Assembly (NCBI RefSeq): GCF_902652985.1
Contig: NC_047017.1
Coordinates: 22,444,001 to 22,508,000, forward strand
Source of the DNA: Pecten maximus
Taxonomy: Eukaryota
Length of the DNA stretch: 64,000 nt
Direction: 5' to 3'
Part shown: positions 1 through 64,000 of the stretch, in pieces
Numbering within the stretch: the first letter of the stretch is position 1
How the letters are laid out: each line of letters opens with the position of its first letter
Notes under the pieces: generated by a model
Databases searched by the model: none
What the model saw: the letters and a program-made list of their open reading frames with translations, nothing else
What the model was told of the DNA's origin: nothing
Position numbers and translations under genes: made by a program

Positions 1-607
1 TAGAGGCAGTATATGTCAATACGATTGTAACACTAATGGGGAACTCTTTACACTAAGGGAACTTCGATGGGAATACTCTGTTGTCATTCCAACTGACATA
101 CTGTATATACCACCCCTCTCCCCCCCTTATCTTTTACGGACGCGCTTTATCTGCGTTATTTTGCCAACGCTTCATTACCGTTTTTACGACCTTGTGTTTG
201 TGTTCATCCTTTTCCTCTGCCCTTTTGGTGTGGAGTTGGATCTCACGAACTTTGTCAAAAAGACAACTTATAGAAAATCCAAAGTTATAGTTCTATTCAG
301 TTCATGGTTTTCCTTTGACGAGGTTTAGGCATAGCCCAGAGAAAACAGGAACTTGCTATACATCACTCAACCTCATACCTTAACCATTTTATTATACCTT
401 CGCAGACCAAAGAGATGGTAATGGAGAAAAAATGCAACCGGGATCAATTGCAATTTAAAGGCTATGGTGGTCCATATTTCAAATATTTTACAAGACAAAC
501 TGCTGGGGCTGGAATGATTTGCTATTGGTCGTCGATCAAAGCCTTGTATCGTGTCAGAAGAAAGTGCTTTTGTAAACATGTCCATCTTCAATCCGACCTT
601 TAGTGCA

Positions 608-1845
608 TTTTAGGTCACCTGTGACAAAGTCTCAAGTGACCTATTCTAATTGCCTTTTGTCCGTCGTCGTGCGTCGTCTTCTTCTCCAAAACCCCTAAAC
701 CAAATTCAATGAAATTTGGCAGGAAGCTTTTATGGCTAAAGGTCAACCAAAATTGTGAATTATATGGTCCCCACCCCCAAGGGGCCTGAGGGACGGGGCT
801 AAAAAGGGTCAAATTGACTAAAACTTCAAAAATCTTCTTCTCTACTCTCAGATATGGTGGAATCAAACACTCTTCATAGATGGAAGGGTCTTAAGGTACT
901 TTACCAAAATTGTGAATTTCATGACCCAGGGGTCTCACGTTTGCCCCGGGGGAGGGGGTAAACTTTACTATAGTTTATATAGGGAAATCACATTTTTGAC
1001 TATAATTTGTTGGATTTCTATTGGAATTCATTCTAACTTGGTTAACATTATCAGCATGTGATGACAGATTGATGGTATACACATGTTGGCCCTGACTGAC
1101 CCCCAGGGGCTGATGGGCGGGGCTAAAAAGGGTCAAATTGACTAAGCTTCAAAAATCTTCTTCTCTACTCTCAGATATGGTGGAATCAAACACTTTTCAT
1201 AGACTGAAGGGTCTTAAGGTGCTTTACCTTACCAAAATTGTGAATTTCATGACCCAGGGGTCTCACGTTTGCCCCGGGGGAGGGGGTAAACTTTACTATA
1301 GTTTATATAGGGAAATCACATTTTTGACTTTAATTTGTTGGATTTCTATTGGAATTCATTCTAACTTGGTTAACATTATCAGCATGGGATGACAGATTGA
1401 TGGTATACACATGTTGGCCCTGACTGACCCCAAGCGGCTGATGGGCGGGGCTAAAAAGGGTCAAATTGACTGAAAATTAAAAATCTTCTTTTCAAGACCC
1501 AATTAAGATAGAATCAAATACTCTTCATAGGTGGAAGGGTCTTAAGGTGCTTTACTAATGTTATGAATTTCATGACCCTGGGGTCACAAGTTTGCCCCTG
1601 GGGAGGGGGTAAATTTTACTATAGTTTATATAGGGAAATCACATTTTTGACTATTATTTGTTTGATTTCTATTGGAATTCATTCTAACTTTGTTAACATT
1701 ATCAGCATTGGATGACAGCTTAATGGTATACACCTGTTGGCCCTGACTGACCCCTAGGGGCTGATGGGTGGGCTCAAAAGGGTCAATTAGATTAACTGAA
1801 ATACTTCAAATCTCAGGTAACCGTAAAGGCCCATGGGCCTCTTGT
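608..1845 (+). mobile_element. Non-autonomous Helentron/HINE-like element (family A) with internal ~325-bp tandem repeats
   Basis: Starts TTTTAGGTCACCTG and ends CTCAGGTAACCG-TAAAGGCCCATGGGCC-TCTTGT (subterminal inverted repeat plus 3' hairpin). Has a (CGT)n/CGTC microsatellite at ~660-680 and about 3 internal units (AAAAGGGTCAA at ~800, 1127, 1455, 1777). A near-identical inverted copy is at 27249-29281. Confidence 0.8.
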
Positions 1846-2222
1846 ATTTCTTTATACTTGACCGCATTAATTAATATGACAGCTGTCAATCTCGTTTATA
1901 CTCTGGGCGCAATGGCTACCACAAGATAATTGCTTTCAGCTATAATCGCAACTTTCTCATGATTTCATCAAATCCCTTGGATTTATCAGAAAATTACGTC
2001 CTTAAGTAAGCAACTTTTGAATGTCAAACAAATGAGAAATGATTTAAAAAATACAACTAACACCAATAACATTGTTTTCGAATGCATATGTGGGTAATGG
2101 TAAAAGACAAAGGAAAATTATTATTGATGGATTATAACTGTTGTCATGTTTTGTTAGAAGCTTAGAAAATCTATGAACTTTTTGGGTTAAAACCATATGT
2201 TCATCTGTGTTTATTTATATAG

Positions 2223-5200
2223 GTGTCGATCAGATGGGGCTTGTATGGAGCATGCGCCAGATTCCAGGTCAGAGGCCAGGGCTACGTCTTAATAAAAAAG
2301 AGGTAACCACAGAACAGGTGATAAAGTTTGAAGTCTTTAGTGAGCATCGCACTTTCGAACATCTCCACGAGATTCCAGTTTTACCGCTGTCTACGACTGA
2401 GGTCCTTCGGTGGTACAAGAGCAAGGACGTGAAGCGGATTCCTGTGGAAGTGGGAAACATCCGAGGCATGCTGTTTATACCCCCGGGTAGGAGTTAGAAC
2501 TCATAATGATATTCTTAGAATATACATGTTCTGTATAATGGCCTCTGCACTAAAATGCCTTGTAGTTTCAATATTTCTCTCATTTTTACTCTAATCCTAG
2601 TCACACAGTACAATATGTTTCATTATTCATTTAGATAGATCTTGGTCGTATCACCTAAATATAAACATATTAACTAAATAAACTCGTAAAACAATTCAGT
2701 TAATGATAAGGTACAATATACAGGTAACGGTACAAGTTACTGTAATCAAAAGGTAGACTTTAAAACAGCTAACAAATATTTGAATTTATACGAAGGCCCT
2801 GGACCATTCCCTGGAGTGATGGACTTGTTTGGCTCAGCGGGTGGGCTGATTGAGTTCCGCGCCTCCCTTTTGGCCTCCAATGGCTTCGTCGTGTTAGCGC
2901 TGGCTTTCTTTGGGTACAAGGACCTGCCGGAGTCTTTTACTGACTTTAACAGTATCGACTATGTTAAGGTAAATACGAGATTGTATGTAGTGAATTCGGT
3001 AGGTTTTTATCAAATATATTTCATATACATCTTATACCGTAGAACAATATGAACTGCCAATCTACATATAATGGAACGAATTCTGACTGGGTACCAATAC
3101 TTCTGATCTTTTCTCCTGCCTGCTTCACATACTTTTCATAGCTATGGCAATTCTGTTTGGCACGGGTTTGGTTCCTTATAGAATAAGTATACTAAGTCTT
3201 TTTGAAAACAAAATCCGGATCCCTGCCGTCTTGTTTCATTTACATGCACAAAATTTGCTTGCGAACACCAATATGCAGATGAAACGGTATTTTAAACTCA
3301 AAATCTACGCAGCTGGGAGTTAACTTAGGAAAACAAAAAGTAGATTTTTTACTGGACTCTTAGAATATGGTCATCACTTCTGAAAGGGTATGACAGACGA
3401 CAACCCCGTGAAAGTTCAGATTGACTCTAAATGACACTTATGATGTCATAATGTTGCAGATTTTGTTTCATACAAATAAAAACAATGATTTCCACTTCGC
3501 CTATGCCAATTAAATGTTTTTTACTAGTTAGGTTGTCAAGAGTTTTCCCAACTGAAATCAGGTTTAGTACTTGTGCATATGCACTGCTCATGAATATCTT
3601 TTGCTGGACTAAAGCCGGAAGTTCTTACAAAAGGTATCGTATATGCGCAAAAAACCTGTTGATATATCAATATTACTCGACACTAGCATTTCTGTCTCTG
3701 CATACATATTGCAATCAAAATTATAACTGTTATTACATTTCATCTAAATTAATCTGAATTTGGTATAATTGCAATTGGTATATCGCGAATACGTATTGGA
3801 ACTGGGTTACAATGAAGTTAAATGAAAGTATATGATTTTTTCTTTGTGTAGGATGGCGTTCAATATCTAAATGATCACCCCAGTGTTCTAACGGGTGGAG
3901 TAGGGATCATTGGTGTGTCTAAGGGAGCCGAAATAGCACAGTTGGTTGCATTGCATTGTCCACAGGTAAATGTCATTTGCGCATGCACATTCGGCTTGTG
4001 TAACATTTCATTTGAAGATTTTAACACATTTTTCTCCTATGACTTTGAAAGAAACAAAATTGAAAACCCTTCATCGAAACACGCTTTTGACCCAACGTCG
4101 TGATCTTGTGTCGTTTGGTTGAGAACATCCATTAGAACAAAGCTGGTTGTCCTTTCTGGTCCAGTATTATGACTTGGCCTTGGCTTCTTTATTATCGATA
4201 TGTCATTTCCAGGAAAATTTTGACGGACGCCGGAAGCATTACTACATCATAAACTTATAACCTCTTTGGGCATCTGAGGTTAACATACCTTGCATACCTC
4301 ACAACACAATCGTTTTAAACTGGGTCACTGTTCAATCAATTATGCTATGTATAATCGTCATGTTTTACACTGAGTAGGAAGCTAACATTCGTACATCTGT
4401 TCCAGGTGAAAGCGGTCGTCAGCATCAACGGTATTCCATACGTCACAGTACTCCCGTACAGCCACGGCGATGATATGATTCCAGTCGTGAATAGGTAGTA
4501 TCACTAAATATGTGTTTAGTGACCACACGACTTCATATTTTTAGTATTCACTCGTGGTGTCATCCTCGTAATACATGTTCTTGTAAATGCATTATCTATC
4601 AAATCCTTTAGATCGACCCATTTTGACGCTGAACGTAGCATCAAATAATTTCATTGTCAAAACACTGGATTGTGTAGTTAACAGTTAATGGTACATTGTG
4701 ATATTCATTTCCTAATCCATCTGTTTACAAAAACACACCGTTGGCCATAATGTTTGAAATACGAAGCCGAAAAAGTCATGACACTAAAGGGATCTTCTCA
4801 AACACCATTCAGTATTGCGTTACGACAAGGCCTAGTTAGCGTACTCAACACTATGTTCAGTACTGTGTTACGACAAGGCCTAGTTAGCGTAATTTGTGTC
4901 TGGATGAGGTCAGTGGTCGTACTGCAGTGTCAATGTATGATTGTCCAGTATGATGGCATTAAAATGACTGTTATTGGTGAGATAATCCATTGTTAATGTG
5001 TATTATTGGTGAGATAATCTATTGTTAATGTGTATTATTGGTGAGATAATCTATTGTTAATGTGTATTATTGGTGAGATAATCTATTGTTAATGTGTATT
5101 ATTGGTGAGATAATCTATTGTTAATGTGTATTATTGGTGAGATAATCCATTGTTAATGTGTATTATTGGTGAGATAATCCATTGTTAATGTGTATTATTG

Positions 5201-8200
5201 GTGAGATAATCCATTGTTAATGTGTATTATTGGTGAGATAATCTATGGTTAATGTGTATTATTGGTGAGATAATCTATTGTTAATGTGTATTATTGGTGA
5301 GATAATCCATTGTTAATGTGTATTATTGGTGAGATAATCCATTGTTAATGTGTATTATTGGTGAGATAATCTATGGTTAATGTGTATTATTGGTGAGATA
5401 ATCAATTGTTAATGTGTATTATTGGTGAGATAATCCATTGTTAATGTGTATTATTGGTGAGATAATCCATTGTTAATGTGTATTATTGGTGAGATAATCC
5501 ATTGTTAATGTGTATTATTGGTGAGATAATCTATTGTTAATGTGTATTATTAGTAAGATAATATATTGTTAATGTGTATTATTGGTGAGATAATCTATTG
5601 TTAATGTGTATTATTGGTGAGATAATCTATTGTTAATGTGTATTATTGGCATCAGCAGTTTTACCGACAGTAATTTGATTGTCTATTGATTTGTTTGTCA
5701 TCTTCATTCACTTTTGGCGAGAAAACATGAAATCGTATCAAGATTAAAAAAAGCTGATATGAAATGATAGTGAATGTGTATTTCAATGCTAATTGGAGCC
5801 CTGCGAAAGCATATTTTTCCAGAATAGAAAATAAACAGAATATGATTATGTAAATATGTGAATAAATTGGCCTGTATTGGCGTGTATTTACAACGTTTTG
5901 AGATAGCAAAATCATTAACTCACATGACAACTGAAAACGCTTAGTGAAACAAGAGAAAAGTCGCATGTGGAACTATCGGGGCGTCACAGTGCAAGACAAA
6001 ATGACTTTGAGTATACATAACTAGTTTTGCATGTTAAAGAGATAAGCTCAAGAAAATGGTGTTTTCACAAATATTTGCAACATTCTTACTATTTCAAGTG
6101 AGATTTTTAATCCTGTCGCGATTTTCTAGTTCGCATAAAGAGAACTATTCCCAGATTTGGTCCATCAATGAAATGTACAATATATTTTGAAAATACATGT
6201 ATGATATATGTTATATTGGAAGTGTGTCGTTTTCGTTAAAAGTGTACGATTGATTGGAAATGCTGAATGCTAAATTTGAAAATGCAAACAATTAAGACAT
6301 AGACACATAACTAATCAGGTGTCCAAAATTGAACTGAAATATCTACAATGTCTGTTTTCAGTTTTGATTATTCTGGTACTGACTACACGGATGAAGGACT
6401 AGTAATGAAATACGCCTATATTATCGATAATGCCGGAATGTTTGAGGTATGTACAAGAGATATGTACAATATGACTGATACATCTGTTGGAGTGTGACGG
6501 GATATTTGTTGTCTTTAACCTACCTGAAATATATCTACCGAACACTGCCAGGTTTTTTAAGGTGGCCAGGTCTTACCTTCCACTTAGGTGGCCGGGATTC
6601 GATTCCCTGATCTGACGTGAAAAGGTATGGGGTCAACTGCCCGACCATGTGGGTTTTCCCTAGGTACTCCGGTTTCCTCCCACAGTAAAACCCATCGCGC
6701 GCTTCCATCCGGGCCAACAAGCGTGGTTAATATAGGTTGATATAACTTGTTTTGCAATTGTAAAATAAATCAAATTTATATTTACATTGGATCTCAGGTG
6801 ATGGTACAACATTATGTGACTTACATAAGTTTGTATTGGTCATCCTGGATGTTGTTATATCCTAGGTTACTAACACGATGGGAGAACTTGAGGGGCCTAA
6901 GTCAAAGATAAGTCTAAAAGCCTCCAATTTTTTTATACAAAAATGGTCCTTGACGTTTAACATGGAATTTGGAATGTTGAAAATCCGTAGCTAATGGATA
7001 AGGTTCTGCGTTAGGCAACCATGATTTCTGAGGTCTATATATGTAGAGCTCTAGGATACATGTTGTTGAATGGTATGCGAGATATAGGCAGATCGTGTAG
7101 AATACTAGTTGCATTTTTGACGTGTATAAATATGAAAATTCTCTATACCCTTCACGAATTCGTACCTTATGTTTTGAATATTATGTTATCAACAAAAAAT
7201 TGTTTTCCTATCGTTTTGATTTTCTCGGCGATACACTTCGGAAAGGTTTCCCATAACAATATCAATCGATAACATAAGATATGAAGAAAATAATTGTTTC
7301 TAAAGCATTATTGTTGGTATAGAGAATATACTACATATTGTTTTCACGTGTAACTGATTATATAATGCGATTGATTATTTGTTCTTTTGATTGAGGAGAT
7401 ATCTTCAATCGTGTTCTCTCGAAATAAGACATTAAAGAGACCACTAGTAAATACTTAAAGTGCATTGTTTTCTTCAGTTGTGGAATACGGACGTGAAACT
7501 CCTGAATATATGTAGTGGCGACGATTGCACTGTCCCATCGGAACTACAACAACTCCAATACGACACCTACCCAGAAGACAAGAAACAGAATATAGAACTT
7601 GTAGTGTACCATGGAGCTGGACATTTAATTGAACCGCCATATTCTCCGTTATGTAGATCGTCTTACCATAAGGCCATGGGTAAGTATATCCACACCATAA
7701 GGCCATGGGTAAATATATCCACACCATAAGACCATGGGTAAGTATATCCACACCATAAGGCCATGGGTAAATATATCCACACCATAAGACAATGGGTAAG
7801 TATATTCACACAATAAGACCATGGGTAAGTATATCCACACCATAAGGCATATGTGAGTAAAGCCACACCATAAGACCATGGGTAAGTATATCCACACCAT
7901 AAACCATGGGTAAGTATATCCACACCATAAGCCATATGTGAGTAAAGCCACACCATAAGACCATGGGTAAGTATATCCACACCATAAGACCATGGGTAAG
8001 TGTATCCACACCATAAGCCATGGGTAAGTATATCCACACCATAAGACCATGGGTAAGTATATCCACACCATGAAGCCATGGGTAAGTATATCCACACCAT
8101 AAGACCATGGGTAAGTATATCCACACCATAAGACCATGGGTAAGTATAGCCACACCATAAGACAATGGGTAAGTATATCCACACCATAAGACCATGGGTA

Positions 8201-10562
8201 AGTATATTCACACAATAAGACCATGGGTAAGTATATCCACACCATAAACCATATGTGAGTAAAGCCACACCATAAGGCCATGGGTAAGTATATCCACACC
8301 ATAAGGCCATGGGTAAGTATATCCACACCATGAAGCCATGGGTAAGTATATCCACACCATAAGCCATATGTGAGTAAAGCCACACCATAAGACCATGGGT
8401 AAGTATATCCACACCATAAGACCATGGGTAAGTATATCCACACCATAAACCATATGTGAGTAAAGCCACACCATAAGACCATGGGTAAGTATATCCACAC
8501 CATAAGACCATGGGTAAGTATATACACACCATAAGGCCATGGGTAAATATATCCACACCATAAGACAATGGGTAAGTATATTCACACAATAAGACCATGG
8601 GTAAGTGAAGCCACACCATAAGCCATATGTGAGTAAAGCCACACCATAAGACCATGGGTAAGTATATCCACACCATAAGACCATGGGTAAGTATATCCAC
8701 ACCATAAACCATATGTGAGTAAAGCTACACCATAAGGCCATGGGTAAGTATATCCACACCATAAAGCCATGGGTAAGTATATCCACACCATAAACTATGG
8801 GTAAGTATATCCACACCATAAGCCATATGTGAGTAAAGCCACACCATAAGACCATGGGTAAGTATATCCACACCATAAGACCATGGGTAAGTATATCCAC
8901 ACCATAAGCCATATGTGAGTAAAGCCACACCATAAGACCATGGGTAAGTATATCCACACCATAAGCCATATGTGAGTAAAGCCACACCATAAGACCATGG
9001 GTAAGTATATCCACACCATAAGACCATGGGTAAGTATATCCACACCATAAGCCATATGTGAGTAAAGCCACACCATAAGACCATGGGTAAGTATATCCAC
9101 ACCATAAGACCATGGGTAAGTATATCCACACCATAAGACCATGGGTAAGTATAGCCACACCATAAACCATATGTGAGTAAAGCCACACCATAAGGCCATG
9201 GGTAAGTACATCCACACCATAAACCATGGGTAAGTATATCCACACCATAAGCCATATGTGAGTAAAGCCACACCATAAAGTAATGGGTAAGTGAAGCCAC
9301 ACCATATAGCTACATCATCAAGCTATTGGTAAGTATAGTAATACAATCAAGTCATGGGTAAGTATAGCAACACTATCAAGTCACGGGTAGGTAAAACCAC
9401 ACCATGAAGTCATGGGTAAGTATAGCTACTCCATAAAGCCATGTTTAATTATTTTATTTTCATTTCATTTTAAGCCTTTCCACAACCATCGTTGATACTC
9501 CAAGGGTTACAATTACATACGCTTAGATAGCAAGTGATCGTAACCCTTGGTTATCGACGATGCTCCATAACACACGCGGATAACCGCGGATAATTTCATG
9601 ATCATCCGTGAATCGGTATAAGATACTGAGTCTTTTCTTTGATAATCGGTTTTCTGCATCCTTCCATATTTGATGTTAAATTTACATCTAATGGTGATAG
9701 TCGTGCGTGTGTTTTAATACAACTCTCTATACTACCAATATATGTAGACGCATTGCAGTAGAGTCATAGAGGAACATACCATCCAAACACTCAGGCCAGA
9801 AAATCCTATGGTGTAACTATGTACATAAAACCAACACATATATGTCGTTGATCTTTCCTCTAAATACGAGGGACACTGTTGTCTAGTAATATGTCCAAAT
9901 CAGATACTTAGTACATTGAACCTGTACTTGTAATGAACTTCGGTTGATCAAACATCACTTTGTCCAAAGATTTACAAATTACAGGTTCAACGTCTATACA
10001 TCAACTTTTTATGATAACTTGTGCAATGCTTTGTAATATTTTCAGGACATAAACAGGGCCTTGACGAAGACCCTGCCTCTTTCAGAACACCCAGGATCAG
10101 TTTCATCCATACGCCTTAACTTTAGGACATTTCTTAATTCCATAGGAAAGCTTTACCGAATTTTAGGAAGGTTTCTCAGTTAAGACTTTTCCCTTCAATT
10201 CAAAAATCCCTTCAATTCAAAAATACTTCCCTTTGGATTTTTTAAGTGAAGGCACGTTGATGAAACCGGTTCATTGTCTTATTCTCCAGGTACGTCGTGA
10301 AGGGTCGCCATGCAAATCTATATATATTTCTTTCGTTTTATCGATCTTGATTAAGAAGTATGGTTCCATGGTTATTTCGGTATTCTATGCTGTTGTAATT
10401 AATATCATATGTTTCTGCTTTTCAGGAACAAACATAGTATGGGGTGGAAACTTTCGGGATCATGCCTATGCTCAGGAAGACTCCTGGAAACGGATAAAAG
10501 ACTTTTTTGGAAATAATCTTCCAAAACATTCCAGTGATGTACGACTATCTAGTCGCTTATGA
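2223..10562 (+). CDS. ACOT: Type-I acyl-CoA thioesterase / BAAT-family alpha/beta hydrolase, gene 1 (5'-partial; first coding exon(s) upstream of window); predicted peroxisomal
   Basis: Exons 2223-2486, 2796-2968, 3852-3965, 4406-4494, 6362-6446, 7478-7679 and 10426-10562 are all AG/GT-bounded and phase-compatible. Motifs: [28 protein letters not shown], nucleophile GVSKG, acid [30 protein letters not shown]. Ends SSRL*. The symbol denotes the family, not a one-to-one orthologue. Confidence 0.92.
4969..5650. repeat. 32-bp minisatellite, ~21 copies (intron of gene 1)
   Basis: Unit TGTGTATTATTGGTGAGATAATC(C/T)ATTGTTAA, highly homogeneous. Confidence 0.95.
6575..6785 (+). mobile_element. 5'-truncated tRNA-derived SINE fragment
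   Basis: B-box-like GGATTCGATTCCC followed by GGTTTTCCCTAGGTACTCCGGTTTCCTCCCACA, a conserved central-domain motif of metazoan SINEs, then an AT-rich tail. Confidence 0.65.
7666..9440 (+). repeat. 28/29-bp minisatellite derived from the exon end and 5' splice site of gene 1 (~55-60 units)
   Basis: Unit A ACCATAAG(A/G)CCATGG|GTAAGTATATCCAC; unit B ACCATAAGCCATAT|GTGAGTAAAGCCAC. The first unit overlaps codons Y-H-K-A-M-G and the true donor at 7680. Units degenerate after ~9305. Confidence 0.95.
9488..9561. repeat. Short imperfect palindrome (MITE-like)
   Basis: CATCGTTGATA..CCAAGGGTTACAATTAC pairs with GTGATCGTAACCCTTGGTTATCGACGATG. Confidence 0.55.
10096..10272. mobile_element. MITE with ~28-bp imperfect terminal inverted repeats
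   Basis: GATCAGTTTCATCCATACGCCTTAACTT matches the reverse complement of AAGTGAAGGCACGTTGATGAAACCGGTTC. Confidence 0.55.
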
Positions 10563-12096
10563 CCCATTCCAATGCAGAATTCACACTGATTATTGTGAAG
10601 GATTATCACATCCAATTTCCCTTATTTGTGATAAAGTATTCGGTTAACTTTATCGCATCAGTTACGAAGAAATTGCTACTAAGGCGAAGTTCTATATTCT
10701 ATCTTTTATTTATAAAAACCTTGTGAAAGAATTCCAGATATCGGGTGTACTATCTTACTCTTTCAGTGTTATATATACATGATAAGTAACGGAATATTGT
10801 ATCCAATACATCCTACATAATCTTAGCTTACGTATATACACCAGATTTAATGGGTTACCTAATCCGTTGTTATTTATTGAAAGCAAATGTGGATATATAC
10901 GTCCAGTTCTAAATAAAGCAAATATAGACATGTTAAAAAACCAATACATTTAACAAACTTTTCAATCATTCATCTCCTCAGTAATACAAGGTATGTGGAA
11001 TTGTATGTATACTGCATCGACATACAATGTATAATGGCTTTATCATTTTAGTGGAAGATATCTATTGACGTTTGTTACCTTTGTACTAAGTAGACGCACA
11101 GTAGTTTAGTTCTCAAGGTGTTGACAATTCTTTGTGACATATAGAATATATCCTTACCTAGAGGGTGTGACAAAAAGAGATAAACTTGAGGGATGAGCTT
11201 TTTTGTTTGTCTAACACGCGAATCCGCCGAGTGCTTCACTTTCAATATTAAATTATACCGAGGATTAAGATTCCCATGTCATGTCCGTCCTTTAAGTATG
11301 AAAACAGTATTTTTCCCCACCTATAAAATGTAATTTTTGGTTCCCAAGTACATTGTAAGATTAGTATACGCTTATTTAGAAAAGTTCTGTAGTTAAAAAT
11401 ACAATGATATTATCTAATTAAATGAAAAAGCATCATATTTTATAAACCAATTGAATACTTACTACAGAATATAAATTATATATATATAATTACCTACTGT
11501 GTATGCTTCGGCCATATACGAATGACTCTTTTCACTCATCTACTGGTTCTTAAGTGGCTTTCTGACTGTTCGAATATTTATAATATTTTCGAAGAAAAGA
11601 GTCTTTTACTTTTAAGGTATTTATTTATTTCGCCTGTTTATTCACCCTAGAAAACAACAAAAATCAGAACCCCTTGAAAACAATTGTTTAAAAAGTTCTT
11701 CTCTAGAGATTTACACGTCACTGACATTCATTACCTAAAATACATTCAACACAATTAGTATGTTAGTTGAATCCTGGAATGTACATGTACGGAAGTTAGA
11801 AACCTCTCATTTGGAGAAAGTGTGAGCAAACTAAAAATGACATTAAAGTCTACATATAATGCTCTATATGGGATAATAAAACCTTTAACAATTGTAAGAT
11901 ATTCCAAATAAAGTTGCCTTCATTTTCATATCTGAAGCAATTGCAGTTAATTGGCCTTTGGATAGAATAGGAAACAACATCATTACAAAACCAATAATAT
12001 TAAGATTCATTGTCAGTACTTCAATGTTGAAATTTTATGAACACCCAAATACGGAGTTATTCGTATCCATATGGTTATAACGACATGCCACCTAGT

Positions 12097-12185
12097 TTGT
12101 TTTATTTTGGAGGGTTATCGATCAACTTGTTTTATTTTGGAGGGTTATCGATCAACTTGTTTTATTTTGGAGGGTTATCGATCAA
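12097..12185. repeat. 30-bp tandem repeat x3
   Basis: TTGTTTTATTTTGGAGGGTTATCGATCAAC, three essentially perfect copies. Confidence 0.9.
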
Positions 12186-14277
12186 TGTAAAATTATTGAG
12201 ACGTTGATGAGGCTCCTCAGCATGTCCTACCTGTATCAGAACGATATATAACACCGTCAAGCTCCGATTTTAAACTTTTGATAGCAAATGTTATCATTAT
12301 ATTGGCATCCCATAATACTCAAACTACATGAAACTCAACCTGAAGTTGGCGGTACATGCGGTAAAAATATTTGACTACATCGCAGAAAGCAAATTCTTCT
12401 TTCACGTTAACATGTATCATACGGTGCTATTCTACAATATTTTTTTTACTTTTGCCATACTGTCCGACATGTTATGGTGGGTGATTGGACTTCAAACACA
12501 CGTGATCAATGTATACAATATCTGCATCATCTGTATTTCTTCATGTGAAATAGAGCCTACCATCAGATATACAGTTATGTGTTTCAACCTGTGTGTTTGC
12601 TATGACCGATCTGAGTATGCTACCTTTAACATTGTTTTGTGAACGTCTTTTAAATTTGTCCGAAATGACTGTCGAATGTTCATGTCTTCCGCGATACTCC
12701 AGGAGTTACGATCTCGCACTAATTGTTTGTACGTACGCTCTATCATGTACCTCTACTGAAGTATCCCTCAGCTCCCAAGTGATAACACATGTACATTAGT
12801 ACACGATTCCTACAGTGATCATACATTTCAAAAGTGGTGGCGTTGCTGCAGTGTTCATATAATGAACGCGCAGTGACACGTGCGTACATGTAATATCATA
12901 TAAACTAGCTTGTACATAATGTACATGTATTTCGTTGTTTATATGAACATCCCGTTACCATGTTAGCCAGTGAATACATGTATATTTCGTTGTTCATAGG
13001 ATAAACATCCCATTACACTGTTAGTTATTTTAGACATGCGAACATAACCAAATGCACATTAAACTATCTGTACCTTATTAAGACTATATATTGTACATGA
13101 AAACAATTGGATTATTGTCATTTTGACGTTGATGCTGCCATATGTGTGTAACATGAAATTGTTTAGCACTAATATTTAAAAAAGCAAATTTGAGAAAATA
13201 ATGCAATATTTGACAGTGCCAGCTTTATTGATATATAAGTAATAGTAAATTTAATAAACTTTTAATTTCACCATTGTTGGGTTATTTATATTTTATATGT
13301 CCATCGTATTGTTATTCATGTTAACGCCTACTAAATTAAAGTGTCCTGTCCGGATCCTGATTTTCATTCGTTGGCATTATGTGTAAACAATTATTATTTT
13401 CATCGTCTTCGTAGAAATGGCAGGGCTGGATTTTGGCGAAATTTGGCGGAAGTAATTATCTGTACAAATAAGGGAATTGGAATCTGTGCTCAACAAGAGC
13501 GCTGATGCCCGGCTGGAAAGCGAGGCCTAGAGAGTGCATTTACTATTAGATAGTCCTTAATTTTACTGTGTATTCGATATTTGTTCAGTCTCAGAGGAAC
13601 TGGAGAAGGGTTCAAAAGTGTCTGTTACATCATCTCAAAGTTATTTTTTGTTTGTTTTGTTTTTAAAGACAAGTCTCTGCCAAATGACCTTTACAATGTT
13701 GGGATCAATATGTACAAGAAAGTTGTTTACCCTCTCCGTCATGGACTGGGGTATCTATAAAATGTATCAGTCAATGATTAACAAAGAGATATAATAAATA
13801 ACTAGGCAATAACATGTCCCATTGCATGCCAACTGAAACCCACATCTGCAAGACCCAAAAGTATTCCTTCAGTCACAGGGGCTTGGCAAGTCCCTGTGCT
13901 TACAGCTATTAATGTTGATATATGTATAAATGAAAGTGAGATCGTAAGTAGGTTTAAAAGTGAAAAGTTCGACACTTCACTAATGACTACATGTACCTCT
14001 GTGCGTTATGTGTACATACGGACATGGTACAGCAGGCAATCTTGTAACAATGGGAACATCAACAACAAGTTACTACCACTTGTACGATACGATGTTCGAA
14101 TGCATCAACTGTCCGGGTACATCGTAGGACAAAAATGTCGCCAAACCAGGATATGTTCTTGTTGAACATGTGTTAAACAGAAAATGATGAGCGACGAACC
14201 TGCATGAGCGAAAATTGTAATCAGTGATATACATGTAGTAATCAAATCAGTAGCGTACATGTAGCTTAGAGATTTTG

Positions 14278-14450
14278 GTTTATTTTGTTAAACGAACTAT
14301 TGACAGCTAGGATCATTTTAACGACGTGCCAGGTTTGGAGGTGGAGGAAAGCCGGAGTACCCCGATAAAAACCACCGGCCTGTGGTCAGTACCTGGCAAC
14401 TGCCTCATGTAGGTTTCGAACTGGTAAGAGGGCTATAGTGATAAAGTGTC
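14278..14450 (-). mobile_element. tRNA-derived SINE, truncated, same family as 18837-19073
   Basis: The reverse complement matches the 18.9-kb SINE (GTTCGAAACCTAC..GAGGCAGTTGCCAGGTACTGACC..CCACCTCCAAACCTGGCA). Confidence 0.75.
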
Positions 14451-14819
14451 ACCTTAAATGTACCTTAAGCAGAAAGCCCAAAGATAAATTCTGCTGTAAA
14501 AAAAGTATAGCCGAACAATAAACATGTACATACTCTTGTCCTATCCAAAACTAGAATGTTGTTCATATGTCTGTTGATCAATATGCTACATATGTAAATG
14601 CGAAATGAATACAATTCACTGTCTGAAATTGAAAATTGAAATTAAAATAAGAAACAATGCTTACATGTAGCTTAGTAAATATAAATAACATATAATATAT
14701 ATATAACCGTTGGAATTTGCAGTTTAATTCATATATACTTTTGGCGCAAATCATGTCCATGTGTGCTAATACATTGAAGAGTTTTTATGACCTAACATAA
14801 ACAATAGTATCGGGGATAT

Positions 14820-16800
14820 TCAATGTGGGAATCTTGGCCAGTTTGAACAAGAACACTTGATCAGGACCATATCGTGATAATTCCTAGCAGACTCTAGGTC
14901 TCAACTAAATATGATCAACTGGTGGAACACAATGGATACGTTTTTTAAATGTGATTTTCAAAACGGTGCCTATAGAGGCCATCTTGGATTTCGGAATGCC
15001 CTAAAATAATGTCAACATTTGCACAGGACCATGCGAGGCAGGTTCGAGCTTAATCCCACTTGTGCAACTTGAGAAGAAGAGTTAGAAATGTGTTTTTTTT
15101 TCAAGATTGTGGCACTGTTGGATTTTGGACCGACCCGAAAATAGAGAACACTTGCTCAGGATATCCCGGGGTCGTTTCGGGCAAGTTGAGAAGAAATTCG
15201 AAATGCATTTTTAGCTCGTCTCTTCGAAGAAGAGTGAGAGCTTATGTCGTCACTCCGGCGTCGGTGTCGGCGTCGGCGTTGGTTTTCCAAATGTTAAATT
15301 TTTGGTGCAAGTGTTGAAAGGCATAGTAATTTATGGTAATATGGTCCCTGTGGGGGTCAAACTACCCGCTGCCGGAGTTAAACTAAAAGATTTATTGGAA
15401 AAAAAACAGATTTTTGAAAATTTTTGGACTTAGAAAATTTTTGCGTTAAGTTTTTGGTGCAAGTGTTGAAAGGTATTAATACACCACTTCATAATTGTAC
15501 TAGGGTGCTGATAATTGGCAATAGAGTCCCTCTGGAGTTAGACTATCCCCTGCCAGAGTTAAACTAAAAGATTTTTTTGGGAAAAAAACAGAATTTTCAA
15601 ATTTTTAGACTTAGAATATTTCTGCGTTAAGTTTTTGGTGCAAGTGTTGAAAGGTATTAATACATCACTTTATAATTGTACTAGGGTGCTGATAGTTGGT
15701 AAAAGACTCCCTCTTGGGTTAACCTATCCCCTGCCGGAGTTAAACTAAAAAATGTTTTGGGGAAAAAAACAGAATTTTCAAATTTTTGGACTTAGAATAT
15801 TTCTGCGTTAAGTTTTTGGTGCAAGTGTTAAGAGATTTTAATACATCACTTTATAATTGTACTAGGGTGCTGATATTTGGCAATAGAAGTCCCTATGGAG
15901 TAAGGCAATCCCTTCCTTCAAGAAACTTTAGAAAAAAATTGGATTTTTTCTTTTTAAATCTGTTTTTTTGTTATTGTTTTTAAATCTTTGGACTTTGTGT
16001 TAAGTTTATATTGTGAGTGTTGAAAGGCATAGTAATACATGGTATTAGGTTCCCTAGCTGTGGGGGTTAAACTATCCCTTGCCGGAGTTAAACTGAAATA
16101 TTTTTTGGGGAAAAAACACATTTAAAAAAAAAAAGGTGCAAATGTTGAAAGCTATTTAACACATCACTTTATGATTGTACTAGGGTGCTGATATTTGATA
16201 AAAGAGTCCCTATGGAGTTACACTATCCCTTCTTGGGGTGAAACTGAAAATAAAACAATGTGAAAATGCTCACAATAGACAATTTATACCGATCGACATT
16301 TTTCAAGGGAGACAACTCTCATCAGGATAATATTTTGTCAAAAAATTGAAGAAATATGTCCAAAAGCAATTACATTTGTATTTAATATATTCATTTAATC
16401 TACAACAGCATAGCTTGTCTCCCGAATGTTTGTCAATAAATAATTTATATATATATAAATTCGTATGGTTTTGAAAATTGCATGAATTCACAAAGCATAA
16501 TCTGATCAAGTAAACAATATAAATATTATTATGCAATTTGCGAAACCATTCCAATTAATATATTTTAATTATGTATTGACAAACATTTGCGAGACGAGCT
16601 ATGCTGTTCTCCAACAGCTCTTGTTCAAGATGGTCATGATCATGATGGCCGACGCGGAAAATAACAACACTTGGTCAGGACCATCTCAGGATTATTACAA
16701 GTAAGTTTGAGCAGAATCGCAAAGGTGAAACCTGAGAGAAATGTTGAAATATGAAGGAAATATGGGCGGTGAACAGCACACGTCAACTGGGTCATCACTA
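14820..16800 (+). mobile_element. Old satellite-carrying element (CAAGATGG..GCCATCTTGGATTTCGG..ACACTTGGTCAGGACCAT family) interrupted by a nested HINE
   Basis: Degenerate units at 14820-15207 resume at 16625-16800. The same family recurs at ~32000-32940 and ~43990-44870. Confidence 0.6.
15208..16624 (+). mobile_element. Non-autonomous Helentron/HINE-like element (family B) with ~181-bp internal repeats
   Basis: TTTTTAGCTCGTCTC ... GAGACGAGCT subterminal inverted pair, (CGGCGT)n microsatellite at ~15256-15280, 3' hairpin GCTGTTCTCCAACAGC then TCTTGTT. TTTTTGGTGCAAGTGTT recurs at ~15300, 15451, 15632 and 15813. Inserted in a T run with no target-site duplication. Confidence 0.8.
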
Positions 16801-17239
16801 TATTGCGGATTGAGACCAGAAACGGATACGTAATTATACTATGTAGTAAAAAACGAAATTTAGACATTTTCATAACTCTTTTTTGCTTATCAGTAACACA
16901 ACTTGAGGTTTTGGTACATTTTTATTATTATACCATGCATATGGCGTATGTGTTCCGGAAAAACCTTACCGTTACCGTTCCTGTCCTACTTTTAGAACGG
17001 ACTCGACCTTTGAGAGTTGCGTAATCTCCGTGGTAGACTACGACCCGCGGTGTTGTGATCAGGTCGTAGATGTGATACCGTCAGTAGGTATTTCAGGTGC
17101 ACCAATTGTTTACACCACAATAGAAGTATATACCACGACAGGCAAAGTACCCACTCGTCAAGCGAACTGTCGCTCCCGATATGTAAATAACGATAAGAAA
17201 ATGGGAAGGAAAAATAATAAACCGAACGAACAACAACAC

Positions 17240-17270
17240 TGTCAACTGTCAAAAACTTCCGGAAAACAAC
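17240..17270 (+). promoter_or_regulatory. Putative proximal promoter/5' UTR of gene 2 with ETS-type site
   Basis: ACTTCCGGAAA (ETS core on both strands) at ~17255-17265, just before ATG 17271. A second TTCCGGAA at ~16953. The region is locally CpG-richer. Confidence 0.4.
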
Positions 17271-20200
17271 ATGATTATTTCAGTGTTAAGGAAACCGCTA
17301 TATTTTGTCAGCAAACTACGAACAGTTGGATTTAGGTAAATACTACATATTTTTTGTGCGTGTGGGTGTTCGTATATGTGTGCTAAATTTCCTCAGTGAA
17401 ACTAATAATCAAATGAATATTTTTTTTTTAAATTTGTTTATATACAATGTAAGCTTATCTGAATAAAGTTGGTAAATTTGTAAATAAAATATCATTTCCA
17501 GTCCACAACTAGAGACATGGCAATAAGTTCAGCAGTTATAATAAAATAACTAAATATATTTTTTAAATTTGTTGTATTTTATCATTATAATAGAATAAAT
17601 TATTATGGAATAATTAGCGAGATGGATAAAGAATCACAGTGACCACTAATGCAATAATGCTGTTCATCATACTGTACAATGAATATGTGATTGAGGAATT
17701 GTCATTGATTATGGAAACAATGTTGTATGAGATAATGTGCTACACTAGCCGCTACAATGTAGTATTGACTGTATTGATGAAAACTGATTGATATAGAGAA
17801 TATGCATGGTCAGTGTCTTAAAATATAAGTTGTACATATATTATATTTTGGCTCAGGACAGAAAGACAAAACATGGCTCGCCAAGGCTAACTACTTGTGT
17901 CTTTCTTTACCCTCGCCAAAATACAGCTTATTTTTTAAGACACTGACCATAAATTCTATTTATCCTGCAACAATAAAAAATATATATATACTCATCAAAA
18001 ATAATCATCTGAAGTGAAACGGTGTCAAAAATGACAGAAATATGTTCTCCTTTTAATCGTTGTTTCACTTTGAAGTAGCGCTGGTCAGCTGAATTGATGC
18101 ACATGCTAAGATTTCAAAATACAGCTGTTTTCCGTCACAGTGTCGTATATATACAGCAAAAATATATACAGTGGGTGTATTATTCCGACAATGCTGTGGC
18201 AGTTGCAGGATAAAATGTAATACCATGTCATTTGTCGAAATGCTTAATTGTGGCATATTCAGAAGATTGAAGTTATTTTATGTAAGTTCAAGTATAACAT
18301 AAACACTCCTGTAAGATCCTTTGTGTTATCTTATACTTTGAAATGTACATGTAACAATATACATGTAAACATTACTTCAGTCACACTTTATTAACCTTCT
18401 TGACAACATTGCAAAGGTGATACAGGCCCATGGAGTCTTTTGTTAATCATGCCATCAATCTTATACTGTTTTCATTTTTGATTCCATTTAATTACCACAA
18501 ATATGTTTCAGGACATCCTAATTTCATATTTTTTTTATTAACACCTCAAACTAGATGCATCAACACAAGAGCCATGGACGGTGTGCAGTTGTCCATCCGT
18601 CCAAACGATGTACTGGTGGATGAGAGGGTGTCTGTCCATGTGTCTGGTCTAGCTTCAAACCAAAAAGTGACTATATATTCTACAATCAAGGGTAATAAAG
18701 GAGAGGTTTTTGCCAGCTGTGGGTGTTACAGTTCAGGAAAGGATGGTACAGTGGATCTTGAGAACACACCTGCCGTATCTGGCACATACACAGGTAGGTA
18801 CATTGTATGTTGTAACTATAGGAATGAATCTGTCTCGGGCCGCAATGGCCGAGTGGTTGAAGTGTCCCGACACGTTACCACTAGCCCTTCACCCCTGGGT
18901 TGCGAGTTCGAAACCTACGTGAGGCAGTTGCCAGGTACTGACCGTAGGCCGGTGTGGTTTTTCTCCGGCTTCTCTGGCTTTCGTCCACCTCCAAAACCTG
19001 GCAGGTCCTTAAATTACCCAGGCTGTTAATAGGACGTTTAACAACAACAAAAAAAAAAAAAAAAAAAAAAAAACCAATCTATGGAAAGGACACTTTTCTA
19101 CACATAAATACTAGTTATTTGATGTGTGCATGTGTACATTTACAACATGATTTATCTTTCCTCCATCCTTTCTTTTCTGCATTATACAAACAAAAGGGAG
19201 TCATACAATTCTGCAAAATGTTCTTTAATATGATAGGTTCATGTGTCTTTACAGGTACAGACGGTATGGGGTTTATTTGGAGTATGTGTGCCACTTCAGG
19301 TGAGAAGCTAGGACTAAGACTGCTGCAATCTGATGTCACCAAACCTCAATTAGTGAACATTTCTGTCCACAATGGTCACCTCTCTCTGACGGACTTGTGT
19401 CAAGGTCACTCGAAACCACCAATGGTGTCAGATGTGTTGAGCCGTTGGTACAAATCTCCTGAAGTCAGCAGGATACCGGTGATGTCAGGAAGACTACGGG
19501 GGACTCTGTTTCTATCCAATGGTAAGTAGCTGGCTGTATAGTTCAGTATACAAGAATATTTATGTATGTTTGACAGTATAGTTTAATAAACAATTATATT
19601 TCCTTATGTCTGACCCTACACCACCCGTACAAACATACTTTATTGCCTCCCATTATTGTAAATGTGTAAAGTGTAGCAGGTTTGGTATGAGGGAGGAATG
19701 TCTAAAATAGAAAGCAGTCTCTTGCATGCTAAAGATTTTGTTAATAGGACAATATAGTTTTTGTTGGGTATTTTATAAACAGTGTCTCTTTCAGATATAA
19801 GTTAATATATGGCCCCTCTTGATCTCTACGTATACATGTAGTTTAAAAAGGAAATTCCTGAAAATGAGTTCAGGACATTTTTATTTTTTATCCATCAAAA
19901 GGCTATTTGGAAGACATCAACACTAACTCTGAACACTAACAACGATCATTCATTACATAAAATATTGTGTAGAGTGTTTACTTTTCTGAGACACCTGATT
20001 CCATCACATTATGTTTTGTTGAACTGTCTCCAGGTCCTGGGCCATTTCCTGGTGTGATAGATATGTATGGAGCAGGAGGTGGAGTTATGGAGCACCGGGC
20101 TGCCTTGCTAGCATCACGAGGCTTTGCAGTTTATGCACTGCCATTCTTTGGATATCAAGATCTCCAAAAGAGTTTCAATGACCTTGATCTCAACTACTTT

Positions 20201-23200
20201 AAGGTGAGTGCGGCAGCCACTGTTGATTAACCATTGTTTGATGATGTGTAATAATATTATCAGTTTTCATATTAATAGTACGCAAATGGCATACCTATAG
20301 TAAGTTTTATATATAAAATGCAAATTACATGCACACAACTATAATTAAACATTGTCATAATATGTATAGATCTATGTGATTATTTATCATACAATGTTAA
20401 TAAAATGAAAATCAGATAATTATTCATTTAAAATGTTTACAGCTTAAAAAAGAAATGAGGATGATCAAGGTATATGGGATCTGAGTTGTGCAGTATTAAA
20501 ATAGTGTTAAAATTTGTTGTTGACAAGGTTTACATTTTGTATACATTGACATCAGTGAGTAATGATTGTGTATTTTCAGGAGGCAGTAACGTTCCTGGAC
20601 ACTCACACTCATGTCCAGTCAGATGGCATTGGTATCATAGCGACCTCTAAAGGGGCAGAGCTTGGTCAGTTCCTGGCAATCCACTGTCCTCTGGTAAGTT
20701 AAATTATCCACAGCATGATATGTTCTCTGGTTTGTTTGTTATACCCACCGTCCCTTGGTAAACTTGTTTGATTACCAACAGTCCTCTGGTAAACTTATTA
20801 TTGTAAATTTGGAAATTCATGCAAGGGGGAAATTTACACTTATTATGCATGCAGAGTCCTTTTGACCAGGAAAATTCCACCCAGACGTATTATTTGGATA
20901 TCAATTTGCATAATCTGAACTACAAATGGGTGGATCGATAAAAAAATTACCCCCAAGCATATAGTTAACATATTGAAATTGTGAAATTAACTCCCTGTGA
21001 AAATTACCATGTTTACAGTAATTTAGCCACAGTCCTCTGATAAACTTGTTAATTTACCCACAGTCATCTACAGTCACAATTAAATCAATTTATTGTGATT
21101 TTAAATCAAAGGTTGATCATGAATGACTGTTTTGCTTGTCATGTTTCTACACAACACATGTATCTAACTTAAGTGACAGTAAATATTTACAGGGAGAAAA
21201 TCATTGTTTCTTCTTTTAAAGATATGAAAATAAACATGATATATACAAACTGTATATAATGATGATGGGTTAGAAACCTCTTTCTATTGTTATTGTAGAT
21301 TTTTAAACCAAGAATCAGGGAATGAATCAGTTTGAAATGATCAATTGACTTATTGATATGAAAGTATATGCACAACAATAACACATCTACAACCTGTCTG
21401 CAAAAGCAATCTGATTAAGAAATACAGATCAACAATACACTGTAATGAAGGTCTTCATAACACAATGTATCAATATGTTTTTTAATCAGATTGTCTATAA
21501 AGAACTCCTGTTTCACTTCCTAATATAACAAAATACATTGTAAATGTACAAGTATATGAATCTTTATATAAAGATCACTTGCCACAAATGCCACTGCACT
21601 TCTTGAGTTGCTTATGATAAATACCTAAAATATTTTAACCCTCCCCCGTTAAATGGGAGTATACAGTAATATATTAGCATCTGCCAAACAATAGGATCAT
21701 TGGTCAGATCGAGTTAAATATCAAATATTACACTTGACTACTTTCAAAATAAAAAGCTCATTTACAAGATACCCCTGAGAAATTGATATTTTATTGATGA
21801 GGGGGTGGGGGTATATCTGTTAGCCCCAGGAGGGATTAATTTTATTGATAAGGGGGTGGGGGGTATATCTGTTAGCCCCTGGAGGGATTAATTTTATTGA
21901 TGAGGGGGGTGGGGGTATATCTGGTAGCCCCTGGAGGGATTAATTTTATTGATGAGGGGGTGGGGGTATATCTGTTAGCCCCTGGAGGGATTAATTTTAT
22001 TGATGAGGGGGTGGGGGTATATCTGTTAGCCCCAGGAGGGATTAATTTTATTGATGAGGGGGTGGGGGGTATATCTGTTAGCCCCTGGAGGGATTAATTT
22101 TATTGATGAGGGGGTGGGGGTATATCTGTTAGCCCCTGGAGGGATTAATTTTATTGATGAGGGGTGGGGGTATATCTGTTAGCCCCTGGAGAGATTAATT
22201 TTATTGATGAGGGGGTGGGGGTATATCTGTTAGCCCCTAGAGAGATTAATTTTATTGATGAGGGGGTGGGGGTATATCTGTTAGCCCCTAGAGAGATTAA
22301 TTTTATTGATGAGGGGGTGGGGGTAGTTCTGTTAGCACCTAGAGAGATTAATTTTATTGAAGAGGGATGGGGGTTTGTCTTGTATTTGTAAAGGATTTCA
22401 AACAAAGCAGTATGGATATTCTTAAAACTTTTACTTATGAAGTAATATGTGTTTTTGGTCACAGATAAATGTGTGGAATAATGACATTCAGGTATGATGG
22501 GTTTGCAATAATAATCTTTTGCCATTTAAAGATGCAACACTGGCATTGTGACAGAATTATATATATAAAGTGTATACATATGTATATGGTATGTATGGTC
22601 AATGTCCAGGAGAAACATCAACATGTGATATATAAAATGCCAATATATTTGTTTGTAGGTTAAAGCCATAGTCAGTATTAATGGTATGCCCTACTTATCA
22701 TTCTCTCCAATCCATGATGGATCGACTTCTTATCCAAATGCCATAGAGTAAGTACATGTATATCTAATCGTACAGAGAATGATTGGCTCTTAGTTTAAAT
22801 CTTAAGTATCCAGTGTCTTCATAACCAAATTGAATGATCTTCTATGTACACTAAAACATAAGACAAACAGGCTTGATACCAATTTCTGTTTTTTTCTGAC
22901 ATAGCTAAATTAAAATCTTTAAGTTTGGCTCACTATGTTTTATTTGGAATCCTATAAAAAGTTTCAGATATCAAACTATTACTTTTGGTCCAATATTTGG
23001 AATTCTGTTTTGTGAATGTATGATTTTACTTTATCCTCTGAATTGATGTCAGTTTCACCATGTAATTCCTGCCTATTGACCAATGTGGTATTTTAGGTTA
23101 GATCTTGCTCTATATGAGCTTTCTGAGGAAGGGATCATTGCCAAACCTGGCCACTGTTTCGACACTTCCAAGTTTTTCAAGGTATAGTGCTGTGTGTTTA

Positions 23201-25775
23201 CTGGTGTCTTTCTTATGTAGAATTTTGTTACTTAAAAATGATTGAACAATAGTTGCTTTGATTTATGAATTGTCTGTCCCTTGATCATTGTCTGTCCTAT
23301 GTCCATTGTATGTCCCATGTCCATTGTATGTCCCATATATGTCTCATATCTATTGTCTGTCCCTTGTCAAGTTGTTTGTTTTCCTTTAACAACTTCTCAA
23401 TTGCCAAGAGGCCTTGTTTCATTACATGACCTTAGAATTATGCTAGGATAAAGGACTCTCAATTTATTTAGTCAAAAGAAGAGACATAAATCCATTTTCA
23501 AAATCACAGGTACCAAATGTGTTTTAACATTCTGACCTAATAATAACCTTATAATATCAATTGCCATAGGCTCTGAATTGCTGAATAGAAGACTATTCCT
23601 GTCAATGCACTGCAAACCTCTTCATACTGAAATGAGGATTTTTTTGGTCCATGTATGTTTTTATCTATGTTTGTTTGCGGGTTTATCACCCTGTGAGCAT
23701 CCAGGGCCATTTTGATGTGGGGTCTCTTTGTAGTAGTTGGTGCCTACCACACTAAGGTCATCATCCATATTAGATATGGTAAAATGTCTTGCCTAAGGAT
23801 ACAACCACGACAGCATAGACCAGCCTGTTCCTCATGATCAGCTGCCAGAGAAACTCAATTCAACATAGATAGGGAGGTTCAAACCACACACCACTGATGT
23901 TTCTCCTGAGGTTTAGTGGCTGATATGTTCTAACCGACTAATATATCATCGTCCTCAAAGATTAAAATCTTCCAATAAATTCATAAAGATCCTACGATAA
24001 TGCAGTGCCCAGAAATTTGTAACAGATGAGCATTGCAGGCCCCTTATCCCATTTTGATATTTATCCAAACAATTACTTCAAATTTGTGTGATTCTCAATT
24101 TACAGGTTTGGGAATCTGATGTGAAAATTCTGAATATCTGTGGTGGTGATGATATGAATGTACACCCAGACCTACAGCAGTTACAAGTTAAATGCTTCCC
24201 TGCCCACAAACGAGACAACATAGAGCTGTTGGTATACCAGGGAGCTGGGCACCTAATAGATCCGCCCTTTTCTCCGCATTGTCGAGCCTCATTTAATAAA
24301 TTATTACGTGAGTACTATATATACATGACCATATCTATAAATACTTTTATAAGTCTAGAAGAATGTTGTTCTATACACTATAATCAACAACAGATGAAGT
24401 GTGTGCACACTCAACATATCTATAAAATAACATGTACAGAAACATTAACACAATACCCACAAAGCCCATACTGTTACATGTACCATATAAATGTATACTG
24501 CAGTGTAAAACATACCATATTATTAGCATCATCTGTTATATAGACCATGCCATATCATTAGCATCATCTGTTGTATAGACCACCCCATAACATTGGTACC
24601 ATGTCATATAGACCAGACAGTAACATGAGGACCATTTGTTATATAGACCATGCCTTAACATTAGCATTATCTTCCATATAGACCATGCCATAACATTAGC
24701 ACCATCTGTCATATAGACTATACTGTTACATTAGCACCATTTGTCATATAGACGATGCAGTTACTTTAGCACCATTTGTTATATAGACCAGACAGTAAAT
24801 TAGCACCATCTGTCATATAGACCAGACAGTAAAATTAGCACAGTCTGTCATATAGACCATATTGTAACATTAGTACCATGTCATATAGACCATATTGTAA
24901 CATTAGTACCATGTCATATAGACCATATTGTAACATTAGTACCATGTCATATAGACCATACTGTAACATTAGCACAATTTGTTACATAGACCATGCCATA
25001 ACATTAGCACCATTTGTTATATAGACCAGACAGTAACATTAGTACCATCTGTTATATAGACCAGACAGTCCCATTAGCACCATTTGTTATATAAACCAGA
25101 CAGTAACATTAGCACCGTCTGTCATATAGACCATACAGTAACATTAGCACCATCTGTTATATAGACCAGACAGTAACATTAGCACCATCTGTTATATAGA
25201 CCAGACAGTAACATTAGTACCATCTGTTATATAGACCAGACAGAACATTAGTACCATCTGTCATATAGACCAGACAGAACATTAATACCATCTGTTATAT
25301 AGACCATACTGTAACATTAACACCATTTTTCATATTGTAAAACCATGTTGGCATGCAGCACATTTTAAAACAATGAACTGAATTGTCCACATATATATAG
25401 TAATTCAGTCCCATATTGTTTTTTAATCAAAAGACTAATTGATGTGATAATTGTAAGAATATTAGTGGTACTTTAAAAACAAACATATGTGTTGATTAAA
25501 AGTACTTTCACTTGTTGATATTGTAACACCCTGTTTGTTATATCATTTACAAGTTCTATTACTTGTTTGCATTGAAGTTAGCTGTTCTATCGTTCAGAAA
25601 TTGCATTATCTGTTAAAATTCTGTTGATATTGTAGAGAACTGTTTGGTATGGGGAGGTAATCCTGTAGACCATGCCTACGCACAAGAAGACTCTTGGAGA
25701 CGCATTCTGACTTTCTTTAATAGACATTTACGTGAGGGACATGCCAGCAAAGATAGAATTAAAAGCCTACTGTAG
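17271..25775 (+). CDS. ACOT: Type-I acyl-CoA thioesterase / BAAT-family alpha/beta hydrolase, gene 2 (complete, 456 aa) with predicted mitochondrial leader
   Basis: Exons 17271-17335, 18555-18793, 19255-19521, 20034-20203, 20580-20693, 22659-22747, 23097-23181, 24106-24307 and 25636-25775 total 1371 nt and are open throughout. Motifs: [75 protein letters not shown]. Exon sizes 114/89/85/202 are identical to gene 1. The first exon is less certain than the rest. Confidence 0.92.
17797..17957. mobile_element. Palindromic non-autonomous element (MITE or Crypton-like) in intron 1 of gene 2
   Basis: AGAATATGCATGGTCAGTGTCTTAAAATATAAGTTGTA pairs with TACAGCTTATTTTTTAAGACACTGACCATAAATTCT; the inner arms TTTTGGC..AGAAAGACA / TGTCTTTCT..GCCAAAA also pair. 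Confidence 0.7.
18837..19073 (+). mobile_element. Full-length tRNA-derived SINE in intron 2 of gene 2
   Basis: Pol III A box TGGCCGAGTGG, B box GAGTTCGAAAC, central GGTTTTTCTCCGG..CTGGCTTTC..CCACC domain, and an (AAC)n plus poly(A) tail. Confidence 0.85.
20799..21020. mobile_element. MITE with TA-flanked degenerate terminal inverted repeats
   Basis: TATTGTAAATTTGGAAATT..GCAAGGGGG matches the reverse complement of CTCCCTGTGAAAATTACCATGTTTACAGTA. Confidence 0.6.
21788..22372. repeat. 51-bp G-rich minisatellite, ~11 copies (intron of gene 2)
   Basis: Unit TTTTATTGATGAGGGGGTGGGGGTATATCTGTTAGCCCCTGGAGGGATTAA. Confidence 0.95.
24510..25330. repeat. ~35-bp degenerate minisatellite, ~23 copies (last intron of gene 2)
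   Basis: Unit ACATTAGCACCATCTGTTATATAGACCAGACAGTA. About 5 homologous units also occur at 62547-62730. Confidence 0.9.
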
Positions 25776-26171
25776 CTAAAATAGGAAAGACATATATGCA
25801 TTTTGGAGTAAATCTGTTAATTTTTGTAATCCTGTGTAAGGAGATTTAGAGGAATTTTTCGAGTCAGATGTGTTACAACAGTTCAACAATAATTTTGAGA
25901 TAAACGGGTCCCACAATTATCATAATAGGAGATTGAATATTTGAAATAGTTTGAATTTCTCCGATAGAGAAATCTGATTTATGATTAATGAGAGTGCATG
26001 ATGAGATTGATAAGCATTGATTTTACTTTATTGAAGGTTACAACCGTGCATTCACATGTTCTTATCTGCATTTATTGCTTTTTTATGGATATTGTTGTTT
26101 GTTTTTTAGATATATTGTACTTGATTTGTTGATGTATTTTCTTAATATCATATTTTATTTTTTGAATCTAG

Positions 26172-26177
26172 AATAAA
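26172..26177 (+). terminator. Probable polyadenylation signal of gene 2
   Basis: AATAAA ~400 nt after the stop codon, preceded by U-rich sequence and followed by GU-rich TTTGTTAGTGGTGTTGTT. Confidence 0.55.
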
Positions 26178-26270
26178 TCATAACACCATAACACTCCTCT
26201 TGATTTGTTAGTGGTGTTGTTATGGTAACATCTAGATCGTTTTACAATTATATCACATTTTAGGCCCTAA

Positions 26271-26590
26271 GCATCACTGACGAGTCCTAAAAGGACAAAA
26301 CACTTGTATAGTGCAAGTATAACTTGTCTTTTGAAATCCTTTGATGTTCTTGCTTACCAATTGCTACTGGATTCCATCGCATTAGGCCCTAGGCATCACT
26401 GATGAGTCCTAGGACAAAAAAGCTGTATGATGTCCCTAGCATCACTGACGAGTCCTAGAAGGACAAAAAAGCTGAATGATGTCCCTAGCATCACTGACGA
26501 GTTCCAGAAGGATGACACAGCTATATGATGTCCCTAGCATCACTGACGAGTCCCAGAACGATGAAACAGCTGTATAACATCACTGACGAA
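26271..26590 (+). ncRNA. Tandem array of minimal type-I hammerhead ribozyme motifs (5 units plus a partial), individually mutated
   Basis: Consensus GCATCA-CTGA(C/T)GA-GTCC-TAGAA-GGAC-GAAA-C-AGCT-GTA-TGATG: stem I CATCA/TGATG, core CUGANGA and GAAA, stem II GUCC/GGAC, palindromic AGCU loop III, GUA cleavage triplet. Units start at 26271, 26393, 26439, 26488 and 26537. Confidence 0.78.
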
Positions 26591-27248
26591 TGGGAATTTT
26601 AAAACTAGTGAGAAAAAGTGAGGCATTTTAGTTTTTGTGAATTGTTTATTTATTACAGCAAACAACTCGTGGCGGACGGATATATATACTGTACAAGCAA
26701 ATATAAAATCCATACCGAAGTGTATCTTACAGTAGCAACAGTAGCAACGTAGAATGGTCCACAACACATGAGACATCATTTGTCAGCTTTTTTGTACATT
26801 GTTGTACATTAAAACTTCAAATAGGAAAACATTCATTTTTTGATATGGTGTGCTGCATTACAGTATCAAACCACAATTTAGTCACATACATTAACATATA
26901 CACTAGTCAGTTTAATGTGATTGTTAATCAGTTGAAATTCAAATTGACATTTTTTTTCAATATGATATATTCTCTTCTGCTTCAGACGAACATATGTATA
27001 TAACACATCAATCTAAGATAAACTAATATTTGCATAAATACTGAACAGTTATAGCAAGTTAAAATCATTTACAAATCTGACATGCGGAACGGTTCAAAAG
27101 CAGGTGTTAAAACGCAAGGACTGACAACACAGACGGAAAACAATTAATTAATTGATAATACAATGTAAAATTTACAAATAAAAAAAATAATAAAAACCCA
27201 AAAAACAAAGAAATATTACTGATGTCAGAAAATCATTTTGTAAATGCA

Positions 27249-29281
27249 ACAAGAGGCCCAAAGGGCCTTAACGGTCACCTGAGATTTGAAATATTTCAGC
27301 CAACTAAATTGACCCTTTTTGGCCCCACCCATCAGTCCTAATGGGGTCAGTCTATGAAGAGTATTTGATTCTAACATATAGTAGATAAGAAGATTTTTGA
27401 AATTTCAGTCAATTTGACCCTTTTTGGCCCCGCCCACCAGCCCCTGGGAGTCAACCGGGGCCAACATGTACATAACATCAAACTGTAATCCCATGCTGAT
27501 AATTTGAACCAAGTTAGAATGAATTCCAATACAAATCCAACAAATAATAGTCAAAAATGTGATTTCCCTATATAAACTATAGTAAAGTTTACCCCCTCCC
27601 CAGGGGCAAACGTGAGACCCCAGGGTCATGAAATTCACAATTTTGGTAAAGCACCTTAAGACCCTTCCATCTATGAAGAGTATTTGATTCTGCCATATAT
27701 CTGAGAGTAGGGAAGAAGATTTTTGAAATTTTAGTCAATTTGACCCTTTTTGGCCCCGCCCACCAGCCCCTGGGGGTCAACTAGGGCCAACATGTACATA
27801 CCATCAAAGTATCATCCCATGCTGATAATTTGATACAAGTTAGAATGAATTCCAATACAAATCCAACAAATAATAATCAAAAATGTGATTTCCCTATATA
27901 AACTATAGTAAAGTTTACCCCCTCCCCAGGGGCAAACGTGACCCCAGGGTCATGAAATTCACACTTTTGGTAAAGCACCTGAAGAGCCTTCCATCTATGA
28001 AGAGTATTTGATTCTAACATATCTGAGAGTAGAGAAGATTTTTGAAATTTCAGTCAATTTGACCCTTTTTGGCCCCGCCCACCAGCCCCTGGGGGTCAAC
28101 TAGGGCCAACATGTACATACCATCAAAGTATCATCCCATGCTGATAATTTGATACAAGTTAGAATGAATTCCAATACAAATCCAACAAATAATAATCAAA
28201 AATGTGATTTCCCTATATAAACTATAGTAAAGTTTACCCCCTCCCCAGGGGCAAACGTGAGACCCCAGGGTCATGAAATTCACACTTTTGGTAAAGCACC
28301 TGAAGAGCCTTCCATCTATGAAGAGTATTTGATTCTAACATATCTGAGAGTAGAGAAGATTTTTGAAATTTCAGTCAATTTGACCCTTTTTGGCCCCGCC
28401 CACCAGCCCCTGGGGGTCAATCAGGGCCAATATGTACATAACATCAAACTGTAATCCCATGCTGATAATTTGAACCAAGTTAGAATTAATTCCAATACAA
28501 ATCCAACAAATGATAGTCAAAAATGTGATTTCCCTATATAAACTATAGTAAAGTTTACCCCCTCCCCAGGGGCAAACGTGAGACCCCAGGGTCATGAAAT
28601 TCACAATTTTAGTAAAGCACCTTAAGACCCTTCCATCTATGAAGAGTATTTGATTCTACCATATCTGAGAGTAGAGAAGAAGATTTTTGAAATTTTAGTC
28701 AATTTGACCCTTTTTGGCCCCGCCCACCAGCCCCTGGGGGTCAATTAGGGCCAACATGTACATACCATCAAACTGTCATCCCATGCTGATAATTTGATAC
28801 AAGTTAGAATGAATTCCAATGCAAATCCAACAAATAATAGTCAAAAATGTGATTTCCCTATATAAACTATAGTAAAGTTTACCCCCTCCCCAGTGGCAAA
28901 CGTGAGACCCCAGGGTCATGCAATTCACAATTTTGGTAAAGCACCACAAGACCCTTTCATATATAAAGAGTGTTTGACTCCACCATATCTGAGAGTAAAG
29001 AAGAAGATTTTTGAAGTTTTAGTCAATTTGACCCTTTTTGGCCCCACCCCTCAGGCCCCTGGGGGGTGGGGACCATATAATTCACAATTTTGGTTGACCT
29101 TCAGCCATAGAAACTTTCTGCCAAATTTCATTGAATTTTGTTAAGTGGTTTTGGAGAAGAAGTCGAAAATGTAAAAAGTTTACCGACGGACGACGCACGA
29201 CGGACGACGGACGACGGACGACGACGGACAAAAGGCGATTAGAATAGGTCACTTGAGACTTCGTCTCAGGTGACCTAAAAA
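27249..29281 (-). mobile_element. Non-autonomous Helentron/HINE-like element (family A), young copy with ~5 full internal ~322-bp repeats
   Basis: Inverted copy of 608-1845: ACAAGAGGCCCAAAGGGCCTTAACGGTCACCTGAG ... CTCAGGTGACCTAAAAA, with a (GAC/GGAC)n microsatellite at 29185-29230. AGTCAATTTGACCC recurs at ~27407, 27733, 28052, 28372, 28697 and 29021. Confidence 0.85.
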
Positions 29282-30799
29282 CTAACTTTCCAAATATAAG
29301 TAATTGTAGTCGAAAAAAAAAACAACAAAAAATGCCGACATCGTAACGAAAACAAATGATTATTGCTAAAAACGATAAAGAGCAGTCCAAAAATAAACAT
29401 ATTTACATTTACGTGGTGACATTAAAAAAAAAAAAAAAAGGAAAATAAGACCTGGTGTTCCGGAAGGGTAGTGCGTCTTCCGCTTCATCGATAACAAAAC
29501 ATATAGAATTAATAGATGAAAAGTAAAAATCCGCTCATTTTCTTAATTTTTGATTTTTAAGTTTCGCCTCAAACATAATAACACTCAAACTGAAAAAAGA
29601 CAAAAGCGTGGCCACTCTATATTTCTATATATACTGATCACTTGATTAACTGAAATCGCTTGTTAGACAGATGAATGTGGCTTTCCTTTTGGTCACAGGT
29701 CTTCCTGTATTGGGAATATCACTGATGCTATTACAAAATCAGTATAAAACGGGTATAAATATAATGATATCGAAATTAATGAGATTCACACAGTTGTATT
29801 AATATTTCATAAGCTGTTGTAAACTGTATAAACTTCAATCAAACAAGGCAACACTAATAGACAGAACTTTGAACACCACCAACAAACTTTAAAACAAATT
29901 ACATTATTCAAATAAAACAAACAAATAACGGTACAGCTAAAATCACAAGTACACCGGAAACATGTAGCAAATATCACAAATAAGTTGTATATATTGGAAC
30001 TGTGCAAATAACATAAAAAATACCACAAAAACTGTCGGCCTACAGCAAAAGTAATAATTAATTGAAGAATGTACAATCAAAATGAAAGGCAAATATTGAT
30101 AAGCGATACAATGAATGCAGTGTAATAAATAGTTAACAAAATGAAAACTCCGGAATCACAGAAAATGCCAATAGTAAGAACTGCAAACAGAAATGCAATT
30201 ACGTTTAAATAAATACAACGCAACATAAAAATATTATTGAACCGTATACATGTACACTTCCGGGATTTGGTAGGGGATATCATGATTTGTGATATGGTTT
30301 CCCGGAAAATAACAATATACACCGGAAACGCTCGTGTTCCTGTCCTGAATTCATGTATTTGCTTATTTTTCAACCTTATCTCCAGGAAAAAAAAAATCTT
30401 ATTTCCCTAAACCCATGGATACCACCTGTGTTAAGTGTTGTAGCTGGACGAGATCGGATGTTATACATGGTAGACTGATCCATAACTTGCATATACTCGT
30501 ACGATATTGTGCTTTTGTTAATTAAATCAATATATTCTTTTATACTCTTACGTCATACACATGGTTATCTGAGTTTATTCATTCTTTTTGCTACCCCGCA
30601 GGTACATATTAATGCTCGAAAATTGAATGTTTCTATTGATATAATAATTGTCAGTTGAATTTTTTTCCGTATCGGAGAAGATAAGGCTGCAAATGTCAAC
30701 TCGATTAAAGTTTGTTCAGAGACAATAGATATATATAGGCAATACATGGATTTCATTAAACGATACCCACAATTAAAAAAAAAAAAAAAAAAAATCAAT

Positions 30800-31540
30800 T
30801 CATGGGCCCACTCGGATAGTATTTTCTCTCATCCCTACCGGTATCATACTGGTCTGTCCAGGTAAATACACCCATGCTTGCTGTGTGTGTATTACCCCGC
30901 TTCCGGTGTAGGATAGCCACGCGCGCGCAATGATACAAAAGTAGGTCGCCGAACCGAAAGTAGATCTATCTATAGATTTGTAAACACATCGTCTGCTCCA
31001 TGTTATGTAATCAGATAATAATTTTTTTTATCTATGATATAAATTATGTAAAAAAGACACGTTCTTTTATTGTTTTTTATTAATAAAACATGGAACTATA
31101 TTTTCGCGCGAAAGGACACACTAGCTTGGCCGACATCAAGTGATTTGGCTTCGCTTGCAATGACAGGGCTGCTCAAACAACGTTAGACTGTGGAAATGAA
31201 TGGTTTCCTTCGTTTTTAGAACAGCAAATGTAGTTTGCATATATGGGGTATGGTAAATCTTTTTTTTATTATATGCAGTAGAAAAAAAGTTTGGATTGAG
31301 AAAAAATGGCGTCTATCTGAGAAAGCTATCGACAGATAGTGCCTATTTTTGCATATTTTAGGTTGGGGAATGAGAGAAAAATACTCAATCATATGTGGTT
31401 CATGTAGGATAGGGATATTTCACCCTCTGGGTCACAAAATGTGGTAAAACCCTCGGCGGAGCCTCGGGTTTTACCACATTTTGTGACCCCTCGGGTGGAA
31501 TATCCCTATCCTACATGACCACATATGATAGAGTCTTATA
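30800..31540. mobile_element. Non-autonomous element with 150-bp terminal palindrome (Crypton-like, tentative)
   Basis: 31383-31534 is a near-perfect hairpin centred on CCTCGGCGGAGCCTCGG. GTATTTTCTCTCATCCC (~30818) is inverted relative to GGGAATGAGAGAAAAATAC (~31366). A decayed relative is at 55047-55180. Confidence 0.6.
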
Positions 31541-34353
31541 TTATAACATAGTTATCATTATTATTGATATATTATTATGATACGTAAGGACATTTAAAAC
31601 ATACTAAGTAAGCTGATGAAAATGTAACACATCCCCAAAACAAAACACTCATGGTTACAGTCCATTGGTTCTCTCAACAAATACTCACTGTATATACATA
31701 TGAATCATGCAACTATGACCCTGTGTAAGACACGACAAGAGTGGTAAATCACTTAAAACTGATTGAACCCATTACATTCCTACTAGCAACGTACACTGAC
31801 AAAGGGTATCGCCAATGAATACAACATTTGCTAATAGTAATTCATGCTAGGACAATATAATAAAAATAGGTGAGATATTCATCAACTATCAAAAACGTCT
31901 GTAAGACAAGGTGTAATTGTTTACAAACGTCTTCTGTTGTTATCATATATTAAATATATTACCGTTTTAACTAAGTTTCTTGCTGATAAATAATTATTAA
32001 AATAAGAAGTCCATGAGCTTTAACGATCATCTTACTTTTAGTACTTTTTAGACTCTAGTGCTTTTGTAGTATTCATACTCAGTAGCAAGTACAAGTAAGG
32101 TCCGGACTATCTCATGATCATTTTAAGAATGTCTTAGCTGAATCTCATCTCATTTAAACTTGAGAAGAAAGTTGATATGTCTTCACGAAGGTGACCATAC
32201 ATTTGGTCAGGACCATTTCAGGATAATTCTAGGCAAGTTTGAGCTGAAACCTAAAGATGGAACTTAAGAGGAAATTTGAAATATGTTTTCAAGATGGCAG
32301 CCTTATCGGCTGTCTTGGATTTTGAACCGACCCGAAAAAAATAACAGATGGCCCAAGCCATCTCAGGATCACCTCAGAATCATTGCAAGGTTTAGGTAAA
32401 TGCCACCGATGGAACTTGAAGGACGTTTAAAATAGATGTTGTTCAGGAACGCCATGACAATCGTGTTGTAATATTCCGTGGCTGCTGTGTCATTTTCAAC
32501 AGACCGAAAAATAATAATGCTTTGTCGGATTCCAGTCATTGACGTCCTTACCAATTTCCAGCTCAATATGGCACTAGTAGTATTGGTAAAAAATGAGTTA
32601 ATAATGTGTTTTCAAGATATGAACAGCTATGGAATCTTCGATTTCAGACCGGCTTGAAAAGTATCACTTATTCAGGATCATATCACGATCCTTCCGGTGG
32701 AATGCAAGAGGTGTTCACCTGGCGAAAAAACGACGTTTTGTATACTCTCCTTCATTATCACTTTCACCTCAAGCAACAGCGGATTTGAAGAAAAGGTTTG
32801 AATTTGTTCTTCGAGATGGTGGTCATCTTTGATTTCGAACCGACCAAACAAAAATCAACATTTGGCCAGGATCATTAAAGGAATCCTACTGGTGTAACTT
32901 GAAAGGAAATTTGAAATATGAAAAGTTTACACACAGCGGAAAAATCATGATGGTTATATCGGTTATTTTGACCTTAAATATCATCATTCGCCATATGTAC
33001 ATTCACTTCTATATAATACAACAGTGTACTATCAAACGGTGTACAAGATCAAGTTTCGTAATGATGATATGATTATGTTGTATTTATTATCATTGATTAT
33101 TGATTATAAGCTGTCATACTTGTATGCTTACATATGTGTGAGTTATAAGGCTTCAAGTGAAATAAACATTAATCAGAATAAAATGCATCATCAAATTAGT
33201 TTCAGGAAATATTAAATATGTCATACATGTAATTATTTTGTGTAACTTAAGATTCTAAAGCAAGCTAGAATTGTCGAAATTATCACATGATGCTTACGAT
33301 AGGTATCATTTTTGCATTACCCTGTATGTCATGGAAGTAGTTGATTGAGTTAATTAAAGAATAATTGAGCAATCACTAACATTTTTTTTCGAAGAATCTT
33401 AGTAAATATGTGCGAAACAATACCACGGATTCTGTGCTATTAGACACAGATATTATATCTGTTAAAAGAATTACTACTGACATTTAAATATTATAAAATA
33501 TATAAATTTATCTAATGCTTTGGTCATTACGTAAGCTTAGGTAGTTCTTTCGTGGAAAAAAAGTCCAAAGTCAATTAAAATCAGATTGATGACGAAATAT
33601 TGATGGTCACGTTATATGTAACACAATGGTAAACTGATAGATATGGTGATGTAGTGACGTACCATTAAGCAATAACTTTAGATAACTTTTACTATTCAAA
33701 TAGACTATTGATATCACTAAAACTAAAAAACCAACCTTTGATAACAACGAAAAGTAAAGCAGAACACGAATATTATTAAGGCATTATTATATTTCATTAG
33801 AAGTTGTCAGTTTGAACGATTCAATAAATGATTGTTTATAGTTAATAGTTTGTTTTTGTCGTTTATGAGCTGAGATGCGAATACAAAATTTACAGGATAG
33901 AGTAAAATGTCAATTATTTCAATATGTATCACTTATACATGCAAAATGATATCAATAATTAACTTGAATCATCTAAACCTATCAAAGCACTAACATATTA
34001 TGAAATGGAAATCAAGTTTTATGAAAGTTTATATGGGATAATTGAACTTTGATCTCTATGCCCTTTTAAATTTTTTTGGCATGAATTTTACTCAATGCTA
34101 TTCGATTATCTCAGAATAGAGGCACTATCACTTATTTTCAAAGCGAGAAACAATTATGCTAAATACATGTACATACATTAAACAATGTTGTTAATCAATA
34201 CGGTATCACACAAACAACTAATTTGTCTACAGTTTACATTTTCTTTCGACTTGAGTAACAGCATGTCTAAGAACAGCCAGATCTTGCTTGTTCACTTGAT
34301 ACCTAAGAAAAGGTTACCTCGTTTTTTTGTCTTGTCTCTGCGAGAAACGCGTT

Positions 34354-37300
34354 TCAACATTTCGTGAGGATTGCTGCCATCTTGGCCATAGTTGCGGTGT
34401 TTAGATCACATTCATACAAGCCGCTCTCACTACTGAAAGCCATGTCGACGATAGCACCAAGCTGTCTGAATTCCTTGCCAGTGACACGAAGACTCGTGGG
34501 TGTCAATGATGAGAGATTTTCCTTATTGGTATGGTGGAGCACCAGCACTGTTACATCACTGCCGACTGAGGAAAAGAACCGATTGTAATTAAACAGTTAA
34601 AACAAATTGAAATACATATAAAATACAATACAAATGACATAAGTAACACTCCATTAAGTAATACAAATGAATGTCATAATTCACATCGACTCTTAGGGGT
34701 CCTGAGTTTGATTCCTATAGAAAGCTTATACGAAATAACGACATCTGTTGCATGAACTTAAGATGGAAACGGATTCGTATATGACTGGTGGACAATCTGT
34801 TGCTGAGAGTGAATATTAAATATTTATTTCATCGTTAAAACAAAAACAAAAAATACCTTCATTTGACTATGAATAATGTATGAACTTTGAATAATCGCTA
34901 TTCATCGTTCTGCCATGGTTCTTCAACTTCCGTGTCTCCATGACTCCAATTGCACAACACCAGTTTTTCAAAGTAGTTTTATCATGTATCCTCTAGATAA
35001 TAAATGTTTTGAGAATGTCATTTTTGTTGCTATTACATGTAATTAACTTCTGTTACATAAACTAACCAGTAGTATATAGCTTTACCTTCGATTCCCAATA
35101 GTGCGTCCTGTATGTTTGTTCCAACTCTTGACATGTTCAAACATAACACGACTAGAGGACCTTTCGGAGTGTCGGATCCCTTATGATATAGCTTGACAGC
35201 AAGACTGAACTTTGTCATGTCAATCATCAGCTCTAAACGTTTGGACATTTCTTTCGTCACCATATCAAGCATTGTCTTTCCAATAGAATTACCATACCGT
35301 ATTCCTAAAACTGTAACATAATGTTTATATGGGACAAGTATAATTATGTTTAAGACGAAAGAGTATTTAACATAAAGTTAGGTCCCTCTTTAAACATTGT
35401 AAATATGATTATGCAACGATGACACTCAGAGGTATCAAGTATTTGAGAAACAAAACATATTCAATAGTTTATCAAAGAAGGAAATTAATAATATTATTCT
35501 TTCAAAGCGAAGTCAAATTTGTCATAGTTTGAAGGCTCTATCGTTAATTACCAATTTTGTTAGAGAATAGATATATTTGCAAGACGGGCTAAGTTGTCGT
35601 TTACTCGTATAAAATATCGGAGACAATGGCAATGCATATGACTAATTTCAAAATATTGTAGTGTATATATCATTAACATACCTATATCTTTCTTTTTTGG
35701 TTTTCGTAATTCTAGTATCTCCTCTTTCATATGTTGGATTTCCTCTTCTTTTTCGCCTACGGAAAACAGACACGGGTACAAACAAAAATAATCAAATACA
35801 GTTTCCTGAACTAGTTTCATAACCGAATCAAACTTCAACGGTACAGTTGTTCATGTAAGGGAGTTCCTTTAATGACGTGAAGATGTTTTCTGTAATCATA
35901 TAAATTATTACACTATTATTATCAATAAATTGCCATCACTGAGCAAAACCTTATGTTAATAGTTCTTAAAATTAAAAATCAGTTAAATCAAAGAAAAACA
36001 GCGTTCGAGCAAAAACTGTTGAACGTAACATATCAATAACATTTTAGCTTACAAATATTGTGGTTCAACTCCTCAATGTTGCATGACAGAGAATTGAGAT
36101 CTTTTCTGGATTCAGTTTGCAATCGATCTAAATTCTCTTGTAGTGTTTCATTCTCTTCTTCCAGTGCGTGAACCCTAAACGTCAAACGTTCCTTTTCTTT
36201 CTCATTTTCCTCAAGATCTGACGTCATTTTTGCCTTTTCCCTTTTAAGTGTCTCAACATTTCCTGTCATTCGTTTCTTTTCTTTTTCAAGATCTGACATC
36301 AGATTTGTTTTTTCTCTATGAAGTGTCTCAATATTTCTTGTCAAACTTTCCTTTTCCTCCTCGTTTTTCTCCAGATCTGACTCCAGTTTTTCTTTTTCTT
36401 TTTCTAGTGACTGAACAGTTTTTGTCAAATCTTCATTTTCCTCACTGTATTTCTCCAGATCTGACATCAGTTTTGTTTTTTCTCTTTGAAGTGTCTCAAC
36501 GTTTCTTGTCAAATGTTCCTTTTCTTCCTCGTGTTTTTTCAACTGTGACGCAAGTTTTGATTTTTCTTTTTCTAGTGACTCAACAGTTTTTGTCAAACCT
36601 TCATTTTCATTACCGTATTTCTCCAGATCTGACATCAGTTTTGTTTTTTCTCTTTGAAGTGTCTCAACATTTCTTGTCAAAGCTTCATTTTCCTCACTGT
36701 ATTTCCCCAGCTCTGACGCCAGTTTTGTTTTTTCTCTTTGAAGTGTCTCACCGTTTTTTGTCAAATGTTCCTTTTCTTCCTCGTTTTTTTCCAGGTCTGA
36801 AACCAGTTTTGTATGTTCTTTTTCAAGTGTCTCAACGTTTCTTTTCAAACTTTCCTTTTCTTCCTTGTTTTTCTCCCGATCTGACTCCAGTTTTGTTTTG
36901 TTTTTTTCTAGTGACTGAACAGTTTTTGTCAAAGCTTCATTTTCCTCACTGTATTTCTCCAGATCTGACATCAGTTTTGTTTTTTCTCTTTGAAGTGTCT
37001 CACCGTTTCTTGTCAAATGTTCCTTTTCTTCCTCATTTTTTTCCAAATCTGAAGCCAGTTTAGTTTTTTCTTCTTCTAGTCTCTTAACGGTTCCTGTCAA
37101 ACTCTCATTTTCTTCCTCGTTTTTTTCCAGGTCTGAAACCAGTTTTGTTTTTTCTTTTTCAAGTGACTCAATAGATTTGGTTAAATCTTTATTTTCTTCA
37201 CTGTATTTCTCCAGATTTGACTCCAGTTTTGATTTTTCTTTTTCTAGTGACTCAACAGTTTTTGTCAAACCTTCATTTTCCTCACTGTATTTCTCCAGAT

Positions 37301-40300
37301 CTGACATCAGTTTTGTTTTTTCTCTTTGAAGTGTCTCACCGTTTCTTGTCAAATGTTCCTTTTCTTCCTCGTTTTTTTCCAAATCTGAAGCCAGTTTTGT
37401 TTTTTCTTCTTCTAGTCTCTTAACGGTTCCTGTCAAACTCTCATTTTCTTCCTCGTTTTTTTCCAGGTCTGAAACCAGTTGTGTTTTTTCTTTTTCAAGT
37501 GACTCAATAGATTTGGTTAAATCTTCATTTTCTTCACTGTATTTCTCCAGATTTGACTCCAGTTTTCTTTTCTTTTTTTCTAGTGACTCAACAGTTTTTG
37601 TCAAAGCTTCATTTTCCTCACTGTATTTCCCCAGCTCTGACGCCAGTTTTGTTTTTTCTCTTTGAAGTGTCTCACCGTTTTTTGTCAAATGTTCCTTTTC
37701 TTCCTCGTTTTTTTCCAGGTCTGAAACCAGTTTTGTATGTTCTTTTTCAAGTGTCTCAACGTTTCTTTTCAAACTTTCCATTTCTTCCTTGTTTTTCTCC
37801 CGATCTGACTCCAGTTTTGTTTTGTTTTTTTCTAGTGACTGAACAGTTTTTGATAAACCTTTTTTTTCTTCATCGTATTTGTCCAGGTCTGATCTCAGGT
37901 TCATATTTTTGTCTTTCAGACTCTTTGTGTCCTTCTCCAGGGTTTTTATTTGTCTATCTTTTTTATCTGCAAAGGAAACATTATGCCTATTTAGAAAACA
38001 TATACGTAACAGGAATCATACATAGTAAACAAGCCCGCCTGAACGACCAGTTGTCTTTCTGCAACAATTTATAATAAACGATTAAGGTGAAAATCGCAAG
38101 GTCGTTGTATTGTTAAGAAAAATAGTTCTGCTTCTGTGCTGATAATAATTACAACGGAGTTATCAAAACTAAGCTGCAAAAGTATACGTATGTAACAACA
38201 GACCACTTCAGAGCGGGGTAGGTACATGTTTCAATGATGTTTTGATATTCATAATCAATACGCAGGTAAATTATTGCTAGCAGTATCTTTCAAATAAATG
38301 GATAAACAACTTGTTTTATTTTTATAATGATGCTAGTTCCAGATATGGCTCTGGATTTTTTGAATGGAAATAGAAGTTTGCTATTGGATTTGCTAATATT
38401 AGGCAATGTGTAGGTGAAATACACAAATAGTATGTCCCTGTAAATATGCAAGGTAACCTGGGGTCCATTACGGATACAGTACATATTTTCAATTGAATCC
38501 TACATAACAACGGTTTTCAGTTTTGTTAAATACCCAATGCAGTACCTCACCAGCAAAACCTGTTTGGAAGTCAGTAGAGTGTCTGCGGTCAAAAACGACT
38601 TTACAATACGATTCACTGAGAGCGTCGTCTCAGTAACCCTTGGCATACAAGGTCAGGTGTGATTACCGTAGTCGCTTCGTAAGAAGCCCTGGGTTTACAG
38701 GTAAAATAAATCTGAACGGATATTTTATTTCAGAAGTGTGGTCATGAACCTTAATGTTGACTTTGAATGACTATACATAATAAAATAATAAAACAATTCT
38801 CAGATTAATGCATTAATGAATGCTCCCTTTCATATACGTCCCGATATACGTATGCGTATACGTAAGCGGCTTAATTTTGAAAACTTTATTGTAAATATCC
38901 CTCATATAAATTTTTTACCAGTTCGGTTGACATTAATTTATTGTACACAGTGATTTTCTTTTAACTGCACTGATTTTTTGTTTTTGTTTTTGTTTTTTTC
39001 TTTTCTCTTTTTTTTTTACAGACTTTCTTATTATTCAAATCAGATACGTTCATAGGGTTAACTGCTGTCCTATTACAGCGCGCAACAAAATATCCCCTGT
39101 GTAGGCACAATCCACTAATTTAATGTGCTTTCAACTAAGGTCTAAACGATTTAACAACTGGTGTTTCTCTTCGAATTCAGAGAATAATAAAACTGATTAG
39201 TATCAAATGTCATCCTACAAGTCTTTATCCTACGGACATAATAAAAACAAATATAAAATCTAGTTTCGAAATGTACACTGTAAAAAATAATATGATATCA
39301 AACTAAAGCCTTGGAACTGTTGATACTGGTTTTCACACTTGAAATATATTAATTAGTTTTATATGAACTTTTGAGTGCCATCGTTATCATTTTGATATAT
39401 TACAAATTTTGTTCACATTTACAATGTATATTTTAGTATTTGTCAGGGAAACATCTCTTGTAATGATGATTATATATTAATTCATGATTAACATTGGAAT
39501 GTAATGGGAATAGCAAAGGCTTTATTCGTGAATTAATGAATCTATTCAACTTTTACCTATAATGAATTTTGGTTGTTTCTTATTGGTGTGATCCTCATAA
39601 TTTTAATCAAAATTGACTTCAATTTTTGAAGACGTTCGGGTAAAATAGGATATGTGTTTTGTTAGATACCTTAAAAGCTTGCCCAGCTGTCTTTCTAGGA
39701 CAACCACGTGACTAAGAGAAATGGCTTGTCAATAACTGTAACGATCGCTGCTATCACGTGGTAGAGAATATAAAAATGTGCATAATATATATTGAATTCA
39801 AAATTTGGAATAATCTTCTCCTTACACAGAATTTTATCATAATTTATTTATTTTACAAAATATCTAAAAAATATGCCACTTTAATATCAATCAATACGCT
39901 GGGTAAAATATCACATATCTTACCAAGAGTGTTATACAAATCTCTGTTCTTGGACTCCAAATCTGTCAAATTCATATTTGACGTCGTTTTATTTTCTTTT
40001 AATTTACCGACCTTTTGCTCGAGTCGTTCACATTCTTCTTTCAACGAGCGTACCTCGTCATTTTTCGAATCTGTTAATACAGGAATATTTCCATGACACT
40101 CCATTGTTATTTACTCTGGCACATCATTTATATATATATATATATATACCATTAAAAACAGGGAAATTTAATGAGTTTCAATCCATCATTGGATGTGACA
40201 TTATATACCAAGAATGTGCCAATGTTGGTGTAAATGTGAAAAGAAATCAGGAATATCACTGACTTCAATGGGTGATATCAGTGGATCAATCTAAGTGAAC

Positions 40301-43300
40301 CCACACACCAAGTTAGATGAACCCATGTTTCATGTAAGAAGTTCCATTGACCAGTAATGCCAGCGATCATGCCTAAACGATATTTCTTGATGTAGGTGGA
40401 AGGTAAATATGAGTCAGACTGACCTACTTTTGATACCTCGAATACCTATTCTAGGTGGGCATGTGTCCCAAATATGAAGTTCCAGTGACAAGAAGGCCGA
40501 AAGACATTTTCTTTGATGGAGGTCATAGTTGAAAATGTAGGTCAGAATGGCCTATGTTTATTCCATGCCACTCAGCATAACCCAATCCAAACTATGCCCT
40601 AAATATGAAGTTCCAGAGACCAGTAGTGTAAGAGACAATGTCCAGACAAGATAAAACGCAGACGGACGGACACGACCCAAAACTATTGCCCTGTCCTCCC
40701 GGTTGTCGATGGAGGACTTATAACATTCACATTATAAATAAGTTGCGTACAAATATCACATATCTTACCAAGGGCATCACGCAAATCCCTGTTCTTTGAC
40801 TCCAGCTCCTTTCCCCGACTTTCGAGAACCTTCATATCCTGTTTTGATGTTTTCTTTTCTTCTTTTAATGTACCGATCTTTTGTTTGAGCCCTTCACAAT
40901 CATCTTTCAACGAACGTACCTCCTCATTTTTCAAAACTGTTAATACAAAAATATGTCCATTGCATTCAATAGTTATATACTCATGCGAACGATGTTATAT
41001 ATCGATACTTTTCCTAGTAACAATCATATCAACAGTTCAAACATACCTTTTATAATTGTTTGATATGGAAACAAAACAAGAGACCCATGAGCTTAAAAGT
41101 TTTAATCATGTTACAATCTATGTATGCAAAGGATACTTATAACAAGTGCCTATATAAATAATAGTAAAGTTAAGTCCCTCCCAACAGTCCAATATTGAAA
41201 CAAATAATGCTACAAATGTGATTTCCTATATAAAGTATTGCAAAGTTCACTCCCTCCTCAGAGGAAAACATGAAGCCCAGTGACCATGACATTTACAATC
41301 GAAATAATCTAATAGAGATCCTTTCATGCATGAAAAATATTTAATTCTACAATATCTTGGTCGTGGGAAAATGATATTTGAAATTTCACTTCATTTGAAC
41401 CCTTTTTGTTTCACTTCCTAGGCCTGATGTTTAAGACTTATCATTTACAATTTTGGTTGGTCATTTGCAATTTTTATAAAATCTCATCTCAAAGGGTTCA
41501 AGAGCTTTTGAAATGTCGAAAATATCAAAATGGTAACGTCGGACTGGAAAAAGGTCACTGAGCTTCCCTTATGTGACCTCAAATATTAATGTGCGAAATG
41601 TTTGATTAACTGAGAAAAACTCAAAATATTCCCTTTTTCGCTCGGTTTCTTCAAGAAAAAATGCTTTTAACGAAGGAACGCAATGGTCAGATTTAGTTCT
41701 TTTCTTCGGAGGCTTTAAAGTATACTTTTGATTTACGAAATGATAGCCACTTTGTATGAAAAATAAACTAATGCAGAATGCGTCACACCTTCGCCGATCA
41801 GTACTCAATGTCGTACTTGAAGGTAGCCGACTTATCATAAATATTACCCCCTTTCACGTTTTAGACAGCGGTAAATACAGATATCACCACTATATTTTCT
41901 ATATTTTTTTCTGTGCCCGGAATTAAAAAGAGGACAGCTAAATCTACTGTCGCGCAATATCAGATAAAACATCTTCAACGAACGAACGGCTCCCCCGACC
42001 GAACAGCAGATGAAGACAGCCATGGACGCTTATAAAACTAGAAAAACCATCTTCGACCAATATTTCGTTTCATGGATAATCTACAGGAATAAACAACGTT
42101 ACCATTGTTTTCTTTCAGAACAACATGATCCCCTACACACGACTGAGCCATACTTTACCAGAATCACATGTCCATTAAATCATCCACATTCGCAGATAGC
42201 GATAGTGTAAGAGACTTTCCCAATTCAACCGGTTTGATAAGCAAAGTATTTGCACTAACCTACTTCGCCCTGTAAAACTGAAATTGTCGATGTTAACGTG
42301 GTGATATGACTTCGCAAATCTGTTATTTGCTGTTCATGGTCCTTTTGTTTTCTTTCGCTCTCTTGTTCAAGGTTTTGTAAACTTTTTTGGAGCTGTTCAT
42401 TCTTCTCTTGAAGTAGTTTGGTTTCTCTCGTTATATTTTCCTTTTCGATCTTCAGTAGGCTTAGTTGATCGTCATCAGTGTCTGTATAATATGGACATGT
42501 CATATTTTAATTGGCTCTCATCACATATACATGTATATCATAGACATATTTGTTGGGCAATCAAGTGTGACCGTTTACTCTGTAATCCTGATCAAAGACG
42601 ACAAAAAATAAGCTGCGTTTAATTAATATGTTGTAGGGTTCATAATATGTCTTATACATATGATTTTAATGTTTCAAAATAATCAAAAGATGTATATACA
42701 CATGTACGCTAAAATCATATTTAAGATGTTTAACTGGATTTAAGGATGTTAAAGCCTGACCTTTTCTCCTGAAATATTTCCCGATGACCACCATAATCTG
42801 GTATGGTTTTACTAATGATCAGAATCTAAGAAATGTCAGCCATTTTGTCCACATGAGAGAATTGATATTGCTCGTAGAGTTAAACACGTAACTCAATTTA
42901 CCACTTACCTGGCATGTTCCATTATGTAAATAAATATCATAAAACACCTTTGCGACATCACTGGTGATATATGACATCAAAATTTATCTATGTTATCGCA
43001 TGATTGTAGAAAATTTGCCTGACCAATATAGAAATTCATTCGACGGCTTTCAGACACATTATCATATACATGTATATGAAAGCACTCGTGGCTATGTCAA
43101 ATGGTAATATTGAACAAGTTTGATACATTTTCATAGGATAAAGTCATTGTGAGATCATTTGTATGTACCAAATTAAAACAAAATCACACAGCAAGTAAAT
43201 TTTAGGTGCTGTCAAATACGGCCATCTTTGAAGGTGAAATCGAAACAAACGGCATAATGTTGTATTGAGATGGCCATACACCTAACTTAAAAACTTAAAT

Positions 43301-46300
43301 TTTCAGTTTAGCACTAACAAAAAAGTTGATTAATCATATGCATAGCCGCTATTATATGATATATGAAGTGTTATCAATCCTATGATGATAATCATCTCAT
43401 ATAAAAAAATTGTAAACTTTACAAACTCCTTATAAACAATACTTTATCGCTGAAAAAATGCATAGCCGCCATCTTGTTAGATAGAAAATTAATTGTTTAG
43501 TTCATATTGTCTGGATTCACGTGATTACCGAATACGACAGCCAACAAAAAAATATTTTAATTACAATAAAAACAAATTTGCGTTTAACGTCTTCGGGATT
43601 ATTATGCTTTTCTATATAATGCTTTTGTATTGTATAACATGGACATATATTTCCTAATATTTATATAAAAAACATGTTTAAAATATAAGATACTTACCCT
43701 GTGATCTATTTCTGTCCGATCGTTTGTTGTTCTCGTCTTTAGTTTCTTTTTGTCCATTAAGGTCTAGCTGCAGGCAACTTTCCCCCTTCTGGATTGAATC
43801 CAATTGCTCTGTTGTCTGACCCGTTTTTACAAAGGACATGCGTTCCATCTGCTCCTTTGTAATACCTTAAAGGATTTATATTGAGCTGGTCTTATATTGT
43901 TGTGATTACCTAGCAAAAATGTCATGTCTACATTTGAGAATAAATAATACTTTAATACAGCTATTTCCAAATAATATTAGCCAACAATATAAGCAAGAGG
44001 CCAAAACGGTCATTTGACGTTAACAGACCCTCGTGCTATTCAATTTCAACATATTTTATTGACTGATGTTAATATCAATATAGGATTGGACATCAGGCAG
44101 AGCCTATATAAGTCCTCTCCTTACATTTAACAGGTAAACAAACTTAAACATATTTACATACAACAAATATGAACTATATAATAAGAAGGGAGGTATCTTC
44201 ATAGATTGTTTTGATTTTTGCATGAGATGATTGAATTTTTGTGGTAAGACGTATAGATATGCCTAATTGGTCAAATTGAGCTTATTCCCCCAACAGCTAC
44301 AGGCCGACAGTCCATATGCATGACACTCGTGCTATCGTAGTATACACACTCAGTAGAAGTATAGTGATAGATAAGAAGCTTGGATTGCAGACCGTCCCCA
44401 ACAAAATAACAACAATTGATAAGGGCCATCTCAGGAAAGCTAATGCTGAAGGGAATTTGAGAAGACGTTTAAGATGTATGTTGTTCAGAAAACCCATGAT
44501 TGTGCAATCATGTTACAAAAAGACCGCCATTGATGTCGTGTCAACATTTTCACGAGGACGATACATAACAACACTTTGTTTGTTCCCCTTCCTTAATATT
44601 GCTACCACTTTTAAGGTCGATGGCACCAATAGAACTGGAGAAGAAGTCTAAAATTAGTTTTTCAACATGGCGGTAATAGTCGCCAGCTTGGATGTCGGAC
44701 TGACCAAAAAGATAACAACACTTGGTCAAGGCTATCTCAGGATTATTTCAGGACAGTTATAGCTTAATCCCACTGGTGGAACTTGTGAAGAAAAGGTAAT
44801 GTTCAGGAAAACCTTGATTACGCACGGCGCACACAGCACGACGGCTATAAGTGAAGCTGACCTTGGGGTCATATGGAAATTCGCTTTCATATTTTTGTGT
44901 GTTACAGCTCCCTAACATAAAGGAATATATATTAAAGTTAATCCTCATTTAAACTGTGCATCAAATACCCTAAGGTCAGCCTGCCATATTTCTGAGCATT
45001 GTCAAACTGAATTAAAATGTACGTATTCTGGACAAAAAGAAGATAAATGTATCAAGGAAAACATACTTAAAGTGCTATTAAGTTATGTAGATACAATTGT
45101 TTCCTGGCTTCAAGCGAACATTTGTTAAGAGGTAAATTACCACAGAATTTAACAAATTTTCTATTATATTAAAATGTCCAATAGAAACATCCATTAGAAC
45201 AGTAAGAATTAATTATATTAGTATATGGCTCATTTTTCAATACATATGCATACATCAATACCTATCATTATATGAGGGCCCGACATACGTGATAATCCTG
45301 TGCTTTATCCAAACTGAATAATTAGAAAGTAAATAATCTGTGCTTGGAAATATCATCCAATATAATAGTAGAGTACTTTTACTTACGAAGGGCTCGATCT
45401 AAATCACGGTTTGTATTGGCTAGTGTCTCTTTCGCCTCTTTAAGTTTCCGGATGTCTTCTTCGTAACAGGTTTTCTGTATCTGATAGTCTTGTTTCAGTT
45501 GGTGTATCATGCGATCTCTTTCACCTTTAGAAATAAATTACTTTCACCTGATCGTTATGCCATATTGAATCTATGGTGGCGTATTTCTGCAATTGGGTTA
45601 ATTTAAGTCATGTTACCGAAATATCACCTTTGGAGATAATTATGGCTACAGATACTATTATTTTATATTACTGGCGCAAATTTCAACAAAATTCATGACG
45701 TCATATCGCCTTATATGACATAATATTCCCTGTTTCCTTATATTAGCACCGAATTAGACCTTGCTCTGTAGTGTTTTTAAACTGTAAGGTATATTTGCAC
45801 ATTGCAGTTTATCACTTTGTAAAAGTTGGGACATTTCTGAGACAATCTCTGGAAACGAAGTCGTTTGTCTGAAAGATAACGTGTGCGGTCAAGTCCACGA
45901 GTCTATTAGAATTTAAAAGTTTGAATATATTTCAATTCATTCCGTGACAAAAAACCCATGTACATAAACAAAGTATACTGGAGCATTTGGTCTCCTTTAG
46001 GCGCCGTAAGATATTTCGACGGAATGGATCGGTTATAGAAGTCGCATGTATGTTGGACAGACGTCGGATGTACGGACTTGTGATTAGTATAGGCAATAAA
46101 ATACGGACCCGAATAGTCCCTGGGGCGTTAAACTAGCCATCTCCCATTTTGCCTCGACATGGACCACCGACACAGACATTAGCACGTACACAACTAGAAC
46201 CTGCATTCGATAGATGGTACATGAAACATACGATACATTGTACGGGATACATGATGAATGGTGTGTGATACATGCGATTCATGGTACTGGATACACGATA

Positions 46301-49300
46301 CTCGATACGGGATACACGATGCATGGTAAGTTTTACACGAGCTACATGGTACATGATGCACATAATACATTGCACGGGGTATATGTTACTTGGTAAGGGG
46401 TATATCGCAAGGGAACACGATAATGCTACGGGCTAATAGAATACTTTTGACCTTTTCAGAATGTTTTTTCGTGCAAGTTTGACATTGATAATTGCTTTTA
46501 AATTCCTTCGTAATGTAATCTCTGCATGTATGTGTTGTTGTATGTGAGCTTTGTGTATAATGTGTAATTATGTTACTTAAGGTATTTTGGTGTTTTTTTT
46601 TTATAGAAAAATCGCTAATTAGATTATTTTCATTAACATTTTGTAAAACTGCAAAAAAAATCAAAAAAATCAGAGCATCGTAATAAATGAAACTTACATT
46701 GGAAATACTGAACACTGAACTCCAGCCCCCCTGTTGACGATTACACAAGTTTTTACCGTCATCGTGAGTCGTACAGAGTGTTGTGGGCTACCGACGATGG
46801 GTTTTTACCTGATCACGTGGACATTTACGCGAATTTCGCGTACTGCCCTTCGATACATGTAAATCAGCATAGGCAATGAATTCATTAAAATGTGTGTACT
46901 GTCATGATAGGATAAATTTAAAATATATATAAATATATTGACATCTATGTAGCATTTGTAAGCAAATATATATCAAAAAGTTACTTCAGTAGACCGTCTT
47001 CTGAAATTGTCCTGAAACACGCGTATACACGGAGTAGGACATGCATAACATGCACTTGTTTACATGGATGTGATTTTTCTTTGGAATGAATATGATACGT
47101 AACAAAGATTAATGATCATATCAAAATTATATGTTTGACTACAAGGGAGCATAACGATTTCCATAGTGATAAGGACATACACATCTGTACCTCTATCACA
47201 CACAAAATTAACCATATTTACCTTAAATGTATAAACCAATAATGTTTTATGATATATATATAATCGTATGTATTACCCTCTTCCTAACGTCAAATTGTAT
47301 GTAGGTCGTGATAATACTCTGTTTTTGAGTATAGCCATATCCATCTTATGTATAAGGAGAGATTCCAAAGTCCATATATATCATATGTATCACACACGCA
47401 CGCATACACGTCCGCATATATTGATTACGAATTTGTGTCAAGTCCTTCTGCTACCATGCGTGTACATCATGCTTGAGAACATCAAACCTGTATATTAATA
47501 TAATTTAAGATTTATTAAGTTTTTCTCTCGAGACATCCCTCAAATGTCAAAGTACGTGCCGGTGTCCTCATCAGGCAAAATGGGAGTATTAGTAGGAACA
47601 TTAAAAGAAAAATGTATTTAAAGCAACAATAAAAGCAGCGATTGTAACGAATGCGATTGTATTTAAGAAAACTAATGAAATAGAAAATATTTCCATTCTA
47701 AGTAAAATGCAGATGAGGTGTACTCCTCCATAACACAACGGACTTAAATTCTCAGAAGTATCCAAGATTCCTCATGTATACAAAAACTTGTGAAACAGTG
47801 AACACGTCAATATCATAATCAAAACGTTAGACAGGTGATGTATGGTGTATTGTTGTACATAACAAAATTAACAGTGTTACACCAAAATAAAGAATAAACT
47901 TTTGTGTGCTTATATCTTTTATCAATAAACTAGGGTATTCAGTGTATATTTAGAATATTTATTAAGAATTTAGATATTATTTGTTATTATTTTCGTTGAC
48001 CTAAATATGGACATATTGTCTGCAATCTGTTCCCTTGATCAAAGTTTATCCACCATATTAATTTGGACATACATTTAAATGCATACGTTGTATGCACCTT
48101 GTTAACACATGCAATTCAGAAAACATGACTTGTTTTAGCTTGCATTTCCTGTAAACCAGTGTTGAATGATTTCTTTCTGGCAAAACACAGCTAGGATTTA
48201 TAAATAAGATTAAGGAATTGTTGTGTTTCTGCTACAATATACGTGTTTTAATTAAAACATGATCTCCATCGATTTAAACTGTATTTATTCTTATGACATC
48301 AACCGTTATTACGTCGCAATTTTCCGACTCCTGCCAACTGAACAATATGATGATAACACTCATTTAAATGTGTATTCTAATTTAGAGTACCTTTCAGAAG
48401 TTAGATTCAAAATAAATGTGTGAAATCAACAATGAATTATGTCGACCTGTGAGTGAAAATGAGTGAATGAAGAAGTTATTGATAATAACAATGAATATAT
48501 TATACTATAGGAATATAATTTCTAGATCATACATTTTGAAAAGCGTGTTTTACCTGCCCTAATCTATTAGTGTATTACATGAAACGTTTGCTGTGTATAA
48601 TATTTAGTTATTTTCATGATTGATATGGAACCATATTGAGAAATATTTCCATACTTCAATGCACGCGCACACCCACCCACCCATACCTTGAAAATATATA
48701 TACTGTTCTTTGTCGTTGCGGATAAGCTACTATTCATTAAAATGAAAAAAAGATATATTCCTAAAATGAGCATAAAATCTAAGTTATACATCAAATTACG
48801 CTTAGTTTTATATAGGTTCACCTACAGCACCGGTATGGCGTTGAAATATATGATTTACCTACCGATTGTGAACATTTCTTGCTCTAGACGATTTTGCAAA
48901 TTTTGTAATGCTTCCTTCTTCTTTGCGACTTCACTTTCTAAGGTATATATGTTTCCTTCTGTAATTTTACAAAGTACATGGCGTTTGGTATCAAACGTGC
49001 TATGTTATTACAGGCTGTAAATAAAAGGTTTGTGTATAAAATACTTTTCCTAATATCATAAAAAAATCATTGAAAATATGTTTTAGATCATAGCTCTATT
49101 AGTACACCACCACACAACAACATGCATACAAACACCATGTACATAATCTTGGTTTAGTGGTGACACCGTCGTTACAAAAACATAGATACATTTTCCCCTT
49201 GAATATGTCATGTCAAAATTGAAGGCATATAACTTGCTATTATTTGGTGTCAGGAAAAAAAAATCTCTGGCCCATTGTTTAGCTGTTTTTGATTAACACA

Positions 49301-52300
49301 GGCATTTTAACAGGTTATCGACCTAAATATTTGTTTGATGTACATTAACTGATAAGTGAGCTTTTTCCTTTAAACTTTTGCTATGACATATTCTAGAGAT
49401 GAATAGAGCAAATGTGAACACAATCCCTGGATTTTCGAAGATGCTCTCTCTCATGATGATGATGATCTTCGAACAAGGACAAGATTTTATAAACATATGC
49501 ATGTTACTGAATAGAACTGACCCAAACCGATATATATCATAGTCTTTGAAGTAAAGGAGTACACATACCATTCAATTCTTCGGTAGGCCTTTAGTGTTCC
49601 ATTTTCCTTACGCAAGGTTTTTCGTTCCGACTGAAGGGCTTCAACTTCCTTTTTCAATGTATTATTCTTTTCTTTAAGCTTCCACAGTTCTTTGTCTTTG
49701 CTTTCTGTTTTTGTTAGTAAAACAATGAGAATATCAATGCAGTCTATATGTTACTTTGATCGGTAAAAAAACCCAACAACAACAAAAAAAATAAAAAAAA
49801 ACATTTAAAAACTATCTTCTACAAAATCAGGGCATTTTTAAAAAGAACTGCAAACTCTTGCTGGGAAATTGCATTGAGCAGCGTTTGTAAGTTTCGGTGT
49901 TCATTTTTTTCTTGAGCAGAATCATCAATGCTATTTGCATAAACCTCACGAGATCCGTATTGCTGGTAAGATTTGACAAGGCAAAGATTGGTGGCTACAA
50001 TTTATATCCACTTTCGATGGAAAGTCAGTGTTGTTGGAAAACTGTCCTCTCACTGAAATCCACACACAGATGCCTGTTCGGAAAGAGGACTGTGTGTGGT
50101 ATTATTGGTAAAGCGGTAGCAGGATTTCTCACAGGCGCTTGGATAGAATTTTTTTTTTGATATGGCAGTGGTATATGTACTGTGGAAAGACTAAGGTTGG
50201 CAACTCCACCACTAGCGAAACGGCATCCCATCTCACTTCAATCGACTAAAAATACATGTATTCCAATTGACACGGTGCGGCCGTCATCAAGAAACATACA
50301 TCATTAAACCTACCGTGTACCTACAGTACGAACTGTTATATCGAAAACAAAATAATCCGTGAAAACATCAAAGAATTCCTCCTTCGGGACACCATTTTGC
50401 GAACTGCTCTCTCAGCCTGTGCAGATTCCTCATTTACATATGGGGTTGAAAGGTCATGCGTTTAAAAATCGACTGTCGACAGGTGACTCTTTTGGCCATC
50501 TCGGCATAATTTATTTTACAGGTGCTAGGACGTCGTTTGTGAGAAAACGGATGACTCAGCATGTTTGCATGTTAGTGATGAGATCGTCATTTCCTTTTCT
50601 CCAACTGAATCATTTTGGTAGTTGCTAAAACTTTTGTATTCGAATAATTGCATGTTACGGTGTCACCGTGTGTTTTTAGTCGAAGTGAGGTGGTGTGCCG
50701 TTTTGCTCGCGACGGAGTTTTCGGCCTTGTACTTTACAACATGCAAATAGAACTGCCATATCAAGTTTCTTTAAAATCATATTTTCTATGAAAGCGTCTA
50801 TAGGATTTTTCAGATATACTGCCCCTTTAAACACTTTAAAGGGGGGTTATTTGCCGCAATCATCCACGTGACTAGATGGGTACTTTTGTTTTGCAAAATC
50901 GGCGTGTACATCACGTTCTTTCAATATTTCGTACCATCTTTTCTCTCTATGTTTATTACAATTATCACATCACAGCGAACCATACACCTGGTAAGCTTAA
51001 TTTCACAGCTGATACTGTCTGCCATTTGAGTTAAAGGCACTCATTCTCGTTAGCCACAACTTGCAAATCAGTTTAATCTCACGGCTCACATGTACGTTCC
51101 CTTTTCCCTTCCTTAAAGAGCCATGCTACTCTGGATGCATACAATCGACCATTTAATTCCATCATTTATCTGTTAGCAAAAGATAGAGGCCTCGAACATG
51201 CACCTGTTCAACTGTTTAGGGACAAATATTGGCAGAACTGTCCGAGGTTGTAATTCAGAAATAACTGCTGTGCCTTACGTCAGGGTCTCTCGGGGCCATA
51301 ATGCTTACAGTGAACATTCATTTAGTATCATTGTTCACGACAAATATATTATGCTGTCTTAATCAATATATACCTAAAATTATAGAGTCTCATTAAACAG
51401 TGAACAGACAGACCAATGTACATCAGGAGTCTGGTTTGCTTTACAACTGCTACATGGGAGACCATTGGTGTTGTGGAAACACCAACCCCAATAGTCCAAA
51501 TAATGTTCCCCCACAATACAGCTATTGGCATCCCTGGTTGATAAGACCTACTCATGTGTAGAACACGATGATGAATGCTATGGTTTGATTATGAATTAGA
51601 TTTGCTGTGGGGGGCTTCGAAATATCTTGAATTCATTTTTTTTTTATTGCAGAAATGGTAAAATATGACATGACCACTGACCGTTTACCATTAAGACTGA
51701 CCACCAGATAATTGCTCCAGAGTAGAACTGGATAATGTATGAACCAAATGAATGAATCATGTTCAATTATCAAACACAAGTATGATGATTACAGAAATCT
51801 CGCATCAGTATTAATTGGCTTATGTTTTACGGACATAATGAAGTTAAAAAAAATATATCATGTTCATAGTTTTTGTGGTATCTTGTAAACAGGTCCGTTA
51901 AAAGTAACGTCAACTGTTCAGTGACAAAAATACATGTATACCATGCAAGCTTTAAATCACATCCCACCAAAATACATGCATCGATTCTGTTGCAAATATA
52001 AACAACTTTGATATTAATTCATACGTACCAATCGTATCTTCCAATTTCTGGATTTCTTCAGGAAGCTTTGGGAAGATTCCTTTCAAACTATCAGTCACTG
52101 CATTCACGTCCGATGAAATGGTTTCCTTCTCTGTATTATATGTATTATAAATGCAATGCTTGAAAAATCATCATTTTAATGGAGTAGTTATTTAATATAT
52201 TGTTCATAATGCATCATTCTTCTATTATGTTTCAGGAGAATATTCAAGCATTGATGTCATTTTTTTTAGTTTCATCGGGGTAGTAGCGGATTCTTACAGA

Positions 52301-55300
52301 AGTTTGCAAACAAAATTTGTTTCATAATTTAAATAATGTTTTATGTACAATTTTACATGAGAACAAAGAAAACTTAATTATTATGAAAGAAGTTCAGAAG
52401 AATTGAAATTAATATTATTATTTTAATCAATATTTCATTAAAAAATTAACTACATCATAATACAATAACATCTATCAGTAGGATTGGAAAACAAGATATA
52501 AGCTTATATTAATTCCTCTCCTGGGAAACAAATACGCCATTATTTACACACAATCAATAGAGAGATACTAATAGACAAAATAGTATTTACCTGATTAACG
52601 AAATAATAAAGATGAACAAACGTATATGTTATTGACATTTTCAATTATGTACAATTTGTGAACTAGAGAGTAAAACATTGTTCGAATGAAATAATTAACT
52701 GAAAGAAGCAATTGGCGTACCCGCAGTGGTGTCAAGGAAACAAGCTAAAATTTTAAACTTTCATTGAATTTATTTATTTTTTACCGTAACAGATAAAATT
52801 CTTCACAGAAATAAATATTTCTTCATTTTCACTATTTTTAAGCGAGTGATAACTTCATAAAACATAATTTAATTGTCCAAAATATCGTATTCCGCTAAGA
52901 TTACCGATATCATATAAAGACATTGCTGTCTGATACGAGTATAATACAACTAAATAGAAAATGGAAAATGTCTTCTATCATAATCCACTGGTGCAACATG
53001 GTGAGTTAGCGAGGTTTTTTTTCCGAAAAAGATATTAGTTTAATGAACTGCATTTTAACTTGAGTCTAGCATGCAGTATTTGCCGTTTTCTATTTTCAAT
53101 GTTAAAATAATTGTATTTAAATCTGCTGCTCTCATTATCAAAATATATTTTGATAGGTGAATTTTCTCACATATTATGTTGCTATTCAGTCCAAAGTCTA
53201 ATAGAAGTGGTTAAGAGTTTTTGCTGTTAGTATTGTTTGATGGATTTCTGACCGTCTCTGTATATGCATGATTATCTACGTTCTTAAGAGTACTATGGAG
53301 GACATATAATATCATTGTCCATTAGACTTAGTCATTATAAGATTTTGGTTTCTTATATATTGTCTGATTAGATACTATGTCTTAAAATATATATTGAATG
53401 GTCACTTATATATATATACTAGCGGAAATATTTTGATGACATTTGTTGCCCTATCACAGACGTATATGCGTGAATATCATTCAGACAAGAGTACCCTACG
53501 CCGTTTCCTGATCCAAATCAGTAGCGTGTGTTCCCACTCCTTGCACCAGTCGTTGCTCTTTATCTCCTTAACATTGACTACATCAAGTCGTTATATTGCC
53601 CTTTGATAGATATTATTCCAGTCCTGAATAAGTGCCTGCGCGAGTTAGGCGACGTTATATTGGACGTTGACACGCTTCCTAACCCTCCTGTCTAGCTCGT
53701 CCCACACAATCTCGATTGGGGACATATCTGGACTGTATGGTGGTCAGAGCCAGAAAGTCACGACAAACCCTAGCAACACGGGGTCTCGCGTTGTCCAGCT
53801 GTAACGTAAGGTTACGTCGATGGACAAGAGCAAGAACGTCAGAACGTATGGTCTTAAGACCCGATCCCGATGTCACACTGCTGTATGGATACCATGGATA
53901 ACCACGAGAAGTGTTTTCACGCCTTGAGATGTCCTTGTCCATACCATAACAGACCTCCCTCCGAATCTGTTGCTTTCCGTTATGCCAACGTCAGAGTATC
54001 GCTCACCATGACGTCGATAGACACGTTATCGTTCATCTTACCTGTAAAGCGTAACGCGATGCTCGTCAATAAACATCATGCGTCTTGTCTTCCATGGGCC
54101 AAACGGAACCGAATTAGTGCATGTTCAAGCAGCAACTGCATTCGACGTTAGCGTCGCTTAAGTGGCGGGCCAACATAGGGACGTCGTGTCTTAATGAAAC
54201 TCCCGCGACGGATGCTTAACTGTTCTTAGACACAATGGCAGACCGTGAGTACTGGCAACTTGACGTGCCGTCTCCGTCGCCGTCTGAAATCAGTAAGGGA
54301 GGTGCGAGAGACATATGCCTTTATCTTGACGTCGCGACGTAATGCTTTGGCATCCACTCAAGGAGCAATCACCCAATATCCCTGTGGCTCTGAGACGGTC
54401 ACCAAATATCCCTGTGGCTCTGAGCCGCCCAACTAGACGTGATACTGTTGTCTCATGTATACCATATTGCTGAGCTACATGACGTTGCGAATATCCCTGC
54501 GTTATCAGAGCAATGGCTCAACCGACAACACTCAATCGTGGCATTTCGCTGCACAATCGTTTCGAAAAGAAATGTTGTGTAACTGATCTGTACTGTTCCA
54601 ATGTTTGCGGGGTCACGGTCAACTGAATTTTAACTGAATAACATTCCAACATTGCACGGAGGTAGCTCAGTGTGAAATTTAATTGAATTTGGACCACGTT
54701 TCGAAAAGTAATATTAGAAAAACCGAATGTGCGTTTCTTATTTCCGCTATCAATTATGAATATTGATATGTTCATATCAATATCCAGTGAACCATGAATC
54801 ACTTCAATTGATCCACTTCGTCGTCTGTTCTTTTTCTTTATAATAAACAATAACGTTACGAGCTAATCTTAGGCGTCATCTTATTAATGTTCTGTACTGT
54901 GGTTATGGAATGATTGTCAAAGCCTTAACATAGAAGATATTGATTTACGGAGTAACATTGGAGAAGCACATGCATTTCTTTTTAGGTAGAATAAATGATA
55001 AATGATTTTACCAAAATGACAACTACTTGTAAAATGTACAGAAATTACAAGACTCTTTCATATGTTTGTATGTAGGATAGAAATATTCAACCCGTAGGAT
55101 TATACAATAAGGTGAAACCTGAGGATTGCCAATGGTGTTACCATATTCTGATCCTTAGGGTGAAATACATCACTATCCTATTTCTGCTAAACATGCCCCT
55201 CAATCTGTTTTCTATTCGGAGTTGCAGTATGTGTGGTATTACTTCTGGTGACTTTTGCATCATCATGTGTAAATCACCGGACAAGGACTCGACCCGATTA

Positions 55301-58300
55301 TTTGATCTTTTCTGTGATATGATAATAATATACGTTTTTTTTACGGTTGGAATGACAAAGGTATGTTCGTCGATAAAGTGATTCATTCGTAGGATGGATG
55401 CAGTCCTATTTTAATCTACACTAATATTTTCTTTAATGAACATCCAACGCAGACAGATGTGAACACAGGCAGACGTTGTTAGAATGTTCTCCCTTTAATG
55501 CTGATTACACCACGCGGTTTGCTACGTGTCATCACCAAAGCAAGTGATATAATTATGTTTATATGAAAATAAATATACGCTTAGGTATACAATATATAGA
55601 GTTAAGTAGATTGTGTAACTTGTGTAATTGTCCCTTTTTGAAAAAAAGAGATGTCTGAATAAAAACGAAACTGGTGGCTTTCTATAAATATATAGGAAAG
55701 CAAACAAATACATATATGTTATTCTACTAATGTAATGTAATTTTAAAAACGTTTTTCCGTCAGTACCTCACATTTTGTGTCCATTCATGATCCGCTCATT
55801 CATTCAAAAGTTGTATGTCACTTTACTTATAGAAATGTATTAATTTCCTCACCTACAACTTTTAGACTGAAGAGAAAAAGGCAAACAAATCTAACAGTAT
55901 AAAACCTTATATACATACCGCTTTCAACAGCCTGTTTCAGTTCGTTACATTGCTGAGTTGATGAATCGTCTGTAAAGTGTGTATGTAATATTCGGCCAGT
56001 ACCCTGTCTCTCACAACCAGTTGACAGATATGGTGTCAAGCACCACTGCTCAAGATCTGATCCGGATTCTTCAGGTACACACAGACGAAAAGTTAGACGT
56101 CCGTTTAAACCATCCAGTAGCGCCTTTGTTAAAGGATTTTCGTTGTTTTCTGTTTGACATTCTACGTCTCGATACTGTGTAATGTTATATTTGTTTACCT
56201 TCTCTTTACATCTCGGACAAACATCATACCACGTTTGTTTACTCTCTTTTTCTAAACTGAAATGGACTTCATCGATCTTCCTTGCAGTTGCAGACAGACC
56301 ATCAATTTGCATTTTGAAGTCTTTAGAGATTGCCTGCAACAGAAATATGTAACCTGACTTCTAACACTCAATAAACCTTGTTTAAGTGTACATTTACAAT
56401 AAGTAATTTTAATGCTGCTTATGTCCTAATCAACTAACTTTACATTGACTTTTTCTCAAATAATGTACTTACTCTTAGGTGCTTTAGGCGACGAGATATA
56501 CTGTATGTATAACATTATGACACAGGTGACGACGGAAGACAATTTCATGACTCGTGCCCTGATCAAGCACGATTTAGGTGCACTTAATCGCCCAGCCAGA
56601 AGTAGCAGCAGCTTATACATATGCCACCACATTCACGTTCTTAAAAACATACATGAAATCGAACATACCCCCTACCTACTCTTGTCTTGGAATCGCGGAA
56701 AAAAAACAAACCTAAAACGGAGATACACATTGAACGAAAAAGAGGACAAATAAAGGAAATGAAATCAAATCTTTGGAGAATAGCATGCACGGTAAGTGCA
56801 GCGAGGAACAAATAAGCAAGATAATTTGACAAGATTTTAAGAAAAATGTAGAAGAAAGTAGACAGCATCAACAAACAAAATAAATAAATACACATGTACC
56901 GCTACCCAGCAGAATGTTATCACGGAAATCAATAAAAGTAAAACAGAAAACATGCGAGGCCAACATTATTGTATATGGAATAAAGGATCAATCCAGTAAA
57001 GACGAAGCCGCAGAAAGAAGCTGATGAGAAGGAAATGAAGGAGGTGATCTGAACAAAGTGAAGTATGAGGACAATGAAGCCGGGAATGTAGAGGAAACCA
57101 CTTTAAGAAATGAGGCAAAGTTGAATCGGTGTTCTTTATACACAGAGTACGTGGACAACCGTGGAACAGTAAGCCCGTCCGATTGACAACCACGAAGGAA
57201 CAATGCCTGCCGACAAATTCCGATGTACATTTGTATGTTACAAATGCGGCAATACTCACAAACAAACCGAGGAACTTATATATCTATAAACAAACAGGAA
57301 AAATTAGATATCATCGCACTAGTTTAGATTTTTTTTTCTTAACATTTCAGGTACCGAATGAACGAATCCAACAAGGACTTTACGGGAGCAATGAAAAAAA
57401 AGGATTGTGAGGAATCGAAATATACACGGCACACAAACTAGGAGCCACAGAAATATAAATTAACGAAGCATATAATGAAGAATTATGGACAGAAATTTCA
57501 CTGATAAATGAAATACCTTAACATTACCATGCCTCTACAGGCGTCCAAACAGCGAAGATGAAAATTATATGTATTTTTGTTCGTTAATCACCAGTATAGT
57601 TGCAATGAAAAAGTCACACTATAAGTTTGGGACATAAAGTCAAGAGACAACTCCATATACCATACACACTGATAACACTCAACTCCATGTACTATACACA
57701 CTGATAACATACAACTCCATATACCATACACACTGATAACACTCAACTCCATATACCATACACACTGATAACACACAGCTCCATGTACCATACACACTGA
57801 TAACACACAACTTCATGTACTATACACACTGATAACACACAACTTCATGTACTATACACACTGATAACATACAAATTCATGTACTAAACACACTGATAAC
57901 ACACAATTCCATGTACTAAACACACTGATAACACACAACTTAATGTACTATACACACTGATAACACATAACATCATGTACCATACACACTGATAACACAT
58001 AACATCATGTACCATACACACTGATAACACACAACTTAATGTACTATACACACTGATAACACATAACATCATGTACCATACACACTGATAACACATAACA
58101 TCATGTACCATACACACTGATAACACACAACTCCATGGACCATACACACTGATAACACACAATTACATGTACTAAACACACTGATAACACATAACTTAAT
58201 GTACTATACACACTGATAACACATAACATCATGTACCATACACACTGATAACACATAACATCATGTACCATACACACTGATAACACACAACATCACATCA

Positions 58301-58860
58301 TGTACCATACACACTGATAACACATAACATCATGTACCATACACACTGATTACACATAACATCATGTACCATACACACTGATAACACACAGCTCCATGTA
58401 CCATACACACCGATAACATACCTTCATAACTGCCGGAGGCGAAGCTGTGTACACCGGTATGAATTGGGTGAGGGACCGTTGGTAGGCTGCCATGACTGTT
58501 GTATACAGTGATATGTGTAGTCTTCTTCAACGCAAAAAATGTAATATTAAACCTGAACGCAGGTTCTATGTTCAATCCATACACTGCGATATCGAAACTG
58601 GAAAACACTTGGGTTTATATTTTTCTACTTTCGTTTTCTTCACTTTGTGTACACACAAAACCACACACACCTTTACGCATACCTGAATGTGTGTATGACT
58701 AAAGGAAGTGAATCGAAACCAAATATAGAAATATTTTAACAAGTGTAAATAAAAGAAGCAAAAGTGCCGGTATAATGGATTATACGTGATTCTTCTGAAT
58801 CTAATCGTTTGTTTTCCAAACTTCAATTAGTTATTTTTTCATACCTGTACGGCGTGTCAT
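34354..58860 (-). CDS. Uncharacterised long coiled-coil protein (~1353 aa) with 28-aa repeats and a C-terminal alpha/beta domain
   Basis: Exons in transcript order: 58860-58845, 56711-56669, 56500-56473, 56333-55919, 52130-52029, 49704-49612, 48958-48863, 45524-45387, 43865-43698, 42481-42260, 40936-40769, 40070-39924, 37966-36053, 35756-35682, 35310-35086, 34565-34354. Total 4062 nt, all GT-AG, open frame. Exons from 56333 onward are well supported; the three 5' microexons are tentative. Confidence 0.78.
36200..37904 (-). repeat. 84-bp (28-aa) coding tandem repeat, ~21 units, with higher-order 336-bp and 924-bp periodicities
   Basis: Unit like KTKLxSDLEK(N/Y)xEExExLTxxVExLxxE. 37081 matches 37417 (336 bp) and 36841 matches 37765 (924 bp). 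Confidence 0.95.
40208..40722 (-). mobile_element. Degenerate HINE-like element between the duplicated exons
   Basis: Repeated AAATATGAAGTTCCAG / GGTCAGA..GACCTA units and a CAGACGGACGGACAC microsatellite near the end. Confidence 0.45.
41076..41583 (-). mobile_element. Old diverged single-unit copy of HINE family A
   Basis: AACAAGAGACCCATGAGC start, AAATGTGATTTCCTATATAAA..AAAGTT..CCCTCC unit, GGTCACTGAGC..GTGACCT end. Confidence 0.6.
50108..50830. mobile_element. Non-autonomous DNA transposon with long degenerate inverted arms (Kolobok-like, tentative)
   Basis: TTGATATGGCAGT (~50157) / ACTGCCATATCAA (~50752). AACTCC..AAACGGCA..CTCACTT..CGACTAAAAA (50202-50255) is inverted at 50669-50719. 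The right end is ACTGCCCCT-TTAA. Confidence 0.6.
53420..54749 (-). mobile_element. Tc1/mariner transposase relic (stops and frameshifts)
   Basis: Minus-strand fragments LQLDNARPRVARVCRDFL and PYSPDMSPIEIVWDELDRRVR (second D and E regions of Tc1 DD34E), plus KTRRPYVGPPL. 11-bp inverted ends TAGCGGAAATA (53420) / TATTTCCGCTA (54739). Confidence 0.85.
57648..58420. repeat. 32-bp minisatellite, ~24 copies (putative first intron of the coiled-coil gene)
   Basis: Unit CACACTGATAACACA(C/T)AAC(A/T)(T/C)CATGTACCATA. Confidence 0.95.
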
Positions 58861-59292
58861 GTTTTTCCGTGATGTAAGGGAGGTAACTCCCATATAGTCG
58901 GAGACCAGTGGCGTGTGTGGGAGTTGTTCGACTTATCTTGATTTTAGTCGGCGCGTGATCAATGCCACCAAGATGGAATTGTGTTACGTGTATATAATAC
59001 TTGTGATAGAAGAGGCTCCCATTTATTTAGTATATACTTAAACTCATTCGAGGGTAAATAGTAATATCAATATATATATATGTTATTATATCACGAATCA
59101 AACTAACGTGTATTGGCGGGTTAAGACGACAGGAACTTAAACTTTCAAACTATCTAGGAACGGATGATATGGATGTAATGCATTTGATAGTATAATACAT
59201 TTTCCCCCCAATAGTCTCATGCTATAAAAGTTTATTGTCTCATGGTATAAATGTTTATCGTCCTATCGACAATTATGGTAAATTTGAGGCGG

Positions 59293-59882
59293 ATGTTTAA
59301 TTCTGTATTGCAACTGGTAGATGTTATTTCGAACACCATACGGAATACATCTGGATGTCAGAAAGTTCAATTATCACCACGGTAAGGATTTCATTCTACA
59401 GTTACACTAATTTTAATGCTGGGCTTACTGTCATCAAGTGAGTATTTTATAAAAAATAACTATATACATTTGTATGTGTAGAAGTGCAACACATAAACCT
59501 GTGTTCTACACCTGTCATGGCGCATCATTTGAATTTGAACCGAAAAGTCGACAGATTCTAATGCATTTCTTATCATCATAAGAATTCATGTTATATATGT
59601 AGGTATAGTGATGATTTTTGAAGGATAAAGTTAAAAATCGCGGACTGGGGCAGTAATGATACGTGACGAAATCTAATTAGTATTCTCTTCTGAAGAAGAT
59701 GTTACAAGTAGAATATTGCTATTGCACTTATATAGTACAACCGTACTGTAGCTTTTGCAAAAAAAAAAAAAAAAAAACTTCAAAGAAGTCGGCTGATCAA
59801 ATATTTATGTTGTGTTATTTTCTTTGTCATTATATTTTGCCTTAAAAGAAGCAGCAGAGTTGATTTGTAGGATATCAAAGTG
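59293..59882 (+). repeat. Recent direct duplication, copy 1 (copy 2 at 63415-64000, running off the window)
   Basis: Near-identical over ~590 bp. Visible differences are one 8-nt indel, poly(A) length and about 3 substitutions. Confidence 0.95.
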
Positions 59883-62546
59883 GTGCAGAAGGCCGAAATT
59901 TGATCTTAAATGTTTTTACAAAATATGGTCTTAAAACTGAAAAAATGCATTGTGATTAGATATCAGCTTACGTCTAAGTAGCCTAGCTACACAATAATAA
60001 TTTCGAACTACATTGGGTTTAATCGGTTTTATAATTAAGCAGACAGACGAAATTTCATAGTATGACCTGAATTTGAACTAGTCTGGTTGGGACACTTTAC
60101 GTTTTACGACTGTGAATGGTTGGAAATGAAAACAAATAAGCTTAAAAAATTGTAATTTAGGATGAAACTGAAAATGCTGAAATCCGACTTTCATAGCGAC
60201 TTAAGTTTTAGAGTAATTGCGATTTTTCTCGAAAACACACCTGAAGCCCAAAGCCGTTGACCTCGTTTCGGTGACCTCTGACCTGTGGCGTCACAGGTTT
60301 AACGGGATCAGAGCCGTCATGTAGGAAATATATAGAAATAAACGTGAACACGTGCCTGCAATTAATGCGAATTAGACAACAATTATGTGAATGCTGAATA
60401 AACTTTTTGAGTTATATTTGTGAATAAGTTAATAACAAGTGCTACCGAAACCAGGGACATGTGATTTTCTATTATAACGGGCCGTTCATAACACGTAGCA
60501 TCTTACTACTTTTCCATTATAACGGGCCAAATGCAACGAGTATCATCTTATTAATTTTAACGGACCGTTGTAACAGAGACCTATATACTAATAAGTATAT
60601 AAGTCTCAGGTTGTTACCTGTATAACATTGGAATAACGGGCCGCTTATAACATGTAACGACTTACATTACATAACCTTTAATATGAGGGCATAGTTTGTT
60701 ACATACAAATATTGATTTCGGTTATAATACTTCTAGTAATAGAAGTTGAAAATGCAATTCAAACATGCTGTGAAATAAAGACTGAAAATTTTGAATTTTT
60801 ATTAGCCAAAACAGCATTGGATGCATTGCAAATCCACTTAAAGATACCGCTATTTGTGATTTTCGGATAATTGTCCGAAATTGACAAAACTTGTCCATGA
60901 AAGATTAGTATATATAACTCCCAGACAAGATTCATAGAGTAAAATTTCAACGTCGTGGGTATATAAGTGAGCCAACTTAGGTTAATTATTCTATAAGCAA
61001 ACCTTTGAGAAACAAAATTGTTTTGCTTGAAGGGAAAACAAAACTCGCTGAATTCCAAAAATAGTGTATTTGGTTTCAACAACTTGAGAATGTAATCCCT
61101 ATAGTATAAACGCAATTCTTAACAAAATTCAAGCTCAATTTACGTACATCCTGTAAAAACATATCTTCGGAACATTTTTGAAGTGCACAGAAACCAAACG
61201 CGTTAACTCACCAGCAATTATCGGCGCGTGCTGATTAGAACGCCAGAAACCTGTGGTGCAGTGACAGGTACATGACGAGCTTGTGGACAGTAATTTCACA
61301 CCTGGTTATTGTTTAGCGGTCTACTAAAACTTGAGAATTCTTAATTCTCCGAACATGTATGTATATTTCCTTGGTAAGTTCTGTTTTAAGAGAAGACATG
61401 ACTTGTGACACACGAATGGAAAGTAAAATCACAAGGATCTCAATCACTTCACGATAATTACAAAAAAAAAAAAAAATTATAAACTTTTGTCATTGCGAGT
61501 TAAGTATTGTTTAAGGTCTCTGGTTTTTATGATTAGTGACGATGAAATAAATTGTATTTCTTTTTATCATAAAAAACGGAGCTAGAATTATGGTTTTAAT
61601 CAGTTCCTATGATATGTATCTGTACGTAAACTATCAATAATATAATAGTTGTTGCGAAGTACTTTTATGTAATTTCACTGACAGTGATCGTACATGCATC
61701 TTTATAAAGCATTTAATCACTGGTAATCAGGGATAAAATCTGTATAAGTAGAAGTGCGTTGTAGGTTCCAACACTGGTTTTCATACGGGAAAGATTTAGT
61801 ATATTGTAGATCATGATAAATCTATATATTACTTTCTGAATTATGTGTCCTTCATGACTAAAAGCGGGTTTTGTATAGAATACAGCGCATAAGTTTTTAC
61901 TATACTTGCGTATCGTCTTTTCTCACAAACCAGAGTATCCAGAACTGTTGTATTGTTGGTATGTTTATTTGAATACTAATTTTAAAATGGCACATTATTT
62001 TATAAAAAAAAAAAATATATATATATACAATTCTGTATGTTGATGCCGTGTTCCTTTTTATGGTAATGAGTAAGAAATAGTAAACACATAACTAATATAC
62101 ATGTATTGGTAATTGACCGATTATTACATCAGTCTGTATTACAAAAGCGGTCATTTTCAACAGTTCATTTCACTAAAAAAAAATTTAAACTCAAACTGAT
62201 ATTGTTGGATTTCGACTTCTTGTCGGCAATATTCGCTTAAGTCATCAACCTCAAATCTCATTCCCAGATCGTATTCAGACATGTTTGTGCTGCAACTGTT
62301 CACACTGTCGTCTATACCACTGGCCACCATTTCAGTTACTCCGTTAAACCTGTGACGTCATAGACGTATAGAGTTCATAGAGATCGACCGACAGGTACAA
62401 ATCGCGTGCTTCGATGTGCGATATCTCGGCACTCGTCCTACCGATTTTGATGCGGTTTGCGACTTTTTTCTTTGTTGGTTACATAGAATAACAAATTTGA
62501 ATATCGTTTTTCGTTCCGGGTAAATTTTAATACAATTTTTAATATA

Positions 62547-63415
62547 GACAATACCGTTACATTAACACCATTTGTTATAGACACCATACTGTTACATTAA
62601 CACCTTATGTCCTATAGACTAGACAGTGACATTAGCACAAACAGTCATATAGACCATACTGTAACATTAGTACCATCTTTCAAATAGACCATGCCATAAC
62701 GTTAGCACCATCTGTCATAAACCATGCTGGCATGCAGCACAATTAAATACAATAACCTTCGGTGTCTTCATATATGTAAAAGCAAACCTTTATTTGTTGA
62801 TATTAGTTTTATTACTTGCTTGCCTTGGGTTAAATGATATGCCGTTCAAGAAAATGGTATTGTCTGTTAAACTATCTATATCTGGTGAGAACTGTTTGGT
62901 ACGGAAAGGAAATCCTGTAGACCATGCTTACTCACAATAACATTCTGAATTTCTTTCGTAAACCTATAAAAAAATACATGAGGGACGTATAAGATTGAAT
63001 TAAAAATGGCTATATCCAAAATAGGAAAAACATATGTTCATTTTTGTGTCAATCTGATCTTATTTAATTCGTATCTGGTAGCAGCACTTGTATGCTGCGA
63101 ATTCATTTTTGCTCTACTCTATCTTGTTTTCCACTTATTTTGAAAAGTGCTGATATCTAGTGTGTCTTCTTTACAATCCTATGATATGTCTTACTTTCAT
63201 AAAGCTACTGCATTCAAAATCATTTGGCCCTTTACTGACGAGTCTTAGGAGGATGAAAAGCTGTATGATGTCCCTAGCATTACTGACTAGTCCCATAAGG
63301 ATGAAACAGCTGTATGATGTCCATATGATTTCGGACGAGTCCTAGAAGGAGTAAACACCAGTAGGATAACCTTAGTATTTCAGACGAACCATAGAAGGAC
63401 GAAATAACTGTATAA
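62547..63415 (+). pseudogene. Decayed genomic copy of the 3' end of ACOT gene 2 (intron minisatellite, last exon, 3' UTR, hammerhead array)
   Basis: GAGAACTGTTTGGTACGGAAAGGAAATCCTGTAGACCATGCTTACTCACAATAA (62887-62940) matches 25635-25688, with the acceptor TAG changed to GTG, GAA changed to TAA, and deletions after it. Flanks are collinear with ~25150-25830 and ~26320-26580. Confidence 0.88.
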
Positions 63416-63416
63416 T
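63231..63416 (+). ncRNA. Second, diverged hammerhead-motif array (4 units)
   Basis: CTGACGAGTCTTAGGAGGATGAAAAGCTGTATGATG; GCATTACTGACTAGTCCCATAAGGATGAAACAGCTGTATGATG; the last unit retains GGACGAAA. Confidence 0.65.
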
Positions 63417-64000
63417 GTTTAATTCTGTATTGCAACTGGTAGATGTTATTTCGAACACCATACGGAATACATCTGGATGTCAGAAAGTTCAATTATCACC
63501 ACGGTAAGGATTTCATTCTACAGTTACACTAATTTTAATGCTGGGCTTACTGTCATCAAGTGAGTATTTTATAAAAAATAACTATATATGTGTAGAAGTG
63601 CAACAAATAAACCTGTGTTCTACACCTGTCATGGCGCATCATTTGAATTTGAACCGAAAAGTCGACAGATTCTAATGCATTTCTTATCATCATAAGAATT
63701 CATGTTATATATGTAGGTATAGTGATGATTTTTGAAGGATAAAGTTAAAAATCGCGGACTGGGGCAGTAATGATACGTGACGAAATCTAATTAGTATTCT
63801 CTTCTGAAGAAGATGTTACAAGTAGAATATTGCTATTGCACTTATATAGTACAACCGTACTGTAGCTTTTGCAAAAAAAAAAAAAAAAAAAAAAACTTCA
63901 AAGAAGTCGGCTGATCAAATATTTATGTTGGGTTATTTTCTTTGTCATTATATTTTGCCTTAAAAGAAGCAGCAGAGTTAATTTGTAGGATATCAAAGTG
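63415..64000 (+). repeat. Recent direct duplication, copy 2
   Basis: Matches 59293-59882; identity begins at ATGTTTAATTCTGTATTGCAAC. Confidence 0.95.

What the first reader, a model, noticed from the sequence alone, without database searches (positions are those of the whole stretch)
26260..26590. Tandem minimal hammerhead-ribozyme array in sense orientation ~95 nt downstream of a gene's poly(A) signal
Seen: five units (period 49 bp for units 3-5; unit 2 is 46 bp; unit 1 lies 122 bp upstream of unit 2) share a consensus that is a complete hammerhead. It has stem I CAUCA/UGAUG, CUGA(C/U)GA, stem II GUCC-UAGAA-GGAC, GAAA, a 2-bp stem III closed by palindromic AGCU, and a GUA cleavage site. Known: minimal type-I hammerheads with palindromic loop III typify Penelope-like retroelement repeats and retrozymes and are thought to cleave as dimers. 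No Penelope RT or GIY-YIG ORF is visible here. Inference: amplified as a minisatellite right after AATAAA (26172) on the transcribed strand, the array could act as a co-transcriptional self-cleaving terminator for gene 2. It could equally be a dead retroelement remnant.
Basis: partly seen in the sequence, partly recalled or inferred. Interest (0 to 1): 0.88.

Follow-up and report, generated by a model that had tools for sequence, protein, structure and literature searches.

The report
Decayed hammerhead-ribozyme repeat beside a scallop gene
The tandem hammerhead motifs just after this king-scallop gene are a worn-out copy of a mobile repeat with about 18,500 hammerhead units in the genome; every unit here has lost something the ribozyme needs, and transcripts run across it, so it is an ordinary dead repeat and not a ribozyme terminator.

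Summary
The array is real. Five hammerhead-derived units lie on the + strand at 26266-26590, starting 89 nt after the AATAAA (26172-26177) of a spliced, expressed acyl-CoA thioesterase/BAAT-like gene.

It is one decayed copy of a very abundant family in the Pecten maximus genome. About 18,500 units match the core within 3 mismatches, against 0 for the reversed control. The 49-nt family consensus is a canonical metazoan type-I hammerhead. Intact copies elsewhere pass Rfam RF00163 (35-37 bits, cut-off 34). The window's best score on that model is 23.9 bits.

No unit here is intact:
- u1-u3 have G12>A, a CpG decay that is also the commonest change family-wide.
- u3 has also lost the GUA cleavage site.
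- u4 has A14>C.
- u5 has lost its helix I 3' strand and has a defective helix II.

A second, equally dead array (63226-63418) sits at the paralogous position of a local duplication, about 73% identical, which is the same as neighbouring non-coding DNA. RNA contigs break at about 26203, the poly(A) site. Thin read-through is equally deep before and after the array, and in one run a contig runs from the spliced exon into the array.

The terminator idea is not supported. This scan has already found the same family at other places in this genome.

The parts
25636..25775 (+). Coding part of the last exon of gene 2 (acyl-CoA thioesterase/BAAT-like). The splice acceptor is at 25636 and the stop codon at 25773-25775.
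   Evidence: RNA contigs of four runs begin at 25636, with loose ends that match the previous exon. Translation and tblastn. Pfam on upstream exons.
26172..26177 (+). AATAAA poly(A) signal of gene 2. The likely cleavage site is about 26203.
   Evidence: Sequence. The X8 contig 25750-26203 (depth 53) ends at 26203, and the contigs that follow have depth 3.6-3.8.
26266..26314 (+). Unit 1, a hammerhead relic. G12>A; loop III AGCU>ACUU; helix I has one mismatch.
   Evidence: Rfam Hammerhead_1 gives 23.9 bits against a cut-off of 34.
26315..26386 (+). Spacer. It is an internally deleted remnant of the non-ribozyme 'right arm' of the parent repeat.
   Evidence: It is colinear with 63163-63225 of the paralogue. 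The paralogue's longer version, 63099-63179, matches the right flanks of arrays elsewhere (BLAST E 1.9e-6; alignment).
26387..26433 (+). Unit 2, a relic. G12>A; C15.2>A; 3-nt deletion in loop II; +1 nt in loop I.
26434..26482 (+). Unit 3, a relic. G12>A; C15.2>A; U16.1>A, so the cleavage triplet GUA has become GAA.
   Evidence: The Rfam Hammerhead_3 composite 26420-26474 scores 26.7 bits against a cut-off of 48.5.
26483..26531 (+). Unit 4, a relic. A14>C; G16.2>A; helix II is GUUC/GGAU.
26532..26574 (+). Unit 5. The core nucleotides are intact, but helix II is GUCC/CGAU (G10.1-U wobble plus a C-C mismatch), and the helix I 3' strand has been removed by a 9-nt deletion.
   Evidence: The fold of 26532-90 has z -0.13. 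The u4/u5 composite 26518-72 forms helices I and III but not helix II, z -0.95.
26575..26589 (+). Truncated sixth unit (loop I remnant, helix I 5' strand, CUGACGA). This is the right end of the repeat-derived stretch.
   Evidence: Sequence. Homology of the right flank to a paralogue at C3:22524714 starts at 26606 and does not include the array.
63051..63225 (+). Paralogous copy: a badly decayed hammerhead relic followed by the about 130-nt right arm of the parent repeat.
   Evidence: Alignment with array right flanks from six other loci. BLAST E 1.9e-6.
63226..63418 (+). Paralogous array of four dead units. uA lacks the helix I 5' strand. uB has G8>U. uC has U4>G and G12>U. uD has U4>A.
   Evidence: It is colinear with 26325-26577 at 73% identity.

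Best explanation
The stretch 26266-26589 is a decayed, non-functional insertion of a small ORF-less mobile repeat of Pecten maximus that carries hammerhead ribozymes. This is the metazoan non-LTR 'retrozyme' or hammerhead-satellite kind. The parent element has a left arm (about 170 nt), a 49-nt type-I hammerhead, and a right arm or spacer (about 150 nt) that can be followed by further hammerheads. In many copies the 49-nt ribozyme module has been amplified at the DNA level into a minisatellite.

In live copies the ribozyme presumably cuts multimeric transcripts into units. Helix III is only 2 bp and is capped by the palindrome AGCU. Two neighbouring units can therefore pair ACAGCUGU with ACAGCUGU and act as a double hammerhead, with loop CCCUA closing helix I between units.

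The copy here landed downstream of an ancestral acyl-CoA thioesterase gene before a local duplication. It has since decayed neutrally, largely by CpG transitions, in both paralogues. It is carried passively on low-level read-through or neighbouring transcripts. It does not form the gene's 3' end, which is made at the ordinary poly(A) site at about 26203.

Shown: family membership, the inactivating changes, the paralogy, and the positions of the RNA contigs. Inferred: the retrozyme-type life cycle, the order of events, and the lack of cleavage, which was not assayed.
For: (1) Family. The exact 37-nt motif with G12 has 581 matches in the genome and the reversed control has 0. The 25-nt core with up to 3 mismatches has 9,459 + 9,085 matches against 0. 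Spacings are multiples of 49.

(2) Intact copies pass Rfam RF00163 at 35-37 bits (cut-off 34). The window reaches 23.9 bits and has no hit at gathering thresholds.

(3) Every one of the 9 window units has a disabling change. G12>A, seen in u1-u3, is also the commonest change family-wide (56 of 186 unique units), and it sits in a CpG.

(4) The u4/u5 composite, the only one with all core nucleotides, does not form helix II and has z -0.95.

(5) Paralogy. 25552-25816 matches 62805-63056 at 70% and 26325-26577 matches 63163-63415 at 73%. The array has therefore diverged about as fast as the neighbouring exon relic and non-coding DNA.

(6) The arms of the parent element are shared among loci. The paralogue keeps the right arm.

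(7) RNA. Contigs of 4 runs are spliced at 25636. In X8 a contig ends at 26203 and depth falls from 53 to 3.6-3.8 before the array and 3.4 after it. In X1 one contig spans 25636-26468. The bin 26405-26471 reaches depth 232 to 10,908 from other family copies.

(8) The architecture (helix I 6 bp, helix II 4 bp, helix III 1-2 bp with a palindromic loop, tandem repeats, low GC, no ORF) matches published descriptions of canonical metazoan type-I hammerheads and retrozymes, mussel included (PMC4209133, PMC7229834).
Against: Cleavage was not assayed, and an unforeseen trans or dimer arrangement among mutated units cannot be formally excluded. Core positions differ from the family consensus less often (9 of 99) than stems (44 of 198) or other positions (19 of 144). 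This could hint at constraint, but part of the non-core differences (A6>G, C11.1>U) are subfamily variants also present in intact arrays. The parent element's left arm was not detectable in the window (nhmmer E>10). The RNA evidence is from assembled contigs only, so it gives no strand, no true ends and no local depth. The retrozyme life cycle (circRNA, reverse transcription) is taken from the literature and is not shown for this family.
Confidence: 0.9

Rival explanations
1. The array is a functional co-transcriptional self-cleaving element. Nascent RNA that reads past the poly(A) site is cut by the hammerheads, perhaps as dimers between neighbouring units, and this promotes Pol II termination for gene 2.
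For: The array is in sense orientation, 89 nt after AATAAA. The u4/u5 composite keeps all 11 core nucleotides and helices I and III. Core positions are somewhat less changed than the rest. A paralogous array is retained at the equivalent position.
Against: - Four of five units have lethal core changes and the fifth lacks helix I. The best composite lacks a stable helix II and the conserved G10.1-C11.1 pair.
- The paralogous array is wholly dead and lies after an exon relic with a premature stop.
- In X8, depth is the same before and after the array (3.8 and 3.4), and the drop is at 26203. In X1 a contig runs from the exon into the array, and contigs continue to 27249.
- The sister gene 1 has no array downstream.
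- Chance proximity is expected for a family of about 18,500 units.
- From general knowledge, not tested here: hammerhead cleavage leaves a 5'-OH, which is a poor substrate for the XRN2 torpedo.
Confidence: 0.03
2. The array is the remnant of a flanking repeat (pLTR) of an autonomous Penelope-like element whose RT/GIY-YIG ORF has been deleted.
For: PLE ORFs of 700-930 aa with GIY-YIG are abundant in this genome. Their flanking repeats carry minimal hammerheads of similar design, for example L033 1520 and 5160 with GUCCC/GGGAC and a palindromic ACGU. A 2026 preprint argues that animal retrozymes derive from PLE pLTRs (10.64898/2026.07.22.740005).
Against: None of the 12 sampled full-length PLE loci has a hammerhead of this family within their roughly 10-kb stretches. 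The PLE hammerheads differ in sequence, with A at N7 and loops ACGU, GCGC or GUAC. Four arrays with 10-kb stretches show no RT ORF. The window has no RT or GIY-YIG ORF. The arms shared among family copies are short and non-coding.
Confidence: 0.06
3. The resemblance is due to chance, and the minisatellite has no hammerhead ancestry.
For: No Rfam hit at gathering thresholds in the window.
Against: The units are 84-92% identical to a 49-nt family consensus whose intact copies pass RF00163. Shuffled and reversed controls give 0 matches.
Confidence: 0.01

Closest known systems
Metazoan non-LTR retrozymes / type-I hammerhead tandem repeats (newt satellite 2, Schistosoma Sm-alpha, coral, mussel and axolotl repeats; Cervera & de la Pena 2020, PMC7229834)
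   Same: It has a canonical type-I hammerhead: helix I 6 bp, helix II 4 bp, helix III 2 bp with a palindromic tetraloop. It forms head-to-tail repeats, has low GC and no ORF, is dispersed in thousands of copies, and is present in RNA libraries. The same genome also holds autonomous PLEs.
   Different: Published monomers are 150-450 bp (350-390 bp in mussel). In this family the 49-nt ribozyme module alone is amplified into minisatellites, and the window copy has a 122-bp (deleted) plus 46-49-bp spacing. Circular RNA and self-cleavage have not been shown for this family. The copy in the window is dead.
Minimal hammerheads of Penelope-like elements (Cervera & de la Pena 2014, PMC4209133)
   Same: Short helix III with a palindromic sequence, implying action as a dimer. 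Massive copy number, with most copies away from full elements.
   Different: PLE min-HHRs typically have a longer helix II, a shorter helix I and a bulged base after A9, and they lie in the pLTRs that flank an RT/GIY-YIG ORF. Here the hammerhead is the canonical 6/4-bp type, and no PLE ORF adjoins it in the window or in 12 sampled PLE loci.
Self-cleaving elements proposed to act at mRNA 3' ends (discontinuous hammerhead in mammalian Clec2 3' UTRs; beta-globin CoTC element). Cited from general knowledge.
   Same: Position in or just after a 3' UTR on the transcribed strand.
   Different: Those elements are conserved at orthologous loci and were shown to cleave. Here the catalytic nucleotides are mutated, the paralogue has decayed, and RNA contigs run through the array.

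Membership tests
Hammerhead ribozyme, type I (Rfam RF00163) | Score at or above the curated gathering cut-off (34 bits) | tested here: not met
   The window's best score is 23.9 bits at 26271-26314, with nothing at gathering thresholds. As a positive control, 17 intact family copies in L004, L013 and L014 score 35-37 bits.
Hammerhead ribozyme, type I (Rfam RF00163) | Core strand C3-U4-G5-A6-N7-G8-A9 | tested here: met
   CUGACGA or CUGAUGA is present in all five units of 26266-26589. It is mutated in three of the four paralogous units.
Hammerhead ribozyme, type I (Rfam RF00163) | Core strand G12-A13-A14 plus the A15.1-U16.1 pair and an NUH cleavage site | tested here: not met
   G12>A in u1-u3, A14>C in u4 and U16.1>A in u3. 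Only u5 keeps all of them.
Hammerhead ribozyme, type I (Rfam RF00163) | Three helices around the core (I, II, III) | tested here: not met
   u5, the only unit with an intact core, lacks the helix I 3' strand and has GUCC/CGAU for helix II. The MFE of the u4/u5 composite does not form helix II.
Metazoan non-LTR retrozyme (PMC7229834) | Type-I hammerhead within short head-to-tail repeats, low GC, no ORF, many dispersed copies | tested here: met
   GC is about 0.35.
Metazoan non-LTR retrozyme (PMC7229834) | Monomer of about 150-450 bp that contains non-ribozyme sequence | tested here: inconclusive
   The parent element has arms of about 170 and about 150 nt, and L041 shows two hammerheads about 195 nt apart. 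Most of the family mass, however, is a 49-bp ribozyme-only minisatellite, and the window spacer is cut down to 72 nt.
Metazoan non-LTR retrozyme (PMC7229834) | Expressed and self-processed into linear and circular monomer RNAs | not testable with these tools
   Only assembled contigs were available. Short contigs of other family copies are abundant in RNA runs (depth 232 to 10,908 in bin 26405-26471), which shows transcription but not processing or circles.
Penelope-like element flanking repeat (pLTR) | Direct repeats flanking an ORF with RT and GIY-YIG domains | tested here: not met
   No such ORF in the window. There is no family hammerhead in the roughly 10-kb stretches around 12 PLE ORFs. 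Those PLEs carry different min-HHRs.
Ribozyme-type co-transcriptional terminator | RNA ends or a loss of downstream transcript at the element | tested here: not met
   Contig depth falls at 26203, not at the array, and is 3.8 before and 3.4 after it in X8. The X1 contig 25636-26468 enters the array. This is contig-level evidence only.

The most novel reading that the evidence does not exclude
The u4/u5 composite hammerhead (26518-26572, predicted cut after A26525) keeps every catalytic nucleotide and helices I and III. It might retain weak self-cleavage, perhaps helped by pairing of the AGCU palindromes of neighbouring units. If so, it could trim the minority of gene-2 transcripts that read through the poly(A) site, which would be an exapted retrozyme relic acting as a fail-safe 3'-end processing site.
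Probability: 0.03. Interest if true: 0.6.

Novelty: new member of a known kind. Interest (0 to 1): 0.15.

Why it matters
It matters little as a locus. It is a dead copy of a repeat, and its position after a poly(A) signal is what chance predicts for so abundant a family. The result removes an attractive but unsupported 'ribozyme terminator' reading.

The family behind it has some interest for ribozyme and transposon specialists. It is a canonical type-I hammerhead whose 49-nt module alone is amplified into minisatellites, with about 18,500 units in the king scallop. That is shorter than the 150-450-bp monomers described for animal retrozymes. I found no paper on hammerheads in scallops. This scan had already noted the family at several other places in the same genome.

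Tried and rejected
- Rfam at gathering thresholds over the whole window gave no hit.
- A hammerhead descriptor scan of the window found only the two arrays and one unrelated CTGATGAG...GAAA match at 16274-16325(-), which I did not pursue.
- A profile of the parent element's left arm (7 loci, 170 positions) searched with nhmmer --max against the window gave nothing at 26000-26265 (best E 0.9, elsewhere). My by-eye similarity of 26190-26265 to that arm, and the idea that the AATAAA derives from the element, are therefore dropped.
- Covariation within the family: the family is young and shows mostly single changes. The only clear double change is U-A to C-G at pair 9/46, in 8 units. Structural support therefore rests on the Rfam score and the literature, not on covariation.
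- PLE adjacency was sampled at 12 full-length PLE loci and 4 arrays and was negative. It was not an exhaustive search.
- Read laying returned only Logan contigs. It gave no strand, no molecule ends and no poly(A) tails, so 3' ends are inferred from contig breaks.
- An enrichment test of arrays after AATAAA genome-wide was considered and not run. The parent element's own left arm contains A/T-rich hexamers, which would confound it.
- Literature searches for hammerhead plus scallop, and for hammerhead plus satellite DNA plus bivalve, returned nothing relevant.

Full report
**Organism and setting.** The window is G000:C3:22444001-22508000 of an assembly of 918,306,378 bases in 3,983 contigs. That total, the scaffold count and the scaffold lengths 60,076,705, 44,824,366 and 32,483,354 equal those published for the king scallop Pecten maximus, assembly xPecMax1.1 (PMC7191990).

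**Observation.**
- The + strand at 26266-26589 holds five units plus a truncated sixth.
- TRF reports a 49-bp period x3.9 at 26387-26575.
- The unit start occurs 5 times in the window against 0 in 100 shuffles.
- The fifth of those matches belongs to a second array of four units at 63226-63418 (+).
- AATAAA is at 26172-26177.

**The gene upstream.** It is real and lies on the + strand.
- ORF fragments hit Pfam Bile_Hydr_Trans (2.6e-15) and BAAT_C (1.3e-12).
- The last exon ends with a stop at 25773-25775.
- RNA contigs of four runs from four studies start exactly at 25636, with overhangs that match the previous exon. This shows splicing and expression.

**What the units are.** The exact motif CATCACTGACGAGTCC-N4-8-GGAYGAAACAGCTGTA occurs 581 times in the genome and 0 times for the reversed control. 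The 25-nt core with up to 3 mismatches occurs 18,544 times against 0. Copies are spaced at multiples of 49 bp and form arrays of up to several kb.

The 49-nt consensus CCCTAACATCACTGACGAGTCCTAGAAGGACGAAACAGCTGTATGATGT reads as follows:
- loop I: CCCUA
- helix I: ACAUCA/UGAUGU (6 bp)
- core strand: CUGACGA
- helix II: GUCC-UAGAA-GGAC (4 bp)
- GAAA
- helix III: A-U and C-G, capped by the palindrome AGCU
- cleavage site: GUA

This is the 'canonical metazoan type-I' architecture described in PMC4209133, which is thought to act as a dimer through the palindrome. Intact copies elsewhere pass Rfam RF00163 (35-37 bits, cut-off 34; 17 hits in three loci). As a family, this is a bona fide hammerhead.

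**State of the window copy.** Rfam finds nothing at gathering thresholds. In E-value mode the best scores are Hammerhead_1 at 23.9 bits and Hammerhead_3 (a composite of neighbouring units) at 26.7 and 23.4 bits, all far below the cut-offs. Aligned to the family consensus, the units show these changes:

| Unit | Changes |
|---|---|
| u1 | G12>A |
| u2 | G12>A, C15.2>A, 3-nt deletion in loop II |
| u3 | G12>A, C15.2>A, U16.1>A (no cleavage triplet) |
| u4 | A14>C, G16.2>A, helix II mismatch |
| u5 | core intact; helix II is GUCC/CGAU; a 9-nt deletion removed the helix I 3' strand |

In a tandem array the site after unit n-1 uses the core of unit n. I therefore also checked the composites.
- u2/u3 fails because of G12A.
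- u3/u4 fails because of GAA at the cleavage site and A14C.
- u4/u5 (26518-26572) keeps all core nucleotides and helices I and III. Its MFE, however, does not form helix II, it lacks the conserved G10.1-C11.1 pair, and it folds no better than shuffles (z -0.95).

The array's own majority consensus has A at G12.

**Decay pattern.** G12>A and C11.1>U are the two halves of a CpG. G12>A is also the commonest change in 186 unique units sampled from 17 other loci, where it is seen in 56. The window copy carries the family's ordinary mutational wear.

**Paralogy.** Three blocks are colinear:
- 24520-25399 with 62530-62778 (an intronic minisatellite)
- 25552-25816 with 62805-63056 (the last exon, 70% identity)
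- 26325-26577 with 63163-63415 (spacer plus array, 73% identity)

The repeat was therefore already downstream of the ancestral exon before a local duplication. It has since diverged about as much as the neighbouring DNA. The second copy's exon relic has a premature stop, and all four of its units are dead through different mutations: G8>U; U4>G with G12>U; U4>A; and loss of the helix I 5' strand. The older paralogue, gene 1 (BAAT_C exon 7472-7678, last exon 10437-10559), has no array downstream.

**Parent element.** Arrays in other loci share about 170 nt upstream (7 loci) and about 150 nt downstream. L041 has two hammerheads about 195 nt apart.
- The paralogue keeps a decayed hammerhead (63051-63098) and the right arm (63099-63225; BLAST E 1.9e-6 to two loci; alignment) before its array.
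- The 72-nt 'spacer' between u1 and u2 is an internally deleted version of that arm.
- The left arm is not detectable in the window (nhmmer).

So the '122-bp monomer' is a truncated retrozyme-like monomer, and units 2-5 are an expansion of the ribozyme module. This agrees with what earlier agents of this scan reported for other copies. I verified the arms only on my own sample.

**Relation to Penelope-like elements.** GIY-YIG matches inside open frames of 700-930 aa are numerous. In 12 such loci no hammerhead of this family lies within the roughly 10-kb stretches fetched. Several of them carry other minimal hammerheads in their flanking repeats, with palindromic ACGU, GCGC or GUAC (for example L033 at 1520 and 5160 around ORF 2658-5033). 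This is as described for PLEs (PMC4209133). Four arrays with 10-kb stretches have no RT ORF. The window has none either. The family is thus of the non-autonomous, retrozyme-like kind that co-exists with PLEs (PMC7229834). A 2026 preprint derives such elements from PLE pLTRs.

**Transcripts (contigs only, no strand).**
- In X8 a contig covering 25750-26203 (depth 53) ends at 26203, about 26 nt after the AATAAA. The following contigs, 26187-26301 and 26272-26404, have depth 3.6-3.8, and 26596-26834 has depth 3.4. The drop is therefore at the poly(A) site, with no further drop across the array.
- In X1 a single contig runs from the spliced exon start (25636) through the poly(A) signal to 26468 inside unit 3. 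Another contig covers 26529-27249.
- In X3 and X9 a contig at 26593-27277 is about as deep as the gene's exon (29 against 21, and 7.9 against 13.4). The downstream region may therefore belong to a separate transcript. It also has its own paralogue at C3:22524714, which lacks the array.
- Very high depth in the bin 26405-26471 comes from short contigs of other family copies, which shows that the family is transcribed.

Nothing here indicates cleavage or termination at the array.

**Chance proximity.** The genome has about 18,500 units, and roughly 50 separate loci with a perfectly intact motif lie in the first ~214 Mb listed. Decayed loci such as the two in this window come on top of that. There are 67,741 annotated genes in 918 Mb (PMC7191990). 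Some copies within about 100 nt downstream of a poly(A) signal, in sense orientation, are therefore expected without selection. This is an estimate, not a test.

**Verdict.** The 'dead retroelement remnant' alternative is right, and the terminator hypothesis is unsupported. In kind it is known. The scallop family itself appears undescribed in the searchable literature and is notable only for its 49-nt ribozyme-only minisatellite form.

Noticed in passing
window 24510-25335; also 7666-9440 and 62530-62778: A 35-bp-period minisatellite sits in the last intron of gene 2, right after the BAAT_C exon. Paralogous versions occur in gene 1 and in the partial duplicate. The intron minisatellite is therefore older than the gene duplications.
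   Followed up: partly
window 62805-63056: This is a relic of the last ACOT exon in the partial duplicate. GNPVDHAYSQ is followed by a stop, and about 11 nt are missing relative to gene 2, so it is probably a pseudo-exon. No BAAT_C exon was found upstream of it.
   Followed up: partly
window 26593-27277: This stretch is covered by RNA contigs in all four runs, at depths comparable to the gene-2 exon in two of them. It has a 67%-identical paralogue at G000:C3:22524714-22525305 (L050 1501-2092) without any hammerhead array. The strand and the gene it belongs to are unknown. The minus-strand ORF 26540-26779 has no Pfam hit.
   Followed up: partly
window 27250-29065 (inverted copies at 775-1845): A tandem repeat of about 320-bp units. 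RNA contig depth is in the thousands (up to about 43,000 in X1), so the repeat is very highly represented in transcriptome assemblies.
   Followed up: no
window 26179-26194: An 8-bp direct duplication (CATAACAC x2) lies just after the AATAAA. The contigs of runs X1 and X8 lack one copy, so this is an indel polymorphism next to the poly(A) signal.
   Followed up: no
L033 1520, 5160 (+) and 1355 (-); L032 4941 and 1192; L031 3481: Full-length Penelope-like elements of this genome carry other minimal hammerheads in their flanking repeats, with palindromic ACGU, GCGC or GUAC in place of helix III. In L033 they bracket the 792-aa ORF as direct repeats, with one further inverted copy.
   Followed up: partly
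window 21772-22384: A tandem repeat of about 51 bp, 92-95% identical between copies, which gives long artefactual ORFs on both strands.
   Followed up: no
window 36033-37904 (-): A 623-aa open frame made of coiled coil (Pfam CENP-F_leu_zip, KASH_CCD and others). The region has strongly skewed base composition (AT skew -0.45).
   Followed up: no

What the first reader, a model, noticed from the sequence alone, without database searches (positions are those of the whole stretch)
26393..26580. No single unit is intact, but units may complement each other as a dimeric hammerhead
Seen: units 1-3 have lost G12 (AAAA instead of GAAA) and unit 4 has GACA. Unit 5 keeps CUGACGA and GAAACAGCUG, with a weakened 3-bp stem II that starts with G-U, but has lost its 3' stem-I arm. 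Unit 2 keeps a perfect substrate strand AGCUGUA-UGAUGU. Inference: pairing unit 5 (ACAGCU) with unit 2 (AGCUGU) gives a 6-bp helix III, and GCAUCA/UGAUGU gives helix I. This composite predicts cleavage after position 26427.
Basis: inference. Interest (0 to 1): 0.7.

Follow-up and report, generated by a model that had tools for sequence, protein, structure and literature searches.

The report
Decayed hammerhead minisatellite in 3' UTR
Five damaged copies of a tiny self-cutting RNA motif lie in the untranslated tail of an acyl-CoA thioesterase-like gene; they belong to an old repeat found all over this animal genome, and although two damaged copies can be drawn as one complete ribozyme, that fold is predicted to be rare, so this spot likely does not cut.

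Summary
The letter-level observation is right, and the unit-5/unit-2 composite can be drawn with a GUA site at 26427. It is probably not a working ribozyme. The array is one decayed copy of a genome-wide 49-bp minisatellite whose usual unit is a complete dimer-type (palindromic helix III) type I hammerhead; 336 exact intact cores exist elsewhere. It grew inside an old ~300-bp dispersed element that mostly carries one hammerhead (retrozyme-like). Across 40 arrays the core is no better kept than the loops, and G12, a CpG, decays fastest. Helix III between units 2 and 5 can form, but the full site lies 5.8-12 kcal/mol above the folding ensemble (intact neighbours elsewhere: 0.4-1.9), because local helix-I hairpins win. 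New context: the array lies sense in the long 3' UTR of a spliced BAAT/ACOT-like gene, so a Clec2-like role is conceivable. Against it, an RNA-like contig crosses 26427 uncut and the duplicated copy at 63.2 kb decayed differently. Dimeric hammerheads, ~50-bp retrozyme units and split 3'-UTR hammerheads are all published, and this scan noted similar decayed hammerhead minisatellites in other genomes.

The parts
26269..26313 (+). Unit 1: lone decayed hammerhead (G12>A, altered helix III and 3' arm); likely the first copy of a head-to-tail pair of the parent element
26314..26387 (+). Spacer resembling the shortened end of the parent's 3' flank plus the end of its 5' flank; shared with the duplicate at 63163-63230
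   Evidence: likeness to the flanks read by eye; the flank HMMs did not score it
26388..26432 (+). Unit 2: dead enzyme half (G12>A, C15.2>A, 2-nt loop II), intact substrate half; predicted site after 26427
26433..26481 (+). Unit 3: G12>A, C15.2>A, U16.1>A; perfect helix II
26482..26530 (+). Unit 4: A14>C (A in one RNA contig of another individual), G16.2>A, weak helix II
26531..26576 (+). Unit 5: CUGACGA and GAAAC intact, 3-pair helix II opening with G.U, no 3' helix-I arm
26575..26589 (+). Sixth fragment: 5' arm and CUGACGA only
25636..25775 (+). Coding part of the last exon of a BAAT/acyl-CoA thioesterase-like gene (Pfam BAAT_C); AG acceptor at 25634-25635, stop at 25773-25775
24106..24307 (+). 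Matched part of the penultimate exon, spliced to 25636 in RNA contigs
26172..26177 (+). AATAAA upstream of the array; likely proximal poly(A) signal (contigs end at 26203 and 26223 in two runs)
27177..27194 (+). Two AATAAA; likely distal poly(A) signals of the long isoform that holds the array
63101..63417 (+). Duplicate: parent 3'-flank match (63101-63186) and four decayed units (63232-63417) behind a broken copy of the last exon (62890-62937); about 70-73% identical to the first copy, with different lesions

Best explanation
This is a decayed local array of a genome-wide 49-bp hammerhead minisatellite, lying sense in the 3' UTR of a BAAT/ACOT-like gene, and it likely does not self-cleave at a meaningful rate. 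Shown: the repeat unit is a minimal type I hammerhead with a palindromic helix III; it sits between two flanks shared by many dispersed loci, most of which hold a single hammerhead. Inferred: an old non-coding retrozyme-like element of about 300 bp spread through the genome; at some loci its hammerhead was tandemly amplified as DNA (or a variant with a doubled hammerhead spread and then expanded); the units then drifted, fastest at CpG, which includes G12. In RNA each unit's 3' arm is predicted to pair with the next unit's 5' arm across a 5-nt loop, so neighbours form the natural active site; here every neighbour pair is broken, and the 2+5 composite is a chance leftover that folds rarely.
For: Family: 236 matches from 40 of 1681 candidates scored; 336 exact intact 35-letter cores, 0 in the reversed control. 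Parent: shared flanks and non-random array ends; of 35 loci found by flanks alone, 16 hold one unit, 7 an array, 12 no detectable unit, and 4 show head-to-tail order; flank copies are 72-89% alike, so the family is old. No selection seen: non-CpG core below loops in 23 of 40 arrays (Wilcoxon p 0.16); G12 is the most changed core letter (0.30). Folding: composite +5.8 to +12 kcal/mol at 37 C against +0.4 to +1.9 in 6 of 6 intact neighbour pairs. The duplicate array has other lesions; 7 stretches around other BAAT_C hits hold no unit. A contig from 25636 to 26468 crosses the site by 41 letters. G12A slows cleavage by more than 500-fold to about a million-fold (PMC2553840, passages); even intact minimal dimers cut poorly (PMC4209133), and 8 of 9 predicted frog retrozyme dimers did not cut (bioRxiv 10.64898/2026.07.22.740005).
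Against: Helix III between units 2 and 5 is in the minimum-energy and centroid folds of 26415-26580. A very short helix II can be active if it is G-C (PMC544870, passages). The arrangement is uncommon among dead blocks (4 of 81). Nearest-neighbour energies omit tertiary contacts and proteins. Contigs cannot show cleavage, strand or level, and the two runs that bridge the site look like one data set filed twice. The selection test is limited by how loci were found and by shared descent; one helix-I pair shows 18 compensatory units against 8.7 expected, though in only 4 arrays. No link to an autonomous Penelope element was found, so the origin is by analogy.
Confidence: 0.8

Rival explanations
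1. Discontinuous hammerhead in the long 3' UTR: unit 5 cuts unit 2 after 26427, removes the poly(A) tail of the long isoform and lowers its level, as the split Clec2 ribozyme does in rodents.
For: Sense position in a spliced gene's long 3' UTR; a nested, pseudoknot-free fold exists; helix III 2/5 forms in short contexts; the long isoform looks minor in 4 of 5 data sets; precedent in Clec2 (PMC2950038, PMC6155905, passages).
Against: P(full site) 8e-5 or less; G.U at 10.1-11.1; the depth drop lies at the proximal AATAAA, before the array, with no step across it (runs X10, X13); a contig bridges 26427; not kept in the duplicate.
Confidence: 0.07
2. Weak residual activity without a role: the composite, or unit 4 in the allele with GAAA, cuts slowly in vitro at high Mg2+ after refolding, but nothing depends on it.
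For: All core letters are present in the composite; one contig shows A at 26516; short helix II can work.
Against: Same folding penalty; the allele rests on one contig at depth 4.4 in X13 (plus two X3 contigs that may come from other loci).
Confidence: 0.1
3. Unit 2 is cut in trans by intact units transcribed from other loci of the family.
For: 336 intact cores; RNA-run contigs with G at the G12 place are laid on unit 3 in 4 of 4 runs; trans cleavage is reported for Schistosoma hammerheads (PMC6765202, passage).
Against: Unit 2's 3' arm is held in a local hairpin (P 0.6-0.9); only about 13 pairs; the donors' own arms are tied up in the same way; strand of those contigs is unknown.
Confidence: 0.03

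Closest known systems
Metazoan non-LTR retrozymes (Cervera and de la Pena 2020, PMC7229834, passages; Li, Clavereau and Pollet 2026, bioRxiv 10.64898/2026.07.22.740005, parts 1-3 of 5)
   Same: Non-coding, dispersed, tandem repeats carrying a type I hammerhead; parent monomer about 300-365 bp with some head-to-tail copies; family consensus lengths down to 51 bp are reported, and local minisatellite-type amplification is proposed there.
   Different: Here the amplified unit is the hammerhead alone (49 bp) inside the parent's flanks; no young parent copy was found; circular RNA and cleavage are untested; this copy has no intact unit.
Minimal, dimer-type hammerheads of Penelope-like elements, newt satellite 2 and ASBVd (PMC4209133, parts 1-3 of 4; Forster 1988 and Lunse 2017 known only through citing papers)
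   Same: 6-bp helix I, 4-bp helix II, palindromic helix III that is stable only between two copies.
   Different: The palindrome (8 nt) is longer than in the min-HHR descriptor, and no PLE link was found.
Discontinuous hammerhead of mammalian Clec2 3' UTRs (Martick 2008, not held; seen through PMC2950038 and PMC6155905 passages)
   Same: Type III-like topology with a large insert closing helix I, in a 3' UTR.
   Different: Clec2 is conserved across mammals and shown to cut and lower reporter output; here the insert holds competing arms, the core region is damaged, and nothing is conserved or shown.
Hammerhead-bearing satellites of cave crickets (pDo500; PMC2837043, passages)
   Same: Satellite DNA with single- and double-hammerhead folds.
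   Different: There the hammerhead is more conserved than the rest of the repeat and G12 changed in one of 198 sequences; here G12 is the most changed core letter.

Membership tests
Hammerhead ribozyme (this locus, single unit) | All core letters and three helices in one unit | tested here: not met
   0 of 5 units; Rfam scores below gathering
Hammerhead ribozyme (composite of units 5 and 2) | Core letters CUGANGA, GAAA, NUH site | tested here: met
Hammerhead ribozyme (composite of units 5 and 2) | G10.1-C11.1 pair and stable helix II | tested here: not met
   G.U, U-A, C-G, then mismatch; the pair is called highly conserved in PMC4209133
Hammerhead ribozyme (composite of units 5 and 2) | Three-helix fold is populated | tested here: not met
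   P 8e-5 or less against 0.05-0.5 in 6 controls at 37 C; prediction only
Hammerhead ribozyme (composite of units 5 and 2) | Site-specific self-cleavage | not testable with these tools
   contigs only; one crosses the site uncut
Dimer-type minimal type I hammerhead (family unit) | Complete core, helices I and II, palindromic helix III | tested here: met
   majority unit; 266 of 764 units keep all 11 core letters; 336 exact cores
Non-LTR retrozyme | Dispersed non-coding repeat of a few hundred bp with a type I hammerhead, partly head-to-tail | tested here: met
   (4 of 35 loci head-to-tail)
Non-LTR retrozyme | [quoted passage not shown] | tested here: not met
   not at this locus; met at 6 of 13 other arrays examined
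Non-LTR retrozyme | Expressed as linear and circular monomer RNA | not testable with these tools
   only contigs were available
Penelope-like element terminal repeat | Same hammerhead or flanks beside an RT/GIY-YIG ORF | tested here: inconclusive
   0 of 30 GIY-YIG loci (30 of 150 matches, 1.5 kb each side) match unit or flank profiles; best E 0.24
Clec2-type discontinuous 3'-UTR hammerhead | Sense position in an mRNA 3' UTR | tested here: met
   spliced contigs and BAAT_C; applies to the long isoform
Clec2-type discontinuous 3'-UTR hammerhead | Both halves conserved in homologous genes | tested here: inconclusive
   not kept in the duplicate and absent near other paralogs; no related species available

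The most novel reading that the evidence does not exclude
A dead ribozyme minisatellite has been recycled: two non-adjacent, individually inactive units rebuild one discontinuous hammerhead that clips the long 3'-UTR isoform of an acyl-CoA thioesterase mRNA, an invertebrate-type parallel to Clec2 that arose by complementation, with alleles at unit 4 tuning it.
Probability: 0.06. Interest if true: 0.7.

Novelty: new member of a known kind. Interest (0 to 1): 0.25.

Why it matters
As read here it is ordinary: one more decayed hammerhead repeat. It does show how a hammerhead-only 49-bp minisatellite grows out of a single-ribozyme element, and the family offers natural runs of intact neighbours whose junction ribozyme is predicted to fold well, a cheap test of whether such arrays cut their host transcripts. 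If the composite did cut, it would show that broken repeat units can complement each other to regulate an mRNA, a route to Clec2-like split ribozymes.

Tried and rejected
Unit 5 with unit 4 (neighbour): C15.2/A16.2 mismatch; with unit 3: U16.1 lost; with unit 1: +17 kcal/mol or more. Array ends marking the cleavage site (insertion of cut RNA): 3' ends centre after the helix-I arm, not at the site, and are explained by shared parent flanks; a crude search for target-site duplications showed nothing convincing. A first masked BLAST found few shared flanks; shorter words found them. Penelope link: none in 30 GIY-YIG loci. Possible loop-1/loop-2 pairing (CUA/UAG): seen by eye, no compensatory support in the rows, not pursued. 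Contig depths as expression levels: not used beyond a hint; they disagree between runs (downstream/upstream about 0.07 in X10, above 1 in X11). Two primary papers (PMC5785218, PMC2612532) were not held. Paper searches listed no description of this particular family; the library lacks most subscription journals, and the bioRxiv supplements that list the 51-bp family were not seen.

Full report
Observation. Five units have cores at 26277, 26399, 26445, 26494 and 26543, with a fragment at 26583. Units 1-3 lack G12, unit 4 lacks A14, unit 5 has a full core, a three-pair helix II opening with G.U and no 3' helix-I arm. Unit 2 has an intact substrate strand with A17 at 26427. Tandem Repeats Finder gives period 49, 3.9 copies at 26387-26575 and a second array at 63232-63418. 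Rfam gives sub-threshold hammerhead matches; the two type III matches span the substrate of one unit and the core of the next.

Family. The array belongs to a large repeat family of G000, an animal genome of 918 Mb (taxon not determined by any search): 236 matches from 40 of 1681 candidates. In 25 non-overlapping loci, 461 units give a majority unit that is a complete minimal type I hammerhead: 6-bp helix I, CUGACGA, 4-bp G-C-opened helix II, GAAA, a palindromic ACAGCUGU helix III, GUA site and a 5-nt linker. An exact 35-letter intact core occurs 336 times, 0 times in the reversed control. This is the dimer-dependent design described for metazoan and Penelope hammerheads (PMC4209133, parts 1-3 of 4 read; PMC7229834 and PMC6765202, passages), so dimeric action is the family's known mode and not new.

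Origin. Array ends are not random: 38 5' ends (Rayleigh R 0.57) and 39 3' ends (R 0.37) cluster, against about 0.05 in simulated truncations; two pairs of these arrays are duplicates of each other. The reason is a shared parent: about 150 bp of 5' flank and 90 bp of 3' flank recur around many arrays. Searching by flanks alone (38 loci besides the two queries, 3 dropped as duplicates) left 35 loci: 16 with one unit, 7 with an array, 12 without a detectable unit; 4 show 3' flank directly followed by 5' flank, with hammerheads about 300 and 365 bp apart in two of them. Flank copies are 72-89% alike, so the element is old. This fits a non-LTR retrozyme-like parent whose hammerhead was amplified as a minisatellite; Li et al. 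report family consensus lengths of 51-972 bp and propose such local amplification (bioRxiv 10.64898/2026.07.22.740005, parts 1-3 of 5). A Penelope partner was not found in 30 of 150 GIY-YIG loci, which is inconclusive.

Selection. In 40 arrays (24 found by likeness to the window, 16 by the intact core; 764 units) 266 units keep all 11 core letters. Non-CpG core letters change at 0.073, loop 2 at 0.069, loop 1 at 0.125; the core is below the loops in 23 of 40 arrays (p 0.16). G12 (0.30) and G8 (0.13), both in CpG, are the most changed core letters. One helix-I pair shows 18 compensatory units against 8.7 expected, in 4 arrays, with 14 such units in one; a subfamily or hairpin-templated DNA change could give this. 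So the arrays look like drifting DNA, unlike the cricket satellite, where G12 changed in one of 198 sequences (PMC2837043, passages).

Folding. In an array each 3' arm can pair with the next unit's 5' arm over a 5-nt loop, so neighbours make a type III-like site. These are nearest-neighbour predictions without tertiary contacts. Short helices II can be active when G-C (PMC544870, passages); G12A is strongly disabling (PMC2553840, passages). Among 172 four-unit blocks from 39 other arrays, 91 hold a complete unit; of the 81 that do not, 4 allow a composite: uncommon, but produced by decay.

Context. Pfam BAAT_C matches window 24106-24324 and 25638-25772 and a cluster of paralogs. In RNA and RNA-like runs contigs join the penultimate exon (ends 24307, GT) to 25636 (AG), with intron depth 0-8.6 against 10-336 in the exon, while two DNA runs go straight through. 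The stop is at 25773-25775, so the array lies sense, about 500-800 nt into the 3' UTR. An AATAAA at 26172 precedes it and contigs end at 26203 and 26223 in two runs; other contigs cover the array and reach about 27250-27277, behind AATAAA at 27177 and 27189. A long isoform therefore likely contains the array. One contig (25636-26468; runs X3 and X6, probably one data set) crosses 26427 by 41 letters, and depth does not step across the array in X10 or X13; contigs cannot exclude partial cleavage. One X13 contig has A at 26516, which gives unit 4 a GAAA. The duplicate at 62.9-63.4 kb (70-73% alike, broken last exon) has four units with other lesions and no matching enzyme/substrate split; 7 stretches around other paralog exons, including the closest one, show no unit.

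Verdict. Most likely (0.8) an inactive remnant that rides in a minor long UTR. The Clec2-like reading (PMC2950038, PMC6155905, passages; the primary paper was not held) is not excluded but unlikely. Earlier notes of this scan describe comparable decayed hammerhead minisatellites in other genomes (unchecked) and none for this stretch. Numbering of hammerhead positions and the NUH rule are from established knowledge.

Noticed in passing
G000:C6:21852455-21855919 (L044) and other arrays: A 71-unit array with runs of adjacent intact units; the junction site between intact neighbours is predicted to fold well (P 0.05-0.5 in 6 arrays), so such arrays could cut transcripts into 49-nt pieces. Better test objects than the window locus.
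   Followed up: partly
L017, L028, L039, L040: A variant unit with a compensatory U-A to C-G change in helix I (19 units in 4 arrays).
   Followed up: partly
L051:4908-5611: An inverted array: 7 units on one strand directly followed by 8 on the other.
   Followed up: no
window 26168-26236: Imperfect inverted repeat overlapping the AATAAA at 26172; an 8-base deletion at 26179 is present in several runs, so it is polymorphic.
   Followed up: no
window 62527-63417: Orphan duplicate of the gene's last intron (35-bp repeat), a broken last exon and the array; no matching penultimate exon was found nearby.
   Followed up: partly
window 3849-10562 and 20562-25775; G000:C3:22430412-22434567: Tandem cluster of at least three BAAT/ACOT-like genes.
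   Followed up: partly
window 27351-29065 and 775-1786: 324-328-bp tandem repeats that look like one family in opposite orientations; the start of the first is very deeply covered by contigs of RNA runs.
   Followed up: no
window 31428-31491: Near-perfect inverted repeat of about 25 bp per arm that gives weak microRNA-family matches in Rfam; probably a small palindromic element.
   Followed up: no
window 36282-37892: 84-bp tandem repeat with strong strand skew that looks protein-coding on the minus strand.
   Followed up: no
L044:8407-9163 and L045:9128-9821 (minus strand): Cytochrome P450-like fragments (likeness recalled, not tested) near two arrays with shared flanks, suggesting another duplicated gene pair carrying an array.
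   Followed up: no
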